From positions 2,541 to 66,540 of the forward strand of contig DATHRD010000063.1 in the NCBI GenBank assembly GCA_035482045.1: 64,000 nt of DNA, in the 5' to 3' direction. The DNA comes from Thermoanaerobaculia bacterium. GTDB taxonomy: Bacteria > Acidobacteriota > Thermoanaerobaculia > Gp7-AA8. A program made the translations under genes and the position numbers. Each line of letters begins with the position of its first letter. Positions within the stretch are counted from its first letter, which is position 1. Shown here piece after piece: positions 1 through 64,000 of this stretch. The notes below the pieces were generated by a model that had not been told where the DNA came from, did no database searches, and worked only from the letters and a program-made list of their open reading frames with translations.

Positions 1-2
1 TG

Positions 3-452
3 GCTACGATTCCGCACGGAGACTCGGTGCTCGCACAAGGCCTCGGCTCCACGGTGCAAGGGGCACCGGTGATCCCCTCCGTCGACCCGACGCCAACCGG
101 TGCGGGTGTCACGCGGAAGTACCTGGAGCCCTATGGCACGACGCCTCTGCCGCCCGGCTTCGATATTCAGAACCCGAACGCCGCGCTCACGAACGCGATC
201 CAGGGGCAGACCATCAGCAGCACGGTCGTGCTGCAAGTCAGCTCGACGGCGGTGGACAGCGGCATCCTCAACATCCCGTTCATCACGGTCAATGCGAAGG
301 CGACGAAACTCGACGCCACCTTCTGGATTGAGACGGTGGAACAGCCGGGCGGCACCCCGTTCATGCAGCTCCAGTATTCGCAGACGATCATCCTCCATTT
401 CTTCGGGATCGATTGGCCGCACGTGACGGTGGGGACGCTGATCAAGCAGTAG
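3..452 (+). CDS. hypothetical protein, C-terminal part; the frame is open to the window start, so the gene is probably 5'-truncated
   Basis: ORF 27..452 has no in-frame stop back to position 3; no family recognised. Confidence 0.3.
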   Translation, partial: ATIPHGDSVLAQGLGSTVQGAPVIPSVDPTPTGAGVTRKYLEPYGTTPLPPGFDIQNPNAALTNAIQGQTISSTVVLQVSSTAVDSGILNIPFITVNAKATKLDATFWIETVEQPGGTPFMQLQYSQTIILHFFGIDWPHVTVGTLIKQ

Positions 453-640
453 CGGCGACCATCGGCTGGCGGAGGGTTGCACGGCTCGGAATCTCCTCGG
501 CTTGTAAACAAGTGGGGATCGGCGCCATCTGATCTACGATTCGTGGAGCGCGCGAGCGCGCTCCTGTCGCGTACGCAGATGACCGAAGCTCTGACCCCAG
601 ACATGCCCATTGGCGTCGTGCCGTTCCGGAGGCGCTGCCG

Positions 641-1876
641 ATGAAACTGACCAGAATCGCGGTCTTGTTACTGGCACTGGCCTCCAGTGTGCCGGCGGTG
701 CCAACGGCCGATGCCGAGCTGATCCCCAGCGCGGACGGATTGACCGTCCACGACACCGTCCTGCACGTGTCGTGGCTGACGAACGCCAATCTGGCGGGCA
801 CGGCCGCGGGAAGGTTCGGTCTCGCCAAGATCACTCCGAACGGTTCGATGGATTATCCGACCGCGCTTCAATGGGTCGCGGTTCTGAATGCCATGAACGG
901 CGGCGCCGGCTACCTGGGACACAACAACTGGCAGCTTCCCGCCACGCCTGTGACCGATCCGACGTGCGGTTCGACCGGACCGAATGGCGACTCCTTCGGG
1001 AAAGGTTGCCTGAACAGCGCGATGGGGTCGCTGTATTACGAGTCGTTGGGCCTTCTGTTTCCCAACACGGCAGTGCCCATCCCCAGCACAGCGACCGGCC
1101 CTTTCACTGGTTTTCAGCCGTATCTCTACTGGTCCGACACGAGCAACGTGGATTCATCCAAGGGTTTTCTCGCCTTCTCGTTCAACACCGGATGGGAGGG
1201 ATCGAATGTCGATAAACACTATATGTATGCCCTGCCGATGATCCCGGGCAAACTCCCCGGCACTCCGCCCGCGACCGGCAATGGTCTGCAGGTCAGCGCG
1301 GACGGGCAGACAGTCTACGATCCGGTGGCCGACGTCACCTGGCTGGCGAACGCCGATCTTGCGAAGACTCAGACATTCGGCGCCCAGTGCGTCAACGGGG
1401 ACGGCACTCTTTGCATCCCCACCGATGGCTCCATGTCGCACACGACGGCGGAGAACTGGATCAACGGCATGAACGCCGCCCACTACCTCGGTCAATCGAA
1501 CTGGCAGTTGCCGCCGACCGCATCGATCGACGCGGCGTGCAGTCTTCAGAACTTCGGCTTTGACTGCACGGGAAGTCCGATGGGACATCTGTTCTACAGC
1601 CAGCTCCACCTGAGCCAGGGAGCTCCCGCGGTCCCGACGCCGAATGTCAACGTCGGCCCCTTCAGCGATGTGCAGCCATATCTCTACTGGTCGTGCACGG
1701 CGGCGCCAGGCAGCCAGATCCTCTGTCAATCCGCCCCGCCAGCTCCCGGTTTCGGCTGGAGCTTTTCGTTCGGCAACGGCTTCACGGGGACGGACGTGGT
1801 GGGAAACGATCTGTACGTGATGGTGTATTACCCCGAGTCAGCGGGTGTTCCGCGCCGGAGGGCGGTGCGGCATTAG
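641..1876 (+). CDS. secreted protein with two internal about 200 aa repeats, possible DUF1566 (Lcl-like) domains
   Basis: N-terminal signal peptide MKLTRIAVLLLALASSVPAVPTADA; duplicated blocks ...TVHDTV..VSWLTNANLAG...NWQLPATP and ...TVYDPV..VTWLANADLAK...NWQLPPTA; NW(Q/R)LP motif resembles DUF1566. Confidence 0.55.
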   Translation: MKLTRIAVLLLALASSVPAVPTADAELIPSADGLTVHDTVLHVSWLTNANLAGTAAGRFGLAKITPNGSMDYPTALQWVAVLNAMNGGAGYLGHNNWQLPATPVTDPTCGSTGPNGDSFGKGCLNSAMGSLYYESLGLLFPNTAVPIPSTATGPFTGFQPYLYWSDTSNVDSSKGFLAFSFNTGWEGSNVDKHYMYALPMIPGKLPGTPPATGNGLQVSADGQTVYDPVADVTWLANADLAKTQTFGAQCVNGDGTLCIPTDGSMSHTTAENWINGMNAAHYLGQSNWQLPPTASIDAACSLQNFGFDCTGSPMGHLFYSQLHLSQGAPAVPTPNVNVGPFSDVQPYLYWSCTAAPGSQILCQSAPPAPGFGWSFSFGNGFTGTDVVGNDLYVMVYYPESAGVPRRRAVRH

Positions 1877-1967
1877 ATGACTCTCGTCTGATGTCTTGAC
1901 GACCGCGCCGTCCGCAATCGAACTCGCGGCGTAGAGCGGGCGTCCCGATCGGACTGGAGAGTCCGAC

Positions 1968-2960
1968 CTACGTTCGCTCCAGCAGGCTGCGCGCGGCGCG
2001 CACGAGCACACCCGTCTCACCACGGCGGAAGACGCTGCTCCAGGCGATTCGCAGCCATGCCACGAGAACCAGCGCCGGCCGGGCGACGACCGACCATCGC
2101 CGCCCGTAGTGCGCGGTTCCCCAATCGAGGAGGTCGGACCAGAGCTTTTCGGGGTCGTGATGCAGCTTGTTGTCGCCCGCGACCGTTCCGCCGATGGCGT
2201 GGACCACGCGCGCGTTCTCGACAACCGCGACCCGCCATCCGGCTTTGCGGGCGCGAAGGCAGAGATCGATGTCCTGGCAGTAGAAGCGGTAGCGCTCGTC
2301 GAGCGGGCCGGCCGCTTCCCAGACCTCACGCCGAATGGCCATCGCGGCGCCGCTGACCCAATCGATGTCGCGCTGTGAGCACAGACAAGAGTGTCTGTGC
2401 CACATAGGCGGTCGTTTGTGGCACAGACACTCCTGTCCGTGCCACATCGGCGATCGTTTGTGGCACAGACACTCCTGTCTGTGCTTTCTCCGAGACCCAG
2501 GGGACCGGAAGAAACGCGCCAGATGGCCGGCTCCGCTGACGACGCCGATCATCCAGGCCAGGGTGGGTGTCCGGCCGCCGCTCCATTGCGGACTCCCGTC
2601 TTCGTTGAGGAGCCGCCCGCCGGCCACGCCGAGGATGGGGTCAGCGTCGAACGCAGACAGGATGGCCTGCAGCGCCCCCTCTTCCACGATCGCGTCGCTG
2701 TTGAGCAGCACGATGATGCGGCCGCGGGTGGCGGCGACGCCGCGATTCGCCGCCGGCGCAAAGCCGCGGTTCGATTCGAGCCTCACGACCTGGACGGATG
2801 GCACCTCGCGCGCGAGCAGCTCCGCGGTTCCGTCGCTCGATCCGTCGTCGACGACGATGACCTCGGCCGCATCCGGCATCGAGGCCAGCACGGCGCGGCA
2901 GCAGCGCAACGTCATCGACGCCGTGTTGAACGTCGGGATGACGATGGAGAGGTCGGGCAT
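1968..2960 (-). CDS. family 2 glycosyltransferase; central loop carries an in-frame 35 aa insertion encoded by three hairpin repeat units
   Basis: N-terminus SIVIPTFN...VIVVDDGSSDGT...NRGFAPAANRG...LLNSDAIV is typical GT2 (GT-A fold); insertion RKHRQECLCHKRSPMWHGQECLCHKRPPMWHRHSCLC maps to repeat 2383-2488. Confidence 0.8.
   Translation of the reverse strand: MPDLSIVIPTFNTASMTLRCCRAVLASMPDAAEVIVVDDGSSDGTAELLAREVPSVQVVRLESNRGFAPAANRGVAATRGRIIVLLNSDAIVEEGALQAILSAFDADPILGVAGGRLLNEDGSPQWSGGRTPTLAWMIGVVSGAGHLARFFRSPGSRRKHRQECLCHKRSPMWHGQECLCHKRPPMWHRHSCLCSQRDIDWVSGAAMAIRREVWEAAGPLDERYRFYCQDIDLCLRARKAGWRVAVVENARVVHAIGGTVAGDNKLHHDPEKLWSDLLDWGTAHYGRRWSVVARPALVLVAWLRIAWSSVFRRGETGVLVRAARSLLERT
2383..2488. 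repeat. about 2.5 tandem copies of a 42 bp hairpin unit (GTGGCACAGACACTCCTGTCYGTGCCACATCGGCGATCGTTT; stem GGCACAGACA/TGTCTGTGCC) lying inside the GT2 CDS
   Basis: direct reading of the sequence; same hairpin recurs at 37668-37765 and 37905-37935. Confidence 0.7.
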
Positions 2961-2982
2961 GCGGCCAATACCTTATCGCGCA

Positions 2983-3030
2983 ATCGCCGCCGAGCCGGCG
3001 GCGGTACAGCCGGCCAGCGGCCGGCGCTAC
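2983..3030. repeat. half copy of the GC-rich palindromic REP-A element (CGCCGCCGAGCCGGCGG...GGCCGGCGCTAC)
   Basis: matches the right arm of elements at 3285, 10597, 15253 and 58294. Confidence 0.4.
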
Positions 3031-3284
3031 GTTTACGGCGACATGCGATCATCAACGCCTTGGTCTTCATCATCGAACACGCTGCGGTGCTAGCGCTCCT
3101 GCTCGTGGTCGCTGCAGCGGCAGGGACGCTCGTGCTGGGATCGCAATCGTCGCTCGCTCTGCGGGCGGCGATGGGGATGGCTGTGGCCGGGCAGGTCTTC
3201 GTCGTCCTCGGGACGATCGGCGCGCTCCGGACGTGGAGCATCTGCGCGTTCGGAGCAATCGTGATCGTAGCGGCGATCGCCATC

Positions 3285-3384
3285 GTAGCGCCGGCGGCTC
3301 GCCGGCTGGATCGCCGGCGGCTCGCCGGCGAGTCAAACCGCCGCCGAGCCGGCAGCGGTCCGGCCGGCCAGCGGCCGGCGCTAC
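3285..3384. repeat. REP-A palindromic element (GTAGCGCCGGCGG ... CCGGCGCTAC), about 100 bp imperfect hairpin
   Basis: outer arms GTAGCGCCGGCGG / CCGGCGCTAC and inner GGCTGGAYCGCC motifs; five copies in this window. Confidence 0.6.
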
Positions 3385-3386
3385 TA

Positions 3387-4766
3387 ATGGCCCTCTTTAC
3401 CCTTCCCCTCTTCCTGCTCGCACTCTATCCGCCGATCGCGTTCGACGAGACTCTCTACCATCTGCCATTCGTCGCGGCGATCGCGCGTTCCGGCTCGATC
3501 GGATTCCTGACGGACATGCGCTTGCCGGTGTTCCCGCGGATCCACGAGTTGCTTTGCGTGCCGGCTTTTCTGCTGGCGGGCGACACGGCAACGCACCTCG
3601 TCGCGCTGGCCGAGGTGCTGATCCTGGCAGGGCTGATGATCGAATGGCCGTCGCAGCGGCTGGCCGGCTTTCTCGCGGCCGCGCTCTTCCTCGGCAATCC
3701 GATCGTCGTGCAGATGGCCACGATCACCTATGCCGAGGCGGCTTTGGCCCTCTTCGTCGCCGCAGGCGTCTATTGTTTGAACCGCAACGCCGCCGCGGCC
3801 GGGTTTCTCCTCGGTACGGCGTGCAGCGTGAAGTACCTCGGCTGGTACTTCGCCGTGGCCGCGCTCCTGTACCTGTTGCTTTTCGGCACGAACCGCCGGC
3901 GCATGATTCCCCTATTCGCCGGCACATTTGCGGTCGCTGTGGTTCCGATGTACGCCCGTATCCTCGCGCTCACGGGCAATCCGGTTTTTCCCTTTATGCC
4001 GAGGGTGTTCGGAACGAGCGCGTGGACGATGTCGCTGCCGGCGGCGATCGCGCCGTCCGTGCGCATCGTGAACGCCCTGCGCCTCTTCTGGGACATCACC
4101 TTCGCCCGCGGGCGCGTCAACTTCCAGCCGCCGTACTCGCCGCTGTTCGCCGTGGCGATGTTGATCACGGTGATTGCGGCGACGCGCGATCGCCGCGCTG
4201 CATTCCTTTCGGCAATCTGCGCGGGGTACATCGCCATCTTCACCTTCCTGCCCCAGGACTCCCGTTATCTGCTACCGCTGCTTCCGCTGGTCAGCATCAC
4301 CGCCGCGACCAGCGTCGTGCCGATGATGCGGAGGAAGATGGTCATCGCGCTGTCTCTGCTATCGATCGCACCGGGCGTGGCCTATGCCGGATACCGCATG
4401 GCGCGCCAGGGTCCTCCGCCGGTCGCCGCAACGCAACGGCAGCAGTATCTGGAGGCGCACGTTCCGGAGTACCGCGCGCTCGAGCACCGCGGACCGGGAC
4501 GGATCTACGAGTGCGGCGCGGAGCAGTTGAAGTACTTCGGAGGCGAGGAGTTGCTCGGCGACGTCACGGGCCCGTTCGCGAATCAGACGATCCTCGGCGG
4601 GAGCGCCGACGCCGAGGCGTTGTGGCGATCGTTGGAACGGCTTCGGATCCGCTATCTGCTCGTGTCGGCCCACTGTCCGGTTCAGTGGCAGCGTCTCCCC
4701 GCGGAGCCGCGATTCGAGCTCGTTTACGCGGATGCGGGGGCCAAGCTCTGGCGGTTGCGGGAGTGA
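3387..4766 (+). CDS. GT-C family membrane glycosyltransferase (ArnT / PMT / GT39-83-like), polytopic
   Basis: start MALFTLPLFLLALYPPIAFDETLY gives TM1 followed by a DE motif, as in ArnT/PMT enzymes; many predicted TM helices. The upstream part of ORF 2391..4766 runs through REP hairpins and was not taken as coding. Confidence 0.65.
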   Translation: MALFTLPLFLLALYPPIAFDETLYHLPFVAAIARSGSIGFLTDMRLPVFPRIHELLCVPAFLLAGDTATHLVALAEVLILAGLMIEWPSQRLAGFLAAALFLGNPIVVQMATITYAEAALALFVAAGVYCLNRNAAAAGFLLGTACSVKYLGWYFAVAALLYLLLFGTNRRRMIPLFAGTFAVAVVPMYARILALTGNPVFPFMPRVFGTSAWTMSLPAAIAPSVRIVNALRLFWDITFARGRVNFQPPYSPLFAVAMLITVIAATRDRRAAFLSAICAGYIAIFTFLPQDSRYLLPLLPLVSITAATSVVPMMRRKMVIALSLLSIAPGVAYAGYRMARQGPPPVAATQRQQYLEAHVPEYRALEHRGPGRIYECGAEQLKYFGGEELLGDVTGPFANQTILGGSADAEALWRSLERLRIRYLLVSAHCPVQWQRLPAEPRFELVYADAGAKLWRLRE

Positions 4767-4789
4767 CATCGGGCGAGCGTTGAGCTGTC

Positions 4790-5030
4790 ATCCAACTGTC
4801 ATCCTGAGGCTGCCGCAGCCGCGCCTATGGCGTTGGTGATAGCGCAAATTAAACGTCGCGGCGGAGGACGCCGAAGGACCCCCTGCGCGCTTGCCGGGTC
4901 GGGCGGCGGTAATCGCTCGATGCAAGCACGAAGGGGGTCCTTCGGCGTCCTCCGCCGCGACCTTTGATCTCAGCACGCACCAACATTAAGGGCGCGGCTG
5001 CGGCAGCCTCAGGATGACAGCTTTGATGAC
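4790..5030. repeat. about 240 bp nested imperfect palindrome (MITE-like or long stem-loop) in the intergenic gap between GT-C and the GT2-GT4 fusion gene
   Basis: GCTGTCATCCTGAGGCTGCCGCAGCCGCGCC ... GGCGCGGCTGCGGCAGCCTCAGGATGACAGC outer arms; CGCGGCGGAGGACGCCGAAGGACCCCCT ... AGGGGGTCCTTCGGCGTCCTCCGCCGCG inner arms. Confidence 0.6.
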
Positions 5031-5056
5031 CGGTCGCGACCCTACCCGCCGCCTCC

Positions 5057-7249
5057 GTGCGCCGGACTAGAATCGCGGCAGTGAATGTGCGCCGCTTGAT
5101 TCACCGCATCGCCGGCCGCCGGCCGCTCGACTGGACGCGCGGCGCGGGCAGGGAGGCGGCGGAGCGGCCTGGCACGGTCGATGTCGTCATTACGGTCTAC
5201 GGTGCCGCCACGGAGCTTCAGGCCTGCCTCGATAGTGTCGCCCGCGAGACCGATCTGGCTCGCCATCGCGTCGTGCTCGTCGTCGACGGGCCGCAGGACG
5301 AGGCAGTGGAATCGATCGTCACAAGCTTCGCGTCCGCACATTCAGAGTCGGTGCGCGTGCTCCGGAACGAGCGGAGGAGCGGCTTCGTTGTCGCGGCGAA
5401 CCTCGGGATGAACGACTCGACGGCGGATGTCGTCCTGCTCAACAGCGACACGATCGTCACGCCCCGCTGGATCGAGAAACTCATCGACGCCGCATACAGC
5501 TCCGGAGACATCGGAACGGTCACGCCGCTCTCGAATCACGCCACGATCTGCTCCGTTCCACAGGGCTGGGATGAGAACCTTCTGCCGGCGGGGTTCGACG
5601 CCGTCTCATTTGGGACCGTCGTGGAAACGGCATCGGCGCGCAGCTACCCGCGTCTCCCGACCGGTGTCGGGTCTTGTCTCTATATCCGCCGGGCGCTTCT
5701 CGATGACATCGGCTGCTTCGATGCCGCGCGCTTCGGACTCGGCTACGGAGAAGAGAACGATCTCTGTCTGCGCGCCCTGGCGCGCGGCTGGCTTCACATC
5801 GCCGACGATGCCACGTTCATCTACCACGCCGGTGCCGGCAGCTTCGGGTCCTCACGATTCGAACTGAGACGGCAGGCTCGGGCCACGCTGCGACGGCTGC
5901 ATCCCCGCTACGAGGCCACGATCGCGGAATTCATCCGCCTCGATCCGCTGGCGGCGGTACGCGCCCGGATTCGTTCCGCGCTCGGAGAAACAAACGCCCG
6001 CCAGCGGCGCGTCGTCCATCTCGTCCACGGCTGGCCTCCGTTCCAGCAGGCCGGCACCGAGCTCTATGCCTACTGGCTCGCACACCGGCAGAAGGCGACT
6101 CATCACGTGGCGGCCTACGTGCGCGGCGCCGATCCGACGCGCGAACATGGCGAAGCGCTGGAGCTGTTCGACGACGGCGTGCGGGTGCGGCTGATCACGA
6201 ACAACTTCACGGCGCGGAATCCGTTTCGAAGGAACGCGATCCACGATTCGCTGATCGAGCGCGACTTCACGCGCTTCCTGAAAGACGAGCGCCCCGATCT
6301 GCTGCACATCCATCACCTGGCCGGGCACGCATTCTCGTTGGCGGGAGTGGCCAGGCGGCTCGGCATCCCGATCGTGCTGCAGATTCAGGACTGGTGGTTT
6401 CTCTGTGCGCGCGTGAACCTCTTCGACCGGGACGGCAACCGCTGCACCGGACCGGCCGCAGCGAAGTGCGCGCGCTGCGCCACGCTGACGAAGATCGCCC
6501 CGGCCGGCGTGACCAATCGCCTGCTGCACCTTGCCCGGCGATCGGCCGCGCACGCCGCGATCCGCGCCTGCGACGCCTATGTGGCCGGCTCGAATGCCAT
6601 TCGCGACGACTACGTGCGCGCCGGAGTGATCCCGCCGTCGAAGCCGTTTCACGTGATCCCCTACGGCGTCAGCGTCGACATTCCGCGCCAGCCGCGGGAG
6701 CGGGCGCAGCGGCCGATCCGATTCGGCTACGTAGGCTCCATCGCTCCGCACAAGGGTGTTCACATCGCCGTCGAAGCGATGCGCGCGCTCGATCCATCGC
6801 AGGCCTCGCTGCACATCTGGGGCGATGCCACGGCTTTCCCTGACTACGTTCACAATCTGGAGCGGGGCGGCAACGCCTCAGTCATCTTCGAGGGTCGTTT
6901 CCGTGAGGATGAAAAGCCGCGCGTCTTCGCCTCGATGGACGTCCTGCTCGTCCCCTCCATTGGATTGGAGTCGTTCGGCCTGGCCGCGCGCGAGGCCATG
7001 ACCTGCGGAGTTCCGGTGATCGCATCGGAAGGCGGCGCGCTCTCCGAGATGTTCGCCGCGGGAGAGTGTGGCGCGCTCTTCCCGGCCGGCGACGCCGCGG
7101 CACTCCGCCACCTTTTGCGGCGTGTCGTCGACGATCCGCGCATCATCGATCGCTGGTCGGAGCGTCTGCCCCTGCCGAAGCGCAACGACGTCCACGCGGC
7201 CGAGATCGAAGCGGTGTATGACGCGGTGCTGGCGGAACACAAACGATGA
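5057..7249 (+). CDS. bifunctional glycosyltransferase: N-terminal GT2 (GT-A) domain fused to C-terminal GT4 (GT-B) domain
   Basis: N: VDVVITVYGA...VVLVVDGPQDEA...LLNSDTIVTPRW; C: FGYVGSIAPHKGVHIAVEAM...LLVPSIGLESFGLAAREAMTCGVPVIASEGGALSE (E-X7-E GT4 motif). Confidence 0.8.
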   Translation: MRRTRIAAVNVRRLIHRIAGRRPLDWTRGAGREAAERPGTVDVVITVYGAATELQACLDSVARETDLARHRVVLVVDGPQDEAVESIVTSFASAHSESVRVLRNERRSGFVVAANLGMNDSTADVVLLNSDTIVTPRWIEKLIDAAYSSGDIGTVTPLSNHATICSVPQGWDENLLPAGFDAVSFGTVVETASARSYPRLPTGVGSCLYIRRALLDDIGCFDAARFGLGYGEENDLCLRALARGWLHIADDATFIYHAGAGSFGSSRFELRRQARATLRRLHPRYEATIAEFIRLDPLAAVRARIRSALGETNARQRRVVHLVHGWPPFQQAGTELYAYWLAHRQKATHHVAAYVRGADPTREHGEALELFDDGVRVRLITNNFTARNPFRRNAIHDSLIERDFTRFLKDERPDLLHIHHLAGHAFSLAGVARRLGIPIVLQIQDWWFLCARVNLFDRDGNRCTGPAAAKCARCATLTKIAPAGVTNRLLHLARRSAAHAAIRACDAYVAGSNAIRDDYVRAGVIPPSKPFHVIPYGVSVDIPRQPRERAQRPIRFGYVGSIAPHKGVHIAVEAMRALDPSQASLHIWGDATAFPDYVHNLERGGNASVIFEGRFREDEKPRVFASMDVLLVPSIGLESFGLAAREAMTCGVPVIASEGGALSEMFAAGECGALFPAGDAAALRHLLRRVVDDPRIIDRWSERLPLPKRNDVHAAEIEAVYDAVLAEHKR

Positions 7250-8502
7250 TCCGCACGATCGGGACAGTCATTCGCGGCGAAGGACTCGCCTCCGCTCTTC
7301 GCAGAGCGAACGAGCGGATCGGCGACGCGTTGCACGCCGCGGCGCTGCGCGCGCGCGGAGCCTTTGCCGGAGCCGGCGATGCCTCGATTCTGAACGTCGC
7401 GGCATCGGGCACTGCCTTGCGGCTGGGCGGCGTGCAAACGCAACTCGCTGCCCGCCTGGACGTCGAGCGGAATCTCCGTCCTGTCGCGCTCCTCGCGCCC
7501 GGTGTTCTCGAGCTGTCAACGCCGCGGCCCCATACGCGGCGGATCGCCAGGGATCTCGAGACAGGCATTCGCGAAGCGCTTGCCCTCACCTGCGCGCGGT
7601 CGGTTCATTTCGAAGGGGTGCATGACGTCCCCTTCGACACCGTGACGCGCCTCATCGAGTCGGGGATCAGAGTCATCCTCAGCGTTCATGACTTTTCCCT
7701 CTTCTGCGCGCGACCGCATCTGGTCGAGGAGCCGATGGAACGCTTCTGCTTCTATTCGCAGGACCTCGATCGCTGCGAGCGCTGTCTGCGGCAGACCTGG
7801 GACGTCCGGAAGGATTCCCAACTCGCGCGCCGCACGTTGGGCCGGAAGCTGCTCTCGTCTGCCACGGGAGCAATCTTCCCTTCGCGATTTCTCCTCGAGC
7901 AGCACCGGCAGCTCTTCTCGCTGCCGGACTTGGCCGGGGAGGTCATCGAGCCGGGTGTTGCCGCACCGGTGCGTCCGGTTCATTCCAGCGGAGCAGGCCG
8001 CGCGATCGCCTACGCCGGCAGCGTGAAGGTTCACAAGGGCGCCCACCTGCTACCCGAGTTGGCCCGCCTTCTCGGCAATGTCGAGGTACACGTCTTCGGC
8101 GGCGGGGATGAGGATCTGCTCCGCGCGATGCGGCGCATTCCGAACATCACTATTCACGGTTACTACCGCGGCGGCACCCTCCCCCATCTGCTCGCGCGCC
8201 ACGGCATCGGTCTGGTCGTGCTCCCTTCGCTCTGGCCGGAGACGTACAGCCTCGTGCTATCCGAGGCGTGGCTCGCCGGAGCGGCGGTTGCCGCCTTCGA
8301 CCTCGGCGCACAGGCAGAGCGCATCCGTGGCCAGGGCGGCGGCTTTCTCGCGCCGCTCGAGGGCGGCGTTGCAGGACTGGCGCGGATCATCGACGATTGG
8401 ACGGCCGGCCGGATCACGGCCGCGATCCCGCACACGGTCGCCTCGCCGGCCGATGCGGCGGCGGCCCACGTCGATCTCTATCGAACGTGCGGCGTGCTGT
8501 GA
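7246..8502 (+). CDS. GT4 (GT-B fold) glycosyltransferase
   Basis: AYAGSVKVHKGAHLL...GLVVLPSLWPETYSLVLSEAWLAGAAVAAFDLGAQAERI; ATGA overlap with the upstream gene suggests an operon. Confidence 0.7.
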   Translation: MIRTIGTVIRGEGLASALRRANERIGDALHAAALRARGAFAGAGDASILNVAASGTALRLGGVQTQLAARLDVERNLRPVALLAPGVLELSTPRPHTRRIARDLETGIREALALTCARSVHFEGVHDVPFDTVTRLIESGIRVILSVHDFSLFCARPHLVEEPMERFCFYSQDLDRCERCLRQTWDVRKDSQLARRTLGRKLLSSATGAIFPSRFLLEQHRQLFSLPDLAGEVIEPGVAAPVRPVHSSGAGRAIAYAGSVKVHKGAHLLPELARLLGNVEVHVFGGGDEDLLRAMRRIPNITIHGYYRGGTLPHLLARHGIGLVVLPSLWPETYSLVLSEAWLAGAAVAAFDLGAQAERIRGQGGGFLAPLEGGVAGLARIIDDWTAGRITAAIPHTVASPADAAAAHVDLYRTCGVL

Positions 8503-8634
8503 TTCCCGCGTCTGGCACGCTTCACGCTATGCACACGATCAACCCGAGTCGATCGGGGACGCTGGCGAACGTAAGAGCGCGTCGATAATCCCTGAGGGGT
8601 CGACGCGCTTCGTGTTTATTGCGCCGCTTGCGCG

Positions 8635-8724
8635 GGCGTTGTCGGTTATCGGTTGTCGGGACCGCTACACGTGGTTCCCCGTCGCCCGTCTTTGACAACG
8701 AGACAACCGACAACCGACAACGCG
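8635..8724. repeat. heptad-repeat palindromic element (GCGTTGTCGGTTRTCGGTTGTCGGG ... GACAACCGACAACCGACAACGCGC)
   Basis: TTGTCGG heptads in inverted orientation around an about 40 bp core; copies at 9953, 62875 and expanded at 54957. Confidence 0.65.
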
Positions 8725-8732
8725 CGAAGCGC

Positions 8733-9902
8733 CTACACCGTGACTGCTTCCGCCCCCACCCCTGCCGCCCGGCGCAGCGTCTCCGCTACGTCGGTGGCTT
8801 CCCAGGTGAATTCGGGCTCGGTGCGGCCGAAGTGGCCGTAGGCGGCAGTCCTCTTGAAGATCGGCCTGCGCAGCTTGAGTGAATCGATGATGCCGCGCGG
8901 CGTCATCAGGAAGTTCTCGCGGACCAGGTCGACGATCATCTCCTGCGCGACGCGCTCGGTGCCGAAGGTATCGACATAGACCGATACCGGATCGGCCACG
9001 CCGATGGCGTAAGCAAGCTGCACTTCCACTTCGTCGGCGAGCCCCGAGGCCACGATGTTCTTGGCGATGTAGCGGGCCATGTAGCAGGCCGAGCGGTCGA
9101 CCTTCGTGGGGTCTTTGCCCGAGAACGCGCCGCCGCCGTGACGGCCGCGTCCCCCATACGTGTCGACGATGATCTTGCGGCCCGTCAGGCCGGTGTCGCC
9201 CTGCGGACCGCCGGTGACGAAGCGGCCGGTGGGGTTGATGTGAAACTTGGTACGGTCGTCGAGCAGCTCGGGGGGGACGACAGGCTTGATGATCGTCTCG
9301 ATGATGGCGTCGCTCAGGTCGCCGTGGCTAATGCTCGGCGAATGCTGGGTGGAGATGACGATGGCCGCGGCGCGGATGGGGCGTTTTCCCTCGTATTCGA
9401 TGGTCACCTGCGACTTGCCGTCCGGGCGGAGGAAGTCGAGCTCATTCGACTTGCGCGCCTCGGCCAGCCGGCGCGCCAGTTTATGGGCGAGCATGATCGG
9501 CAGCGGCATCAGCTCCGGCGTCTCGCGGCAGGCAAAGCCGAACATCAGGCCCTGATCTCCCGCGCCGCCGGTGTCGACGCCCTGGGCGATGTCCGGAGAC
9601 TGCGGATCGATGGAGGAGACGACGGCGCAGGTCTCGCTGTCGAAGCCGTACTTGGCCCGCGTGTAACCGATCTCCTTGATGGTGTTGCGCACGATCGAGG
9701 GGAAGTCGACATAGGTCCTGGTGGTGATCTCGCCGGAGATCATGGCCAGGCCGGTGGTGACGAGCGTTTCACAGGCCACGCGGCCGGTCGGGTCTTCGGC
9801 GATCACGGCGTCGAGAATCGCGTCCGAAATCTGGTCTGCAATCTTGTCCGGGTGACCCTCGGTGACTGATTCCGAGGTGAATAGCGTTCTGAGTATGGAC
9901 AT
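8733..9902 (-). CDS. metK: S-adenosylmethionine synthetase
   Basis: [32 protein letters not shown]...[17 protein letters not shown]; full-length MetK signature motifs. Confidence 0.97.
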
Positions 9903-9952
9903 CGTTCAAAGCTCCTGGTTGGAATGGGGGTAATCGTAACATGCGCCTGCGG

Positions 9953-10051
9953 CGCGTTGTCGGTTGTCGGTTGTCTGCGCGCTGCGGCGCGCGTGGACGA
10001 GCGCTCAAGAACACGCCAGAGCCAACTCAACCGACAACCGACAACGCGCGC
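9953..10051. repeat. heptad-repeat palindromic element, second copy, on the other side of metK
   Basis: GCGCGTTGTCGGTTGTCGGTTGTC ... CAACCGACAACCGACAACGCGCGC; core resembles the copy at 62875. Confidence 0.65.
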
Positions 10052-10063
10052 GGAGCGCGCGCC

Positions 10064-10579
10064 TCAGAATCCTTCCAGCAAATTCGTCACCAGCGACTCG
10101 GCGAAGCGGAGTGCGATCTCGTTGATGGCGCGCGTCTCCTGGGTCAGGGCGTCGGTCGACGTGGCGTTGACCTGATAGTTCTCGGCGAAGCGGTACTGAT
10201 CGTTCTTCCAGAGCACCTTGTCGTCGGCGCGATGGTCGACCAGCTCGATCTTGGCCGTGATCGATACCTGGTATTGCGTGGCCAGACCCTGGGCGTTGAA
10301 GGAGACGGGATAGATGCCGAAGGAGTCGATCTCCCCGTGGAGGATGACGTCCGCCTCCGCCGGGGCGTTGACCAGTTTGAGGCGGCCGCGCGAGACGAAC
10401 TCCTCCGCCACCGACTCCGTCACCCGCTGTTCGAGCTCGACGCGTGTCGTCTTGTTGACAAATGCCGGCACCTGAACTGTGTGGACCGTCGGTGCGAGCA
10501 GGTTGTTGGCTTTGCCGACCAACGTATAGCCGCAGGACGCGAGCAGCATCGGCACGAACAGGAGGACGAGACGTTTCAT
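10064..10579 (-). CDS. lptE: LPS-assembly lipoprotein LptE (RlpB-like)
   Basis: lipoprotein signal MKRLVLLFVPMLLASCGY; about 170 aa; lies immediately downstream of leuS as in the conserved leuS-lptE arrangement. Confidence 0.7.
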   Translation of the reverse strand: MKRLVLLFVPMLLASCGYTLVGKANNLLAPTVHTVQVPAFVNKTTRVELEQRVTESVAEEFVSRGRLKLVNAPAEADVILHGEIDSFGIYPVSFNAQGLATQYQVSITAKIELVDHRADDKVLWKNDQYRFAENYQVNATSTDALTQETRAINEIALRFAESLVTNLLEGF

Positions 10580-10596
10580 AGGACGAAAGGTAACAC

Positions 10597-10698
10597 GTAG
10601 CGCCGGCGGCTCGGCGGCTGGACCGCCAGCGGCTCGCTGGCGGCCTGTTTATCGCCGCCGAGCCGGCGGCGGTCCAGCCGGCGGGCCGCCGGCGCTAC
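10597..10698. repeat. REP-A palindromic element between leuS stop and lptE start
   Basis: GTAGCGCCGGCGGCTCGGCGGCTGGACCGCC...GGCGGTCCAGCCGGCGGGCCGCCGGCGCTAC. Confidence 0.65.
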
Positions 10699-10726
10699 GC
10701 TTTGCGGCGCTTCGCGCGTTACGAAA

Positions 10727-13330
10727 CTACCCCTTCACCACGATGTTCACCAGCTTGCCCGGTACGTAGACCTCTTTCACGACCTCTTTCCCCGAGATCC
10801 ACTGCTGGACTTTTCCGTTGCCACGAATAGCTGCCAACACGACGTCCTTCTCTGGCGGGTTCGGGACCTCCACCTGTCCGCGCAGCTTGCCGTTGACCTG
10901 CACGACGATGGTGACGACATCCTCGACCATCAGCGCCGGATCGGCTTTCGGCCAGGACGATGTGAGGATGAAGCCCTCGTTGCCGAACATGCTCCACAGC
11001 TCCTCGGTGATGTGCGGCGCGAAGGGATGGAGGAGCTTGAGCAGCGTCGTGTAGGACTCGCGGAGCGTGCCCGCATCGGTATCGCCGGAGGCCAGCGCAT
11101 CGCCGATGGCGTTCGACAGCTCCATGAGGCCAGAGATGGCCGTGTTGAACTCGAAACGGTCGAAGCGCCGCGTGACGGCATCGATCGTCTGATGCGTCTT
11201 GCGCGTCAGTGGATGACGCGACGGTCCGACCAAAACCGCGGCGACTCGCTCGGCGACCGCCTCGCGGTCGGAAGACGATCGGCCGTCGAGTGCCAGAACC
11301 TGCTCGCCCATGTGCCAGACTCGATTGAGGAAGCGCGACGCGCCGTTGACGGCATCGTCCGACCACTCCGCCTCTTTCTCCGGCGGCGCGATGAAGAGAG
11401 TGTAGACGCGCTCCGTGTCGGCGCCATATTTTTCGATCAGCTCATCCGGCGGAACGACGTTGAAGTGCGACTTCGACATCTTGCTGGTCTCGGCGATGAG
11501 AGCCTTGCCTGTCCCTTTGTGCACAGGCTTCCCATCGACCCATTCGACGTCGGCGATCGACACCCACGTCCCCAGCTCGGCGTCGCGGTAACCCTCCTTC
11601 GTGATCATCCCCTGATTGAAGAGGCGCGTGAACGGCTCTTCGTAGTCCAGCAACCCCATGTCGTGCAGCGTGCGGCAGATGAAGCGCGCGTAGAGCAGAT
11701 GGAGGATGGCGTGCTCGATGCCGCCGATGTACTGATCGACCGGCAGCCAGCGGTTGGCCAGCGCCGAGTCGAAGATCTTCGTACCGTCCTTCGCGGAGAT
11801 GAAACGGGCGTAGTACCACGACGAATCGACGAATGTGTCCATCGTGTCGGTCTCGCGCCGCGCGGGACCCTGACAACGAGGGCAGGTCGTGTTGACGAAG
11901 CGTTCATCCTTTGCCAGCGGGTTCCCCTCGCGCCCGGTAAAGGGGACATCGAGCGGCAGTTCGACCGGCAGTTGCTCCTCCGGAACAGGAACGATGCCGT
12001 CGCGGTCGCAGAAGATCATCGGGATCGGCGTCCCCCAATAGCGTTGCCGGGAGATGAGCCAGTCGCGCAGGCGATAGCGGACCATCTTCCTGCCGATGAC
12101 CAGCCGCTCGATCTCTTCGATGATGCGTTCGATGGCTCTTGGTGTGGGCATGCCGGAGATGACTCCGGAATCGATTGCCATCGCGAACTCGTCCTTCACC
12201 ACAAACGCTTCGGTGAGGTTATCCACGTTCGGCACTTCCCTGGTCACCGGGGCGACTACCATTCGAATCGGCAGTCCGTACTGCTTCGCGAACTCGAAGT
12301 CGCGCTGGTCGTGCCCGGGCACGGCCATGATCGCGCCTGTTCCGTACTGCATCAGCACGAAGTTGCCGAGCCAGATGGGGATCTCTTCGTGCGTAAATGG
12401 ATTCGTGGCCGTCTTCCCGGTGAAGCGCCCTTCCTTCCCCGCCTCCTGCCGCTCCAGGTTCGACTGATTGCGCACGCCGGCGATCCACTGCTCGATCTCC
12501 GCGCGCTCCGGATTATCGGCGATGAGCGCCGCGACGTCGGGATGTTCCGGCGCCAGGACCATGAACGTCGCGCCGTAGATCGTGTCGGGACGCGTGGTGA
12601 AGATGCGCAGCGTTTTTCCTAACGACGGCACCGCGAACTCGACGTCGGCGCCGACGGAGCGGCCGATCCAGTTGCGCTGCATCAGCTTCACCTTTTCCGG
12701 CCAGTGCTCCAGCGTGTCGAGGCCCTCGTCGAGCCGGTCGGCGTAGTCGGTGATCTTCAGGAACCACTGCTCGAGGTCGCGCTGCACGACGATGGTGCTG
12801 CATCGTTCGCAGCGCCCGTCGATGACCTGTTCGTTGGCGAGCACGGTCTGGTCGGACGGGCACCAGTTGACCGGCGCCTTGGCGCGATAGGCCAGGCCCC
12901 GTTCATACAACTTCAGGAAGAGCCATTGGTTCCAACGGTAGTACTCCGGGTCGCACGAGGCCAGCTCTTTCGACCAGTCGTAAAGGATGCCCCAGCGGAG
13001 AAACTGCTTCTTCTCCCGCTCGATGTTCGAGAGCGTCCACTGCCGCGGATGGATGCCGCGTTTGATGGCGGCGTTCTCGGCGGGCAGACCGAAGGCGTCC
13101 CATCCCATGGGGTTGAGCGCGGCGCGGCCCTGCATGCGGAAGTACCGGTAGAGAGCGTCGCCCAGGATGTAGTTCCGGCCGTGGCCGACATGAAGGTCAC
13201 CCGAGGGGTACGGGAACATGTTGAGCATGTAGAACTTGTCGCCGGGCGCGGCGACATCGACCTCGGCCACCTTCGCATCGGCCCAGGCGCGCTGCCACTT
13301 CTCTTCGATCAGTTTCGATTCGTAAGGCAT
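10727..13330 (-). CDS. leuS: leucyl-tRNA synthetase
   Basis: MPYESKLIEEKWQRAW...PYPSGDLHVGHGRNY (HIGH motif)...KMSKS motif present; 867 aa. Confidence 0.97.
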   Translation of the reverse strand: MPYESKLIEEKWQRAWADAKVAEVDVAAPGDKFYMLNMFPYPSGDLHVGHGRNYILGDALYRYFRMQGRAALNPMGWDAFGLPAENAAIKRGIHPRQWTLSNIEREKKQFLRWGILYDWSKELASCDPEYYRWNQWLFLKLYERGLAYRAKAPVNWCPSDQTVLANEQVIDGRCERCSTIVVQRDLEQWFLKITDYADRLDEGLDTLEHWPEKVKLMQRNWIGRSVGADVEFAVPSLGKTLRIFTTRPDTIYGATFMVLAPEHPDVAALIADNPERAEIEQWIAGVRNQSNLERQEAGKEGRFTGKTATNPFTHEEIPIWLGNFVLMQYGTGAIMAVPGHDQRDFEFAKQYGLPIRMVVAPVTREVPNVDNLTEAFVVKDEFAMAIDSGVISGMPTPRAIERIIEEIERLVIGRKMVRYRLRDWLISRQRYWGTPIPMIFCDRDGIVPVPEEQLPVELPLDVPFTGREGNPLAKDERFVNTTCPRCQGPARRETDTMDTFVDSSWYYARFISAKDGTKIFDSALANRWLPVDQYIGGIEHAILHLLYARFICRTLHDMGLLDYEEPFTRLFNQGMITKEGYRDAELGTWVSIADVEWVDGKPVHKGTGKALIAETSKMSKSHFNVVPPDELIEKYGADTERVYTLFIAPPEKEAEWSDDAVNGASRFLNRVWHMGEQVLALDGRSSSDREAVAERVAAVLVGPSRHPLTRKTHQTIDAVTRRFDRFEFNTAISGLMELSNAIGDALASGDTDAGTLRESYTTLLKLLHPFAPHITEELWSMFGNEGFILTSSWPKADPALMVEDVVTIVVQVNGKLRGQVEVPNPPEKDVVLAAIRGNGKVQQWISGKEVVKEVYVPGKLVNIVVKG

Positions 13331-13432
13331 GGAGCGGCGAAGTATAAACGGGCCGGCACGGGCGGCATTTGTGCGTTTGCACGTCAGGCCGCATTTCTCA
13401 CACTCTCACTGGAATCGTCGGCACTCTGTACC

Positions 13433-13652
13433 CCGTCGAGAGCCCTTCTCCCCCGCGGTTTCTTGCGGGGGAGAAGGTGCCGACAGGCGGATGAGGGGGC
13501 GGTTCTCACGGCGAAGTTGACTGTTTTCAATCGTTTCCACCCTCCCGTTCATGAAAGTAGTCCACTGCTCTGCAAGAGCCAAAGCCCCCTCATCCGCCTT
13601 CGGCACCTTCTCCCCCCCGCTGAAAAACGCGGTGGGGAGAAGGACTCTCGAT
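13433..13652. repeat. about 220 bp MITE-like dyad element in the leuS 5' leader region: terminal hairpins plus 25 bp inverted arms around an about 90 bp core
   Basis: CTTCTCCCCCGCGGTTTCTTGCGGGGGAGAAG + GGTGCCGACAGGCGGATGAGGGGGC ... GCCCCCTCATCCGCCTTCGGCACC + CTTCTCCCCCCCGCTGAAAAACGCGGTGGGGAGAAG. Confidence 0.55.
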
Positions 13653-13715
13653 GAACACTGTGCCGGCGATTTCAATCAGATTGTGAGAAATCCAGGTTTG
13701 GGTAGGCAATCGTCA

Positions 13716-14085
13716 GTCTCGGGGTATGGAACGACAGGTCTCGGGGTCTGGTGCGCCAAGTCCCGGGATCCGGAACGTCAGGTCTCGGGGTGCGGAACGT
13801 CAGGTCTCCGCGTGCGTAACGTCAGGTCCCGGGGTCCGGAACGTCTAGTCTCGGGGGTGGGGACGTCAGGTCCCGGGGTCCGGAACGTCTGGTTTCGGAG
13901 GTGGGGACGTCTAGTCTCAGGGGTGGGGACGTCAGGTCCCGGGGTCCGGAACGTCTGGTCTCGGGGGTGGGGACGTCAGGTCCCGGGGTCCGGAACGTCA
14001 GATCTCGGGGGTTGGGACGTCAGGTCTCGGGGTCCGGAACGTCAGGTTTCGGGGGTCGGGACCGGACGGGCGCACCCCCGGACTG
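13716..14085. repeat. tandem array of about 17 copies of a 22 bp unit (consensus GTCYCGGGGTSCGGAACGTCAG), with a 44 bp higher-order alternation
   Basis: direct reading; units are contiguous with no spacers, so not CRISPR. Confidence 0.9.
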
Positions 14086-14215
14086 GACGATTCACCGCCC
14101 GTACTGAACCGTTCACAGTGCGGACTGGACAATCAGTGCGAGGAACCGGGCGATTCACCGTGCGGACCGGACGATCCACCGTGCGGACCGGACGCCGCGC
14201 ACAGGGCCCGTCACG
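14086..14215. repeat. second short tandem array, about 6 copies of an about 21 bp unit (CGGACYGGACGATYCACCGTG)
   Basis: direct reading; abuts the first array and the dtd stop. Confidence 0.7.
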
Positions 14216-14645
14216 GCCACACGAACGTAACCGGCCCGTCGTTCTCCAACGCCACGATCATCATTTCCCGGAAGCGGCCGGTCTTCACCTCGATGCCGGT
14301 CGATGCCAGCTCCGCGACGAACAACGCGAACATCGTCCGGGCCCGCTCCGGCTCCTCGGCGTTGTCGAAGCTGGGGCGGCGTCCGCGGGCGATGGAGCCC
14401 GCCAGCGTGAACTGCGACACGGCCAGAATGGCACCGCCGGCCTCGGTCACGTCGCGGTTCATCTTCCCCGCGTCGTCGCTGAAGATGCGCAGCTCGCGGA
14501 TCTTCTTCGCGGCGTCGCGCATGGCCGGTTCGGAGTCACCCTTCTCGACGGCAGCCAGGACGAGCAGGCCGGTTCCGATCTCCGAAACCAGCTCGTCGCC
14601 GACAGTCACGGATGCGCGCCGCACGCGCTGGATGACACACTTCAC
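14211..14645 (-). CDS. dtd: D-aminoacyl-tRNA deacylase
   Basis: GTG start giving VKCVIQRVRRASVTV...; RIFSDDAGKMN...SQFTLAG...RPSF...NDGPVTF matches Dtd throughout; 145 aa. Confidence 0.9.
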   Translation of the reverse strand: MKCVIQRVRRASVTVGDELVSEIGTGLLVLAAVEKGDSEPAMRDAAKKIRELRIFSDDAGKMNRDVTEAGGAILAVSQFTLAGSIARGRRPSFDNAEEPERARTMFALFVAELASTGIEVKTGRFREMMIVALENDGPVTFVWP

Positions 14646-14793
14646 AGCGGCGGATTCTACTCGCGGTAGAAAAACGCACAGGTTCTCGCCCCTCGGATAA
14701 AATACCCGGACCCACACGACGCCCGAGAGCCTCATCTCTCGCGCGGCACGTCCGCGCGCATGTGGACTGAAACAATCGAACAGGAGAATCCAA

Positions 14794-15243
14794 ATGTCAG
14801 GAACAGTAAATCGAGTCATTCTCGTCGGACGCCTCGGCAAAGACCCCGAGATCCGCTCCATCCCCAGCGGTACGAGCGTGGCGAAGTTCTCGCTCGCCAC
14901 CGACGAGAAGTTCACCGACAAGAACGGACAGAAGCAGGAACGAACGGAATGGCACAACATCGTGGCCTGGGGCAAGCTGGCCGAGATCTGCGGCCAGTAT
15001 CTTCGGAAGGGAAAGCTCGTCTATATCGACGGGTCGATCCGCACCGATAGCTGGGACGACAAGGAAACCGGCGTGAAGAAGTACCGTACCGAGATCATCG
15101 CCAAGGACATGCAGATGCTCGACAAGAAGGGCGATGACGAGGGCGGCGGCTACAGCGGAGGCGGCGGCTATACCCGCAAGCCCGCCACCGCGGGCGCGCC
15201 CGCGGGCGGCGAGGTGGAAGACGACGACGAGGTACCGTTCTAG
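14794..15243 (+). CDS. ssb: single-stranded DNA-binding protein
   Basis: [21 protein letters not shown]...[14 protein letters not shown]...; Gly-rich tail ending DDDEVPF; AGGAGAA RBS upstream. Confidence 0.95.
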
Positions 15244-15252
15244 GAGCGAGGA

Positions 15253-15358
15253 GTAGCGCCGGCGGCCTCGCCGGCTGGACCGCCGGCGGCTCGCCGGCGA
15301 CATTCTCAAAACCGCCAGCGAGCCGCTGGCAGTCCAGCCGCCGAGCCGGCGGCGCTAC
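15253..15358. repeat. REP-A palindromic element between ssb and the hemolysin-III gene
   Basis: GTAGCGCCGGCGGCCTCGCCGGCTGGACCGCC...CAGTCCAGCCGCCGAGCCGGCGGCGCTAC. Confidence 0.65.
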
Positions 15359-15371
15359 CTCGACACACACC

Positions 15372-15992
15372 ATGTACGCCGGCGAGCGATTCAACAGCAT
15401 CACGCACATCGCGGGGAGCGTGCTGGCGGTCACCGCGTCGGTCTTCGCCATCCATGCCGCTGTCACGCACGGGCGCGACGCCACCACGATCACGGCTGTG
15501 GCGATCTACGGCTCGATGCTGATCGTGCTCTATCTCAGCTCGACGCTCTACCACTCGTTGCGCGGCAAAGCGAAGACAGTCTTTCACGTCTTCGACCACT
15601 GCGCGATCTACCTCCTCATCGCCGGCACGTACACGCCGCTCACGCTCGTCACGCTGCGCGGCCGCTGGGGATGGTGGCTGTTCGGCACCGTCTGGACTCT
15701 GGCCATCGCCGGCGTTTTGAAAGACACCCTCCTGCACGGGCGCTACCGCCCCGTCTCGGTCGTGCTCTACATCCTGATGGGATGGCTCGTCGTGGTGGCC
15801 ATCAAGCCGCTGCGGATGGCCATGCCGGCGGATGGGATCACCTGGATCGCCGCCGGCGGCGCCGTCTACACCGCCGGCCTCGTCTTCTTCGCACTGTCGA
15901 AGCGCGTCGCGCACATGCACGGCATATGGCACCTCTGCGTGATCGGCGGCAGCGCCTGCCACTACGTGGCCGTCATGCGGTACGTGGTGTAA
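15372..15992 (+). CDS. hemolysin III / PAQR family channel protein
   Basis: MYAGERFNSITHIAGSVLAV...SSTLYHS...FDHCAIYLLIAGTYTP...; 7-TM pattern typical of YqfA/HlyIII. Confidence 0.85.
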   Translation: MYAGERFNSITHIAGSVLAVTASVFAIHAAVTHGRDATTITAVAIYGSMLIVLYLSSTLYHSLRGKAKTVFHVFDHCAIYLLIAGTYTPLTLVTLRGRWGWWLFGTVWTLAIAGVLKDTLLHGRYRPVSVVLYILMGWLVVVAIKPLRMAMPADGITWIAAGGAVYTAGLVFFALSKRVAHMHGIWHLCVIGGSACHYVAVMRYVV

Positions 15993-16512
15993 AAGCGTAG
16001 AGCGGGCGTCCTCGCCCCTACGCGCTAACTTACGCTGGCATCCTCCCGAGAATCCCTGCTGTATAGCCGCGATAGCGGCCAAAGACGATAGCCAGGGGTG
16101 CGAGCGCTTCTTGCGAGCACCCCTGGTCATCGACGTCAATGCATGTCGTGCCGCGTCAGCGGCACTGGACGTCATCGGACGACTGTGACTCCACTCCAGT
16201 GCCGCTGGCGCGGCACAGAACCATGGCGCCTGGTTACCAGGGGTGCTCGCAAAAAGCGCTCGCACCCCTGGCTACCTTCCGTTGCCGCTATCGCGGCGTT
16301 TGGCCTTAGGCGTTGCGTTTACGTTAGCGCGTATGGGCGTCCCGCCTGCTCCCGGCGGGCGTCCTTGCCTGACGGTGGGGCCGAGGGCGTCACCACTTCG
16401 GTTCCCGAAGCGGCTTCCGGGCGGTCCTGCGATCAAAGACTCGGAAGTCTCACGGAAACCACCGGCGGGCGAGGACGCCCGCCGGGAGCAGGCAGAGATG
16501 CCTGCTCTACGC
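15993..16512. repeat. left copy of an about 520 bp highly structured element forming a long inverted repeat with 17575-18110
   Basis: about 90 % identical to the reverse complement of 17575-18110 over about 330 bp; contains palindromes CCAGGGGTGCGAGCGC..GCGAGCACCCCTGG (x2), TGCCGCGTCAGCGGCACTGG..CCAGTGCCGCTGGCGCGGCA, and end-to-end pairing GCGTAGAGC..GCTCTACGC. Confidence 0.85.
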
Positions 16513-17034
16513 GCCGTCCAGGTAGCGCTCGCGGACGATGCCCATGTGGTGACGCTCGTGGCCGAGGATGATGTAGGCGAGGGCACGGACGCTGATGGGG
16601 TTGTCGCTGGCGGTGCCGGTGCGGCGCCATGCCTCCTCCGGCAAGGCCTGCAACATCATCACGTTGGCGCGCCGCACCGCGGCCAGTTCGCCGGCGAGAT
16701 CGGACATCGGCCGATCGTCGGCGCCGCTGTTGACGACGTACGGCTCCTGATCGAACCCAGGCAGCGACTTGGTCTCGCCGCGCGCGATGGAAAGCGCCCG
16801 GTAGGCGAAGATGCGCTCCGCGTCCGTGACGTGTCCGACGAGTTGCTTGACGCTCCACTTGTCCGGCGCGTAGCGATGAGACGCCTGCTCTTCCGACAAG
16901 CCGCCGAGCAGCGTCGCCGTCTCCCGTGCCTGCGCGTCGAGCGCGTCCACGATGTCATCCTCGCTGGCAAGGTCGATGTACTTCTGATAGTAGCTGCCGT
17001 ATTCGCCGGCCTGGGGCCGTCCCGCGTTTTTCAT
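16507..17034 (-). CDS. DinB/YfiT-like (DinB_2) metal-dependent four-helix-bundle protein
   Basis: start MKNAGRPQAGEYGSYYQKYIDLA...; HxxD and HxxxH-type motifs (VGHVTDAERIF... ILGHERHHMG); about 175 aa. Confidence 0.7.
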   Translation of the reverse strand: MKNAGRPQAGEYGSYYQKYIDLASEDDIVDALDAQARETATLLGGLSEEQASHRYAPDKWSVKQLVGHVTDAERIFAYRALSIARGETKSLPGFDQEPYVVNSGADDRPMSDLAGELAAVRRANVMMLQALPEEAWRRTGTASDNPISVRALAYIILGHERHHMGIVRERYLDGA

Positions 17035-17064
17035 ATGCGCATCATCGCGTAGACTCGCCCATGA

Positions 17065-17556
17065 ATGGAAGAGATGGAGATCGGACGGCTTGCCGGCGAC
17101 GACGAGGCCCGCGCCTGCGCCGGGATGATGTCCTCGAGCGAACCGTGGATTTTCTTCGGCCGGACGTTCGAGCAATGCCTGGCCCGCGTGACCAATCCAG
17201 CCGGAGAAGTGTGGGTGGCACGCCATGGCGGCATCCCGCGAGGATTCGTGATCCTCGTGCTGCAAGGGGCGTTCGTCGGCTACATCCAGATCGTCTGCGT
17301 CGCCGCGGACGCTCGGGGCGGCGGGATCGGATCGCGCCTCGTCCGCTTCGCCGAGGAGCGCATCTTCCGCGAGTTCCCCAACGTGTTTCTCTGCGTCTCG
17401 TCGATCAATCCGCGCGCCCGGCAGCTCTACGAGCGCCTCGGGTACACGCTGGTCGGCGAGCTTGACGACTATCTCGTGCGCGGACACTCCGAGTTCCTGA
17501 TGCGAAAGTCAGTCGGGCCGCTGGCCGAGTTTCGTCCGGATGCCGCCGGAGTCTAA
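17065..17556 (+). CDS. GNAT family N-acetyltransferase
   Basis: VCVAADARGGGIGSRLVRFAEE (acetyl-CoA binding Q/RxxGxG/A motif); 163 aa; divergent from the DinB-like gene with a 30 bp gap. Confidence 0.8.
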   Translation: MEEMEIGRLAGDDEARACAGMMSSSEPWIFFGRTFEQCLARVTNPAGEVWVARHGGIPRGFVILVLQGAFVGYIQIVCVAADARGGGIGSRLVRFAEERIFREFPNVFLCVSSINPRARQLYERLGYTLVGELDDYLVRGHSEFLMRKSVGPLAEFRPDAAGV

Positions 17557-17574
17557 CGACTGAGTGACGGTGAC

Positions 17575-18110
17575 GGCGAACCCGCGGAGAGCGGGCATCC
17601 TGCCTGCTCCCGGCGGGGGTCTCGCCCGACGGTGGGGACGAAATCATCTCCAAAATGTCGGGCCAACACGCCGACGCCTAACCCGCGCTTCGAGGTTCAA
17701 CCCTGCTCTTGCCGGGACCCACCGCCGGGCGAGACGCCCGTCGGGAGCAGGCAGGATGCCTATACGCGCTGACTAAACGCAACGCCGAAGCCCAAACGCC
17801 GCGATAGCGGCAGCGGATGGTAGCCAGGGGTGCGAGCGCTTTTTGCGAGCACCCCTGGTAACGAGGTGCCATGGTTCCGTGCCGCGCCAGCGGCACTGGA
17901 GTGGAGCCACAGTCGTCCGATAACGTCCAGTGCCGCTGACGCGGCACGACATGCATCGACATCGATGACCAGGGGTGCTCGCAAAAAACGCTCGCACCCC
18001 TGGCTACCGTCTTTGGCCGCTATCGCGGCATACACAGCAGGGATTCCCTGGGAGCACGCCAGCGTAAGTTAGCGCGTATGGGCAGGATGCCCGCTCTCCG
18101 AACGCAACGC
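17575..18110. repeat. right copy of the about 520 bp structured element (inverted relative to 15993-16512)
   Basis: see left copy; outer end ...GCGCGTATGGGCAGGATGCCCGCTCTCCGAACGC mirrors the left outer end. Confidence 0.85.
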
Positions 18111-18146
18111 GACGGCGGGACTGCCGAACCACCGCGAGACACCGTC

Positions 18147-18602
18147 TCAGCTTTTGGCAGCAGCCGCGGCCATTGTCCGGAAGCGCTGACGCAACGTCTC
18201 CAGGCGCTCCTCGATCCCAGGCGCCGACATCACGACCTTTTCCAGGTGCTTGCCGAAGCCCGGACCGGTGATCTGCCGAATCTCCGGAAGCAACGGATGA
18301 ATCTTCGCGAAGGTGGCGAAGATCTCCCCGTTCGCGTCGAGAAACATCTCACGGTCGATGGCATCATGGGTGACCAGCGAGCAGGCCATGTCCCAATATC
18401 CGGCGACCATTCGCAGGTGCGGATTGTGCGGGCCCGCCAGCGCGGCCTTCACGTCGTCGATGGTCTCGGGGTTGAAGTCGCGCACGAACCAGAGTCTGGC
18501 TTCGCGGAGAACGGCCTCGCGGCGCATCTCGAAGATCTGCAGAATCAGCTTGGCACTTTCGTAGGGTGTCGGCATGGCCGCGCACTCTATCGCAATCGGC
18601 AA
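18147..18602 (-). CDS. hypothetical protein
   Basis: 151 aa ORF with plausible start; no family recognised. Confidence 0.45.
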   Translation of the reverse strand: MPIAIECAAMPTPYESAKLILQIFEMRREAVLREARLWFVRDFNPETIDDVKAALAGPHNPHLRMVAGYWDMACSLVTHDAIDREMFLDANGEIFATFAKIHPLLPEIRQITGPGFGKHLEKVVMSAPGIEERLETLRQRFRTMAAAAAKS

Positions 18603-18627
18603 AGGTTTGTGATCACTCAGTCAATCA

Positions 18628-18742
18628 GTGATTGGTAGATTAGTAGATTAGTCGATTAGTGGATTAGAACCGATCAGAACCAGGCATCCGGACCACTCCA
18701 CGAATCCACTGATCCACTAATCTACTAATCTACTAATCTTCC
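18628..18742. repeat. AT-rich imperfect palindrome built from TAGATTAG octamer repeats, between two same-strand genes
   Basis: GATTAGTAGATTAGTCGATTAGTGGATTAG ... CCACTAATCTACTAATCTACTAATC. Confidence 0.55.
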
Positions 18743-19283
18743 GCCCGTCCGAGCGCAGGCGGGCCGTCCCGCTCATCGCCCAGTTGTACGGAATCTCCGG
18801 GGAGTCATACGGAAGGCGGTAGTGATCGGGGTCTTCGTAGTTGTAGGCCTTGGTAGGGCAGTTCACGACGAGCGCGTCGGAAGCGCCGAGGTTTTGCAGG
18901 CCGTGCCACACGCCGCTCGGGATCACGACGAAACAGGGCCGGGCGTCGCCGGCGTGCAGCTCCATCACCTGTCCGGCCGTCCTGCTCTCCTCGCGGCCGT
19001 CGAAGAGCACGATCTTCAAATGTCCCTGATTCACGAAGAGCCGATCGATCGTGCCGGCGTGACAGCTCCATGCGCCGATCGCCGCCGGAAAGAGGCGCGA
19101 TTGGTAGATGTGGACGACGGGAAGGCCGGTGGGGTCCCATTCCGGGCGATACATCTCGGTGATCACGCCATGGTCCCGAGGGACGTGGAGCACTTCGCGA
19201 ACGACGATGCCGTCGATCCCCTTCTCGATCTTCTGCCAATCGTTCGTCACCAACTGCGTATCTTTACGCGCCCCTGGAAGCAT
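18717..19283 (-). CDS. RmlC-like cupin (dTDP-4-dehydrorhamnose 3,5-epimerase-related)
   Basis: 188 aa; cupin-like core with ...FVVIPSGVWHGLQNLGASDALVVNCPTKAYN...; resembles RmlC/sugar-isomerase cupins. Confidence 0.55.
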   Translation of the reverse strand: MLPGARKDTQLVTNDWQKIEKGIDGIVVREVLHVPRDHGVITEMYRPEWDPTGLPVVHIYQSRLFPAAIGAWSCHAGTIDRLFVNQGHLKIVLFDGREESRTAGQVMELHAGDARPCFVVIPSGVWHGLQNLGASDALVVNCPTKAYNYEDPDHYRLPYDSPEIPYNWAMSGTARLRSDGRKISRLVD

Positions 19284-19294
19284 GCAATCTCCTG

Positions 19295-20173
19295 CTACAA
19301 ACCCTTGAACCGTCGAACATCGTCGATGCCGGCTCCCTTCCGCCGCCGGAACGCTTTCAGGAGCTTCGAAGGCTGCGGTAGTCGCCGCCGGATACGAAGG
19401 GCGGTCTGGCTGAGGAGCTGTCCGACCAGTTGACGATACGTCATCTGCCTGGCATCGCGGCCGTCGGCGATCATGCGCACCAGCAATGTCGTTTCCAGAT
19501 CAGGCTCCGCGGCAATGCGGGCGCTCCAGGCGGCCTGCTCGTGACACGGCCGGCTCTGATAAACGCCGCGCCGCATCGACGCGGGAAACTTGATTCCTGT
19601 CAACCGCGGCACGAAGGTGAAGCGGTAACCGGCGTCGCGCGCTCTCCGCCAGAGATCGGTGTCCGGGACAACACTCACCTCCCTGTAATTGCGCCAACCG
19701 CCCAACGCTTCCGTAACGCTGCGGCGATGGACGGTGCACGACGGAGGCCCCCAGACCCGGATATCCGGCCGCGGTTTGACCGGCCATACATCGCCGCCAT
19801 CGGCCTCGACCAGAGCGAGGAGCGAGTGCGTCATATCCGCGCCTGATGCGTCGATCGCCGCCACGTGCGTCTGGAGATGATGCGGCAGCCACAGATCGTC
19901 ATGGCCGAGGTAGGCGATCAACTCACCGCGGGCCTGCCGCAGTCCTTCGTTGTTCGGACCGCTCTGATGCCCGGTGCACACCGGCAGGTTGATCCACCGC
20001 AAGCGGGGATCGTCGATGCCCACAACGACCTGTTCCGAGTCGTCGGTACAACCATCGCCGACGACGAGCAGCTCGAAATCGTCCATCGTCTGCCGCAGCA
20101 CGCTGCCGATCGAGTACGGGAGGACGCTGCTCCAGTTGTAGGTGGGGATGATCACCGAGACCCGCGGAGGCAT
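19295..20173 (-). CDS. family 2 glycosyltransferase
   Basis: MPPRVSVIIPTYNWSSVLPYSIGSVLRQTMDDFELLVVGDGCTDDS... Confidence 0.8.
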   Translation of the reverse strand: MPPRVSVIIPTYNWSSVLPYSIGSVLRQTMDDFELLVVGDGCTDDSEQVVVGIDDPRLRWINLPVCTGHQSGPNNEGLRQARGELIAYLGHDDLWLPHHLQTHVAAIDASGADMTHSLLALVEADGGDVWPVKPRPDIRVWGPPSCTVHRRSVTEALGGWRNYREVSVVPDTDLWRRARDAGYRFTFVPRLTGIKFPASMRRGVYQSRPCHEQAAWSARIAAEPDLETTLLVRMIADGRDARQMTYRQLVGQLLSQTALRIRRRLPQPSKLLKAFRRRKGAGIDDVRRFKGL

Positions 20174-20186
20174 TCCGCGGATTGTG

Positions 20187-22544
20187 TCATGCCGGTTTCG
20201 CGCGTACGACCACGAACGTCACGTCATCATTCGGCGGCCGCTCGCCGTTCCAGCGTCTGGCCGTGGCGGCCAGCGAGGCGATCACGTCGGCGGCTGTAGC
20301 ACCGCCCGCCGCAGCCGCGAATTCGTCCACGGCAACCGCGTAGCCGAGCTGCTGACCCGATTCGTTCTGCAATTCGGGGAACCCGTCGGTCATGAACAGC
20401 ACCGTGTCGCCCGGGGCGAGGTCGATGGCTACATCGTGATAGTCGGCGCCGAGCGTCCCCAGCGGCGTAGCCCCTCGCGCCACTTCCTCGATCCTGCCGC
20501 TCCCCGGCCGGTGTACATAGCCTGGAAGCATGCCGGCTGACGCGACCGTCAGCCAGTCGCGCTCGAAACGCGCCAGCAGCAGGGCCATGGCCATCCGTCC
20601 AAGGTCCATCCGCTTCACCTTCTCCGCCGCGTCGCGCAGGAACTGCGCCGGCATCACATCGGGCGTGTAGCCCGCGAAGAGGGCCTTGATGACCGTGACC
20701 ATCGTTCCGGCCTTCGCACCGTGGCCGGTGGCATCGCCGATCGTGACGGAGAGAACACCATTCGGCGCAACGTGAAAGTCGTAATAGTCGCCGCCGACCT
20801 CCGCCGCCGTCAGCGTGAAGACAGCCACGTCGTAGCGGTCATGCGCCGGAACGGACTTGGGCAGCATCGAGAGCTGGAAGCGCCGCGCCTCTTCGAGGTC
20901 GACCGACTTCCGCTCGTACTCGAGCGCCAGGATGCGCTGCTGGATCTCCTGCTCTTTCCGCGTCCGTTCCTGCTCGACGATGGTTTGCTGCTGCAGGCTC
21001 AAGTCCTGAGCCATCCGGTTGAAGGCCGCGGCAAGCTTGCCGATCTCGTTGTTCGACTTTACCGGCAGCCGTGTCATCAGGTCGCCCTGGGCAATCCGTT
21101 CGGCTCCGCGCGTGACGAGGTTCACGTCGCGCGTCATGTGATTGGCGATGGGGACGATGCCGATGAGCGCCACGAAGATGAGACCCATGCCGTAGCCGAA
21201 ATTCCTGGCCGCCGTCTTCCGCAGCTCCTCGAGGTTGTCGCCGACCGGCCGGGCCACACCGACGCGCAGGCCGCTCTGTGGATCGACCGAGGTGACGACG
21301 ATCCAGTCTTTCACGTCGTTGACCGGCCGGTTGCTGAGGACGCGGTCACTGATGCCGGCGCTGTCCAGCGTTTTGCGATCGTCCGGGGTCCGCGTGTAGA
21401 GGTTGTTGTCATGGTCGACGGCGAAGGTGATTTCGTCGCTGTCATCGACGCGCGCGCCCAGGACGCGCCGGACGACTTCCGGGGTGCTCACCTGCGCCGA
21501 GATGTGGCCGATGATCGTCCCGGCGTTCCGCAGCGGGACGTTGAACCGTTGCCCGAAGACGACGTCGTTAGCCTTGATCCGATGCGGCTCGGGGTCGATC
21601 ACTTTCCGTTCGCTCGTGGTGGCTTCAGCGGCGCTGGTGGTTGCAGGTGCGGCGGCAGCCTCCGGGGCTGCCGCAACCTGAGGTGCGGCATGGGGCGCTA
21701 TGGCCGGGGGCACAGGCGGATGCCTCTCCCCCTCGTGCGCATGGACGCGAGCGGCCGCCGCTTCGCGCTGCTGACGCCGCGCATGGAAATACTCGTCGCG
21801 CTGCTTCTGCGCGGCGTCGAATCGCGCACTCCACTGCGACTGGGCCTGCTTCAACGACTCGGTGAGTTGCTTCTGCCTGTCCTGGATTCTCTTCTCCGTC
21901 GCCGTCCGCTCCTCAGGCGACAGCGTCTGCCAGCCCTGTCCGAGCTTAATGCTGAGCATCGCGATCTCGTTGATGGCGTCACGCTGCTCGGGGGTCATCG
22001 TGAACTTCGGAAGCTTCGGCGCCGGAGGCACACCGGCGACGACTGTCTTCGGCGCAGCGCCGGAATCGGCGTCCGCACTCGGATCGGACTCATCGTCCAG
22101 TTCCGCGACCTGCGGGGGCATCGGAGCCGGAGGAGGCTCCTCGACACCCGGCGGCGAGTTGCGGCTCGTGGAAGGAACGTGACTCAGTTCCTTGCGCACG
22201 ATCGTCCTGACCTCGGGCATGACCATCCGCATGGGGTGAATCTCGAGCGAGTCCACCAGCGACGCGGCATCCCCCATCGTCATCAGAATGTTGCCGACGT
22301 TGGGCGTCCGATCCCCGCCGGCGCCGGGAGCCGGGAGCGCCGATACTTCCGCCAGGCGCTGCTGCAAATCGCCTCGAATCGTTGCCAGTCGCCGGTCCAT
22401 CTGCCGCGTCCGCGCGTCGGCCTCGCGCCGCGATGCCAGTTCCAGCGCGTTGCGTGACGATTGATACGAATAGACGACGATCACGCTCAGCGGCAGAACC
22501 GAGAGGAGGAAACAGGCCAGGACAAGCTGAGCGCGGATCTTCAT
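20187..22544 (-). CDS. membrane-anchored signalling protein: N-terminal TM/sensor region, HAMP domain, PP2C-type (SpoIIE/RsbU) serine phosphatase domain
   Basis: start MKIRAQLVLACFLLSVLPL; HAMP (EIGKLAAAFNRMAQDL); PP2C motifs GGDYYDF...IGDATGHGAKAG...LFMTDGFPE. Confidence 0.85.
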   Translation of the reverse strand: MKIRAQLVLACFLLSVLPLSVIVVYSYQSSRNALELASRREADARTRQMDRRLATIRGDLQQRLAEVSALPAPGAGGDRTPNVGNILMTMGDAASLVDSLEIHPMRMVMPEVRTIVRKELSHVPSTSRNSPPGVEEPPPAPMPPQVAELDDESDPSADADSGAAPKTVVAGVPPAPKLPKFTMTPEQRDAINEIAMLSIKLGQGWQTLSPEERTATEKRIQDRQKQLTESLKQAQSQWSARFDAAQKQRDEYFHARRQQREAAAARVHAHEGERHPPVPPAIAPHAAPQVAAAPEAAAAPATTSAAEATTSERKVIDPEPHRIKANDVVFGQRFNVPLRNAGTIIGHISAQVSTPEVVRRVLGARVDDSDEITFAVDHDNNLYTRTPDDRKTLDSAGISDRVLSNRPVNDVKDWIVVTSVDPQSGLRVGVARPVGDNLEELRKTAARNFGYGMGLIFVALIGIVPIANHMTRDVNLVTRGAERIAQGDLMTRLPVKSNNEIGKLAAAFNRMAQDLSLQQQTIVEQERTRKEQEIQQRILALEYERKSVDLEEARRFQLSMLPKSVPAHDRYDVAVFTLTAAEVGGDYYDFHVAPNGVLSVTIGDATGHGAKAGTMVTVIKALFAGYTPDVMPAQFLRDAAEKVKRMDLGRMAMALLLARFERDWLTVASAGMLPGYVHRPGSGRIEEVARGATPLGTLGADYHDVAIDLAPGDTVLFMTDGFPELQNESGQQLGYAVAVDEFAAAAGGATAADVIASLAATARRWNGERPPNDDVTFVVVRAKPA

Positions 22545-22596
22545 CGAGGCAACCACGATGTAAGACGAAATTGGGCGGAGAAGGTTTGGGGATCGC

Positions 22597-22842
22597 TTAA
22601 CGATGACCGGCCAAACCGGCAACGCCAAGCTGCCGCAGCGGATCCCAGTCGCGCGGTGGCTGATGTTCCTGACTGAACCACGGCGCGCCGTTCAGCAACC
22701 AGCGCTCGCGCAACTGTTCGTGGGTGAAGTCGAAGTCGTCAAAGTCGAACTCTGTTCCGCAGCAGATGCAGATGTTGTGATCCGCGGCCGGCCATGGCAG
22801 AGGCTCGTAACGGCAAACCGGGCAACGGTCAATCATTGGCAC
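22597..22842 (-). CDS. small Cys-rich (zinc-ribbon-like) hypothetical protein
   Basis: CPVC...CICCG spacing; 81 aa; immediately upstream of the phosphatase gene on the same strand. Confidence 0.3.
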   Translation of the reverse strand: MPMIDRCPVCRYEPLPWPAADHNICICCGTEFDFDDFDFTHEQLRERWLLNGAPWFSQEHQPPRDWDPLRQLGVAGLAGHR

Positions 22843-22939
22843 TCCTTCTCGAAGTACTCCAGACCGCGATGACGCTTGTACAAATACGTACCGATGTATC
22901 CGCTGGCATTAAGAACACTCGGACCGAGCCCGACCCGCC

Positions 22940-23686
22940 CTACTCCTCTTCGAGCAGCTCGTCCGGGATGTCGAAGTTCGTGTACACGTTCTGGACGTCG
23001 TCCTGATCGTCGAGCATCTCCATGAGACGCATCATCTGCTTCGACTTCTGCTCGTCGAGCTTGACGTAGTTGGACGGGATCTGGCCCAGCTTCGCTTCGA
23101 CGGTCGGGATCTTGTTCTTCTCCAGCGTCTGGCGCACCTGCTCGAAAGCCTCGGGTGTGGTGTAGATCTCGTAGATGTCGGTATCGTCGGTCTGCAGGTC
23201 GTCGGCACCGGCTTCCAGCGCCAGTTCCATCAGTTTGTCCTCGTTCGCAGCGCTCTTCTCGATGGCGAAGTATCCTTTGCGCTCGAACTGGAAACGCACC
23301 GAGCCGGGCGTGCCCATGTTGCCGCCGCACTTCTCGAAGACGTGACGGATCTCGGGAGTGGTCCGGTTCGTGTTGTCGGTCATGGTCTCGACCATGATGG
23401 CCACGCCGCCGGGACCGTAGCCCTCGTAGGTCAGTTCCTCGTAATTCACGCCTTCGAGCTCACCGGTTCCGCGCTTGATGGAGCGGTCGATGTTGTCTTT
23501 GGGCATGTTGTTCGCCTTGGCTTCGGCGACGGCGGCGCGCAAGCGGGGATTGCCGTCGACGTCTCCCCCACCCAACCGCGCCGCGACGGTCATTTCCTTG
23601 ATGATGCGGGTGAATATCTTTCCGCGCTTGGCGTCGGCCGCACCTTTCTTGTGCTTGATGGTGCTCCATTTGCTGTGGCCGGACAT
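22940..23686 (-). CDS. yebC: YebC/PmpR family DNA-binding transcriptional regulator
   Basis: [31 protein letters not shown]... canonical YebC N-terminus; 248 aa. Confidence 0.95.
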
Positions 23687-24051
23687 CGGGCTGCTCCTTT
23701 TGGTTGAGGCGGGACCCAGGTCCCGGGTATTTGAGGGGGCGCGATTATAGCTGAACGATTAAGCTTCGGTGGATGGATTCGCCAGCCTTCCCGCTCCGCA
23801 TCATCTTCGACGACGGGGCCGTGCAGGAAATCGCCTCGCCCGAGGACCTGCTGGACGAAGTCGACACGATCGACTCCACCGATCCCGGAAACCGCATCTG
23901 GATCCGGGACGAACGGGATCGGACCATTCGTCTGCGGATGCGTGGTGGAATCGTTGAGATCTTCGAGGTCTCCTAACGGTCCGCGCGTCAGAACCCTCGC
24001 TACGCCACTGTTGGCGGAGCCTTGGGCAACCAACGCCGCCGGCCGTGCCGG

Positions 24052-26228
24052 CTAGCGGCCGGTCGATGGCGTTGCCGCACCTCCGAAGTGAACCGGCACA
24101 CCCATCTCGCGCAGCAGGTTGTGCGCTCCGTCGACCGCGTCCATGACCCAGAGCATGTAGACGGCATCGACGTGAATCGAGCGGGTGATGTCGGGATCGA
24201 CGACGAAGTCGGAGCCGAGCGACTCGTACGTGCCGTCGAACAGCAGGCCGCACAGCTCACCCTTGGCATTCAGAGTCGGCGAGCCGGAATTGCCGCCGGT
24301 GGTGTCGACCGTGGAGAGGAAGTTGACCGGGACGGCGCCGAGGTGCGCATCGATGTAGCCGGCGGTCTTGTTCGTGCGGATGGCCTCCAGCTCCGCCTTC
24401 GGCGCGTCGAACTCGCCGGAGCCGGTGTTCTTGGCCAGGATGCCGCTGAGCGTCGTCAGTGGCGTGTACGCAACGCCGTCGCGCGGGGTGTAGCCTTCGA
24501 CCTGGCCGAACGTGACACGGAGGGTTCCGTTGGCGTCGGGATACAGACGGCCGCCGCTCGAAGCGCGCAGCGCATCCATGTACATCGGACGGATGCGCGA
24601 CATGGCACCGCCGATCTCCTTCAGCTGCCGTTCGTTCTCGAGCGAGAGCGGCGAGATGGCTGCGGCGAGGTTGATCATGGCGTCGTTGCGCGCCACCAGT
24701 TGTGAGGTCGTCTCGTCCTGCATGGCCTTGCGCTGTGCAAGATCGCCGATCTTCGTGTTCGCGTAGAGCTGATCGAGAAACGGCTCGACGCCGCCGGACT
24801 TGGCAATGGCCTCGTCGATCGGAGCGATGCGCTGCCCGGCTGGCAGTTTCTGGGACTCGTTGAGGAAGTAGCGCAGACCGGCGCGATCGCTGTTCGGCTC
24901 GATGCCTTTCTGCGCGCGGTTCACGCCCTCGGTGATACGCGGCCAGTCGCGCTGCTGGAAGCCGGACTCGCGGTCCATGTCGGCGGTCTTGGCTTTCTCC
25001 AGCGAGAGGCGATAGATCGTCGACGATTGCGCCAGCATCGGCGAGCTGCGGACGATCCAGCCGAGGACGGTATTGCGCTGCTCATGCGCCATGGCCTGCT
25101 GCTCGAGCGCGTTGATCTGATTCATCACATCTTTGTACTTGGCCGCTTCCGGGTGCCCGGCGATATAGGCGGCCAGGTCCGCTTCGCGTTTCTGGCGCTG
25201 CGCGACGATGTGGAAGTTGTTGAAGCCCGTCAGCGTGCCGGTGTAGTTCTTCAGCACGTTGTCGTTGCCTTTGATGCGGCTGGCGTTCGCGATCTCGACG
25301 TTCTTATCGGTCTTCCCGAGGTCGCGAAGGATGTTGTTCAGGTCCGTGGCGTACTTGATCGTCGACGGATAGGAGTAGCTCTGCATGTTCGCCACTTCCG
25401 CGGCAGTGCGGTAGCGGAACGTGCGGCCGGGATAGCCTGCCACGAGCACGAAGTCGCCCGGGTTCACGCTCTCGGTGGACACCTTGAGGATGTGGGCCGG
25501 GTGATAGGGCACGTTATCCTTCGCGTAGTCGGCCGGTTTGCCGTCCTTGCCGACGTAGGCGCGGAGATAGGACCAGTCGCCGGTGTGGCGCGGCCACATC
25601 CAGTTGTCGGTCTCGCCGCCGAAATCGCCGATCCCGAGGGCCGGCGCATAGACGAGGCGAACGTCTTTGATCTCCATCTGCGTCATGCGCAGGTACTGCG
25701 ACCCTTCGAAGAACGAGGCCACGCGGCAGCGCACGCCGCCAAGCTTCTCGCACTCGTCGACGAGTCCCTTGACGTTGCGATCGATGGCCTTCTCGCGGTC
25801 GATGTTCGAAAGCGACGCCGGCACGTTGCCGGTGACGCGCGCCGTGACGTCTTCGATGTTCGTCGTCACGAAGATGCGCGAGCCGGGGCCGGCCGGCAGT
25901 TCCTCCTCGCGCGTCCTGGCGAGGAAGCCGTTCGTGATGAGGTCGCGCTCCTTTGTGGAGTTGTACTGCAGTGCGCCGAAGCCGCAGTGGTGGTTCGTGA
26001 CCACCAATCCGTCGGTCGACACGAACGATGCGCTGCAGCCGCCCAGCGAGATCACGGCACCCATCGGGTCGCCGGTGAGATCCGCGAAACGGTTGGCGTC
26101 GATTTTCAGTCCTGCCTTCTTCAGCTCCGCCGCCAGCGACGGGATCTGCTGCGGCATCCACATTCCTTCCGCGCCGAAAGCCGTCGCCGCGGCCAGGCTG
26201 AGGATTCCAATCAAGAGTTTCTTCACAC
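24052..26228 (-). CDS. S46 family dipeptidyl-peptidase (DPP7/DPP11-like), secreted
   Basis: GTG start after AGGAGA RBS giving VKKLLIGILSLAAATAFGA signal peptide; GMWMPQQ...GGCSASFVSTDGLVVTNHHCG...GGNSGSP matches S46. Confidence 0.85.
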
Positions 26229-26480
26229 GTTCTCCTTCAGGTTTGTTTGAGCGTTGAAATGGGGAACCGGGCGTGGCCCGATTACTTCGAGGAACGCGCG
26301 CGTTCCTGAAACACAATCTTCTTGACTTTACCTGACAGAAGGCGGGCAGCGCCAATTCCCACCACGATCGGGCCGACCATCTCGGCAACGGTCCAGATCT
26401 GCACGCGATAAGTCTACAACTCCTGCCCCCTGCGCGGTTGACGCTGGGTGCAGAGGGTAAGATCCTACTTGATCGCCGTG

Positions 26481-26759
26481 TCTACCTTTGACTGGGATGC
26501 TGACAAAGAACGGAAGAACTTCCGCAAGCACAGGATCACATTTGCCGAGGCGCAGACCGTGTTCGACGATCCCGTTGCGCGCATCGAAGATGACAGCGAT
26601 CACTCAATCGGCGAGCACCGGGAACTGATCATCGGTTATTCTCGTGAAGGGCGATTGCTCGTGGTGAGCTTCGTCCAGCGCGGAGAGATCCTCCGCATCA
26701 TCAATGCCCGCCGGGTCGACGCCCGCGAACGCAAACACCATGAAGAAGAAAACACTTGA
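26481..26759 (+). CDS. brnT: BrnT-family toxin (DUF497 ribonuclease)
   Basis: GTG start giving (M)STFDWDADKERKNFRKHRITFAEAQTVFDDP..., the conserved BrnT N-terminus; 92 aa. Confidence 0.75.
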   Translation, partial: STFDWDADKERKNFRKHRITFAEAQTVFDDPVARIEDDSDHSIGEHRELIIGYSREGRLLVVSFVQRGEILRIINARRVDARERKHHEEENT

Positions 26760-26985
26760 CAACGACGATCTCCGGCCCCATTACGATTTCGACTACACCA
26801 AGATGAAGCCGAACCGTTTTGCGAACGAAAAGAAGGTTTACAAACAGACGTTTATCGTCCTCGATGAAGACGTCTCGAAAGTCTTCCAGTCATCCGAGGA
26901 CGTGAACGTCGTGCTTCGATCAGCGATCCGCGCCATGCGCACCGCGACCCCCAGGCCGCGCGCCCAGAAACGACGCGCCTCCTGA
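26740..26985 (+). CDS. brnA: BrnA-family antitoxin (RHH-like)
   Basis: MKKKTLDNDDLRPHYDFDYTKMKPNRFA...; overlaps the brnT stop by 20 nt; 81 aa. Confidence 0.7.
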   Translation: MKKKTLDNDDLRPHYDFDYTKMKPNRFANEKKVYKQTFIVLDEDVSKVFQSSEDVNVVLRSAIRAMRTATPRPRAQKRRAS

Positions 26986-27051
26986 AAAACGCGCGCTTAG
27001 GAGCAATGGCCGAACCTAAAGCTCGCGATCGGAGCGCTGGCGCTCCCATCG

Positions 27052-28107
27052 TTACAACTCCAACCTTCCCACCACCGCCTCCCCCGCCCCCTTCGTGCCG
27101 AGGCTGCCGCCGAGGTCGTGGGTGGTCTCGCCGGCCTCGATCGCGGCAACGACAGCGCGCTCGATGATGCCGGCCTCGGCAGGGTGGCCGAGGTATTCGA
27201 GCATCATCGCGGCGGTCAGGATCGCGCCGATGGGGTTCGCCACATCCTTGCCCGCGTACTTCGGCGCGGAGCCGTGGATCGGCTCGAATAGGGAGACTTT
27301 GCCGGGATGGATGTTGCCCGAGGCGGCCATGCCCAGGCCGCCTTGCAGAGCCGCGCCGAGGTCGGTGACGATGTCGCCGAACATGTTGTTCGTCACGATC
27401 ACCTCGAACATCTCCGGCGCGCGCACCATCTGCATCGTCAGAGCGTCGACGAACATGTGGAAGTGCTCGATGCCCGGATACTCCTTCGCCACCTCTTCGA
27501 AAGTCCGCAGCCAGAGGTCGCCGGAAAAGCGCATGACGTTGTTCTTGTCCGACATGCAGACCGACTTGCGGCCGGTCTCCTTCGCGAATTGGAAGGCGTG
27601 GCGGATGATCCGTTCGACTCCCTTGCGCGTGGAGACGTCTTCCTGCACGGCGATCTCGTCGCTCGTCCCTTTCTTGAAGTTGCCCCCCATGCCGACGTAG
27701 GCCCCCTCGGTGTTCTCACGGAAGATGACGAAGTCGACGTCCTGGCGAGTCTTCCCCTTGAGCGGGCAGAGGCGCTCGTCGAGCAGTTTGACCGGGCGAT
27801 AGTTGACGTAGAGATCGAGCTGGAAGCGCATGCCGAGGAGGATGTCGGCGGCATGCTTCATGTCAGGGATGCGCGGATCGCCGAACGCGCCGAGGTAGAC
27901 GGCCGCGTAGTTGTTGCGGATGTCGTCCATCCCACCCGGAGGGATGGAGATGCCGGTGCGGAGGTACTCGTCGGCGTTCCAGCCGAAGTGGACGAGTTCG
28001 AGGCCGAGCTTGCGGGCATCGTTGACGCGGTTCAGGACGCGCAGACCCGCGTCGATGACTTCCGGACCGATCCCGTCGCCGGGGATCACGGCTATTCTCT
28101 TTGGCAT
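27052..28107 (-). CDS. isocitrate/isopropylmalate dehydrogenase family enzyme (tartrate dehydrogenase / 3-isopropylmalate dehydrogenase-like)
   Basis: MPKRIAVIPGDGIGPEV...NLFGDI(V)TD...GSAPKYAGKD(V)ANP; 351 aa. Confidence 0.85.
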   Translation of the reverse strand: MPKRIAVIPGDGIGPEVIDAGLRVLNRVNDARKLGLELVHFGWNADEYLRTGISIPPGGMDDIRNNYAAVYLGAFGDPRIPDMKHAADILLGMRFQLDLYVNYRPVKLLDERLCPLKGKTRQDVDFVIFRENTEGAYVGMGGNFKKGTSDEIAVQEDVSTRKGVERIIRHAFQFAKETGRKSVCMSDKNNVMRFSGDLWLRTFEEVAKEYPGIEHFHMFVDALTMQMVRAPEMFEVIVTNNMFGDIVTDLGAALQGGLGMAASGNIHPGKVSLFEPIHGSAPKYAGKDVANPIGAILTAAMMLEYLGHPAEAGIIERAVVAAIEAGETTHDLGGSLGTKGAGEAVVGRLEL

Positions 28108-28152
28108 GGCGGCGGCGGATTATAGGCGGGGACAGCGCGGGGAGTTGCGACT

Positions 28153-30135
28153 ATGCTTATTCGTATGAAAATCGCCGTCATCGCTGCTGTGCTGACGATT
28201 TGTTCGACCGCCGTCTTCGCCGGCGCCGATCTGAGCCTCGTCGCCTTCAGCTCTCCCCCGACTCTCCTGGCCGGCTCGCTGCTGCCGCTCGGGTTTACCC
28301 TGCACAACGGCGGCGTTGACAACGCGAAGGACGTGGTCGTGACCATCACCGCGACCGGTGGCGTGACGACTCGGTGCGAGAACGGCTGTTCCGTCGGCAC
28401 CGTTCTGGCCGGCACGCAGTCGTACTTCAGTCCGGGAATTGCGTTCAACAACCCGGGCGACGTGACGATCACGGCTACGGTATCGAGCAGCACGCCCGAC
28501 CCTGACCTCAGCAACAACAAAACGTCAGTGATTGTGACGGTGTCACCGGATCCCGACGTTGTCGTGAGCTTCTTCTTCGTGCCCCTGAAAGTGGATCTCG
28601 GACTCCCCTTTTCGCTGGAGATCTACGCGCACGATGAGTCTCTTGTCGTGGCGCACAACGTCGATGTAACCATCGACTTCCGCCCTGACGTGGGCATCAA
28701 GTCGCTGCCAGCAGGTTGCAGTAGTGCCCAGGCCGGGCGCGTCGTCTGCCACGCCGACACCCTGCCGAATAGCGGAGAGGTACTGTCCACATTCACCCTG
28801 ATCGGGCCGCCGGCGTATGGCGACGGAGGGATCACCTTCACCGCCACGGCGACCGAGAGCGAGCAGGACTTCGATCCCAAATCGAACACGGCAACGACCT
28901 TTACCCCGATCGTTCTCCCCCTGGTGGTGACATCAACGGCGAACGATGGCAGCGGCTCGCTGCGACAGGCCATCTTCGACGCCAATGCCGCCGCCACGAG
29001 CGGCCCCATCAGGATCAGTTTCGGCATCGACGAGCCCTCGGCAAACAAGTGGAAGACGATCCACATCACCTCCCCGCTTCCGGCGGTGACGGCATCGAAC
29101 ACTCAGATCGACGGAGCTACGCAGAGCAGTCTCCTCGGAGATACAAACCCCGACGGTCCGGTGATCGAGATCAGCGGCGGCGGGACCGTCGACGGCGATG
29201 GCCTCACCCTCGAAGGATGCGTCGCCGAGGTCGCGAATCTCGCCATCAACGGATTCCAACGCAACGGCGTCTCGGTCTTCGATGCGCACCTTCCCGCGAA
29301 GTGCACGGTGTCCGCGCAGCTTCACAACCTCTTCATCGGCACCGATCCAACCGGCTCCGAAGCGCGGCCGAACGGGCAGCGCGGCATCGGGATATCGAGC
29401 GGAGGAGCATCCATTTTCGACTGCGTCGTCTCTGGCAACGCCAGGAGCGGTGTCTTCGACCTGGCGGGACTGGTGGGGATCTTTGGAAATCGGATCGGCG
29501 TGAAGGCTCACAGCGATGACCCGCTGCCGAATGGTGCCAGCGGTATCTTTATCGGCCCGGGAGGCTACGGCTCTTTCATCGGATCGGACATCATCGCGTC
29601 CACCCGCCCGGGGAACGTGATCGCCTTCAACCGCGAGATGGGAGTTGCCATCGCCGCCGGCGTATTCGACGTCTCGGTCCGCGGCAACAGGATCTGGAAC
29701 AACGGCGGACTCGGAATCGACATTGGCCTCGACGGGCCGACGATGTCGACGATGTCGGATCAAGGCTCACTGATCACCGCACCAACGCTGACGCTCGCGC
29801 ACTACGACCCCGTGTCGAACAAGACGATCGTCGAGGGAGACGCAGTGGCCCATTCCAATGCGGGCGATCCTTTCTTCCCGGTCGACTTCTATGCGAATGA
29901 CGCCGCGGGCCCGTCGGGCTTTGGCGAAGGACAGCGCCCGATCGGCATGACGAAGGACGCCAACTTCACCTCGGCAACGCATTTCCATATCGAGTTTGAC
30001 GGCGATCTGACAGGCCAGTTCATCACGGCCACAGCGACAAATGTGAATTACGAGGGTTTCGCCAAGCCGGAAGGGACCGATCAAGGCTTCCTGACGCAGA
30101 CCTCGGAGTTCAGCCGGGCCATCGAGGTCCGTTAG
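28153..30135 (+). CDS. secreted right-handed beta-helix protein with N-terminal DUF11/CARDB-like domain
   Basis: signal peptide; DLSLVAFSSPPTLLAGS...; VTSTANDGSGSLRQAIFDANAA cap motif; repeated N-x-I-x-GN beta-helix rungs; C-terminal 28 aa shared with the next gene. Confidence 0.65.
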   Translation: MLIRMKIAVIAAVLTICSTAVFAGADLSLVAFSSPPTLLAGSLLPLGFTLHNGGVDNAKDVVVTITATGGVTTRCENGCSVGTVLAGTQSYFSPGIAFNNPGDVTITATVSSSTPDPDLSNNKTSVIVTVSPDPDVVVSFFFVPLKVDLGLPFSLEIYAHDESLVVAHNVDVTIDFRPDVGIKSLPAGCSSAQAGRVVCHADTLPNSGEVLSTFTLIGPPAYGDGGITFTATATESEQDFDPKSNTATTFTPIVLPLVVTSTANDGSGSLRQAIFDANAAATSGPIRISFGIDEPSANKWKTIHITSPLPAVTASNTQIDGATQSSLLGDTNPDGPVIEISGGGTVDGDGLTLEGCVAEVANLAINGFQRNGVSVFDAHLPAKCTVSAQLHNLFIGTDPTGSEARPNGQRGIGISSGGASIFDCVVSGNARSGVFDLAGLVGIFGNRIGVKAHSDDPLPNGASGIFIGPGGYGSFIGSDIIASTRPGNVIAFNREMGVAIAAGVFDVSVRGNRIWNNGGLGIDIGLDGPTMSTMSDQGSLITAPTLTLAHYDPVSNKTIVEGDAVAHSNAGDPFFPVDFYANDAAGPSGFGEGQRPIGMTKDANFTSATHFHIEFDGDLTGQFITATATNVNYEGFAKPEGTDQGFLTQTSEFSRAIEVR

Positions 30136-30248
30136 GCCTCCGTTCGAGAGGCAGGAGAAGGTCAAACGCCGATCACGCGCCCGACGAGCGCACAGCCGTG
30201 GATGATGATTGTCACGTGTGCGGCCGGCGTTCGGCATAGACTTATTTT

Positions 30249-32237
30249 ATGAAGAGCCCACTCGCAGCCGCTCTGCTCGCCCTCCTGGCCATGCCGCTGC
30301 TCGCCGACGCCGATCTGAGCATCACGAACGAATCGACATTGACCGTCGTGCGCGCGGGAGCAAACGCGCCCATCGACTACACGATCCACAATGCAGGACC
30401 GGACACGGCTTCGAAAATACTCATTACGATCACGATGACCGGCGTGACGGAGTCAACCCCATGCACCAGCGGCTGCACGACCGTCTCGGTCCCTATCAGC
30501 AGTGACCTTCCGGCCGGAAAGTCCGTCCGCTACTACTCAACCTTGCCGGCTCCTGCCACTGCCGGTGAGGTCACGTTGACGGTCACGGTCTCCAGTGGCG
30601 TTCCCGATCCGAACCCCGCCGACAACAGCTACACGACAACGTTCACAGTCTCACCCGACCCCGACGTCTTGATCGGTGTCGGCGCGGCGCCGCGGTTGGA
30701 CCTCGGTCTGCCGTTCCGACTGACGATCGGCCTGGGCAATTACGCGCCAATCGATGCTCATGACGTCGACGGAACTGTCGACTTCTCCACCGACGCAAGC
30801 GTCCTGTCCTTGCCAGTGGGATGCACCAATCCGATACCGGGACGCGTCATCTGCCACGTTGACGCGCTGGCAGGGGGAATCGCCGGTGTCCGGACCTTTC
30901 CCGTGACGCTTGTCGCGCCGCCCACGTACGGCTCAGGGTCGATCTCCTTCGCGGCCACCGCTACCGAGCGCGAGCCGGATTTCGATCCTCAGTCAAACGT
31001 AGCGTCCTCGACCTCCCAGCTCTACAACACCTTCTACGTGACATCAACCGCCAACGATGGAACAGGCTCGCTGCGGCAGGCCATCCTCGACGCCAACGCC
31101 GCAACGAGCGGTCCGATTGCGATCGCATTCCGGATCGGAGAGGCCTCGTCGGCGCCGTGGAAAACCATCCGAATCACATCGCCATTGCCGCCGATCGAAG
31201 GCTACGACGTGCGCGTCGACGGCGCTACGCAGAGTGGCTTCTTCGGAGATACAAACCCTGACGGTCCGGAGATCGAGATCACCGGCTCTGGCAGCGTCGA
31301 TGGCGACGGCCTGGAACTGACCAATTGTGAGGGCGAGTTCGCGAATCTCGCCATCAACGGGTTCCGAGGCAACGGCCTCTCCGTCACAGATTCTCACCGT
31401 TCCCCGGACTGCTCGCAGTACTTTCAGAGCACGCTTCACAACCTATTCATCGGCACCGACCCTACTGGCACCGAGGCCCGGCCGAACGGGCAGCGCGGGA
31501 TCGCGGTTTCCGTTGCCGGAGTTGCCATCGTTCATGACTGCGTCCTATCGGGCAACGATCGGAGCGGGATCTTCGACCTGTCGGGAGTCATGACGATCTG
31601 GGGAAACCGCATCGGGGTGAAGGCTCACAGCGATGACCCGCTGCCGAACGGTGCCAGCGGAATCTTTATCGGCCCCGATGGCTACGGATCAGCCATTGGA
31701 GCCGACATCCTCACGCCCACCCGCCCTGGGAACGTCATCGCCTTCAATCGAGAGATGGGGGTAGCCATCGCCTCGGGCGTGAACAGTGTATCCGTCCGCG
31801 GCAACAGGATCTGGAGCAACGGAGGGCTGGGCATCGACATCGGCCTCGATGGGCCCACGCTGTCGACGAAGTCACGGTTTGGCTCCCCGATCGATGTGCC
31901 GACGCTGACTCTCGCACACTACGACCCCGTGTCGGCGAAGACGACCATCGAAGGCGACACGCTGTCGTCACTCACAATCGACCTGTATGCGAGCGACATC
32001 GCGGGCCCCTTTGGGTTTGGCGACGGGCAGCGGCCGATCGCTTCGAAGAGCGCCGACCTCGTTGAAGTTGGCTCGGCGAACCACTTCCGCATCGTAGTGG
32101 ACGGCGACCTGACCGGCCAGTTCATCACGGCGACGGCGACGTTCACGGACTACGAAGGCTTCGCCAAGCCGGAAGGGACCGATCAAGGCTTCCTGACGCA
32201 GACATCGGAGTTCAGCCGGGCCATCGAGGTACGATGA
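30249..32237 (+). CDS. paralog of the preceding secreted beta-helix protein
   Basis: same architecture; VTSTANDGTGSLRQAILDANAA; near-identical central block and C-terminus YEGFAKPEGTDQGFLTQTSEFSRAIEVR. Confidence 0.65.
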   Translation: MKSPLAAALLALLAMPLLADADLSITNESTLTVVRAGANAPIDYTIHNAGPDTASKILITITMTGVTESTPCTSGCTTVSVPISSDLPAGKSVRYYSTLPAPATAGEVTLTVTVSSGVPDPNPADNSYTTTFTVSPDPDVLIGVGAAPRLDLGLPFRLTIGLGNYAPIDAHDVDGTVDFSTDASVLSLPVGCTNPIPGRVICHVDALAGGIAGVRTFPVTLVAPPTYGSGSISFAATATEREPDFDPQSNVASSTSQLYNTFYVTSTANDGTGSLRQAILDANAATSGPIAIAFRIGEASSAPWKTIRITSPLPPIEGYDVRVDGATQSGFFGDTNPDGPEIEITGSGSVDGDGLELTNCEGEFANLAINGFRGNGLSVTDSHRSPDCSQYFQSTLHNLFIGTDPTGTEARPNGQRGIAVSVAGVAIVHDCVLSGNDRSGIFDLSGVMTIWGNRIGVKAHSDDPLPNGASGIFIGPDGYGSAIGADILTPTRPGNVIAFNREMGVAIASGVNSVSVRGNRIWSNGGLGIDIGLDGPTLSTKSRFGSPIDVPTLTLAHYDPVSAKTTIEGDTLSSLTIDLYASDIAGPFGFGDGQRPIASKSADLVEVGSANHFRIVVDGDLTGQFITATATFTDYEGFAKPEGTDQGFLTQTSEFSRAIEVR

Positions 32238-32394
32238 GCCCGCACCACGGGCGGCGACACGCTCGGGGTCAGGGGTTCCCCCGGAACGATGATCCGCGCG
32301 CATACGGGCGCCGCGCCTACGAGCTATGTCACTGCTGCCTCACCGTTATTGGTGGTCCTGGGCACGTGAACGCGAAAAAATGGTGAGTTAACGC

Positions 32395-32705
32395 ACTCGC
32401 GGAGTTCGTGATTAGACTTCGCGAGTCCATGAATTGACTCTGGGAGGCAATTAATTGACTCCGGGAGGCCATGAATTGACTCCGGGAGGCAATTAATTTG
32501 ACTCTGCGAGGCCATGAATTGACTCCGGGAGGCAATTAATTTGACTCTGGGGGGCAATTAATTGACTCCGGGAGGCAATTGATTTGACTCTGGGAGGCCA
32601 TGAATTGACTCGGGAAGGCCATGAATTGACTCTGGGAGGCCATGAATTGACTCCGGGAGGCCATGAATTGACTCCGGGAGGCAATTAATTGACTCCGGGA
32701 GTCCG
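32395..32705. repeat. tandem array of about 14 copies of a 21-22 bp unit (CATGAATTGACTCCGGGAGGC alternating with AATTAATTGACTCCGGGAGGC)
   Basis: direct reading; contiguous units with no spacers. Confidence 0.9.
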
Positions 32706-32789
32706 TGAATGGACGCGTTGGCTCACGAACGAGACCCTCGCCAACGACAGAACGCTCCGTCGATCCGACGTCTTGCCTCTGAATACGCC

Positions 32790-32965
32790 GGTTTGGAACT
32801 ACCGCCGCGCGAAAACACGTCTCAGCCCGGATTCCCTGGGAGAGCAGGCACGGACGCTTGCTCTACGCCCGGGGACCGGTCGGACTGGAGAGTCGGGCTA
32901 CGTTCGCTCAGAAGGCTGCGCGCGGCGAGCACGAGCATTGCCGTCTCGCCGTGGCGGAGACCCTA
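32790..32965 (-). pseudogene. orphan 3'-end fragment of a GT2 gene plus its downstream hairpin, duplicated from the 1890-2040 region
   Basis: about 85 % nt identity to 1925-2030; minus-strand translation ...LVLAARSLLSER* versus ...LVRAARSLLERT* at the 3' end of the GT2 at 1968-2960. Confidence 0.5.
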
Positions 32966-33069
32966 TGCGCCGCCATGCCCCGAGCACACCAGCACCAGCC
33001 GCTCGACGACCGACTTTCGGTCCGAGGCCGAGCTTTACCGGTCCAAAGCCGGCCTATTCACCGTCCGGC

Positions 33070-33909
33070 TCAGGTAGGGCTGACCGTGCCCCCGGGAGCG
33101 GCGAGCTCGATGCCAGCATCGACGACGGCCTGCCGCACCCGCGAGTCGCAGAGCGCGGCAGTCTCGGCATCCCACTCGTAACGCCAATGCGGGTAGGCAT
33201 TTACGCGGACACCGGGATGGGTGACCAGCTCCGTCGTCCCGTCGACGTGCGAAAGCAGGTCGACGACTCGGCCGGCGGTCAGGTGGCCCGCCTCCATCAC
33301 GCCGATGGTGTGATCGTTAACGCTGCAATCGTTTGACCGAGCGACCGCGGCCGCGGCGGCCCCGACGCGGTTCAGCGCCGCGATCATCGTCCGCCGAACG
33401 ATCCCACCCCTTCCGCCCCTGTCGTCTACACGGCGCACGTAGCCGATCCCGTATTCGCCCGCCAGCCGGAGGGTGATCGCAAAGACGCGGGGCAGCATGT
33501 GCAAGTGCTGGTGCCCGTTGAGGTGCGTCACCCGGAGGCCGGACGCCAGTACGCGCTCGATCTGTGCGCGCAGCTCGCCTTCGATCGCGGCAGAGTCCTT
33601 TCGCCCGAGGAGGAAGCCGAGGTACGACTTCGGAAAGCGCATGCCGGTCAGCGAGCGCTCCTCGACGAGCGCCAGATGGACGCCCACCGCGAGCGAGGGC
33701 ACGTCGCGCAGCCGTGCCACGGCGTCGTCGAATGCCACACCATTGGCGACGACGCTGCACGCGGTCACGATCCCGTCGCGATGTGCGCGGATGGCCCCCT
33801 CGGTCATCCCGCGATGGAGGCCGGCGTCATCCGCGGTGACGATGAGCCGCCTTGTTGTAACGCCGGCCGCTCTCGCGTCACTACCCGGCAAAGGAGGAAT
33901 TCTCATGCG
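33070..33909 (-). CDS. YdjC/ChbG (HpnK-like) carbohydrate deacetylase family protein
   Basis: LIVTADDAGL...NGHQHLHMLP...; start codon uncertain (several in-frame Met). Confidence 0.65.
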   Translation of the reverse strand, partial: RMRIPPLPGSDARAAGVTTRRLIVTADDAGLHRGMTEGAIRAHRDGIVTACSVVANGVAFDDAVARLRDVPSLAVGVHLALVEERSLTGMRFPKSYLGFLLGRKDSAAIEGELRAQIERVLASGLRVTHLNGHQHLHMLPRVFAITLRLAGEYGIGYVRRVDDRGGRGGIVRRTMIAALNRVGAAAAAVARSNDCSVNDHTIGVMEAGHLTAGRVVDLLSHVDGTTELVTHPGVRVNAYPHWRYEWDAETAALCDSRVRQAVVDAGIELAAPGGTVSPT

Positions 33910-34378
33910 ACTGCGCATCCTAACCATTCTCGTCGTTCTCACCGCCGCCGTAGCGGCCAACGCCCAGGTTCAACAGGTCCGGCAGTACGCCGCGAAGTTC
34001 GTCTGCGGCAAAGCCCCCAACGACACGCTCAACGTGGCGCCAGGGTCTTACTTCACGACCATCAACGTCCACAACCCCGCCCTCGTGGCCGCCGTCGAAT
34101 TCCGGAAGAAGTTCGCGCTGGCCGAGATGGGCGAAAAGCCAGGGAAGATCTCGCAGTGGTTCCCCACCGCCCTGAAGGCCGACGAGGCGATGCAGATCGA
34201 TTGCCGGAACATCTACGCGCACCTCGGCATCGCACCAGGCACGTTCATCGACGGGTTCGCCGTCATCGAGCTCTCACCGAGGCAGGAGCTCGACGTCGTC
34301 GGCGTCTACACCGCGGCCGGGAGCACGGGCGTGTCGACGATGCACATGGAGCGCGTGGCAGGCAGGCTCACGCAGTAG
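33906..34378 (+). CDS. small secreted hypothetical protein
   Basis: AAAGGAGG RBS then MRLRILTILVVLTAAVAANAQ signal peptide; 157 aa. Confidence 0.6.
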
Positions 34379-34386
34379 CCGCGCGG

Positions 34387-35184
34387 CTAGGTTTCCACGG
34401 GATGGTGGTCGCCGGCAAGGACGCCGCCGGCCGCCTCCCGCTTCTCGCGCACGACACGCTGCACTTCCTCGTGGGAAACGCGCTCGCGCAACTCCGGATA
34501 GAGCTTCACGAGCTCGACAAAGATCTTGAGGATCACGCGGGGAGACGACAGGTGCGACCGGCCGCGGATTCGCGGGAAATAGTCGAGGCCGATCTGCTGG
34601 ATCGTAAAGCCGCGGTTCTTCGCCTTCACCACCAGTTCCGCGTCGATCAGCGAGCCCTCGGACTTCAATTCGACTGCCTCCAGCACTTCGCGCTTCAGCA
34701 GCTTGAACGAGAAGTTGATGTCGCGGTGTGGCCAGCCGAAAAGTACGCCGATCAGACCGTTGTACAGATACGAGTAGAGCGTCCGCCTCAGCCCTTCGAG
34801 CGTTCTGTCGAGACGGTATCCGGCGATCAGGTCGGCGCCCGTCACTTCCATGGCCCGCATGGCCCGGCCGAGGGCGTCGGGATCGAAGGGAAGGTCGGCG
34901 TCCATGTAGAGAACGAGATCCTTCGTGGCAGCGGCGAAACCGGTCTTGAGCGAGCCGCCCAGCTTGCGGTTCCGCTCGTGGCGGATCATGCGGATGCGCG
35001 GGTTCTCGGCGGCGCGGCAGGCCACGAGAAACGGCGACTGATCGGTGGAAGCGTCGTCGACGATGATGATCTCGTAGTCGTCAGCGTACTTTGTGCAGGC
35101 CTCCACCGCCGCGTTGATCGCGTGTTCGATGTTCAACTCTTCGTTGAACATCGGGATGACGAGCGAGACGGACCGGTTACGCAT
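34387..35184 (-). CDS. polyprenyl-phosphate glycosyltransferase (GT2; DPM1/ArnC-like)
   Basis: SLVIPMFNEELNIEH...YEIIIVDDASTDQS...; 265 aa. Confidence 0.85.
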   Translation of the reverse strand: MRNRSVSLVIPMFNEELNIEHAINAAVEACTKYADDYEIIIVDDASTDQSPFLVACRAAENPRIRMIRHERNRKLGGSLKTGFAAATKDLVLYMDADLPFDPDALGRAMRAMEVTGADLIAGYRLDRTLEGLRRTLYSYLYNGLIGVLFGWPHRDINFSFKLLKREVLEAVELKSEGSLIDAELVVKAKNRGFTIQQIGLDYFPRIRGRSHLSSPRVILKIFVELVKLYPELRERVSHEEVQRVVREKREAAGGVLAGDHHPVET

Positions 35185-35243
35185 CGGAGGGGCTTGGACG
35201 GCTTATCATACAGAACACGGGCAGACTCGTCTTTATGCTTTCT

Positions 35244-37052
35244 TCATCGACCGTGCTCACCCGTCTCGACGCGCAGCAACTGCACCGCCAGCGTACGGGG
35301 ATCCTGGTTGTGCACGAGGGCGCCCGGCGAGAACGATCGGGAGGAACGAAAGCGCAGGTCGATCCGCGGTGCGGCGGGAAAGGCCAGATTCGTTGTGACT
35401 GCTTCCTTCCCGACTTTGGCGACGATGGCGGGTTGTCCGTTGACTGATATTGCGACGGTGTCGGTGTCGTAGGGCGCGTCTGACGTGAGACGAAGCACCA
35501 ACGAGGCCGCGCCGCCGTTGGCATGCGGAAGACGAATCGCGGCGTCAGGCGAGAGCCAGCGCCATTCCTCGCCGGCAGGAGTGTGCTCGAGCGCATAGAC
35601 ACCGTAAAGCGGCTGATACCTCTGCCCCGCCCTCTGCGGCTCGATCGACACCTCCCGATACAGATCACGTGTCAGCTTCCAGTACGCGTCGCTCTCCGGC
35701 CACCCGAAAATGTGCGCGCCGGCCTCGCGCGAGCCGCCGTTCGTGAAGAGGAACAACGGGACGTCGGGACGGTCGTAGAGCTCCGCGATCGCCTTCTCGA
35801 CCGGCAGGACGCGGAAGCGTGAGAGAAGGTACTCGGCGTGCGGTTTCAGGGCTACGTCGTAACCGATCACGCTGTTCGGCGGCAGGGTTGCGTTCGCGAA
35901 CGCGGCGGCGGCGGCGGGAGGGGACGGCAGTCTCGTTCGCGTGCCGACGAGCGGCCATACGTAAACGAGCGTGGCGATACCGAGGATCGCCGTCACGATC
36001 CACGGGGACGCGGCCAGCTTCACGCTTTGTCGAATGACCCCCAGGCCGAGTGCCGCAAGCAGCGCGAAGAGGATCATGATCGGCAGGCTGTACCGCGGAC
36101 CGTCAGCCGGGTCCATCCAACCGAGCTCGAAGGTCAATTGCACGACGGTAAAGACGAGCAGCGGCAGGATCGTCGAGCGCAACCTGTCGCGACAAAGCAA
36201 TCGCACGAAGGCGGCGATGCCGAAGACGATGCAGACGAACAGCGGAAGCGTCACGTACTTCGAGCCCCACGGATGCAGCACGAAACGGACCGCCAGTTGC
36301 GCCATCGACATCGCGCCGCGGGACACGGAAGCGTCGTGCGTGGCGACGTACTGCATCTGCTTGGTCTCATACAGTCGCAGCGCCTCAAAGCCTCCCGCCG
36401 CATCGGCGAGCGGCAGGAACCACATGGCCGACAGCAGACCGAAAGCGATCAGGCACGCCGCCCTCTTGCGCATCGTCCGCATCTGCAGCAGCGCGACGAT
36501 GAGCATCGGCGCGATCGGAACGAGGAGTTGCGGACGCGTACCGATCGCAGCGGACGTCCAGATGCCGATGGCGATGGCGTTCCGTTCGTGCTCCTCGCGA
36601 TGCGGCGCGCTGACGGCGAAGAGCGACAGGCCGAGGAACATCATGGCCGGCCCGTCGGAAAGAGCGAGCGTGCCGTGTACGAGCATCGACGCGGAGAAGT
36701 AGAAGAGCAGCGCGCCGCAAACGGCCAGGTCGGGATCGTCGATCCAGTTGCGAAAGGCGCGCGCGATGGCGACGAATCCGATCGGTGCCGCGACGACGCT
36801 GAAGACGATCAGCGCCCGCCACGGGTCGTGTACGACCGCATCGAAGACCTTCCCGAGAATGATGAGCAACGGGTAGCCGGGCGGGTGCGGATGGTAGCGC
36901 GACGGATCGAAATTACGGACAGCCTCGGCGAAGAGGAACTCGTCGTTCTCCCAGGGCGTGCGCGGCATGGTGAGGACGCGTGAGACCAGCACGACGACGG
37001 CGCCGAGCGCTTCGCGCCACCACCCCCGTACAATCGCCTGTGTGGGATTCAT
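35244..37052 (-). CDS. GT-C family membrane glycosyltransferase (ArnT/PMT-like), polytopic
   Basis: TM1 then ...PWENDEFLFAEAV... (DE motif in the first loop); >10 predicted TM segments; directly upstream of the polyprenyl-P GT2 on the same strand. Confidence 0.65.
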   Translation of the reverse strand: MNPTQAIVRGWWREALGAVVVLVSRVLTMPRTPWENDEFLFAEAVRNFDPSRYHPHPPGYPLLIILGKVFDAVVHDPWRALIVFSVVAAPIGFVAIARAFRNWIDDPDLAVCGALLFYFSASMLVHGTLALSDGPAMMFLGLSLFAVSAPHREEHERNAIAIGIWTSAAIGTRPQLLVPIAPMLIVALLQMRTMRKRAACLIAFGLLSAMWFLPLADAAGGFEALRLYETKQMQYVATHDASVSRGAMSMAQLAVRFVLHPWGSKYVTLPLFVCIVFGIAAFVRLLCRDRLRSTILPLLVFTVVQLTFELGWMDPADGPRYSLPIMILFALLAALGLGVIRQSVKLAASPWIVTAILGIATLVYVWPLVGTRTRLPSPPAAAAAFANATLPPNSVIGYDVALKPHAEYLLSRFRVLPVEKAIAELYDRPDVPLFLFTNGGSREAGAHIFGWPESDAYWKLTRDLYREVSIEPQRAGQRYQPLYGVYALEHTPAGEEWRWLSPDAAIRLPHANGGAASLVLRLTSDAPYDTDTVAISVNGQPAIVAKVGKEAVTTNLAFPAAPRIDLRFRSSRSFSPGALVHNQDPRTLAVQLLRVETGEHGR

Positions 37053-37113
37053 CCGCGCCTTAATCGTACTGCACACCGTTTTTCACCGGCGTCGGCTGCG
37101 CGAGCGCGTCCAC

Positions 37114-37665
37114 ATGCTGATCCGCTTCCTGACCTGCCCGGTGCTCCGCGTTCTCGACGCGGTCCCACCCGGGGCCTCTCTCCTCGACATCGGCGCCGGT
37201 CACGGTCTCTTCGCCGTGCTCGCGCAGGCCCGCGGCGTGCGTCGCATCGTCGTAGTCGATCCCGATGCGCGGAAGGTGCGGCCGCTGGCCGGCATCGAGC
37301 TCGTCATCGGTTTCGACGATTCCGTTCGCGGAACCTTCGACGCGATCTCGATCATCGACGTGCTGTACAAGATCCCGATCGATGAGTGGGATGCGCTTCT
37401 GACCCGCTGCCGCGAGCGCCTCGCCGAGGGCGGCGTTCTCGTCATCAAAGAACAGGACCCGACCGCACGTCTGAAGAACGCATGGAACGCCATCCAGGAG
37501 CGGATCGCGACCGCGCTGCACCTGACGCTCGGACATTCGTTCAGCTACGAGGCGCCGGCCGCCTTCAGGGCACGATTGGAGCGGCTGGGGTTCAGCGACG
37601 TGAAAGCGCGCCGAATCGACTTCGCCTACCCGCACGCGCACGTGCTGTACATCGCGCGTCGGTGA
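37114..37665 (+). CDS. class I SAM-dependent methyltransferase
   Basis: LLDIGAGHGLFAVLAQARGVRRIVVVDPD (motif I); start chosen at MLIRFL to avoid overlapping the divergent GT-C gene. Confidence 0.55.
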   Translation: MLIRFLTCPVLRVLDAVPPGASLLDIGAGHGLFAVLAQARGVRRIVVVDPDARKVRPLAGIELVIGFDDSVRGTFDAISIIDVLYKIPIDEWDALLTRCRERLAEGGVLVIKEQDPTARLKNAWNAIQERIATALHLTLGHSFSYEAPAAFRARLERLGFSDVKARRIDFAYPHAHVLYIARR

Positions 37666-37667
37666 GG

Positions 37668-37765
37668 AGCACAGACAAGAGTGTCTGTGCCACATCGGAC
37701 CTCGGATTTCTCGGCCGTCGTGCAAACGGCAGCATCAATGTGGCACACACACTCTTGTCTGTGCT
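37668..37765. repeat. two inverted copies of the GCACAGACA..TGTCTGTGC-CACAT hairpin element between convergent genes (likely a bidirectional terminator)
   Basis: GAGCACAGACAAGAGTGTCTGTGCCACATCGG ... ATGTGGCACACACACTCTTGTCTGTGC. Confidence 0.6.
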
Positions 37766-37787
37766 TCGTGCACTCGCAACGGCCCCT

Positions 37788-38573
37788 TCAGAGGTTCACC
37801 AACTCCAGATGCTCGATCTCTCTCTCCAGGAAATCGCCGGCGATCCGCCGGAACCTCTCCTCGGCGTCGGTGACGAGAAACGTGTGTTTCGACGCACCGG
37901 CTTGCCGCTCAGACAGGAGTGTCTGTGCCACATGCCGCGCGGTCGTCTCGGCGCTGTCGACGATGATCACATCCGGGCCGACGACCTGCTCGATCGTGCC
38001 GCGAAGGATCGGGTAGTGCGTGCAGCCGAGGACCAGCGTGTCGATGCCGGCGTCGAGCAGCGGCTCGAGGTAGACCTCAGCCACCTCGCGGGCCACGTGC
38101 GTGTTCGCCCATCCTTCCTCGGCCAGCGAGACGAAGAGCGGCGCGGCGGACTCGATCACCTCGATCGTTGCATCGAGACTCTTGATCGCGCGCGTATACG
38201 CCTTCGAACGCACGGTCCCCTCGGTGGCGATGACGCCGACCCGTCCGCGCGTCCGTTGCACCGCCGCCCGTGCCCCCGGCTCCACGACGCCGATGACCGG
38301 GATCGGCAGCGTCTCCTGCAACGCCGGGAGCGCCGCCGCTGTGGCCGTGTTGCACGCCACGACGAGCATGCCGATGCCGCGATCGAGGAGATGCGCGGCG
38401 GCCTGCAGCGAGTAACGGATCACCGTGTCGGCTGACTTCGTACCGTAGGGCACCCGGGCGGAATCGCCGAGGTAGATCAAGGAATGATGAGGGAGGGCGC
38501 GGGCGATCTCGCGGAAAACGGTGAGGCCGCCGACGCCCGAATCGAAGATGCCGACGCTAAACGGCATCGGCAT
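37788..38573 (-). CDS. murI: glutamate racemase
   Basis: FSVGIFDSGVGGLTVFREI...VVACNTA...LGCTHYP; one copy of the 25 bp hairpin element lies inside the CDS at 37905-37935. Confidence 0.9.
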   Translation of the reverse strand: MPMPFSVGIFDSGVGGLTVFREIARALPHHSLIYLGDSARVPYGTKSADTVIRYSLQAAAHLLDRGIGMLVVACNTATAAALPALQETLPIPVIGVVEPGARAAVQRTRGRVGVIATEGTVRSKAYTRAIKSLDATIEVIESAAPLFVSLAEEGWANTHVAREVAEVYLEPLLDAGIDTLVLGCTHYPILRGTIEQVVGPDVIIVDSAETTARHVAQTLLSERQAGASKHTFLVTDAEERFRRIAGDFLEREIEHLELVNL

Positions 38574-39960
38574 CTTCGGCCGCCACCATCGCCCCGCCAC
38601 CCTCGCGCTTGATGTTGTACTGCTCGATCTTCTTGTAGAGATTCGAGCGCGGCGTGTCGATCGCGTCCGCTGTCTTCGAGACGTTCCAGCCGTTCTCGCG
38701 CAGCTTGGCCAGGATGAAGGCCTTCTCCGCCTCGTCCTTGAAATCCTGCAGCGTGGCCAGGCGCATAGTCGAAGAGATGATGTCCGCCGCGGCGCGGAAG
38801 AACTCCGCGGGCAGATCGGAGATGTCGATCGCGTCGGCGGGAACCATGATCACGATCCGTTCGATCATGTTGCGCAACTCCCGGACGTTGCCGCGCCAGG
38901 CGGCTTCCTGCATCGCTTTCAGCGCCGAAGGCGTGAACTTCTTCCCATGCCGGTTGTACTGCTCTGAGAACAACGTGACGAAGTGCTGCACCAGGGCCGG
39001 AATGTCCTCTTTCCGCTCGCGCAGGGGCGGCGTGCGCACGGGGATGACGTTCAGGCGATAGAAGAGATCTTCGCGAAAACGTCCGGCACGGATCTCCTCC
39101 ACGATGTCCTTGTTCGTCGCGGCGATGACGCGCACGTCGACCTTGATCACGGTCGCCGAGCCGACCGGCTCGACTTCCCCTTCCTGGAGCACGCGCAACA
39201 CTTTCGCCTGCGTACGCAGCGACATGTCACCGACTTCGTCGAGAAAGATCGTCCCGCCGTCGGCGGCGACGAACTTTCCCGTCTGCTTCCGCACCGCGCC
39301 GGTGAACGATCCTTTCTCGTGGCCGAACAACTCCGATTCGATGAGCTCCTCGGGGATGGCCGCGCAGTTCACCTGGACGAACGGCAGGGCCGCGCGGGAC
39401 GACCGGCGGTGGATCTCCCGCGCCACCAGTTCCTTGCCGGTACCCGATTCTCCCGTGATCAGCACCGTCGCCTTCGTCGGCGCGGCCATCTCGATCTGGG
39501 CCCTCAGCTCGCGCATCGGCAACGAGTCACCGACGATCTGGTAGTCGCGGGCCTCGCGCTCGCGCAGCTCGCCGACCTCTTCCTCGAGCTTTTGCTGCCG
39601 GACGGCGTTGCGGACCGAGAGCAGGAGCTTGTCGCGGTTGAGCGGCTTCTCCAGGAAATCGAACGCGCCGCGCTTCGTACACTCGACCGCGGTGGAGATG
39701 TCGCCGTGTCCCGAGACCATGATCACCGGCGACGGCACCTTCTGCTCTTTCAGGTTGTCGAGGACTTCGATGCCGTCGAGCACAGGCATCTTGATATCCA
39801 GCAGGATGGCGTCGTACGGCGCCGCCGTGTGCGTCGCCTTCTCGATCCCGTCCTGCCCCGACCGCGCCTCGTCGATGCGGTACCCCTCGTACTCCAGCGT
39901 CATCCGGATCGCTTCCCGGATGGCGGTCTCGTCGTCGATCACCAGAATTCGAAACGCCAT
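38557..39960 (-). CDS. sigma-54-dependent response regulator (NtrC family: REC + AAA+ + HTH)
   Basis: MAFRILVIDDE...D55-type receiver; GESGTGKELVAREIH; GAFTGA; ESELFGHEKGSFTGA. Confidence 0.9.
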   Translation of the reverse strand: MAFRILVIDDETAIREAIRMTLEYEGYRIDEARSGQDGIEKATHTAAPYDAILLDIKMPVLDGIEVLDNLKEQKVPSPVIMVSGHGDISTAVECTKRGAFDFLEKPLNRDKLLLSVRNAVRQQKLEEEVGELREREARDYQIVGDSLPMRELRAQIEMAAPTKATVLITGESGTGKELVAREIHRRSSRAALPFVQVNCAAIPEELIESELFGHEKGSFTGAVRKQTGKFVAADGGTIFLDEVGDMSLRTQAKVLRVLQEGEVEPVGSATVIKVDVRVIAATNKDIVEEIRAGRFREDLFYRLNVIPVRTPPLRERKEDIPALVQHFVTLFSEQYNRHGKKFTPSALKAMQEAAWRGNVRELRNMIERIVIMVPADAIDISDLPAEFFRAAADIISSTMRLATLQDFKDEAEKAFILAKLRENGWNVSKTADAIDTPRSNLYKKIEQYNIKREGGGAMVAAEDADAV

Positions 39961-40007
39961 TCAGTTCCCTCGCTCGTGCATGAGTCCAGCCAATTGTAGG
40001 CGCTGGA

Positions 40008-40022
40008 CCGAGGTATCCTCGG
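40008..40022. promoter_or_regulatory. 15 bp perfect palindrome CCGAGGTATCCTCGG, 4 nt upstream of the ATG at 40027
   Basis: identical palindrome recurs at 40756-40770, 3 nt upstream of the ATG at 40774. Confidence 0.4.
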
Positions 40023-40026
40023 TGGG

Positions 40027-40563
40027 ATGCAGTTCACCAAGGTGCTGACCACCTTCGCCGACTTTTTCGAGCGCGAGAGGATTCGGTGGGCGATCGCCGG
40101 TGGCGTTGCCGTTGCCGCCTGGGGATACGAGCGTGGAACTCAGGACATAGATTTCGTGGTTTCGGGCGAGAATCGCGAGAAGGTGACGGCATTCGCAGAA
40201 TCGATCGGCTACGAGACGATTCACGCCTCCGAATCGTTTTCGAATCACATACATCCGTCGGAGGCGTTCGGACGCGTCGATGCGATTTATGTGAATGGCC
40301 GCACCGCGGAAGACATGTTCGCGGCGGCGACGAAGCGTGTCGCCGCCGGCACCATAGTTGCTCCCGTGATCAGTGCTGAGCACATCGCAATGATGAAAGC
40401 GTTCGCAATCAAGACAGATCCTACACGCCGGTATCGCGATGGGCGCGATGTCGAATTCCTGCTCACGGTCCAAGGCATCAATCGAGAGGCTGTTCGGAAT
40501 TACTTCGCCCGCTTCGGGCTGTTAGAGCTTTTCGATGACATCGACTCCGCAAGCAACCGATGA
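40027..40563 (+). CDS. nucleotidyltransferase-fold protein (pol-beta superfamily; G[GS]..x..D[IV]D motif)
   Basis: AIAGGVAVAAWGYERGTQDIDFVV; 178 aa. Confidence 0.5.
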   Translation: MQFTKVLTTFADFFERERIRWAIAGGVAVAAWGYERGTQDIDFVVSGENREKVTAFAESIGYETIHASESFSNHIHPSEAFGRVDAIYVNGRTAEDMFAAATKRVAAGTIVAPVISAEHIAMMKAFAIKTDPTRRYRDGRDVEFLLTVQGINREAVRNYFARFGLLELFDDIDSASNR

Positions 40564-40753
40564 CGACTTTGATCTGGAGCGCGATCTTCCGGTGACCGCT
40601 GCTGACATCGAGGCGCTCGATCGCGCCCGAAACATTCCACCTCTTGGATTCGAAAAATATCTGCAGTGGCTCAGCGAGGTTACGATCGCGCCAGACGGAC
40701 CTCGCCGAGCCTCGTGGCCAGACTCTCCTTTCGAGCTTTACTTTCCCGAATAG
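40535..40753 (+). CDS. small acidic hypothetical protein
   Basis: 72 aa ORF overlapping the NTase stop by 29 nt; ends ...DSPFELYFPE. Confidence 0.3.
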   Translation: MTSTPQATDDDFDLERDLPVTAADIEALDRARNIPPLGFEKYLQWLSEVTIAPDGPRRASWPDSPFELYFPE

Positions 40754-40755
40754 AG

Positions 40756-40770
40756 CCGAGGTATCCTCGG
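40756..40770. promoter_or_regulatory. second copy of the CCGAGGTATCCTCGG palindrome
   Basis: see 40008-40022. Confidence 0.4.
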
Positions 40771-40773
40771 CGG

Positions 40774-40965
40774 ATGAATCCCGTCGAGCAGTACATCCGC
40801 GACTATCTGAAGCTCGACCGGGACCTCACCTCTTCCGATTACGAAGAGGCCTTCTGCCGAATGTCGCGCGCGGAACGCGACGCGGCGGCCGACGTATTTG
40901 ACTCCGATCCGACGCAGATGTCGTTTGCCGAGGCCGTCGGGCGCAACGGTCCCTTCGAGCTCTAA
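40774..40965 (+). CDS. small acidic hypothetical protein
   Basis: 63 aa; ends ...NGPFEL, similar to the tail of the preceding small ORF. Confidence 0.3.
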   Translation: MNPVEQYIRDYLKLDRDLTSSDYEEAFCRMSRAERDAAADVFDSDPTQMSFAEAVGRNGPFEL

Positions 40966-40990
40966 ATCCTCAAGTACAATCCGCGCCGCT

Positions 40991-42451
40991 ATGGACGTCA
41001 CCATCACTCGTGAACCGAAGGTCGCGAAAGCGGATCATCTCTTTGTACTCATCGCCGAGAACAGCAAACCGGACGTCGCCTTCGCCGCGAAAGCGATGCA
41101 GGCCATCGCCGAGGCGGGCTTTACCGGCCGGGCGGAGGAATCGCTGACGACCGTCGCCGGCGAACCGAAGAAGATCACGCTCGTCGGCATCGGCAAGGAA
41201 GAAGCGCTGACCATTCGCGGCCTCCGCGCCGCCATCTACGGCATCGCCAGAACGGCGAAGAAGCAGCGCGACCGTGACATCATCGTCGTCCTCCCCTACG
41301 CGGTGCCGAAGCTCGGTATCGATGACACCACCCGCGTCGCCGCCGACGCCCTGGCCGCATCGGACTACAAGTACGACACCTACATCACGAAGAAGGACGA
41401 CAAGTCGCTGCCGATCAGCGCCTCGCTCGTACCCCCTCACGGCATCGACGCCAAGCACGCAAAGCTGCTCAACGACGAGGCGAAGGCCATCGCCGCCGGC
41501 GTGCGCACGGTGCGCGACCTCGGCAACGCGCCCGGCAACCTCGTCACCCCCACCTACCTCGGCCAGCGCGCCGAGGAGGTGGCCAAGAGTGTGGGCATCA
41601 AGTGCACCGTCTACGGAAGACGCGAAATCGAGAAGATGAAGATGGGCGGCCTGCTGGCCGTCAACCGCGGCTCAGCCGAGGAGCCCCGATTCATCGTCCT
41701 CGAATACGCGCCGCGCAAAGCGAAGAAACACGTCGCGCTGGTCGGCAAGGGCATCACCTTCGACTCCGGCGGCATCTCCATCAAACCGGCCGACAAGATG
41801 GAGGAGATGAAATTCGACATGTGCGGCGCCGCGGCCGTCATCGGCACGATCCAGGCGGCGGCAATGCTGGCCTTGCCGGTGCGCGTCACCGGCGTCATCG
41901 CCTCCACGGACAACCTCCCCAGCGGCAGCGCCTACAAGCCGGGCGACATCATCACGACGATGAGCGGCAAGACCGTCGAGATCGTGAATACCGATGCCGA
42001 AGGGCGCATGATCCTGAGCGATGCCCTGCACTACGCCTCGGAGCTCAAGCCCGATCACATCCTCGACTACGCCACGCTCACCGGCGCGTGCGTCGTCGCT
42101 CTGGCCAGCGAAGCGGCCGGACTCTTCTCCAATAACGACGAGCTGGCTCAGAAGTTGATTGCCTGTGGAGAGCGCGTCGGTGAGCGCCTCTGGAGACTTC
42201 CCGAGTGGGACGATTACAAGGAACTGATCCGCAGCGAATGGGCGGACATGAAAAACTCGGGCGGGCGATGGGGCGGAGCGATCACGGCGGCAGTCTTCCT
42301 GAAGGAGTTCGTCAATTGTCCATCGTGGGCGCATCTCGACATCGCCGGCACGGCGTACGCGGAGTCCGAAACAGCGCGCGAAGCGCGCGGAGCGACAGGC
42401 GCCGGCGTGCGCGTTACGGTGGCCTTTCTCGAATCGCTCTCGCGCTCCTGA
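40991..42451 (+). CDS. pepA: leucyl aminopeptidase (M17)
   Basis: NTDAEGRMILSDAL signature; VGKGITFDSGGISIKP; start MDVTITREPK. Confidence 0.92.
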   Translation: MDVTITREPKVAKADHLFVLIAENSKPDVAFAAKAMQAIAEAGFTGRAEESLTTVAGEPKKITLVGIGKEEALTIRGLRAAIYGIARTAKKQRDRDIIVVLPYAVPKLGIDDTTRVAADALAASDYKYDTYITKKDDKSLPISASLVPPHGIDAKHAKLLNDEAKAIAAGVRTVRDLGNAPGNLVTPTYLGQRAEEVAKSVGIKCTVYGRREIEKMKMGGLLAVNRGSAEEPRFIVLEYAPRKAKKHVALVGKGITFDSGGISIKPADKMEEMKFDMCGAAAVIGTIQAAAMLALPVRVTGVIASTDNLPSGSAYKPGDIITTMSGKTVEIVNTDAEGRMILSDALHYASELKPDHILDYATLTGACVVALASEAAGLFSNNDELAQKLIACGERVGERLWRLPEWDDYKELIRSEWADMKNSGGRWGGAITAAVFLKEFVNCPSWAHLDIAGTAYAESETAREARGATGAGVRVTVAFLESLSRS

Positions 42452-42495
42452 CCGCCTGCCTCGCCGGCGCTTGCGACGCGCGGAGCCCGGCGCAG

Positions 42496-43452
42496 ATGCG
42501 CCTCTCTCCGCCACCGCGCAGTGACGTCAACTTCGCCACCGTCGACTCACCGAGCCTGCAGTTTCTCCCCAGACAGCAGGAAGCGAAGATCTGGCGGCTC
42601 GACGAAGATCCGATCGTCATCCCCGGCGATCATCTCAACACGTACCTCGGACCGCTCGAAGCGCCGCTGTTCGTCAGGTACGACACGCTGGATCTGACCA
42701 TCGGCAAGTACAGCGAGCCGGGGACCGACGGCTTCGCCACGGTCGAGATCTTCCGCTTCCCCGATTTCGTGAAGGCGTTCGGCGCCTACTCGAAGCAAAA
42801 GAACGGCAATCTCCAATTCCTCAACATCCCGAACGAGTCATTCGCCAAAGTGCACTCCGTTCACGTCTGGCGCGGCCCGTTCTACGTGCGCATTACCGGT
42901 GCGGGGGCGGGCGACGCCATTCTTCGCCTGGCCACCTTCGTCTCCGACCGCATGCCGCCGGCACCGAACAAGCCGGCTGTCTTTGCGTTCCTGCCCGACC
43001 TGCAACGCGTACCGGGCAGCGAGCGCTATTCGGCCGACTCGGCATTCGGGCAGTCGTACCTCGGCAATTCGTTTCAGGCGACGTTCAAGGTCGACAACGA
43101 TGTCATCGAGGGGATCGTCATCCCCGCGGCGAACAAGCAGGCCGCCTCGAACATCCTCGATCAGTACAAGGGGCTCTACCTGCACAACGGCAAGCTGCTC
43201 GATCCGATCCCGAACCTCGGCGAGGACAACTTCACCGCCGAGGACCGCTTCCTCGGGCGCGTCGTCGCCTTCCGCATCGATCGCTTCGTCGTCGCCTTCA
43301 ACGGCTTTCACGAGCGCCAGCACCTTCTCGACCTCGCCACCGCCGCCGACCAGCGCATCCTCGGCACGATCCGCAAGCAACTGGTCACCGCGGACAACGA
43401 CGCGGAGAACGCGAACACGTCGACAGCGCCTCCGTGGGCGCGGAAACACTAA
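42496..43452 (+). CDS. hypothetical protein, possibly a lipoprotein if translation starts upstream at a non-ATG codon
   Basis: in-frame upstream LSRIALALLTACLAGAC resembles a lipoprotein signal/lipobox, but no canonical start codon precedes it. Confidence 0.4.
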   Translation: MRLSPPPRSDVNFATVDSPSLQFLPRQQEAKIWRLDEDPIVIPGDHLNTYLGPLEAPLFVRYDTLDLTIGKYSEPGTDGFATVEIFRFPDFVKAFGAYSKQKNGNLQFLNIPNESFAKVHSVHVWRGPFYVRITGAGAGDAILRLATFVSDRMPPAPNKPAVFAFLPDLQRVPGSERYSADSAFGQSYLGNSFQATFKVDNDVIEGIVIPAANKQAASNILDQYKGLYLHNGKLLDPIPNLGEDNFTAEDRFLGRVVAFRIDRFVVAFNGFHERQHLLDLATAADQRILGTIRKQLVTADNDAENANTSTAPPWARKH

Positions 43453-43461
43453 CCCAGCCGG

Positions 43462-45042
43462 TCACTCCACCGCGAAATCGCGCCGCACGAAACCAAGCGA
43501 CCGCGTACCGGTGATCCGCAGCAGCACCTTCGCGGCGTACTTCCCTGCCGGAAGCTCGAACGGCTCACGGAGCGTAAGATAGCCTGTGTTCACACGCCCG
43601 GCGCCGCTGAAATTGATCCGCTTGGCCTTGAATCCGACCGCCCGGCCGTGCTCATCGAAGATATAAAGCAGGATGTCGACGCCCGGCGATTGATCGGAAA
43701 GCTGCGGCACGACCTCGGCGCGGGCGAAGCTCACCGCCACCTCCGCCCCACCCTCGTACGTCCTCACGCCGGCGTTCAGCGACACTCCCGCCTGCGGCAC
43801 GTCGTTGAGCAGGATGTCGGCGAGCTGCAGGGAATCGAGCGCCGGTTTCCGCGGCGTATATCCGAAGCCTTCGCGGTACGAAACCTCCGCGCCGCGGGGC
43901 AGGCCGCTCACCCGAACGGAGATGCGCCCGCTGGAGCGGTCTCTCTGACGGAATCCGAGCACGTACACAACCCGCTGCTCCTGGACCAGCGTGTCAACCG
44001 CCTCGACGAGATTGTTGCGGTTGACGATCACGCGGCCGCCGGTGCCGCGGGAGAGCATGTAAAGCGCATCGTTTTCGAGATCGGTGAACGTGTGACGGAG
44101 GCCCTTGATGTCGATGCTGTCGAGCGTCACGCCGGCCGAGACGAACGTCTCGTGCATCTGTTTCACGAGATCGAGAAGATGCGCGTCCAGGTTCGGCGGA
44201 CGCCCCTTTGCCTTGATGTCGGTGATGCGGGTGGAATCAAAGCCCTCGGTGAAGACGAGGAGATGCTTCTGTCCTTCGAGCGCGCCGAAGCGCGCGGCGG
44301 CCTCGCCGAGGCCCTCGAGCTGAAACTCGATCAAGCGATTCCGAGGCGCAGCCATCGCGTCCTGATTGGCCTGACCGCCCTTGAGCTGGTCCACCACTTC
44401 ACTTCCGAGAAACGATGACAGGTCATCGTCCGAGCCACTGACTGCTCCGCCCTGCTCCATTGTCGTAACCCACTGGGCTCGCTCGGCGCTGGCCAGGGCC
44501 ACACCGAGGGGGTCTTGTGCCTCGCTGCTCTTGAGCGTGTAGATCGACCGTGCCACCGCCACGCGGTCGGCAAGGAAGGGCGAGAGAAAATGCACACCGC
44601 GGGTTGATGAGTACGTGGCCACCGAGAAGAAGTCGGTGGCGGGATTCGAATGCACAACCGCCTGTTCCGCCGCTTTCTGTGCGCGGCCGATGCTGCCCGG
44701 CGTCGCGAATGTGAGGTCGAACAGCAGCAGATAGAGCCGGCGCTCGCGGCGAGGGCGCTCAGCCGCCACGGGCGCACCAGCCTGCGCGGATGCGAAGTCA
44801 AACGTGTCGAAGTACTCGATGGGTTGCGGATGCCCGTCGATCGATAGTTGAAACGCATCCCTGGTCAGCCCGGTGACCGGCTTGCCGTCGCTGGTCGTGA
44901 CGTACACCGGCACCTGCACGACTTCCACGGTCACGCTCTCGCGGACTTGTGCGCTCGCCGAGAGCGCACAGGCGGCGAGCAGGATGATTCCCAGCGCCCG
45001 CAACGACAGGCTACTCCCCCACCGTGAAGTCTTCGCGGGCAA
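43462..45042 (-). CDS. VWFA-related acidobacterial domain protein (von Willebrand A-like), secreted
   Basis: signal peptide; RRLYLLLFDLTFATPGSIGRAQKAAEQ... VWA-like core; tandem paralog follows. Confidence 0.65.
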   Translation of the reverse strand: MPAKTSRWGSSLSLRALGIILLAACALSASAQVRESVTVEVVQVPVYVTTSDGKPVTGLTRDAFQLSIDGHPQPIEYFDTFDFASAQAGAPVAAERPRRERRLYLLLFDLTFATPGSIGRAQKAAEQAVVHSNPATDFFSVATYSSTRGVHFLSPFLADRVAVARSIYTLKSSEAQDPLGVALASAERAQWVTTMEQGGAVSGSDDDLSSFLGSEVVDQLKGGQANQDAMAAPRNRLIEFQLEGLGEAAARFGALEGQKHLLVFTEGFDSTRITDIKAKGRPPNLDAHLLDLVKQMHETFVSAGVTLDSIDIKGLRHTFTDLENDALYMLSRGTGGRVIVNRNNLVEAVDTLVQEQRVVYVLGFRQRDRSSGRISVRVSGLPRGAEVSYREGFGYTPRKPALDSLQLADILLNDVPQAGVSLNAGVRTYEGGAEVAVSFARAEVVPQLSDQSPGVDILLYIFDEHGRAVGFKAKRINFSGAGRVNTGYLTLREPFELPAGKYAAKVLLRITGTRSLGFVRRDFAVE

Positions 45043-46588
45043 ATGCCAGCGTGTCGTGACCGTCGAGCCGCACGAGGACCTTCATAGCATAGGTTCCGGG
45101 CAGCAGGTCGAATGATTGCGACATCTCGACGTTTCCGCCGTCGAGGCCGCCCGCTCGTGCGCGCGTCACGTCGACGTCGATGTCCTTCTGCGCGAAGGAA
45201 ACCGACGTCTGGCCCGCGAAGACGTAGATCAGTGCCTGACCCTTCACGTTCAGGTCGTCACTCGCGAGCGCCAGCAACTCCCGGCCCGGCAAGGCGATCT
45301 TCACCGTGGCCTTTTTCGGGGCGGTAGCGACCGCGGTCGTCATCGTGATTCCGTTCTGCGGGATATCGTTGGTCACGATGTCGGCCAGGCGGAGAGCGTC
45401 GTTCGTCGATGGCTTGTCCGCGATCGACGAGTACGACTCGCGATAGGACACGTAGGAGCCCCGCGGCGCGCCGTTGACTTTCACGGCGATGTCATTCTGC
45501 TTCCGGCCGGTGTCCGGCGCATGAAAACCGAGGACGTAGACCACCTGCTGTGAATCGGTGAGTTGCTGAAGGGCCGCTTTCAGGTCATTGCGATCCTCGA
45601 CCACCTGGCCTCCCGTATCGGCAACCGTGACGTGCAATGCCTCGTTGAACGCCCGGCCGGAAGCACGGAGTCCACCGATGTCGATGGCGTCGAGGAACAC
45701 ACCGGCGGAGGCGAACTCCTTCTGCATCCTGAATTGTGATTGAACAATCCGCGAATCAAACCCGCGATAGTCGAATTGCCGCGTTCCGTGAGAGGCCGTG
45801 AGCTGCTCCATCGGTCCCGAACGGGGGCCGTCGGTGGGCGGGTGGGCGCCATTCAAGAGCAGGAAGCTGCTGAACCCTTTCGACAGCAGCACGACGTGCT
45901 TGTATCCCTCCATCGGCGCCAGCCGTTCCGCGAGCTGGCCGAGCGCCTCGAATTGATCATCGACCCGGCGGCGCGCCGCTTCGGCCACGAGCTCGGCGGC
46001 GATTCCCGCTCCCGCTCTTTGCAGGTCGCGGATTTCCGAAGCGTCATCGTTGATCAGCGCCATCCGTTCGCCCGGCGAGATCGTCAGCCGCAGCGGATCG
46101 TTGGGCGAAGCCGCGCTGAAGCTGGCCACCGCTCGGCGGAGGGCAGCCTGATCGCGCGTGAACGGCACGATGAACTCGACGTCGTCATCCCGGTTGAGCA
46201 GCGCCACGGCGAAGTAGTCGCTCGGCTGCGCGGCAGTCAGATACTGCTCCGCGGCAAGTTTGGCGCGTTGCATCGAGAACGGCGCCGCGTTGGCGAGATC
46301 GAACGTCAGCACGTAGAGACGCCGCTGCCGCGGGTCCCGCGTCTGCTCCGCGGAGAGAGAGGCGAAATCGACCACATCGAAGTAGTCGATCTTCTGGGTA
46401 CGGCCATTGACCCGCAACGTGAAGTCGTCGCGCGTCAGACCGCGCACCGTGGCACCGGCGCTGGTGACGTAGACCGGCACTTGCACCACTTCCACCGTCG
46501 TCGTCTCGCGATGCTGCGGCGCGGCGAAGGCCAGCGGTCCGAGGGTGAGAAAGAGAACTGCGGGAAGGAGCACGCGGGCGAATCGCAT
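45011..46588 (-). CDS. VWFA-related acidobacterial domain protein, paralog
   Basis: start MRFARVLLPAVLFLTLGPLAFAAPQ; RRLYVLTFDLANAAPFSMQRAKLAAEQ... Confidence 0.65.
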   Translation of the reverse strand: MRFARVLLPAVLFLTLGPLAFAAPQHRETTTVEVVQVPVYVTSAGATVRGLTRDDFTLRVNGRTQKIDYFDVVDFASLSAEQTRDPRQRRLYVLTFDLANAAPFSMQRAKLAAEQYLTAAQPSDYFAVALLNRDDDVEFIVPFTRDQAALRRAVASFSAASPNDPLRLTISPGERMALINDDASEIRDLQRAGAGIAAELVAEAARRRVDDQFEALGQLAERLAPMEGYKHVVLLSKGFSSFLLLNGAHPPTDGPRSGPMEQLTASHGTRQFDYRGFDSRIVQSQFRMQKEFASAGVFLDAIDIGGLRASGRAFNEALHVTVADTGGQVVEDRNDLKAALQQLTDSQQVVYVLGFHAPDTGRKQNDIAVKVNGAPRGSYVSYRESYSSIADKPSTNDALRLADIVTNDIPQNGITMTTAVATAPKKATVKIALPGRELLALASDDLNVKGQALIYVFAGQTSVSFAQKDIDVDVTRARAGGLDGGNVEMSQSFDLLPGTYAMKVLVRLDGHDTLAFAREDFTVGE

Positions 46589-46747
46589 CAGTAACCCCCT
46601 CGGCTCGTCGTGATGTCCGTCAGACGTCCAACGCCGCTGCGTGCCGGTCGTGTGCCACAGGGTGGAGGTCCTTCGTTCAGGCAGCATCGTTCGCACCCCT
46701 CCCGCGCTGTCCGCCCCTCGGGGCGAATCGTCACCTGTAGCGGACGG

Positions 46748-47224
46748 TCAGGCGCGCTCCCACGTTCCGCTCTTGCCGCCCGACTTGCGCACGAGCTGGA
46801 GCGATTCGATGCTGATGCCCTTCTCGGCGCTCTTGCACATGTCGTAGATCGTCAGCGCGGCCACGGCGCAGGCGGTCATGGCCTCCATCTCCACGCCCGT
46901 CTTTCCCTCGCAGCGGACGATGGAGCGGACTTCGATCGTGCCGGTGTCCTGATCGAGATCGAACGTGATGTCGACCGAGGTGATGGCCAGCGGATGCGCG
47001 AGCGGGATCAGATTCGGCGTCTGTTTGGCGGCCAGAACTCCCGCCACCTTGGCCGTCGTGAGCACATCGCCCTTCGGCAGCGCCTGCTCCACCAGCTTGC
47101 GCAACGTCTCCGGCGACATCCGCACGGTCGCCAGCGCCACCGCCTCACGCGATGTGTTGCGCTTCGAGCCCACGTCGACCATGGAGATGCCGCCAGTGTC
47201 GTCGAGATGAGAAAAGTCGGTCAT
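46748..47224 (-). CDS. moaC: cyclic pyranopterin monophosphate synthase
   Basis: MVDVGSK..TSREAVA...NLIPLAHPL...EMEAMTACAVAALTIYDMCK. Confidence 0.92.
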   Translation of the reverse strand: MTDFSHLDDTGGISMVDVGSKRNTSREAVALATVRMSPETLRKLVEQALPKGDVLTTAKVAGVLAAKQTPNLIPLAHPLAITSVDITFDLDQDTGTIEVRSIVRCEGKTGVEMEAMTACAVAALTIYDMCKSAEKGISIESLQLVRKSGGKSGTWERA

Positions 47225-47227
47225 GTC

Positions 47228-47336
47228 AGCTCAGAAGGATGAAGGATGAAGGATGAACGGTGAAAGCGTGAAGCAGACAAGAGCTTACCTCTTCATCACC
47301 TTCATTCTTCATCCTTCACTCTTCACTCTTCATCCT
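47228..47336. repeat. imperfect hairpin built from (GAAGGATGAA)n / (TTCATCCTTC)n repeats between mobA stop and moaC start
   Basis: GAAGGATGAAGGATGAAGGATGAACGG ... CTTCATCCTTCACTCTTCACTCTTCATCCTTCACC. Confidence 0.55.
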
Positions 47337-47877
47337 TCACCCTTCCCCACTCTTCCGGCGTATTCACATTCATCAACGGCTCGCCCGCGAACGTCGATCG
47401 CAACTCCTCCTCGGCGACGATGTCGGCCTCTTCCCCGCTGGTGAGGCCTTTGAGATCGTACCGCCCGGCCGCGACCCGCTGCTCGATCCGCGCCAGCAGC
47501 TCGGGCGCATAACCGGCGCAGAGCATCTGGGTCTTGCCGCTCCAGACAGGCGCGAGGAAGAGCGCAGGCGAGCGCTCGAAACGCTCGCGAAGATGCCGCA
47601 GGATCGCGGTGGTGATGAGCGGATAGTCGACGGCCAGGATGAAGCAGCGCCGGCGGGCATGATCGAGAGCACGCGCGACGCCGAAGATCGGGGCCTGTTC
47701 CTCGTGCGCGCTCTCGTAGATCGTCGTGATCGCCGCCGCAGTTCCGCCGTGCCGCTGCACGGCGATCAACTCCTCGAACGCTGACGATGCCGCGGCCACG
47801 ACGCGGTCGAGGAACAGTTCCGTCTTCGGACGTCCCATCCTTCGCGACTGACCACCGATCAGGATGTAGCAGTTCAC
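47323..47877 (-). CDS. mobA: molybdenum cofactor guanylyltransferase
   Basis: GTG start giving VNCYILIGGQSRRMGRPK...; C-terminal NVNTPEEW matches MobA; the long upstream extension in the ORF track was rejected. Confidence 0.8.
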   Translation of the reverse strand: MNCYILIGGQSRRMGRPKTELFLDRVVAAASSAFEELIAVQRHGGTAAAITTIYESAHEEQAPIFGVARALDHARRRCFILAVDYPLITTAILRHLRERFERSPALFLAPVWSGKTQMLCAGYAPELLARIEQRVAAGRYDLKGLTSGEEADIVAEEELRSTFAGEPLMNVNTPEEWGRVKDEE

Positions 47878-48542
47878 TTCCGATAGCTCCGCGCCAGTGC
47901 GGCGACATCCGCCCCCATACGATAGCGGATGACCGTCCGCCAGTTCTGTGCGACCGTGCGGATCACTCCCTTGCGCAGAAAACGGCGACCCGAGGTCGTA
48001 ACGGTCATCGGCAGGAGGACCGATCGCCCGCGGCGTTTCATCCGAATGGCCAGCTCGTAGTCCTCCATCAACGGGATCTCCAGAAAGCCGCCCATATCGA
48101 GGAACGTGTCGCGGCGGACGAACTGCGCCTGATCGCCCCAGGGGCATCGGGTGAGGCTGGTGCGCAGGTTGATCAACGCCGCCGCGACGCGGAGCCTGGC
48201 CCACTCTTCGACGAAGGCGATGCGGAACCCGCCAAAGTCCGCGCCGCCGGCCAGCGCGGCTTCGACTGCACGCGCGGCGCCCGCCGGCAACCGGCTGTCG
48301 GCGTGAAGAAAAATCAACGTCTCGTGCGAAGCGGCGTGCGCACCGAGATTCAACTGCCGTGCGCGGTTCGGTTCGGACAGCAGCACGCGGGCGCCGCCGC
48401 CCGTGGCGAAGCGGGGCGTGCGGTCAACGCTTCCGCCGTCGGCAACGATCACCTCCGACGCCCCGGCCGCGAACGCGGATTCGATCGCGCCGGCGATCCA
48501 CTCTTCCTCGTTCAGCGTTGGGATGATGGCGGTGACCGTCAC
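47874..48542 (-). CDS. family 2 glycosyltransferase
   Basis: GTG start giving VTVTAIIPTLNEEEWIAGAIES...VIVADGGSVDRT; overlaps the mobA start by 4 nt. Confidence 0.65.
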   Translation of the reverse strand: MTVTAIIPTLNEEEWIAGAIESAFAAGASEVIVADGGSVDRTPRFATGGGARVLLSEPNRARQLNLGAHAASHETLIFLHADSRLPAGAARAVEAALAGGADFGGFRIAFVEEWARLRVAAALINLRTSLTRCPWGDQAQFVRRDTFLDMGGFLEIPLMEDYELAIRMKRRGRSVLLPMTVTTSGRRFLRKGVIRTVAQNWRTVIRYRMGADVAALARSYRK

Positions 48543-48543
48543 G

Positions 48544-49035
48544 CTACGTCTTCTTGCGCTCCTTGGCCGCCAACTGCTTGGCGTGCCGCGCCTGCCCGAG
48601 CGTGACGTTGATCGGGTTTGAGCGCTCCAGGAACGGCACCGGCGGCCGCGAGCGGACACCAAGCTCGCGATGAACGGCCAGCAGCGACTCATCGTCGGGA
48701 TGCGCTTTCAGTCCTTGCTCGACGACCTCGATGGCCTTCTTTCGGTGCCCCGCCACGGTGTACACGCGCGCCAGATTGGCGTAGTGATCGACGTTGTAGA
48801 ACTGCAGCTCGATGGCACGCTTGCAGAGATCGATGGACGGCTTGATCTTCTTCTGCACCATGGCCAGGCACACGCCGAAGTACGAGAGGCCGGTGGCCGT
48901 CTTCGCGGAGAGCATCGGCGAAGGCGGATCCTCGCCGCCGTAGATGTCCAGAAAGAGCGTGAGGGCGCGCAGGTACTCCTCGGCCTTCGTGAGCGCGATC
49001 GCCTCGTCGATGAGCTTGAGGACTCCGGCCATCAC
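48544..49035 (-). CDS. TPR-repeat protein
   Basis: repeated A-x3-Y...A helical hairpin pattern (e.g. YFGVCLAMVQK..., HYANLARVYTVAGHRKKAIE). Confidence 0.55.
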   Translation of the reverse strand: MMAGVLKLIDEAIALTKAEEYLRALTLFLDIYGGEDPPSPMLSAKTATGLSYFGVCLAMVQKKIKPSIDLCKRAIELQFYNVDHYANLARVYTVAGHRKKAIEVVEQGLKAHPDDESLLAVHRELGVRSRPPVPFLERSNPINVTLGQARHAKQLAAKERKKT

Positions 49036-49736
49036 AGTAACTCGCGCGATCGGAGCCGTTGCACGAACCGCTCGATGCGTTCCCGTTCTTCGTCGTTAGC
49101 CGCGGCGAAGCTGACCCCGTACTTCGCCGTTCCCCCGGTGAACTCCGCCCGCAACACGTCGCACTCCAGTTGCAGCGGTTTCGGGTCGCCGGGCAGATAG
49201 AAATGAAGCCGCAGCTTGCCTGCCCCGGGCAGTACGCGATCGACTTCCAGAAACATGCCACTGGCCGAGATGTTGATGCTGCGCCCGATGATGAACCGGC
49301 CATTCTTCTCGACCGAGACCTCGATGCGCGTGAGCGTCCGCAGTTCGCGCCGCGACGGGATCGTGGTCAGCCTGGCGATCTTGATGTCGAGCTCGTGGCG
49401 CTGCAGCGGCCGGAAGATGACGTCGTTGCAGCCGGCGGAGAGGCAGAGCTCAGCGTGCTCGGGGCAATCGCGCTCACAGACGAGCAGCAGCGACATGGCC
49501 CGCGTCGAGGCATCGGAGCGCACCTCACGGCAGAACTCCGGAGCGGTCATGTCGAAGAGGTCGAAGGCGAACATGATCAGCTGCGGCCGGTCGCTGCGCG
49601 CGATCTCCAGTCCGTTCGTTCCGGTCAGCGCGGTGACGATCGTGGCCTCGCGCCGGCGCAGGATCGATTCCTGAAACAGCAGCGAGCCCCTCGAGTGGTC
49701 GACCAGAAGGATGCGAACGGTGTCGGATGCGCTCAC
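49032..49736 (-). CDS. response-regulator receiver domain fused to a PilZ domain
   Basis: VRILLVDHS...; C-terminal RxxxR-like RRELR ... D-x-S-x-x-G (INISASGMF) PilZ motifs. Confidence 0.7.
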   Translation of the reverse strand: MSASDTVRILLVDHSRGSLLFQESILRRREATIVTALTGTNGLEIARSDRPQLIMFAFDLFDMTAPEFCREVRSDASTRAMSLLLVCERDCPEHAELCLSAGCNDVIFRPLQRHELDIKIARLTTIPSRRELRTLTRIEVSVEKNGRFIIGRSINISASGMFLEVDRVLPGAGKLRLHFYLPGDPKPLQLECDVLRAEFTGGTAKYGVSFAAANDEERERIERFVQRLRSRELL

Positions 49737-50866
49737 GCCGCCGAAGTCTCCCGCAAACGGCTGATGTTGCGCTTGAGATCGTCGACGAGCAGCGCCACGT
49801 GCTCCTTCGTATTCGTCTTGCCCAGTCCGAAACGGATCGAGCCGTACGCCAGCGCTTCCGGCACTCCGATCGCGGTCAGCACCGGCGAAGCGCTTCGATC
49901 GCCCGAGCTGCAGGCGGAGCCCGACGAAAGGGAGAAGTGACGCAGCGCCATCATCACGGAGTCGGCCTCGACCCGATCGAAGCTCACATTCAGGTTACCC
50001 GGCAAACGCCGCTCGCGCGGTCCGTTGACGAACGCCCCCGGCACCTCGGCCACCACGCGATCCCAAAGCTCGTTGCGGAGCGCAGTGAGCCATTCGCATT
50101 CCGCGATCATCTCTTCCCCGCGAATCCGGAACGCCTTGACCATCCCCACCACGCCGGGCACATTCACCGTCCCGCTGCGCACCCGTTTCTCCTGCCCTCC
50201 GCCGAGCATGACCGGCTCGATGCGAATGCCGCGCCGGACGATCATCCCACCGATGCCCTTGGGCCCATAAAGTTTGTGCGCGGAGAAGGCGGCCAGATCG
50301 ACGTTCATCATGTCCAGCGGCACCTTGCCGGCAGCCTGGGTGACGTCGCTGTGAAACAGGACGCCGCGCTCGCGACAGATCGCGCCGAGGACGCCGACCT
50401 GCTGGAGGGTACCGATCTCGCCGTTCGCCGCCTCGACTGAGACCAGCTTCGTGTTGGGCTTCAGCGCGGTTCGCAGCTCCTCGGGATCGATGAACCCTTC
50501 GCTATCCGGGTGCAGCATCGTCACCTCGACCCCGTTCCTTTCCAGCCGCTGCGCGGGGACAAGGATCGACTTGTGCTCCATCGCCGAGGTGATGAAGTGA
50601 TCGCCGGGGAGCAGAAGATTGAGAGCGATGTTGTTCGACTCCGTGGCCCCCGCGGTGAAGTAGACCTCGTTCGGCTGCACCCCGAAGAAACGGGCGATCC
50701 CGAAGCGTGCATCCTCGACCGCGTTCGACGCCCGGCGGCCATGCTCGTGCGTCAGCGAGGCCGGATTGCCGAAGTTCTCCGTGAAGAACGGCAGCATCGC
50801 CTCGACCACGCGCGGGTCGACGGGCGTCGTGGCGTGATGGTCCATGTAGACCGGGAGCTCGGGCAT
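49733..50866 (-). CDS. iscS: cysteine desulfurase (IscS/NifS family)
   Basis: start MPELPVYMDHHATTPVDPRV...; SAHKLYGPKGIG (PLP lysine); SSGSACSS active-site Cys loop. Confidence 0.9.
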   Translation of the reverse strand: MPELPVYMDHHATTPVDPRVVEAMLPFFTENFGNPASLTHEHGRRASNAVEDARFGIARFFGVQPNEVYFTAGATESNNIALNLLLPGDHFITSAMEHKSILVPAQRLERNGVEVTMLHPDSEGFIDPEELRTALKPNTKLVSVEAANGEIGTLQQVGVLGAICRERGVLFHSDVTQAAGKVPLDMMNVDLAAFSAHKLYGPKGIGGMIVRRGIRIEPVMLGGGQEKRVRSGTVNVPGVVGMVKAFRIRGEEMIAECEWLTALRNELWDRVVAEVPGAFVNGPRERRLPGNLNVSFDRVEADSVMMALRHFSLSSGSACSSGDRSASPVLTAIGVPEALAYGSIRFGLGKTNTKEHVALLVDDLKRNISRLRETSAA

Positions 50867-50929
50867 CAGGGAAATGATAACCGCTGCGTGCCGGGATGCC
50901 GCATCGGCTCGTCGCGGGGTTGAGTCGCC

Positions 50930-51160
50930 CGCGTCCATCTGCGGATGAATCAGATCTCGGCAGATTCGGGCTGGGAGCGAACGAACATTGACGCGACGCG
51001 TTCGTACCGAGGGAACGAATCCGCAGATGACGCAGATGAACGCAGATAAAAGCGTCCATCGGTTCTCCATCCGGCGGCGATACTCAAGACCGACGATCCG
51101 CGGATGAAAACGTCCTCCATCTGCGTACATCTGCGTCATCTGCGGATAAGCCTTTTCAAT
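50930..51160. promoter_or_regulatory. dyad of triplicated 9-mers (GCAGATGAC/GCAGATGAA x3 ... CATCTGCGT x3) upstream of iscS
   Basis: CGCAGATGACGCAGATGAACGCAGATA at about 51028; CCATCTGCGTACATCTGCGTCATCTGCGG at about 51117. Confidence 0.4.
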
Positions 51161-51324
51161 CCCGGACTGCGAGACCGCGTCACCAATCGACCCGGCACCT
51201 AACGTTACGGTCCCGCGGACGCGGTGCCGCTCCCGGCTGGGTCCCGAGTGCGATACCATTCGGCGTGCGGCACCGCTCCGCTGACCTTGGAACGTTGGAC
51301 GCTGCGCGCCGTGGAGAAAAACTT

Positions 51325-52050
51325 ATGCATAAGCTTTTCTTATTCGTCGGAATAGCGGTTCTCTTCAATCGAGCAGCGTTCGCAGCCGACGGCTGTGAAC
51401 AAGGAACGTTCCCAGTCAGATCGATCAGCGGTTTCGACCTGTCTAAACCCGGCAATTTGGAAATTGCCATGGATGCATTAAAGTTAGATGAAGGGGACGA
51501 ATTGGAGTTTGCGTCGTCCCACGAAAGCGGTCATAAAACTACGAAGGTTCGGACTTGTCGAGAATATGACGCAGCGATCGAACAGAGACTCTTACTTATG
51601 ACTGGGACTCAGCGGACACCTGAATTTCTGCGTGAGTGTAAAGTCTTGAGATTTCTGAAGAAAGCAAACGCGGCGAGCAGTAGTTGTATCGAGGGGTATC
51701 AATTGACCAAAAAATCGCCGGACGAACTGCCTCCTTCTCTTGGTTACGTTATATCGGGCGAACAAGCAGAAGCAGTCGATAAAGCGGAACAGGTCAATTG
51801 GAGTTGGAGAAAATTTTCGCCAGAACTGGAATTTCATGTTTTGAGCCCCACAACGCTTACTGCCACAGGCCAGGGTGTAGTCGATAAATTAGAAGTCATG
51901 GGATTTGGCGATTTCAATCATGATGGTATCCAGGATATGCTGGTATGGATCAGCGACTACGGTGGAGGAACGTTGGTCCACTACGATGCAATTGTCCTGA
52001 CGCGAAAAGATAAAAAGTCTGGTTTTCACACGTTAGCCAGAATTGAGTGA
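51325..52050 (+). CDS. secreted hypothetical protein encoded in a low-GC islet
   Basis: MHKLFLFVGIAVLFNRAAFAADG signal peptide; clearly AT-richer codon usage than its neighbours; C-terminal GDFNHDGIQD (FG-GAP-like). Confidence 0.55.
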   Translation: MHKLFLFVGIAVLFNRAAFAADGCEQGTFPVRSISGFDLSKPGNLEIAMDALKLDEGDELEFASSHESGHKTTKVRTCREYDAAIEQRLLLMTGTQRTPEFLRECKVLRFLKKANAASSSCIEGYQLTKKSPDELPPSLGYVISGEQAEAVDKAEQVNWSWRKFSPELEFHVLSPTTLTATGQGVVDKLEVMGFGDFNHDGIQDMLVWISDYGGGTLVHYDAIVLTRKDKKSGFHTLARIE

Positions 52051-52124
52051 CTTCGGGTTTCGCGTCCAACAAATCGGTGGGCGTTCCATCGTTGGCCGGG
52101 AACCGGTAGGATCGGACACTGCTT

Positions 52125-52799
52125 ATGAGCTTTCTCATCACCGCCACCCTTCTTTTCGCCACGAAGCTTTCGATCGAAAGCGTCAATCCCGGGAATCAAG
52201 GGAAGGTTTGTTTCGCGACGACCCTGGACGCGAAGGAGTGGATGATGCTGGCGAGGAAGCAGCTCGGACCGGCGGTGATCGACCACCCGACGAAGGAGAT
52301 GCTCGACGAGCACTACTCGGAAATGGATGGCGGCAGCACGTTCGCATTCCAGGTACCGGCGCCCCCGGGGATTGCAGCCGAGGAGGTGACGGTGCTGCAC
52401 CAGGCCGGAGTCCGCGTCGTGCGTGCGGATACTCTGCAGGGAACGCTCCTGGTCCACGGCAAGGAGCGGGAGGCAAACGGGGTGGCGTGCGGCAGCTTGC
52501 CGGACGGAGTCACGCCACTCTTCGTCCTCCGCAACGGCCAGCGGAGCGAGTACCTCGGCAGTGCGACCCTCGTCGATTCGAAAACGTTCCGGTGGAACGA
52601 CAGGCGCTATGCAGTTGGCCAGACACTTCAGGCTGGCGACCTGCGTGCCGTCGCGATCGTGCGCATCGGCATGGACCTCATCGCGGCACTGGTGGGCGCG
52701 GAAGGCAGCGGCGCCTGCGACGGAATCCACGCCCTCATCGATTTGACGAAGGCGGACCTCCCCGTCATCGCGCGCAATACGTGGGGTTGCGGGGATTAA
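52125..52799 (+). CDS. hypothetical protein
   Basis: 224 aa ORF; competes with antisense ORF 52026..53090; no family recognised. Confidence 0.3.
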   Translation: MSFLITATLLFATKLSIESVNPGNQGKVCFATTLDAKEWMMLARKQLGPAVIDHPTKEMLDEHYSEMDGGSTFAFQVPAPPGIAAEEVTVLHQAGVRVVRADTLQGTLLVHGKEREANGVACGSLPDGVTPLFVLRNGQRSEYLGSATLVDSKTFRWNDRRYAVGQTLQAGDLRAVAIVRIGMDLIAALVGAEGSGACDGIHALIDLTKADLPVIARNTWGCGD

Positions 52800-53289
52800 T
52801 GCCGCCCGGGTCAGTCTAAAGTCTACAAAACGCACTTCATCCGTCGCCAGTTCCACGGAGAAAGCGGTCCATCCGGATGCCTGCCGCGCTTCGCCGGCGA
52901 TACTCGTGTCTTCGAGCGATATTTCTCGGAATCCTCCGCAACTGATCGTGTCCGTTTTCCAGAGGCGGCCGCTCTTTCCGAACAGTTGCACGCACATGCC
53001 GTTGTGTTCGACGAGGAACAGCGTCCTGGGCGCATCCATCGTCACTGCGGCGACGTCCGTGCCGATCCGCTCCACGAGGGTTCGCGTCACGAGGATCTAC
53101 TTGTTGGATACTGGCATGATGCCGGAAACGGCGAAGCGGACGCCGAGTCGGATCCTGTCTCGCACACGGGGGTAGTCGCCGATCTCCGCATGCCCGCCGC
53201 TGTCGATCGGCCCGTCGTCGATGCTGATCGTCGCGTACAAGTCGCCGATGAGGGACGGACGGAGACGCGATGGCTTCGAACAACGGATC

Positions 53290-53580
53290 GACTGTCCCTG
53301 ACTCAGCAATTTCTGGTCATCAGTTGCTCATTTAGCGGATCAGATCACCAATTTTGGAATCTCAATTGTCAAGTTTTCGACTTCGATCATGACGTTTGCA
53401 ACTTCGATCATTACGTTTGCGATATTAATCACGAATTTTATGACTGATACCATTACATCAAACGGCTAAATCACCAATTTGACGGATTGTATCGCGAACT
53501 TCGTAACTTCTATCATGAACTTTGCGATTCTATTCATGAGCTTCGCGCCTAACGTCACCAGTTTGATGAGTTAGATCGTT
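53290..53580. repeat. AT-rich region of degenerate direct repeats (ATCACCAATTTGR x3; ACTTCGATCATKACGTTTGC-like about 20-mers x4)
   Basis: direct reading; GC far below the window average. Confidence 0.5.
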
Positions 53581-53710
53581 GAAACATCTGCGGAGACGCC
53601 ATCGTCTCTATCAGAAAAGCGATCACTCGTCACAAGGACACCGCACTTTCCGCCAGCTTCGCCATCAATGAAGTCCGATTCGCCTTCCATGCTGCCGGAT
53701 TCGCCATCGT

Positions 53711-55513
53711 TCAGCTCCTCTTGTGCCGCCGTCTCCGCTTCGTCGCCTCCACCGGCGCCTCGGCGTCGGCGGCGCGGCGCACCCTCTGCGCGAACTGCTG
53801 CCACTGGCGAAAGGCGTCCACGTGTTTTCCTGACGAGAGCGCGTAGAGCTCGAGCAGCGCCAACGCGTCGCTGAACGGCTCGCGGTAGACGAACTTGAAC
53901 TGCGCCCGACGATCGGTCGGCGGCTCCAGCAGGCGCCAGAGCGTGTCGAGGGCCGTCTCGATCTGATGCCGCGTCCCCGCCGCCAGCGCCATGCGCGTAC
54001 ACATCGGCTGAATCAGCTCGCGGATGAAGAGGATCACTTCGCCGATCTTCATGCGCGACGCGCGCCGCGCCTCCTCCCGCTCCAACTCCTGGAGAATCCA
54101 CGGAAGGAACAGCACCGAGAGCAGCACCGGATCGGAGATCTTCCGCCCGGCCTGCACGGTGCGGTCGAGCACCTCCAGCATCTTCCAGAAGTACTGCGAC
54201 TGATCCCCGACGATGGCCTTGTAGACCTCGGGGACGAGTGGATCGAGCAGGCCGCTGTCGACCATCAGGCGGATGGCCCCGCGCGACCAGCCGCGCCGCA
54301 GCAGTTCGAGGATCTCCTCGGAAACGCGCGGGGCGGAGGCCTTCAGGATCTCGGTCTTGTGACGGATGATGGCGTCATAGGTGGCCGGCTCGATCTCGAA
54401 GCCGAGGCGTGAGGCAAACTCGATGGCCCGCATCATCCGCACCGGATCCTCGCGGAAACGGACGTCGGGATCGCCGATCACCCGCACCCGTTTCGCCTCC
54501 AGGTCTTCCAGCCCGCCGACGTAGTCGATCACCGAGAAGTCGGCGATGTTGTAGAAGAGCGCGTTGATGGTGAAGTCGCGCCGCCGCGCGTCCTGCAGGG
54601 GCGACCCGAAGGTGTTGTCGTCGGTGATCAGCAGCTCCTCGGCATCGTCGGCCCGCTCGGGCTCGCGCCGGAAGGTGGCCACCTCGACCAGCATGTCCTG
54701 AAAGATGATGTGTACGAGGCGGAAGCGCCGGCCGATGATGCGGCTGTTGCGGAAGAGGCGCCGGATCTCGGCCGGATGCGCGTCCGTGGCCAGGTCGAAA
54801 TCCTTCGGCGTCCCGCTCATCAGCAGATCGCGTACGCTGCCGCCGCAGAGATAGGCGCGGTAGCCGCTGCGGTGCAACCGGTAGAGGACTTTGAGGACGT
54901 TCTCCGGGATCCGCCGCCGCGAGATGGGGTGGTCGCTGCGGTCGATGACGACGCCGGGATCGTCGGGGATAGGTTCGACGGGGATTGGTTCGACGGGGGT
55001 CGGGAGTCGGGGGTCGGGGGTCGGAGAGAGGGTCAGATCAGGCTCATCGTTGTCGGCTGTCAGTTTTCGGTTCGCGGGGGTCGGGGGTCGGGGGTCGGGA
55101 GTCGGAGGTAGGTCACTGCTGGTTGTCGGTTGTCGGTTGACGGTTATCGCGGGGGCCGGGGGTCGGGGGTCGGGCGTCGGAGAGAGAGCGTTGTCGGTTG
55201 TGGGTTGTGGGCTGTCGGTTGTCGCGGGGGTCGGGAGTCGGGGGTCAAGGGTCGGAGAGAGATTGTTGTCAGTTGTCGGTTGAGGGTCGTCGGTGATCAG
55301 GTGAGATGGCAGGTCCGGCTCATGAGAACTGACGAGCTCCGACCGCCGACCCCCGACTCCCGACTCCCGTTCAGGGTCTGGTTCACCGGAGGCGTCTAAC
55401 TCCGACCCCCGACCCCCGACCCCCGACTCCCGTTCAGGATCAGGTCCATCGGAGGCGACTAACTCCGACCCCCGACCCCCGACTCCCGACCCCCGATTCT
55501 CGATCCCGCTCAT
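53711..55513 (-). CDS. pcnB: poly(A) polymerase I / tRNA nucleotidyltransferase family protein with an about 200 aa low-complexity N-terminal extension
   Basis: core NVLKVLYRLHRSGYRAYLCGGSVRDLL...PKDFDLATDA...RRDFTINALFY matches PcnB. No canonical start codon lies between the repeat region and the core. The ATG at 55513 overlaps the lepB stop (ATGA). Confidence 0.75.
   Translation of the reverse strand: MSGIENRGSGVGGRGSELVASDGPDPERESGVGGRGSELDASGEPDPERESGVGGRRSELVSSHEPDLPSHLITDDPQPTTDNNLSPTLDPRLPTPATTDSPQPTTDNALSPTPDPRPPAPAITVNRQPTTSSDLPPTPDPRPPTPANRKLTADNDEPDLTLSPTPDPRLPTPVEPIPVEPIPDDPGVVIDRSDHPISRRRIPENVLKVLYRLHRSGYRAYLCGGSVRDLLMSGTPKDFDLATDAHPAEIRRLFRNSRIIGRRFRLVHIIFQDMLVEVATFRREPERADDAEELLITDDNTFGSPLQDARRRDFTINALFYNIADFSVIDYVGGLEDLEAKRVRVIGDPDVRFREDPVRMMRAIEFASRLGFEIEPATYDAIIRHKTEILKASAPRVSEEILELLRRGWSRGAIRLMVDSGLLDPLVPEVYKAIVGDQSQYFWKMLEVLDRTVQAGRKISDPVLLSVLFLPWILQELEREEARRASRMKIGEVILFIRELIQPMCTRMALAAGTRHQIETALDTLWRLLEPPTDRRAQFKFVYREPFSDALALLELYALSSGKHVDAFRQWQQFAQRVRRAADAEAPVEATKRRRRHKRS
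54957..55505. repeat. about 550 bp expansion of heptad repeats: (GGGGTCG)n and (GTTGTCG)n blocks followed by their inverted complements (CGACCCC)n
   Basis: direct reading; same TTGTCGG heptads as the elements at 8635, 9953 and 62875. Confidence 0.85.
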
Positions 55514-56268
55514 GGACTTTCGCCGGCCTCGCCCTCGGGCGTCAAACCCGGCGTGAAGTGGTATTTGCTGTCGACGATGAAGAACATCCGTTCCCATCGC
55601 GTCTTCGTGAAGAAGTGGACGGCCACTCCTAGCAATTCCTTGACCCTGGCCGAGCTCGGGGCGTCCTGCGGCGGCGGCGTTCCCTCGAAGGACCAATAGA
55701 CCATGAAGGCGCGCCCCTTGATCATGGAGCGGGGCACGGTCCCCCAGTATCGGGAGTCGCTGGAGCGGTCGCGGTTGTCACCCATGGCGAAGTACTGGCC
55801 ATCGGGGACGAGGTACGGCCCGAACTGGTCCCGCGATCGGTACGGTTCCGGGAGCTGGGGCCGCGGAGGATAGATCGTCGGATCGACATGGATCACGTAT
55901 GGCTCCGACTGGGGCTTGCCGTTGATGGAAACGACCTTGTCGTGGACTTCCACCGTGTCCCCGGGCAGGCCGATCACGCGCTTCACGAAGTCGGTGTCCG
56001 GCTGCAGGGGATACCGGAAGACGATGATGTCGCCGCGCCGGATCGCGCGCAGCGGCAGCAGCCCGCCGAGCGACGTGCCCGGTCCATAGATGAATTTGTT
56101 GACGATGATGTGATCGCCGACCTTCAGGTTGTCTTCCATCGATCCCGTCGGGATCTTGAACGCCTGAAAGGCGAAGATACGGGCAAAGTTGACGAAGATG
56201 ACGGCGATCAGGAGCGCTTCGTAGTACTCGCGGGTCGTTGATTTCTTTACGGTTTCATCGACGGCCAT
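55510..56268 (-). CDS. lepB: signal peptidase I
   Basis: PTGSMEDNL (Ser nucleophile box), GDIIVFRYP, VKRVIGLPGD (Lys box), YFAMGDNRDRSSDSRYWG. Confidence 0.92.
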   Translation of the reverse strand: MAVDETVKKSTTREYYEALLIAVIFVNFARIFAFQAFKIPTGSMEDNLKVGDHIIVNKFIYGPGTSLGGLLPLRAIRRGDIIVFRYPLQPDTDFVKRVIGLPGDTVEVHDKVVSINGKPQSEPYVIHVDPTIYPPRPQLPEPYRSRDQFGPYLVPDGQYFAMGDNRDRSSDSRYWGTVPRSMIKGRAFMVYWSFEGTPPPQDAPSSARVKELLGVAVHFFTKTRWERMFFIVDSKYHFTPGLTPEGEAGESP

Positions 56269-57334
56269 TCGGCGGGGGTATTCCCTTCAGATCGTCCGCG
56301 ATCAGTGCGGCGGCAAATGATTGTACGACAGCGGGTGGGGCGGACAGCGTGTTTCCGTTGCGGGCATAGCGGTGCGGAGGGAGATTCGGGTCCGCTGTGA
56401 TGAAGGTTACAGGGTTGCTGGGGTGCTGGGGTGCTGGGGTGCTGGAGTGCCGGGGTTCCGGGTTGACGACGTAGGTTCGGGTGTTGTCGATCCAGGCCAC
56501 CTTGGCGATGTCGCGCCAGAATGAGTCGCTGACCGCGGGCGCGATGGCGATGGCCACCCGTGCGTTGCGCATGAGCGCGGCCCGCGCGTCGCTCCAGGCG
56601 AATGGGCTGCGGTCGAGCCAGACCACCAGGGGCAGCCGCTCGTTGTAGTGCATGGCATTCGGCCTCATGACCAGCACGCCGCCGATCGGCTCGATGGAGA
56701 CGTCGAGGCGCGCCGCGGGGGCGACCTCCTCCTGCCGCTTCTCTCCCTCGTACGTCATCGACAGCACGCTCTGTGACGCATCCGGAGACTGGACGACCAC
56801 GGCAAACCGGACCGCCTGCGGTTCCCAGGAGAGCGCGTCGATCTGCGTCCGCGGAAAGTCGACCGATAGCTGCGCGGACGTTGGGATGTGAACGGTGCGC
56901 ACGATGCTACCTGTCGGGGTGTGCAGGATATAGCTCACCTTGTGACCCCGAGGAGCCCACTGCACGTTCACCTCGTCCGCGGGGTCCTCGGGGATCCAGT
57001 GGATGTCGCTGCCGTCGATCGATACGAGGCCGACATCGAAGTTGTCCTTCCGTTTGGCCGAGAAGACGATCTCCTTGCGCTCGGGCGAGACGTCGTACGA
57101 GTCGATCGCCAGGAACTCCGGCGTCAGCGCTTTGTCGCCGTTGACGATACGGTTTCCGGCGACGCGAACCGAGGGGAGTTGTGCTCTGGCCACACATTTG
57201 AACGACGCGCAATAGTCGCCGACAAGCGCCGCGGCCGGCACCGATTCCCATCCCTTTGGCAACGGGAGCGACGCGCTGGCGCACCCTCCCAGGAGCAGCA
57301 GCCCCAGCCATGACATCCGTCGCATGCGCTGCAT
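56255..57334 (-). CDS. hypothetical lipoprotein (possible beta-propeller)
   Basis: MSWLGLLLLGGCASA lipobox; no enzymatic motif recognised. Confidence 0.5.
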   Translation of the reverse strand: MQRMRRMSWLGLLLLGGCASASLPLPKGWESVPAAALVGDYCASFKCVARAQLPSVRVAGNRIVNGDKALTPEFLAIDSYDVSPERKEIVFSAKRKDNFDVGLVSIDGSDIHWIPEDPADEVNVQWAPRGHKVSYILHTPTGSIVRTVHIPTSAQLSVDFPRTQIDALSWEPQAVRFAVVVQSPDASQSVLSMTYEGEKRQEEVAPAARLDVSIEPIGGVLVMRPNAMHYNERLPLVVWLDRSPFAWSDARAALMRNARVAIAIAPAVSDSFWRDIAKVAWIDNTRTYVVNPEPRHSSTPAPQHPSNPVTFITADPNLPPHRYARNGNTLSAPPAVVQSFAAALIADDLKGIPPPNGRR

Positions 57335-57424
57335 TCTAACACGCGCTCATAACTCGTTTGTTTACAAGCATCAACAGCCGCCGCCGATTGGCTGCGTTAT
57401 TGCTGAATAACTAAACCAGTACGA

Positions 57425-58282
57425 ATGAGGAGGAATGCGATGATGGATCTACGAAACGAGCTGATCGAGTCCGGATCTCGCCAGAAAGGCCGCGGAGGGA
57501 AAGCCACGCTCGCCTCTCTTGCGATTCACGGCGCCATGATCGGCCTGATCGTCGTCCTGTCCATGCAGGCGACGCAGAAAGTAGCCGCGGAGCACAAGCC
57601 GGAGCTGGCCTACCTTTCGACGAAGGCCGCCCCACCTCCACCGCCACCCCCGCCGCCCGCTGCTTCGCATGCCGCATCGACCCCGAAGATCGTGAAACCG
57701 GTGGAGGTACCGCAGCAGACGTTTGTGCAGCCAACCGAGATTCCTAAAGAAGTCCCGCAAGTCGAGATCCCCACCCCGACCGCCACGGCGCAGGTCGATC
57801 CGACACCATCCACGTCCACTGACCCGCCAGGCGCCCAGGAAGGCGGCGTAGCCGGCGGCGTGGCAGGAGGTGTCGTCGGCGGCCAGATCGGCGGCACGGT
57901 CGGTGGCACAGTCGGTGGCCAGATCGGCGGCGTTCTCGGCGGAACCGGCGAAGGGACCGGCGACGCGAAATCAGCGCCTGACCCCGCCGAGGGACCGCTT
58001 CCGGTTGGAGGCGACGTCAAAGCGCCCGTGGCAATCACACGTTCCAAGCCTGACTACACGGACGCCGCGCGCAAGGCTCACATCACCGGCGTCGTCATCG
58101 TCGAGACCATCGTCAACAAACAGGGAGAAGTCGAGCAGGTGAAGGTACTCAAAGGCTTGCCGCTCGGTCTCAGCGAAGAGGCCGTCGAAGCAGTCAAGAA
58201 GTGGCATTTCCACCCCGGCACACTCAACGGCAAGCCCGTCGAGGTCGTCTTCACGCTGACGGTGAACTTCACGCTGCAGTAG
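57425..58282 (+). CDS. tonB: TonB family energy transducer
   Basis: N-terminal TM anchor, poly-Pro (PPPPPPPPPAA) spacer, Gly-rich linker, C-terminal TonB domain ...GVVIVETIVNKQGEVEQVKVLKGLPL...AVEAVKKWHFHPG. Confidence 0.85.
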   Translation: MRRNAMMDLRNELIESGSRQKGRGGKATLASLAIHGAMIGLIVVLSMQATQKVAAEHKPELAYLSTKAAPPPPPPPPPAASHAASTPKIVKPVEVPQQTFVQPTEIPKEVPQVEIPTPTATAQVDPTPSTSTDPPGAQEGGVAGGVAGGVVGGQIGGTVGGTVGGQIGGVLGGTGEGTGDAKSAPDPAEGPLPVGGDVKAPVAITRSKPDYTDAARKAHITGVVIVETIVNKQGEVEQVKVLKGLPLGLSEEAVEAVKKWHFHPGTLNGKPVEVVFTLTVNFTLQ

Positions 58283-58293
58283 TAGAGCGTAAC

Positions 58294-58332
58294 GTAGCGC
58301 CGGCGGTCCGGCCGGCGAGCCGCCGGCGCTAC
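58294..58332. terminator. short REP-A palindrome (GTAGCGCCGGCGG TCCGGCCGGCGAG CCGCCGGCGCTAC) just after the tonB stop
   Basis: perfect 13 bp arms; position 12 nt after the tonB stop codon. Confidence 0.6.
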
Positions 58333-58677
58333 GTCACCTCAAGCACCGAGCGTCAGAGTACCTGTACCAAAGATCTCAGAAAGGATGCAGAATGCTCCGA
58401 GATTCACCCGTGTTAGGATCAGTCGGAGAGAGACATGGCGACTCGGCGACAGTCAGCAAGAGCGAAACAGCCTGGCGAGCACATCAAGCCATCGCCGGTC
58501 CGCCGCGAACCTTCGACCCGGCGACTTCTTTTTCCAACGGAGCCGAGCACGCTTGGGCGCAAGACGATACAGGACGCTGTCAACGCCGTCCTCCTTAAGA
58601 GCCATCGGACGTAACTCCGAGGCCGATCGGGTCGGATTCTCGATGCGCTCGCGGGCGCCGAAAGATCTTCTGAGGGC

Positions 58678-59295
58678 CTAACTTTGCACGCCCCTGAGCC
58701 AGAAGAGAATCGTGTGCGAAAAGTCCACGAACGTGAGCTCGTTGAGATCCAACCGTAATTCTGAGCATATGCCGCGTAGATCGCTCCGAAACCTGATGTA
58801 GCGGTTGTAGATCGTCGTTCCTCCTGGGATCAGAGCTGAGCCTGATTCCGTTCGGAGCCAATCCCTCACACGAGCGACGGCGATCCTCGGATCGTTGTCA
58901 TGCCGCTGAATATCCAATCCGCCGATGTCTGAGATGAACTTCTGAAATCGATGACCCTCCGAATCGAAGATAAGCAAGGATTTGTCCGCGCGCCTCCGAC
59001 TGAACGATTTGCAACCAAGATCGATACCCAACTCCAACGGCATGTTGAAGCGCGGGAGAGCACTCACTTCGTCGAGTTGCGTCCGAGACAAATCGTGGAT
59101 CGAGAATCGTGACTTTCCAATAAGGCTGACGATCTTCTGAAGGCGTACCTCGCTCGAATCGAGACGCTCGCGGGCGCAACTCGGACGAAAGCCGGCGTCA
59201 TGCACGGTAAAAACGATGGCCTCGAAGATCGGGGCGTATTCCCTGTCAAAAGGACAGTTGATGAATACGTTTTCGTCATAGCCCGAGGGCGCCAT
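58678..59295 (-). CDS. hypothetical protein in a low-GC islet; N-terminal half is tentatively TIR-like / nucleoside-2-deoxyribosyltransferase-like (flavodoxin-like fold)
   Basis: NVFINCPFDREYAPIFEAIVFTVHDAGFRP ... PRFNMPLELGIDLG resemble TIR-like (DUF1863/MTH538) motifs; about 48 % GC in sampled 60-mers versus about 68 % flanks. Assignment is by eye only. Confidence 0.4.
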   Translation of the reverse strand: MAPSGYDENVFINCPFDREYAPIFEAIVFTVHDAGFRPSCARERLDSSEVRLQKIVSLIGKSRFSIHDLSRTQLDEVSALPRFNMPLELGIDLGCKSFSRRRADKSLLIFDSEGHRFQKFISDIGGLDIQRHDNDPRIAVARVRDWLRTESGSALIPGGTTIYNRYIRFRSDLRGICSELRLDLNELTFVDFSHTILFWLRGVQS

Positions 59296-59304
59296 CGTTG
59301 TCCC

Positions 59305-60894
59305 CTACTCCCCCGCCCGCGTCGGCTGCGGCGCTCCAGGCTTCTTGCGCGAGATCGCCTTCGCCTGAAGAAACAGGCCGAGGTAATCGCGGCCGCCGGC
59401 TTTCGAATCGGTCCCCGACATGTTGAAACCGCCGAACGGATGGACGCCCACCAGCGCGCCGGTACATTTGCGATTGAGATAGAGATTGCCGACGAAGAAC
59501 TCCTCGCGCGCGCGTTCGAGCTTCGACTCATCGTCGGTGAAGACCGCGCCGGTGAGTCCGTATTGGGTGTTGTTGGCGATCCGCAGGGCGTCGTCGAAAT
59601 CCTTCGCCCGGCTCACAGCCAGTACCGGCCCGAAGATCTCCTCCTGCGAGATCGTCCCATCGGGAGCCACGTCGCCGATCACGGTCGGCTCGACGAAGAA
59701 GCCCTCGGCGTCGCGCACGTCGCCGCCGGCCAGGAGCTTCCCTCCCTCGGCCTTCCCCTTCTCGATGAACTCCTTGATCTTCCGCATGGCCGACTCGTTC
59801 ACGACAGGACCAACCTGGGTCGATCCCTCTTCCGGCGCGCCGATCCGCAGGGCCTTCGTCTTCGCCACGACCATCGGCACGAACTTGTCGTAGATGGCGT
59901 CGTCGACGATCAGGCGCGAGCAGGCCGAGCACTTCTGTCCCTGGAAACCGAACGCCGAGGCCACCACGGCGGCAGCGGCATCATCGAGATTGCCGGTGTC
60001 GCGGTCGACGATGATGGCGTCCTTCCCACCCATCTCCGCGACGACGCGCTTGATCCAGAGCTGGCCGGGCTTGGCCTTGGCCGCCTCCTCGTTGATGTGC
60101 AGACCGACTTCCTTCGATCCGGTGAAGGAGATGAAGCGAAGGCGCGGGCTCATCACCAGCGGATCGCCGACCTCGGCGCCGGAACCGCTCAGGAAGTTGA
60201 CGACGCCGGGCGGCATCCCCGCTTCCTCGAGCAGGGCAAAGAAGCGCCAGGCGATCCACGGCGCATCCGACGACGGTTTGAGAATGACGCAGTTGCCGGT
60301 GGCGACGGCGGCCGTGGTCATGCCGGCCATGATGGCCAGCGGGAAGTTCCACGGCGGGATGACACCTCCGACGCCGAGGGGAACGTAGACCAGGGCATTG
60401 TCCTCCGAGGCGATCTTCGTTATCGGCTGCTCGCCTCCCCATCGATACGCTTCGCGGGCGTAGAACTCGAGGAAGTCGATTGCCTCGGCGGTGTCGGCGT
60501 CGGCCTCGGGCCAGCTTTTGCCGACCTCGTACACCATCGTGGCCGAGAACTCGTGCTTGCGCTGTCTTAGAAGCGCTGCCGTCTTCACCAGCAGTCCCGC
60601 CCGCACATCGAGCGGCTGGCGCTTCCATGACTCGAAGGCCTTCCATGCGGCGTCCAGAGCGCGCTCGACGTGCTCCCTGGTGGCCTTGTTGAATCGCCCG
60701 AGGAGCTGCGATTTGTGCGACGGGTTGATCGAGTCGTACGTCTTCAGCCCCGTGATCCGTTCACCGCCAATCACGACCGGGTGCTCGCGGCCGAACTCCG
60801 CTCTGACGGTGGCCAGTGCCGCTTCCATCGCCGCTTTCTCCTCAGGTTTGCTAAAGTCGGTCAGCGGTTCGTTCCTGAATTCACTCAGCATCAT
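59305..60894 (-). CDS. L-glutamate gamma-semialdehyde (1-pyrroline-5-carboxylate) dehydrogenase, ALDH superfamily
   Basis: ALDH Glu and Cys motifs (EMGGKD...; GQKCSA); N-terminal region typical of RocA/PruA-type P5CDH. Confidence 0.88.
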   Translation of the reverse strand: MMLSEFRNEPLTDFSKPEEKAAMEAALATVRAEFGREHPVVIGGERITGLKTYDSINPSHKSQLLGRFNKATREHVERALDAAWKAFESWKRQPLDVRAGLLVKTAALLRQRKHEFSATMVYEVGKSWPEADADTAEAIDFLEFYAREAYRWGGEQPITKIASEDNALVYVPLGVGGVIPPWNFPLAIMAGMTTAAVATGNCVILKPSSDAPWIAWRFFALLEEAGMPPGVVNFLSGSGAEVGDPLVMSPRLRFISFTGSKEVGLHINEEAAKAKPGQLWIKRVVAEMGGKDAIIVDRDTGNLDDAAAAVVASAFGFQGQKCSACSRLIVDDAIYDKFVPMVVAKTKALRIGAPEEGSTQVGPVVNESAMRKIKEFIEKGKAEGGKLLAGGDVRDAEGFFVEPTVIGDVAPDGTISQEEIFGPVLAVSRAKDFDDALRIANNTQYGLTGAVFTDDESKLERAREEFFVGNLYLNRKCTGALVGVHPFGGFNMSGTDSKAGGRDYLGLFLQAKAISRKKPGAPQPTRAGE

Positions 60895-60934
60895 TCCTCC
60901 GGGTCCCCTTGTTGCAGATCAAAACGCCGCCGGT

Positions 60935-61675
60935 ATGTACTCGAAAAGCGCTTCCATCGCAATCGCTACGCTGCTGCTGTGCGTATCGTGCTCGTTCACG
61001 CCGCCGTGGGCTGATGAGCCGATCGGCCAGGAAGTGAATCTGTCGTTCGTCATTCGCGACAATCTGATATTCCTCCCCTCTGCGACGGTCGACGGCCGCG
61101 CGGGACAGTTCCTCTTCGGTACAGCTCAGGCCAGGACGGCGCTGGACGAACGCTTCGCCGCCAGCCTGCCCGCGGCGGCTTGGCGCGGCGGGCGGCTCCT
61201 GCAAATCAATCAGAAGGAAGCGCTCCACTTCACACCGGTGGTTCTGGACTTGCATTCTGTGGCTGACGGCATCATCGGCGCCGATGTGTGGGGCAGTCGC
61301 GCCGTCTCGATCGACTACACCTCGGGGTTGATCACGTATCAGAAAGAAGGAATCCATCCGGAGCTGATGACCATCTACCGCTTCGCCGCCGAGCCGCGCG
61401 TAACCGTCATCGTCGACGGAAAGCCGGTGGATGCCATCGTCGACACGACCTCTCCCGACACGCTGACGCTTCCGCGCGGCGCCGCCCCCGCCGGCCGGAC
61501 GCACGCGCGTCTGCAGCTCGGCGGAGCCGATCTGGGCAACCTCGATATCCACCTCGCCGACGTCTCCGATCCGCGCGTCGGCAACCGCGTCCTCTCCAAA
61601 TTTCTCGTGACGATCGACTACGGAACGCGCGAAGTCGGACTATGGCGCGACCCGCGAACCCTACAGGAGCACTAG
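60935..61675 (+). CDS. retropepsin-like (clan AA) aspartic protease lipoprotein
   Basis: MYSKSASIAIATLLLCVSCS lipobox; two half-sites ...FGTAQA... and ...VDTTSPDT... resembling D[TS]G[AS] loops. Confidence 0.55.
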   Translation: MYSKSASIAIATLLLCVSCSFTPPWADEPIGQEVNLSFVIRDNLIFLPSATVDGRAGQFLFGTAQARTALDERFAASLPAAAWRGGRLLQINQKEALHFTPVVLDLHSVADGIIGADVWGSRAVSIDYTSGLITYQKEGIHPELMTIYRFAAEPRVTVIVDGKPVDAIVDTTSPDTLTLPRGAAPAGRTHARLQLGGADLGNLDIHLADVSDPRVGNRVLSKFLVTIDYGTREVGLWRDPRTLQEH

Positions 61676-61681
61676 AATCAG

Positions 61682-62863
61682 ATGATGCGAACAACGCTCG
61701 CGTTCCTTCTACTCGGCGTCGCCACGGCCGCGGGCGCCCAATCATCGCTGCAGTTTCACGGGTACCTCGCCGCGCGCGAGATCTACGTCAACGCCCAGCC
61801 CGGGTGGCTTCAGGACGGCGTGGGGCGCTTCGATGTCGGCGCGGCCAATCCCGACGACCATCACCTCGTCAACGTCGACAGCGCGCAACTGGGCCTCGAC
61901 TGGACGCCATCCTCCTGGTTCCTGTTCCACGGAGACGGCGTGGCGCGGCATGAGCAGTCCGGCTCCGGCGGCAAACGCGCCGGCATCGTGCAGGCCTACC
62001 TCGAAATCCACAACCCGCACTGGCGCCTGCGCGCCGGCGAGTTCTGGCTGCCGACGTCCCGGGAGAACACGGATCCTCTCTGGACGTCGAAGTACACGAT
62101 CACCTACTCCGCGCTGAACTCGTGGATCGCCCAGGAAGTGCGGCCGATCGGCGCGGACCTGCAGTGGTCGCCGAGCTTCTACGTGACGGTCGGCGGGACA
62201 GCCTTTCGAGGGAATGACACGATGGGCACCGCGCTGGCCGCCCGCGGCTGGACGCTCGGTAACTATCTGACCACGTATGACGAGCGCATCCCGCTGCCGG
62301 ATTACGACTCGGTGCGGCCGATCGGCGCGGATCTCGACAACAAGAACGGCTATTCCGAGCGCGTTCGCGTGTCCCTTCCCGAGCGTGCCATGCTCCAGGT
62401 TGCACACATCGACAACCGCGCACCGATTTCTCCGGTCGATCTGAAGGGTCAGACGCCGTGGCAGACGCACTTCAACGTCGTCAGCGGAGAGGCCGGTACG
62501 ACGGGCGACACCACGGTCGCGGCGGAATGGGCGTACGGCTCGACCGCGGTGGGATTCCCGGGTGGCCGCTTCACCATGGATTTCGATACCGAGTACCTGC
62601 TGGCCTCTCACAAGTTCGGTACGGAGCGTGTCAGCGCACGCGTCGAGCGATTCTCGACGCGCGATGCGTTGCGTCCGCCCACCGACGGCAGCCGTGAGAA
62701 CGGCCGCGCCTGGACCGTGGCCTGGATGCACGATGCCAGCGCCAACGCACGCACCGGCATCGAATACGTGAGGGTCAGCGGCAACCGCCCCGGCCTCGCG
62801 CCAGACTTCGATCCACGCACCGGCGGTTCGACGGTAACGATCGAGTACCGGTACGGGTTCTGA
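61682..62863 (+). CDS. secreted, probable outer-membrane beta-barrel protein of unknown function
   Basis: signal peptide MMRTTLAFLLLGVATAAGAQ; alternating amphipathic pattern; ends with aromatic ...YRYGF; paralog starts at 63028. Confidence 0.5.
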   Translation: MMRTTLAFLLLGVATAAGAQSSLQFHGYLAAREIYVNAQPGWLQDGVGRFDVGAANPDDHHLVNVDSAQLGLDWTPSSWFLFHGDGVARHEQSGSGGKRAGIVQAYLEIHNPHWRLRAGEFWLPTSRENTDPLWTSKYTITYSALNSWIAQEVRPIGADLQWSPSFYVTVGGTAFRGNDTMGTALAARGWTLGNYLTTYDERIPLPDYDSVRPIGADLDNKNGYSERVRVSLPERAMLQVAHIDNRAPISPVDLKGQTPWQTHFNVVSGEAGTTGDTTVAAEWAYGSTAVGFPGGRFTMDFDTEYLLASHKFGTERVSARVERFSTRDALRPPTDGSRENGRAWTVAWMHDASANARTGIEYVRVSGNRPGLAPDFDPRTGGSTVTIEYRYGF

Positions 62864-62874
62864 GTCTGCGCCTT

Positions 62875-63002
62875 GCGCGTTGTCGGTTGTCGGTTGTCGG
62901 GCGCTGCGGAGCGCGTGGGAACGAGCGTTCAAGACGCGCGCCCACGTCCGACATTCAACGGGCACCAACAACCAACCGACAACCGACAACCGACAACGCC
63001 GC
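62875..63002. repeat. heptad-repeat palindromic element separating the two outer-membrane paralogs
   Basis: GCGCGTTGTCGGTTGTCGGTTGTCGGG ... CCGACAACCGACAACCGACAACGCC; core similar to the copy at 9953. Confidence 0.7.
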
Positions 63003-63027
63003 ACAGCGGCAGAACTACAATCCCCTC

Positions 63028-64000
63028 ATGCGGTCCTTCCGTCTGGCACTCCTCACCCTCGCCCTCGCCTCTCCGGCGATCGCGCAATCGGCGTTCCAGC
63101 TTCACGGCTTCCTCTCTGCTCGTGAGATCTATACGAGTGGACAGCCCTCGTGGCTCGAGGGCGGGTTCGGCCGCTTCGACACGGGCGCGTCAGGCGTCAA
63201 CGACCATCGCATCCTGACGCTCGGCGCCGCCCAGGTCGGCGCCGACTGGACGCCAGTATCGTGGCTCAACCTCCACGCCAGCGGTGTGGCGCGCCGCGAC
63301 CAACCGGGCGCGGAGGGCAAACGCACCGGCCTCGTCGACGCATACGTCAACCTGCACTCCGAGCATTTCGATGTTCGCGCCGGCCAGTTCTTCCTCGCCA
63401 CGTCGCGCGAGAACACCGGTCCGCTCTGGACCTCTCCATACACCGTCAACTTCTCGCCGCTCAACTCATGGATCGGTGAAGAGTTCCGCCCCGTGGGGAT
63501 CGACCTCGCCTGGCGGCCAAACCTCTACGTGACGGCAGCCGCCACCGCCTTTCGCAACAACGACACGCTCGGTGCGCTCCTGGCGTGGCGGGGCTGGTCG
63601 GTCGGTAACCGCCTTACGGTCTACGACGAAGTCCTTCCCTTGCCACCGCTCTTCTCTCTCCCCACCACATTCGCCAAGCAGCGCCACGACGGTACCGTCC
63701 CATTCGAGCGCGATCTCGACGGGCGCACCGGCATCTCGGCCCGACTCCGGCTGCAACTCCCCGAACGAGCAATGGCGCAGGTCACGCACGTCGACAACCG
63801 CGGCGAACGTGACGAGTATCGCGGCGAATACGCATGGCAGACGCGCTTCAACATCGCCGCCGCGCAGGTAGGCCTCACCTCGCCGGCGACAATCGCCACC
63901 GAGTACTGCTGGGGCAAGACCGGCATGGGGGATGCGCCCCGTTTCGTGCAGGCGGACTTCGCGACCTGGTACATCCTCACGTCGTACAAGCTCGGTAACG
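63028..64000 (+). CDS. paralog of the preceding outer-membrane-like protein, 3'-truncated by the window end
   Basis: MRSFRLALLTLALASPAIAQSAFQLHGFLSAREIY... aligns with MMRTTLAF...QSSLQFHGYLAAREIY; absent from the ORF track because no stop lies in the window. Confidence 0.5.
   Translation, partial: MRSFRLALLTLALASPAIAQSAFQLHGFLSAREIYTSGQPSWLEGGFGRFDTGASGVNDHRILTLGAAQVGADWTPVSWLNLHASGVARRDQPGAEGKRTGLVDAYVNLHSEHFDVRAGQFFLATSRENTGPLWTSPYTVNFSPLNSWIGEEFRPVGIDLAWRPNLYVTAAATAFRNNDTLGALLAWRGWSVGNRLTVYDEVLPLPPLFSLPTTFAKQRHDGTVPFERDLDGRTGISARLRLQLPERAMAQVTHVDNRGERDEYRGEYAWQTRFNIAAAQVGLTSPATIATEYCWGKTGMGDAPRFVQADFATWYILTSYKLGN

Follow-up and report, generated by a model that had tools for sequence, protein, structure and literature searches.

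Heptad-repeat DNA between lepB and the pcnB core is probably translated as a disordered N-terminal extension in a Thermoanaerobaculia bacterium

The window analysed here, a 64,000-nucleotide stretch from a Thermoanaerobaculia bacterium, carries lepB followed on the same strand by pcnB, with heptad-repeat DNA in between. Are these repeats translated as the N-terminus of PcnB, or do they form an untranslated leader? An earlier note on this DNA had preferred the first answer, placing the start at an ATG that overlaps the lepB stop codon as ATGA, and direct reading of the sequence bears out this overlap. The gene boundary is organized as follows.

55510..56268, minus strand: lepB (signal peptidase I), 252 aa (Peptidase_S26, E 2.6e-53)
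55510..55513, minus strand: ATGA stop-start overlap of lepB and pcnB, the lepB TGA being 55510-55512 (sequence reading)
53711..55513, minus strand: full pcnB ORF, 600 codons plus stop (ORF list)
54950..55513, minus strand: putative repeat-derived N-terminal extension, 188 codons (stop count, composition, AlphaFold2, fold energy)
53711..54949, minus strand: conserved PcnB core, residues 189-600 (TIGR01942, PolyA_pol, PolyA_pol_RNAbd)

Between codon 2 and codon 212 of pcnB no in-frame ATG, GTG or TTG is found, in agreement with the note, which had seen no canonical start before the core; the next one is a TTG at 54877 (codon 213), within invariant residues of the conserved core. Over 54950..55513 the pcnB frame contains no stop codons, while the two remaining sense frames contain 7 and 10. 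A 600 aa pcnB product is also returned by a gene caller run on the source contig (L081) and, in a second assembly with identical lepB, the ORF runs from the ATGA through at least 369 codons with no stop. Annotators are not unanimous on the start: for at least one relative the NCBI pipeline has chosen a TTG further downstream, giving a protein of 443 aa (P0011), whereas the ATGA start in the corresponding genome (L007) predicts a core preceded by 63 codons of extension.

The core scores 331.7 bits with the pcnB family model TIGR01942 (curated cut-off 305.65), which aligns residues 189-599 with model positions 1-418 of 425; PolyA_pol (PF01743) is found at residues 220-344 (E 3.4e-35) and PolyA_pol_RNAbd (PF12627) at residues 371-430 (E 1.1e-13). 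The E. coli-type PcnB equivalog model NF008634 reaches 266 bits, below its cut-off of 702: judged by sequence, which does not separate poly(A) from CCA-adding activity, the gene is assignable as pcnB to subfamily level only. Because the family model begins at residue 189, the extension is 188 codons long, a correction to the note, where a length of about 200 aa had been given.

The comparison of pcnB N-termini and lepB-pcnB spacing that had been proposed in the note was made on 80 Thermoanaerobaculia relatives, the 13 closest being analysed in detail together with the window (14 genomes). The start is conserved: an in-frame ATG overlaps the end of lepB by 4-14 nt in 74 of the 80, and the exact -4 ATGA overlap is present in 33, the 13 closest all included; in the closest relatives, the lepB C-terminus is conserved at full length. 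The frame is maintained as well. ATG-to-core spacers range from 87 to 354 nt in the 13 closest, every one divisible by 3; lepB-to-core gaps in the 33 ATGA relatives take 22 distinct lengths (38-350 nt), to which the window adds a 23rd (560 nt), and for all 23 the ATG-to-core spacer is divisible by 3. Indels between alignable relatives measure 3, 12, 15, 21 and 57 nt. Across the spacers of the 13 closest relatives and the window, no stop interrupts the pcnB frame, while the other sense frames contain 32 and 41.

As the note had preferred, pcnB is thus probably translated, on this comparative sequence evidence, from the lepB-overlapping ATG at 55513, through 564 nt of repeats, into a 188-residue disordered head; the later-start gene calls in relatives are probably wrong. 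The annotation of pcnB would be fixed accordingly, with the lepB-overlapping ATG as start and a product of 600 aa.

The head is rich in Pro, Asp, Thr, Ser and Gly, with 21% Pro and no aromatic residues. AlphaFold2 gives no secondary structure for residues 1-188 (pLDDT 35-51), so that the low complexity and disorder attributed to it in the note stand, the latter as a model prediction of an unstructured segment. With the 187-residue extension by itself as query, a search of protein databases gave one weak match among a capped number of candidates; for a low-complexity query such as this, that count is no measure of how common such segments are in proteins. GC3 is 0.68 in the extension versus 0.91 in the core, and the extension has no codon-position GC signal; this missing signature fits a recent or neutral origin, and composition gives translation no independent support. 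In relatives dN/dS is 0.46-0.84 for the extension and 0.03-0.05 for the core. Because of this near-neutral evolution, the peptide looks tolerated, on sequence grounds, rather than recruited for a function. The note had spoken of a repeat 'exapted' into coding sequence: the repeat in frame holds, while 'exapted' goes too far. Tryptic peptides unique to the extension would include GSELVASDGPDPER, GSELDASGEPDPER and the junction peptide, which ends in ...DDPGVVIDR.

The repeats themselves are ordered. GGGGTCGGGGGTCG, with at most one mismatch, matches 18 times within 54996-55493 (0.08 expected), on the plus strand up to 55240 and on the minus strand from 55340. Tandem Repeats Finder (TRF) reports period-7 arrays, together with super-units of 63 nt (x2.5) and 75 nt (x3.3), and a repeat finder gives inverted arm pairs of 33-38 nt, 84-100% complementary. 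Read in its natural register, the heptad is GGGRGTC, and each arm consists of four units plus GGAG; a strict GGGRGTC count finds four units in 4 of 6 arrays in the window and three in the other 2. The C-rich arms, (GACYCCC)4, are complementary to the (GGGRGTC)4 arms. The window contains 3 G-rich and 4 C-rich arms.

55312..55500, minus strand: three tandem 63-nt (21-codon) units, one G-rich arm each (direct-repeat family D3, 73-79% identity; TRF 63 x2.5)
55463..55495, minus strand: G-rich arm 1, (GGGRGTC)4 + GGAG, beginning 19 nt past the A of the ATG (pair I3, 33/33 complementary to 54994-55026)
55400..55432, minus strand: G-rich arm 2 (pairs I2 and I7; minimum-energy fold partner 55075-55111)
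55337..55369, minus strand: G-rich arm 3 (pairs I6 and I13; minimum-energy fold partner 55225-55257)
55049..55296, minus strand: about 3.3 tandem 75-nt (25-codon) units of (CAACCGA)n, CTCTCTCCGA and (CCCCGAC)n (family D1, 76-80% identity; TRF 75 x3.3)
55225..55257, minus strand: C-rich arm, partner of G-rich arm 3 (inverted repeats, minimum-energy fold)
55150..55182, minus strand: C-rich arm, surplus copy, unpaired in the minimum-energy fold (inverted repeats, fold)
55075..55111, minus strand: C-rich arm, partner of G-rich arm 2 (pairs I1 and I2, 92% complementary; fold)
54994..55026, minus strand: last C-rich arm, partner of G-rich arm 1 (pair I3, 100% complementary), ending 44 nt before the core
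55121..55149, 55190-55224, 55265-55285 and 55049-55062, minus strand: four (CAACCGA)n blocks (TRF)
54960..54998, minus strand: 15-nt repeat, 2.6 copies, encoding VEPIPVEPIP (TRF; direct-repeat family D4)

On the sense strand the (CAACCGA)n blocks read QPTTDNR; their heptad is the one forming the arms of intergenic elements elsewhere in the window, present here in one orientation only. The description given in the note, (GGGGTCG)n and (GTTGTCG)n followed by their inverted complements, is therefore right for the GGGGTCG type and not for the GTTGTCG type. The intergenic elements are GTTGTCG palindromes at 8638-8721, 9956-10045 and 62879-62997, two of which share a homologous loop. Non-coding palindromes of the same heptad family had been claimed at 8635, 9953 and 62875: they are real and intergenic, but of the GTTGTCG type only, and no GGGRGTC arrays are present elsewhere in the 64 kb. 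ORFs 9941-10600 (plus strand) and 61742-63004 (minus strand), which would place GTTGTCG elements in coding sequence, were ruled out by GC3 and Pfam. A hairpin with 10-mer arms at 51022-51144, considered as a second translated element, precedes the actual start of a cysteine desulfurase gene, and is therefore untranslated.

The RNA of the extension has a predicted fold energy of -290.5 kcal/mol (z = -8.7 versus shuffled sequences). In an Rfam scan of 53200-56600 only a sub-threshold match to a microRNA hairpin, judged spurious, was obtained, and a promoter and terminator scan found none within the repeat region. One G-rich heptad oligonucleotide, CGGGGGUCGGGAGUCGGGGGUCGGGGGUCGGAG, is a quadruplex candidate.

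In 10 of the 13 closest relatives there is one hairpin built in the same way, each arm made of four units plus GGAG; at the level of sequence comparison, the array of the window is therefore a lineage-specific expansion. No further GGGRGTC or GGGRGTG arrays occur outside pcnB in the 9-kb flanks of the relatives.

Hairpins this stable, possibly with G-quadruplexes, may slow ribosomes and keep output low. The E. coli pcnB gene starts at a non-AUG codon, AUU, and it is conceivable, if rather doubtful, that the hairpin or a four-unit G-quadruplex does the job of that codon here, as a selected translational throttle placed 14-25 nt past the overlap. Lower re-initiation, or slower early elongation, would then keep PcnB scarce, with the peptide as a by-product, an explanation compatible with translation from the lepB-overlapping ATG. 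The placement of the arms is regular: in the window and 10 of the 13 relatives, the 5' arm follows the ATG at a distance of +14 to +25, and in most, 12-22 nt separate the end of the 3' arm from the core. Arm pairing is 84.8%, versus 43-53% when partner columns are slid. In four relatives GGGRGTC has switched to GGGRGTG in both arms together, with C:G replaced by G:C in every one of the four heptads (three pairs in 4 sequences each, the fourth in 2); this switch, however, may be one event, spread by repeat homogenization or replacement, rather than four separate compensations. Structure downstream of, and near, the stop of an upstream gene is reported to lower coupling efficiency (review PMC12548453); a quadruplex takes at least four G-tracts, and known heptamer repeats show a preference for four units (PMC4692102). 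Conservation of the hairpin is, on the other hand, incomplete. It has been lost in 3 of the 13 close relatives (L003, L008, L012; fold z near 0), where the extension is still open, the arms of relatives hold 2-6 mismatches, and more distant relatives feature a 14-30 residue tail with no hairpin. Between L002 and L007 the extension is 79.6% identical, near the core's synonymous identity (pS 0.21), and a comparison by eye shows differences at 4 of the 33 positions of the 5' arm and at 8 of those of the 3' arm; purifying selection on the arms is thus not clear. If true, a hairpin tuning lepB-pcnB coupling would be a new way to keep a poly(A) polymerase scarce.

The note had also offered a fallback, in which pcnB starts at a non-canonical codon near 54900-54950 and the repeats are an untranslated, structured leader. 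The E. coli start codon lends this some plausibility, and so do the strong folding of the repeat region, its lack of coding GC3 bias and the in-frame ATC codons at 54985, 54970 and 54946, when the search is widened to about 54900-54990. No near-cognate in-frame codon near the core, however, is preceded by a Shine-Dalgarno motif. A leader, moreover, could have any length and stops in every frame, whereas in 14 of 14 genomes the length is divisible by 3 and one frame is without stops, and in relatives with short spacers the lepB-overlapping ATG is the sole start. An untranslated leader is therefore very improbable.

Equally improbable is phase variation, by which the gain or loss of one 7-nt unit would shift the frame and switch pcnB off or on. 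The unit length is indeed not divisible by 3, and N-terminal simple repeats have been tied to frame-shift switching (Lin and Kussell, as far as cited in PMC4692102). Against this, all genomes examined are in frame, the four units per arm persist in the window and in the 10 arm-bearing relatives despite their divergence, and imperfect units reduce slippage; pcnB, furthermore, is a housekeeping gene of RNA turnover, not a surface antigen. That the array is an assembly artefact, or the gene a decaying pseudogene, is the least probable explanation: the contig comes from a short-read metagenome (k141 in its name) and repeats mis-assemble easily, but the units are only 73-80% identical, the perfect arms (33 nt) are shorter than the k-mer, the second assembly has the same lepB followed by an open ORF, all 600 codons are open and the core is intact, with the low dN/dS reported above for relatives.

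For translation from the lepB-overlapping ATG, we infer the following history, as well as the absence of a peptide function. The ancestral PcnB would have had a short acidic N-terminal tail; in relatives, the median tail is 24-27 residues. In the ancestor of the clade with 86-94% core identity, a hairpin element, made of a (GGGRGTC)4 arm, a loop and a (GACYCCC)4 arm, would have been gained between the first few codons and the core, at a site under no structural constraint. In the lineage of the window the arms would then have multiplied by tandem duplication of the 63-nt and 75-nt units, both multiples of 3. Ribosomes would read straight across the repeats, the remaining PcnB being ordinary.

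The heptads are suited to such tolerance, as they contain no stop codons on either strand. Since 7 and 3 share no factor, the same peptide is encoded in all three frames, a flexible 7-residue repeat (GSRESGV, GGRGSGV, DSRLPTP or DPRPPTP). Translation would demand only a compatible loop sequence and the right total length modulo 3: with a stop-free 7-base unit that gives the same flexible peptide in any frame, only total length has to fit, which shows how non-coding repeat DNA may become protein sequence harmlessly.

Similar arrays are not restricted to pcnB. On soil metagenome contigs, four-unit arrays are found in frame within MutS (between domains I and II), the 5'-3' exonuclease region of DNA polymerase I, a MiaB-like enzyme, a glycosyltransferase, a short-chain fatty acid transporter and a UPF0261 protein; this spread at protein level refers to about ten hand-checked metagenome loci. 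The array lies inside an ORF in at least 9 of 80 sampled loci. Plus and minus arrays form pairs 60-250 nt apart, with loops that differ between loci and are not conserved. A possible GATGAG(A) duplication flanks one copy (L070), while none was seen by eye at the MutS and glycoside hydrolase-like insertions (L109, L153). Tentatively, four-unit GGGRGTC palindromes could be a general, undescribed source of disordered segments in soil Acidobacteria and other high-GC bacteria, landing or expanding inside genes (pcnB, mutS, polA and others) and carried there as linkers, the hairpin or quadruplex just past the lepB-pcnB overlap being perhaps co-opted in addition to set the poly(A) polymerase level; the odds are against a proposal of this breadth. 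The arrays in mutS and polA homologues suggest a wider phenomenon, akin to the protein-coding palindromes of Rickettsia, outside that genus.

The closest known analogues are those palindromes and the G-rich heptamers of Xanthomonas and Nostoc. The latter, of the GGGNATC or GGGGA(C/T)T type, are mostly outside genes, with 7-11% inside ORFs (Rehm et al. 2015, PMC4692102). Like them, the repeats described here have a 7-nt unit in which xTC follows a G3-5 tract; their arrays hold four units, often occur as convergent inverted pairs capable of forming stem-loops, and are dispersed over many loci; GGGAGTC is one base away from GGGAATC. They differ in being found in Thermoanaerobaculia (Acidobacteriota) and in their unit, GGG(A/G)GT(C/G), which makes them a sister type outside the described motif; a literature search found nothing on a GGGRGTC-type heptad in Acidobacteria. 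The pcnB copy, moreover, is on the coding strand at the 5' end of an ORF, is kept in frame across a clade and has been multiplied to 3 G-rich and 4 C-rich arms, with any quadruplex putative.

Rickettsia palindromic elements (RPEs), or 'protein-coding palindromes', are about 150 bp long and form ten families (Ogata et al. 2000, 2002, as outlined in PMC10969869). As far as that outline goes, the likeness lies in a hairpin repeat placed in frame in unrelated, often essential genes, adding a peptide and leaving the host protein intact; the copies in pcnB, MutS, the DNA polymerase I 5'-3' exonuclease and the MiaB-like enzyme are likewise in frame. RPEs are not known to be built from heptads. Here, in contrast, the arms are simple repeats, alike in every frame. 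Organism and repeat design being different, the pcnB element is taken to work like an RPE rather than counted as a member of the group, and no sequence relation is expected.

In PMC12548453, mycobacterial interspersed repetitive units (MIRUs) are described as carrying their own small ORF, which ends in a new -4 overlap with the start of the host gene. By that account, a MIRU resembles the pcnB repeat in lying at a start codon within an operon, with downstream translation kept through a -4 overlap; unlike a MIRU, the pcnB repeat has no terminal stop and is fused to the host protein as one 600-codon ORF. MITEs and REP-type palindromes are similarly short and dispersed, as are the intergenic GTTGTCG-armed elements of the window; inverted arms are present here, and flanking direct repeats are inconsistent, with a possible duplication at the L070 copy only. 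Among these systems, the pcnB extension is a well-supported example, of modest novelty, of a gene that tolerates repeat DNA within it.

The relevant genes of the window all lie on the minus strand:

56255-57334, minus strand: open reading frame upstream of lepB, taken from the ORF listing
55510-56268, minus strand: lepB (Peptidase_S26, E 2.6e-53)
53711-55513, minus strand: pcnB ORF of 600 codons, directly after lepB

The upstream ORF shares its last 14 nt (56255-56268) with the start of lepB, and the lepB TGA and the pcnB ATG at 55513 share an ATGA overlap, as the earlier note had read from the sequence. The two overlaps make a chain of three reading frames, along which translation is probably coupled. 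In the 600-codon ORF, the domain search places PolyA_pol at residues 220-344 and PolyA_pol_RNAbd at 371-430; the pcnB subfamily model, TIGR01942, scores 331.7 bits (cut-off 305.65) over residues 189-599. Since this match begins only at residue 189, the first 188 codons (54950-55513) are extra, and the proposed N-terminal extension is 188 residues long rather than the "about 200 aa" attributed to it. In sense order, it is composed of:

part 1: three 63-nt units, each with one G-rich arm, CGGGRGTC...GGAG, that is (GGGRGTC)4 + GGAG
part 2: a short unique stretch
part 3: about 3.3 units of 75 nt, each with a (CAACCGA)n block and a C-rich arm, (GACYCCC)4; one further C-rich arm follows
part 4: a 15-nt repeat

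Arm pairs are 84-100% complementary (33 of 33 positions in the outermost), and the predicted RNA fold features three nested long stems, at -290.5 kcal/mol versus -227 +/- 7 for shuffled sequences (z = -8.7). The arrangement of heptads followed by their inverted complements thus holds for the GGGGTCG type; the other type has no inverted partners here.

Either the repeats are translated from the ATG at 55513, or they form a structured leader before a non-canonical pcnB start. As previously noticed, no in-frame ATG, GTG or TTG separates this ATG from the core: none is found from codon 2 to 212, and the next canonical start, a TTG at codon 213, falls within invariant core residues. The candidates for a non-canonical start near the core are in-frame CTG, ATC and ATA codons, none of which is preceded by a Shine-Dalgarno-like motif. 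The junction was compared in 80 loci of relatives, one genome per species, all Thermoanaerobaculia or Acidobacteriota metagenome-assembled genomes. lepB immediately precedes pcnB in 79 of them (in the remaining one, L080, 822 nt lie between the two), and an in-frame ATG overlaps the lepB end in 74; this overlap is 4 nt long in 33 loci and 14 nt in 35, the other 6 having 8 or 11 nt. The window's own junction, GTCCATGA or GCCCATGA, is common to all 13 relatives with 86-94% core identity. The distance from lepB to the core takes 22 distinct lengths (38-350 nt) among the 33 ATGA relatives, the window adding a 23rd (560 nt); the spacer from ATG to core is nonetheless divisible by 3 in the window and in all 33. 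Indels among alignable relatives measure 3, 12, 15, 21 and 57 nt. Across the window and the 13 relatives closest to it, no stop interrupts the pcnB frame, against totals of 32 and 41 in the two remaining sense frames. Such frame-keeping is not expected of a leader that is never translated; the non-canonical start is disfavoured. The gene caller also reports a 600 aa product on the source contig (ENA ERZ27253567, k141_1129837), and in a second assembly, with an identical LepB, the ORF is open for at least 369 codons from the ATGA. Translation from the lepB-coupled ATG, with a low-complexity N-terminal extension, is strongly supported by this comparative evidence; the original observation is confirmed, and we regard this start as very probable.

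In relatives, pipelines annotate the pcnB start differently. For the L007 locus, the NCBI protein (P0011) is 443 aa long, implying an internal TTG start, while the conserved ATGA predicts a 63-codon extension plus the core. Conservation of the lepB overlap suggests that the longer models are right.

The extension peptide is net acidic, with 21% Pro and much Asp, Thr, Ser and Gly; AlphaFold2 predicts no secondary structure (pLDDT 35-51). GC at codon positions 1/2/3 is 0.72/0.60/0.68, versus 0.67/0.42/0.91 in the core, so the extension lacks the signature that coding DNA bears in this 64% GC genome. Between relatives, dN/dS is 0.46-0.84 in the extension and 0.03-0.05 in the core; for two of them, L002 and L007, identity of the extension DNA (about 80%) is near that of the core's synonymous sites. 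By these measures, the extension evolves almost freely. More distant relatives feature an acidic tail of only 9-30 residues, which marks the site as a permissive N-terminal tail. The extension is a tolerated, nearly neutral, repeat-derived disordered segment.

Stop codons are absent from (GGGAGTC)n, (GGGGGTC)n, (GACTCCC)n, (GACCCCC)n and (CAACCGA)n. Since 7 is not a multiple of 3, each array yields a single cyclic heptapeptide whichever of the three frames is read (GSRESGV, GGRGSGV, DSRLPTP, DPRPPTP and QPTTDNR, respectively), and these peptides are just the motifs that the extension shows.

A metagenome scan for (GGGRGTC)4 found at least 120 stretches; 80 loci were retrieved from the matches listed. 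Among these matches, none of the 80 loci is a lepB-pcnB junction, and 61 of 97 arrays lie outside coding-like segments, several in plus/minus pairs. In at least nine soil metagenome loci (L109, L153, L087, L088, L089, L091, L096, L098, L099), arrays or arm pairs are in frame within conserved genes, usually at domain boundaries:

L109 6500-6653, minus strand: MutS, between domains I and II; the array encodes LGVGGRGSGVGEK...PTPDPRLPTP
L153 2278-2402: large glycoside hydrolase-like ORF
other soil metagenome contigs: MiaB-like radical SAM enzyme; class II aldolase; glycosyltransferase; Wzy_C O-antigen ligase-like protein; DNA polymerase I 5'-3' exonuclease region; short-chain fatty acid transporter; UPF0261

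One arm pair of the window's design is present in 10 of the 13 close relatives, with arms of 31-37 nt (24 nt in L007). The 5' arm starts 14-25 nt past the A of the ATG, and the 3' arm, in most, ends 12-22 nt short of the core; loops differ and are mostly unalignable. In L003, L008 and L012 recognisable arms are lost, the extension still being open. The perfect arms and 63-/75-nt super-units of the window resemble the outcome of a recent expansion specific to this lineage, in which only multiples of 3 passed the filter. Overall, arms pair in 84.8% of cells, versus 43-53% in slid controls, and in L004, L006, L009 and L011 GGGRGTG replaces GGGRGTC in both arms, a C:G to G:C swap in all four heptads (four sequences at three pairs, two at the fourth). 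Selection for pairing may account for this covariation, and so, equally, may one replacement or homogenisation event within a tandem repeat. Between L002 and L007, the divergence of the whole extension is about the core's synonymous rate, and the two arms differ, by eye, at 4 and 8 of 33 positions. On these grounds, the hairpin is treated as a structural feature that comes with the inserted repeat. The 354-nt extension of L011 carries both heptad types, A (GGGRGTG) and B (GGGRGTC), arranged as A, B ... A' B'; the pairs interleave instead of nesting, and a single simple hairpin cannot hold both. In the L070 extension (about 3872-4000), GATGAG(A) abuts a palindrome on both sides, ..ATGAGTGATGAGAAT[CGGGGG...CCCCCG]ATGAGAGC.., which without the palindrome and one copy would read MSDESGVVIDRS; the flanks may be a target-site duplication. 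None was seen, by eye, at the MutS and glycoside hydrolase-like insertions.

The pcnB heptad DNA fits the G-rich heptamer class of Rehm et al. (PMC4692102), GGGAATC in Xanthomonas and GGGGA(C/T)T in Nostoc, which shows a marked four-unit preference, has many of its arrays in convergent inverted pairs, is about 90% intergenic and forms G-quadruplexes in vitro; compared with that class, the present unit has one base changed and stems from another phylum. In-frame copies behave like Rickettsia palindromic elements (PMC10969869). Like MIRUs (PMC12548453), the pcnB repeat is placed at a coupled start; unlike them, it is fused to the host protein instead of forming its own small ORF. The extension is a new variant within two described kinds, heptamer quadruplex-type repeats and protein-coding palindromes. 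According to a review (PMC12548453), coupling is less efficient when structure closely follows the stop codon of the upstream gene, so the hairpin could plausibly reduce PcnB output; that some relatives have lost it speaks against a strict requirement.

Other repeats of the window are the following:

8638-8721: palindrome with (GTTGTCG)3 / (CGACAAC)3 arms, intergenic, between a glycosyltransferase gene and metK
9956-10045: palindrome, same arms, intergenic, between lptE and metK
62879-62997: palindrome, same arms, intergenic, after ORF 61682-62863
18619-18738: hairpin, tandem-repeat arms GATTAGTA / TCCACTAA
47234-47345: hairpin, tandem-repeat arms GAAGGAT / CCTTCAC
51022-51144: hairpin, tandem-repeat arms CGCAGATGAA / CATCTGCGTA, upstream of a cysteine desulfurase gene
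2392-2484: hairpin, 42-nt self-complementary unit
13700-14194: long tandem array, 22/44/66-nt units about 16 times, then a 21-nt unit 5.5 times
32415-32714: long tandem array, 21-nt unit about 14 times

The first three, which the earlier note had assigned to the heptad family of pcnB, are indeed intergenic, but contain the GTTGTCG type only, without the heptad of the extension arms. Homologous loops in the second and third (GCGCTGCGGxGCGCGTGG..ACGAGCGyTCAAGA) indicate a dispersed element family. It appears that this genome generally tends towards hairpins with tandem-repeat arms. The ORF that precedes lepB contains an in-frame octamer array, (GGGGTGCT)5.6, at 56412-56456; the array encodes ..HSSTPAPQHPS.. 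and, compared with the closest relatives, corresponds to 7 inserted residues; the matching loop in L010 holds another tandem-repeat insertion (GTRDEG..). Just 3' of the pcnB stop, 53373-53708 appears AT-richer than its surroundings and contains several repeats of 21 nt, with the pattern ..TTCATGAT.., ..TTGGTGAT...

Follow-up and report, generated by a model that had tools for sequence, protein, structure and literature searches.

We propose that a 205-aa TIR-like protein gene and a convergent 59-aa gene, lying side by side in the window (the whole stretch of 64,000 nucleotides that was analysed), make up a compact, horizontally acquired two-gene conflict module with a NAD+-cleaving effector, of the anti-phage abortive-infection or of the toxin-antitoxin kind. 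We put the chances of this proposal being right at about even. It draws on the fold of the larger protein, the conservation of its active site and the alignment of that site with SfSTING, the linkage of the two genes, the modularity of a short tag in the smaller protein, and the mobile and defence contexts of the relatives, each of which was observed. Both genes are part of a candidate module, of the defence or of the toxin-antitoxin type, that is very widespread.

The Large Gene and Its Surroundings

The larger gene is real, as the first-pass annotation had it: the ORF on the minus strand starts with ATG, has thousands of full-length homologues and is under purifying selection, with 27 synonymous versus 6 non-synonymous codon differences from a 97 %-identical relative. 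Directly upstream on the same strand lies the gene of L-glutamate gamma-semialdehyde (P5C) dehydrogenase (NF002852, 782 bits with a cut-off of 648), in agreement with the order given earlier. The neighbours in the window are housekeeping genes (this dehydrogenase, a TonB-like gene and a signal peptidase gene), and a defence island is absent. Such a housekeeping neighbourhood counts against a conflict module.

The GC content of the ORF is 53.9 % with a GC3 of 66 %, compared with 63.9 % GC for the whole window and GC3 values of 75-85 % in the neighbouring genes, and the ORF falls within the lowest 2 % of 618-nt windows by GC. Low GC had been noticed before with the right direction, but the quoted contrast of 48 to 68 % was overstated; single 60-mers inside the ORF range from 42 to 68 %. 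The low GC and GC3 of the gene in this window give it a foreign composition, which speaks for the module proposed here.

The P5C dehydrogenase gene and the TIR-like gene are only 9 nt apart, which leaves no room for a terminator or a promoter, so the latter is probably transcribed by read-through from the former. No sigma-70-like promoter was detected around the gene pair, and no intrinsic terminator was found in positions 58000-61200. The earlier placement of the gene behind a REP terminator therefore does not hold: a REP-like hairpin does exist, but beyond the small ORF. It follows directly on the stop codon (58282) of the tonB-like gene, which is convergent, and lies some 340 bp past the stop of the 205-aa ORF, where it marks the far edge of the two-gene insert. 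The stretch 58283-58345 folds with a dG of -43.5 kcal/mol (z = -5.9), and a 13-mer of the hairpin occurs in 10 copies in the window versus 0.41 expected. No RNA family of Rfam was found in positions 50000-64000. As the spacer between the two genes holds no detected intrinsic terminator, the 3′ ends of the convergent transcripts may overlap. A short direct-repeat similarity between this spacer and the gene interior was also seen and judged likely to be due to chance.

Table 1. Position of the gene pair, its motifs and the flanking elements in the window.
Feature	Positions	Strand	Basis or remark
TIR-like 205-aa protein gene	58678..59295	-	ATG-started ORF
Strand beta-1 motif VFINCPFD (residues 10-17)	59245..59268	-	conservation and model
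Core active-site motif PRFNMPLELG (residues 81-90), start of helix alpha-3 (alpha-C)	59026..59055	-	conservation and profile-to-PDB alignment
S122-D123, loop after strand beta-4	58927..58932	-	invariant; aligns with SfSTING T109-D110
Spacer between the two convergent stop codons, 63 nt	58615..58677	.	ORF coordinates
Gap from P5C dehydrogenase stop (59305) to TIR-like gene ATG (59295), 9 nt	59296..59304	-	
REP-like GC-rich hairpin, 18-nt arms, 94 % complementary	58289..58337	.	inverted repeat
59-aa partner gene, basic N-terminal half and conserved C-terminal core	58435..58614	+	ORF; convergent on TIR-like gene
Partner core (tag) RRLLFPTEPSTLGRKTIQDAVNAVLLK	58519..58599	+	family consensus RIIKDPPKRGTVSREQIRRAVRKVIAER

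Fold and Remote Homology

The model of the 205-aa protein has a pLDDT of 93.8 and a pTM of 0.91. Its flavodoxin/TIR fold extends over residues ~9-150; two further helices, 159-179 and 189-204, lie C-terminal to it. The fold has the structural marks of the TIR superfamily, namely a flavodoxin-like three-layer arrangement, five parallel strands, the TIR order of helices, and solved TIR domains as best matches; the top Foldseek matches were SPARTA TIR-APAZ, the SfSTING TIR and an NDT. The fold by itself does not tell TIR from NDT, MilB or LOG. The TIR-/NDT-like flavodoxin-fold call of the first-pass annotation is thus borne out by the model, by Foldseek and by PF10137, though not its restriction to the N-terminus.

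Sequence searches with the window protein itself, even at E <= 10, came back empty for Pfam, NCBIfam, PADLOC and the PDB, and it was solely the structure and the scanning of many relatives that gave the link to TIR. The only Pfam family recurring among 74 family members was PF10137, the TIR of CAP12 and Pycsar effectors, with matches in 24 of them (best E 4.2e-4), all below the gathering threshold of 24.7 bits. For example, a Sphingomonas member matched it over residues 44-129 with 16.2 bits. The only meaningful PDB match of the family profile was the SfSTING TIR (7un8_A) at E = 0.42, an alignment that leans on its agreement with the fold matches. Since all TIR sequence matches are sub-threshold, they speak for remote homology and not for family membership. 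The 205-aa protein thus appears to be an unannotated, distant relative of the bacterial immune TIR enzymes that break down NAD+, without belonging to a curated family. Its nearest relative is the CAP12/PycTIR clade rather than ThsB, the affinity suggested before, as the PADLOC ThsB models do not match it.

Active Site

Conservation was measured over the 74 sequences, which are 37-97 % identical to the window protein. Both peptides quoted by the first-pass annotation are present (Table 1). In the first of them N13, C14, P15 and F16 are conserved in at least 90 % of sequences; by its position this motif would match the beta-A and first-loop region of the nucleotide pocket in TIR domains. In the second, N84 and E88 are invariant, as are S122 and D123 farther along the chain, and R82 is conserved in at least 90 %. 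Also invariant or nearly so are R51, D68 and S70. In the model E88 lies after strand 3, at the start of helix 84-98. The conserved glutamate in helix alpha-C that marks enzymatic TIR domains is therefore E88 here, and the alignment check for a catalytic Glu proposed earlier came out positive. In the profile alignment R82, N84 and E88 fall on SfSTING R78, N80 and E84. In SfSTING itself R78 and N80 are NADase residues, as is the catalytic E84, and D110 completes the active site of the neighbouring subunit (PMC9402430).

A similar layout raises the question of an enzyme of another kind. The protein could be a nucleoside or nucleotide N-glycosidase, or a transferase, of the NDT/MilB/RCL/LOG type, which acts on nucleotides or modified bases instead of NAD+ and serves housekeeping salvage or, as an effector, depletion of the nucleotide pool. 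The NDT family has the arrangement 'D...D-x-G-T-x-x-E-x-G', and the beta-3 ...D, loop, xxNxxxE-x-G layout seen here resembles it; strong conservation across phyla would suit a metabolic role. However, none of the 74 members matches an NDT or LOG Pfam family, so that the likeness to NDT, MilB, RCL (DNPH1) and LOG stays at the level of the fold, whereas the matches to the CAP12/PycTIR TIR were repeated. The R-x-N-x3-E spacing and the trans-acting Asp agree with SfSTING. A salvage enzyme would not be expected to show the patchy distribution, the low GC, the carriage on plasmids, the varying context and the obligatory mini-partner seen here, which are the behaviour of a mobile conflict gene. We regard a nucleotide-directed enzyme as distinctly unlikely.

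Partner Gene and Its Tag

The gene had been called solitary, with the advice to look for partner genes elsewhere in the genome. A conserved partner exists directly adjacent, across the spacer, and had been overlooked. A GGAGAG Shine-Dalgarno-like sequence stands 6-11 nt before its ATG. The ORF is absent from the gene calls of public assemblies, and the protein has no match in Pfam or NCBIfam. In comparison with the 97 %-identical relative, its core differs by 3 synonymous changes and an in-frame indel of 3 nt, with no non-synonymous change. The loci L005 and L006 have the identical layout and the same partner protein.

How general is this linkage? All-against-all clustering of the ORFs around 84 loci left the small ORFs as the only conserved neighbour, and a core of ~25 aa is the sole part common to all partner proteins. 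An exact search for the LFPTEP motif recovered only the partners of the closest clade, and an iterated HMM was used instead. With it the core motif was found at 63 of the 84 loci at E < 0.01 and at about 71 when weaker matches are included. At these ~71 loci a motif-bearing ORF lies within 900 bp of the large gene, upstream in 51 cases, downstream on the same strand in 17 and convergent in 3. As a control, 603 kb of distal flank gave 2 motif matches versus 65 in 140 kb beside the gene, where the motif is thus ~140-fold denser. The small gene usually comes first, with a stop/start overlap or a few nt between the genes in the closest relatives and a distance within 20 nt in most loci. Thirteen loci show no partner, which speaks against a module, although several of them are truncated contigs. 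The convergent layout recurs in L011 and L012, which are only 60-62 % identical and occupy a different insertion site, downstream of an M20 peptidase gene; there the convergent stop codons overlap by 4 nt.

It might be asked whether the pair in the window is a fossil, that is, a decaying or domesticated insert whose large gene is carried along by P5C dehydrogenase read-through and whose small ORF is a chance or non-functional one. The rarity of the convergent layout, the small ORF left uncalled and the missing sigma-70-like promoter would fit such decay. Yet both ORFs are intact, the codon differences of the large gene are mostly synonymous, the core of the small gene shows synonymous changes and an in-frame indel only, and the same layout recurs at another site in more distant relatives; a fossil is therefore a very improbable explanation. 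The apparent co-transcription with P5C dehydrogenase and the position of the partner on the other strand are odd for a stoichiometrically controlled toxin, and count against a module.

The core is also met outside such partners, fused to DUF2188, TPR repeats or a CBASS CD-NTase; the tag-DUF2188 fusion matches the PADLOC candidate PDC-S16. Because the core is fused elsewhere to sensors and enzymes, the CBASS CD-NTase included, it may be a portable TIR-recruiting tag. The presence of the tag on very different proteins (CD-NTase, TPR, DUF2188) would also be expected of a plain docking system, in which the TIR-like domain binds tag-bearing proteins without any enzymatic step, in the manner of animal TIR adaptors or of a receiver-like domain. 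Polar residues that are invariant or nearly so at exactly the catalytic positions are difficult to account for if there is neither catalysis nor specific binding of a ligand, and we consider a non-catalytic adaptor improbable. No natural fusion of partner and enzyme was found among 269 retrieved proteins. One candidate for such a fusion, P0159, was rejected, as it looks like a frameshift artefact.

Distribution and Genomic Contexts of the Family

Full-length homologues number in the thousands, and clustering at 50 % identity divides the family into 2,700 groups or more. The family spans Acidobacteriota, Poribacteria, Planctomycetota, Verrucomicrobiota, Proteobacteria and more, with full-length identities of ~70 % within Thermoanaerobaculia and 40-50 % across phyla. 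This unusually strong conservation counts against a module, in that it could instead mean a constrained cellular function. The family is carried by 17 plasmids and 13 IMG/VR contigs; close relatives were not found in the viral structure library or in phage genomes. In the literature on DUF2188, TIR-like toxin-antitoxin systems, PF10137 and SfSTING no description of the family was found.

The neighbourhoods vary from genome to genome, so that the homologues do not sit in fixed housekeeping contexts, which together with the TIR/NDT signal leaves standing the defence-type reading of the first-pass annotation. Some members adjoin PIN/Phd toxin-antitoxin genes, and some genomes have two copies. At one locus at least (L043) the gene forms a two-gene operon in which the tag sits on a partner recognised by PADLOC as a CBASS oligonucleotide cyclase (E 5e-125), whose gene adjoins an Eco57I-type RM gene and TnpB. 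The partners at L025 and L059 resemble this cyclase partner by look alone. On a conjugative Sphingomonas plasmid the gene is part of a three-gene operon including an Mrr-type nuclease (Mrr_cat), while a Rhizobium plasmid relative is associated with a RecB-like nuclease in an operon or fusion. Fusions of the TIR-like domain itself involve a canonical TIR_2 domain in one relative and a PDC-S54-type C-terminal domain in P0185.

Such nuclease associations, the extra TIR_2 domain and the conserved TIR active-site residues would also fit a signal-generating TIR of the Thoeris ThsB type, which turns NAD+ into a small-molecule signal activating a separate effector. In the three-gene variants the adjacent nuclease would fill this role; for the window, it would fall to a product encoded elsewhere or to the mini-protein, acting on DNA. 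Against this, most loci, the window included, consist of the enzyme and a 50-70-aa partner alone, SLOG, Macro or another ligand-sensing effector being absent, and the family escapes the ThsB models. The nearest relatives point the same way, as CAP12 and PycTIR deplete NAD+ as effectors and are not signal producers (bioRxiv 2025.12.03.692087). A signalling enzyme therefore seems unlikely to us.

Comparison with Known Systems

With CAP12 (TIR-STING) and the Pycsar PycTIR (PF10137) the window protein shares the fold, the PR-x-N-x3-E-x-G motif and the S/T-D loop. In contrast to them it has no STING, SAVED or cNMP-binding sensor (no recognisable sensor domain was detected in it) and ends in the two additional helices. 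Its partner is a small tag-bearing protein, and there is no cyclase near the window gene; an adjacent cyclase occurs in a minority of loci, e.g., L043, and is absent at most. The protein thus lacks what would define a CBASS or Pycsar effector.

Like Thoeris ThsB, it is a bacterial protein of ~200 aa in which the TIR fold stands alone and a catalytic Glu, here a predicted one, is conserved, and it occurs in small operons. Unlike ThsB, its partner is a basic protein of 50-70 aa, and an adjacent ThsA-type effector gene is absent. The family matches neither the PADLOC ThsB models nor Pfam PF08937/TIR_2 and does not qualify as Thoeris.

RES-Xre and MbcT-MbcA are type II toxin-antitoxin modules with NAD+-degrading toxins. 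They resemble the present pair in having two small adjacent genes, plasmid carriage, variable contexts, sometimes beside other toxin-antitoxin pairs, and NAD+ as the presumed target. The toxin fold, however, is unrelated, no DNA-binding antitoxin fold can be recognised in the small partner, and the core of this partner also tags large enzymes. Adjacency of the toxin-antitoxin style with stop/start overlap is found in most relatives, whereas the genes of the window are convergent.

A precedent for the proposed reading is DUF4062 'Swarozyc', a recently recognised TIR-like family of Pfam-'unknown' status which proved to be a NADase in phage defence (bioRxiv 10.64898/2026.05.01.722283). None of the 74 members matches DUF4062, and partner and architecture differ.

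Proposed Function

In the conflict-module reading, the two genes would form a unit bounded on one side by the 3′ end of the P5C dehydrogenase gene, on the other by the REP-like hairpin. The 205-aa protein would belong to the CAP12/PycTIR lineage as a divergent TIR-type N-glycosidase and would most likely cleave NAD+. Here E88 would be catalytic, the ribose-phosphate would be held by R82 and N84, and the neighbouring subunit would contribute D123, so the enzyme may be active only as an oligomer. The convergent gene would provide a basic mini-protein whose ~25-aa core couples to the TIR-like protein, probably by binding. This core may be a docking or inhibitory peptide, keeping the enzyme monomeric until the mini-protein is lost; alternatively, it may be a tether which gathers enzyme molecules on a trigger. 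The module would serve in defence or addiction.

If this is true, then a 'hypothetical protein' family as large as this one, with no model in Pfam, NCBIfam or PADLOC, is a TIR-type NAD+-cleaving effector. The core of the mini-gene, recurring on other immune proteins, would offer a concrete hypothesis for the control of a sensor-less TIR, and a CBASS cyclase would be linked to an effector by means that do not involve a fused nucleotide receptor. Since gene callers miss the partner, surveys that drop 'stand-alone TIRs' would overlook the whole system.

We also put forward, as a tentative proposal with considerably less than an even chance, that these loci represent a new immune or addiction class: a TIR NADase ruled by a portable ~25-aa tag and not by a fused nucleotide-sensor. 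The tag would sit on a mini-protein or be grafted onto a CBASS CD-NTase, TPR proteins, DUF2188 or a URI-like nuclease, with recruitment or release through protein-peptide docking, and the convergent, host-gene-driven layout of the window would be a distinct regulatory subtype. In this particular genome, under the module reading, a small piece of foreign DNA would have been inserted where the proline-catabolism gene has its 3′ end.

Locus organization and composition

The predicted 205-aa ORF is present on the minus strand, and both peptides quoted for it in the first-pass annotation were found in it. The P5C dehydrogenase (P5CDH) gene lies upstream on the same strand, as had been reported, with a gap of just 9 nt between its stop codon and the ATG of the TIR-like gene. 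No intrinsic terminator was found in 58000-61200. The large gene is apparently transcribed along with P5CDH, and a partner gene lies on the opposite strand (Table).

Table. Coordinates of the features considered (tonB-like, REP-like and partner features belong to the window)
Feature	Sequence	Position	Strand	Remarks
TIR-like gene	window	58678-59295	-	205 aa, ATG start
Partner gene	window	58435-58614	+	59 aa; same protein as the small ORF of relatives; convergent on the 205-aa gene
P5C dehydrogenase gene	window	59305-60894	-	NF002852, 782 bits vs cut-off 648
tonB-like gene	window	57425-58282	opposite to the 205-aa ORF	convergent
REP-like hairpin	window	58289-58337 (arms)		dG -43.5 kcal/mol, z = -5.9
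REP-like palindromic element family	window	3018-3384, 10597-10698, 15253-15358, 47644-47656, 58294-58332		based on the 13-mer GTAGCGCCGGCGG
Two-gene operon L043	Poribacteria chromosome OZ246979.1	6001-7947		TIR-like gene, then tagged CBASS-type cyclase
Three-gene operon L088	Sphingomonas psychrotolerans conjugative plasmid NZ_CP024924.1	3301-4973

The GC content of the ORF is 53.9 % (GC3 66 %) versus 63.9 % for the window, the GC3 of flanking genes is 75-85 %, and just 2 % of 618-nt windows reach so low a GC content. The anomaly noticed by eye is real, but its size (48 versus 68 %) had been overstated. Is this low-GC gene then only a decaying insert? Compared with L005, a 97 %-identical relative of the same layout, 27 codon differences in the large gene are synonymous and 6 are non-synonymous; in the core of the partner the numbers are 3 and 0, plus an in-frame 3-nt indel. 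Because these differences are mostly synonymous, both genes are under purifying selection, and we consider decay very improbable.

The REP terminator behind which the gene was said to lie does exist as a REP-like hairpin, but it directly follows the convergent tonB-like gene, at the opposite edge of the locus and not in front of the TIR-like gene. The underlying 13-mer, with at most one mismatch, occurs 10 times in the window (0.41 expected); most copies form inverted pairs spaced by 26-90 nt. Three direct-repeat matches (15-20 nt, 85-89 % identity) join the spacer of the convergent genes (58625-58683) to the 5′ part of the TIR-like gene (59131-59241) in reversed order; possibly they are due to chance.

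Fold and predicted active site of the large protein

Sequence searches with the window protein as query gave no match in Pfam, PADLOC, NCBIfam or PDB sequences. Its AlphaFold model is confident (pLDDT 93.8, pTM 0.91). Residues 9-150 form a five-stranded flavodoxin-like core, and two helices come after it (159-179 and 189-204). Structural matches were interleaved: MilB (11.8), NDTs (11.1), RCL, LOG, CAP12 TIR-STING (10.3), SARM1, SpbK and Cat1, with receiver domains up to about 9. Foldseek returned SPARTA TIR-APAZ, the SfSTING TIR and an NDT, and the viral structure library returned CAP12/PycTIR-type and NDT proteins, weakly.

The tie between TIR and NDT was broken by sequence profiles. PF10137 (CAP12/Pycsar effector TIR) was matched by 24 of 74 family members scanned singly (best E 4.2e-4), and no other Pfam family was matched by more than one of them; the single meaningful PDB match of the family profile was SfSTING (7un8_A, E = 0.42). 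An NDT/LOG-like nucleotide glycosidase, with which the NDT and LOG structures would agree, is unlikely on this evidence. The TIR-like fold guessed in the first-pass annotation gains support from the model, the fold matches and PF10137. Membership of the curated PF10137 family was rejected because the Pfam threshold was missed. The further suggestion of a ThsB type failed, since PADLOC and Pfam scans gave no ThsB match; a ThsB-like signal producer is rather unlikely.

In the 74-sequence alignment R51, D68, S70, N84, E88, G90, S122 and D123 are invariant, and N13, C14, P15, F16, Y20, E43, H67, R82, F83, M85, P86, D128, H132 and R144 are conserved in at least 90 %. The profile alignment pairs family PRfNMplELGlflGa...SDlaGqd with SfSTING PRDNVVFEFGLFLGA...TDLDGIT. 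After applying an 8-residue offset to chain 7un8_A, SfSTING R78, N80, E84 and T109-D110 align with family R82, N84, E88 and S122-D123. In SfSTING, R78 and N80 are ribose/phosphate ligands, E84 is the catalytic residue, and D110 enters the active site of the dimer mate upon filament formation (PMC9402430). The position that answers to the conserved catalytic Glu, which the first-pass annotation proposed to check, is E88, and a non-catalytic adaptor of the same fold appears quite improbable. We conclude that this protein is remotely homologous to TIR NADases of the CAP12/PycTIR type, its catalytic constellation being intact.

The partner gene and its tag

Contrary to the first-pass annotation, the gene is not solitary: the partner ORF adjoins it in the window, and a similar ORF stands beside the genes of relatives. 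There, a 56-70-aa ORF with the core [ILV]LFPTEPS.IGR..I..AV.AV usually lies on the same strand just ahead of the large gene; its stop codon overlaps the start codon of that gene or is about 10 nt away from it. In the window the spacer between the convergent genes is 63 nt, and a Shine-Dalgarno-like GGAGAG precedes the partner, an ORF that public annotation of the identical locus omits. In two public assemblies of this locus (L104, L105), automatic calls leave the 395-bp gap from the TIR-like gene to tonB empty, so the partner is absent from public annotation.

A tag HMM seeded with 13 cores was run in repeated rounds against the six-frame translated sequence up to 900 bp from the large gene. 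At E < 0.01 the motif (consensus RIIKDPPKRGTVSREQIRRAVRKVIAER, about 25 aa) was found in 63/84 loci, and counting weaker matches that end just before the large gene raises this to about 71/84; the seed model without iteration already found 51. As a control, the model gave 65 matches in 140 kb of proximal sequence versus 2 in 603 kb of distal flank, a contrast to be read with caution since the proximal set served for training. This search also revealed additional tag-bearing ORFs several kb away in loci L027 and L033. Most partners have 48-100 aa, with a basic, low-complexity N-terminus before the core.

Partners lie upstream on the same strand (n=51), downstream on the same strand (n=17, mostly Poribacteria) or convergent (n=3: the window, L011 and L012). 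In the latter two (60-62 % identity), the 3′ end of an M20 peptidase gene directly borders the large gene, and the convergent stop codons overlap by 4 nt. The cassette has therefore been inserted behind different housekeeping genes, P5CDH and M20 peptidase, and the convergent form is a recurring subtype rather than a local accident.

Distribution and operons of relatives

A search of clusters at 90 % identity yielded at least 7,899 matches to the family; those listed all bear the name hypothetical protein and carry no Pfam domain. An exhaustive HMMER scan gave 2,744 clusters at 50 % identity with E <= 1e-3 (1,629 with E <= 1e-10), conserved end to end. Species-representative genomes contain at least 593 matching loci, in Acidobacteriota, Poribacteria, Planctomycetota, Verrucomicrobiota, Nitrospirota, Gemmatimonadota, Bacteroidota, Desulfobacterota, Betaproteobacteria, Chloroflexota and Clostridia, with two copies in some genomes and neighbourhoods that vary between genomes. 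The family also occurs on 17 plasmids (8 conjugative) and 13 IMG/VR contigs; none was found in deposited phage genomes.

The tag core also stands at the start or end of larger proteins: a DUF2188 protein (Pfam E 1.5e-27; PADLOC candidate PDC-S16, E 1e-35), a TPR protein, a protein of about 600 aa without recognised type and a possible URI/GIY-YIG-like nuclease (weak match, E 0.02). In L043 the tag lies within the first 47 residues of a genuine CBASS oligonucleotide cyclase (PADLOC Cyclase E 5e-125, residues 48-410); the neighbours of this operon are an Eco57I-type restriction-modification gene and a TnpB gene. The operon resembles a form of CBASS in which the effector lacks any known nucleotide-sensor domain. 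The downstream partners in L025 and L059 resemble that of L043 in length and C-terminal sequence. The L088 operon runs from the gene of a small tag protein (WP_158299049) through that of the TIR-like protein (WP_100284608) to that of an Mrr_cat restriction endonuclease (WP_100284609); neighbouring genes are separated by 3-4 nt. On a Rhizobium plasmid the pair is followed by a RecB-like nuclease gene.

Fusions were found as well. Homologue P0141 has a canonical TIR_2 domain N-terminal to the TIR-like domain, and P0185 a PDC-S54-type domain C-terminal to it. In four others (P0125, P0131, P0149, P0174) the TIR-like domain is fused to a common C-terminal domain of roughly 100 aa with the motif FVIL...Y(M/L)Q...LEYQ.G.LDEHY...W, which matched nothing in Pfam or PADLOC.

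Proposed function

The best-supported reading, to which we give about even chances, is a mobile two-gene conflict module. The analysis shows the fold, the conserved pocket, the linkage of the two genes, the modular use of the tag and the defence or mobile surroundings of relatives; substrate, gating, physical binding, direction of regulation and biological role are inferred. The enzyme would cleave NAD+ through E88, another nucleotide being a less likely target. D123 would be supplied by a neighbouring subunit, as in SfSTING, so that activity would be gated by oligomerisation. The tag core would be the coupling element, because it is the sole feature common to otherwise unrelated partners. A tag-only partner could then be an antitoxin-like peptide preventing self-association until lost, or a basic, nucleic-acid-binding tether gathering the enzyme on a trigger. 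Against the conflict module, however, stand the TIR sequence signals, all sub-threshold, the housekeeping neighbours in the window, the apparent dependence on P5CDH with the partner on the other strand, and conservation unusually high for a defence gene.

The bacterial TIR effector as a kind is already known. What looks new is an architecture without a sensor, in which the partner carries a portable peptide tag, and a convergent layout driven by a host gene. Pfam (2025), NCBIfam (2026) and PADLOC (2023) hold no model for enzyme or tag, and no published description of the family was found in the literature. A recent systematic TIR survey explicitly left out stand-alone and CBASS/Pycsar TIRs (bioRxiv 2025.12.03.692087), so the family would be excluded even if detected.

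Other features of the window

Two further ORFs, 51265-52050 (+; 261 aa, N-terminus signal-peptide-like or lipoprotein-like) and 52125-52799 (+; 224 aa), lie in the stretch of lowest GC (0.47-0.53) and may be another foreign insert. A GC trough of 0.40 at 53300-53600 comes shortly after the stop codon of a 661-aa ORF (53711-55696, -), whose C-terminal part resembles a poly(A) polymerase or CCA-adding enzyme and whose N-terminal ~250 aa consist of repeated SGVGGRGSEL and PTPDPRLPTP units. GC skew reaches +0.5 over 54800-55400.
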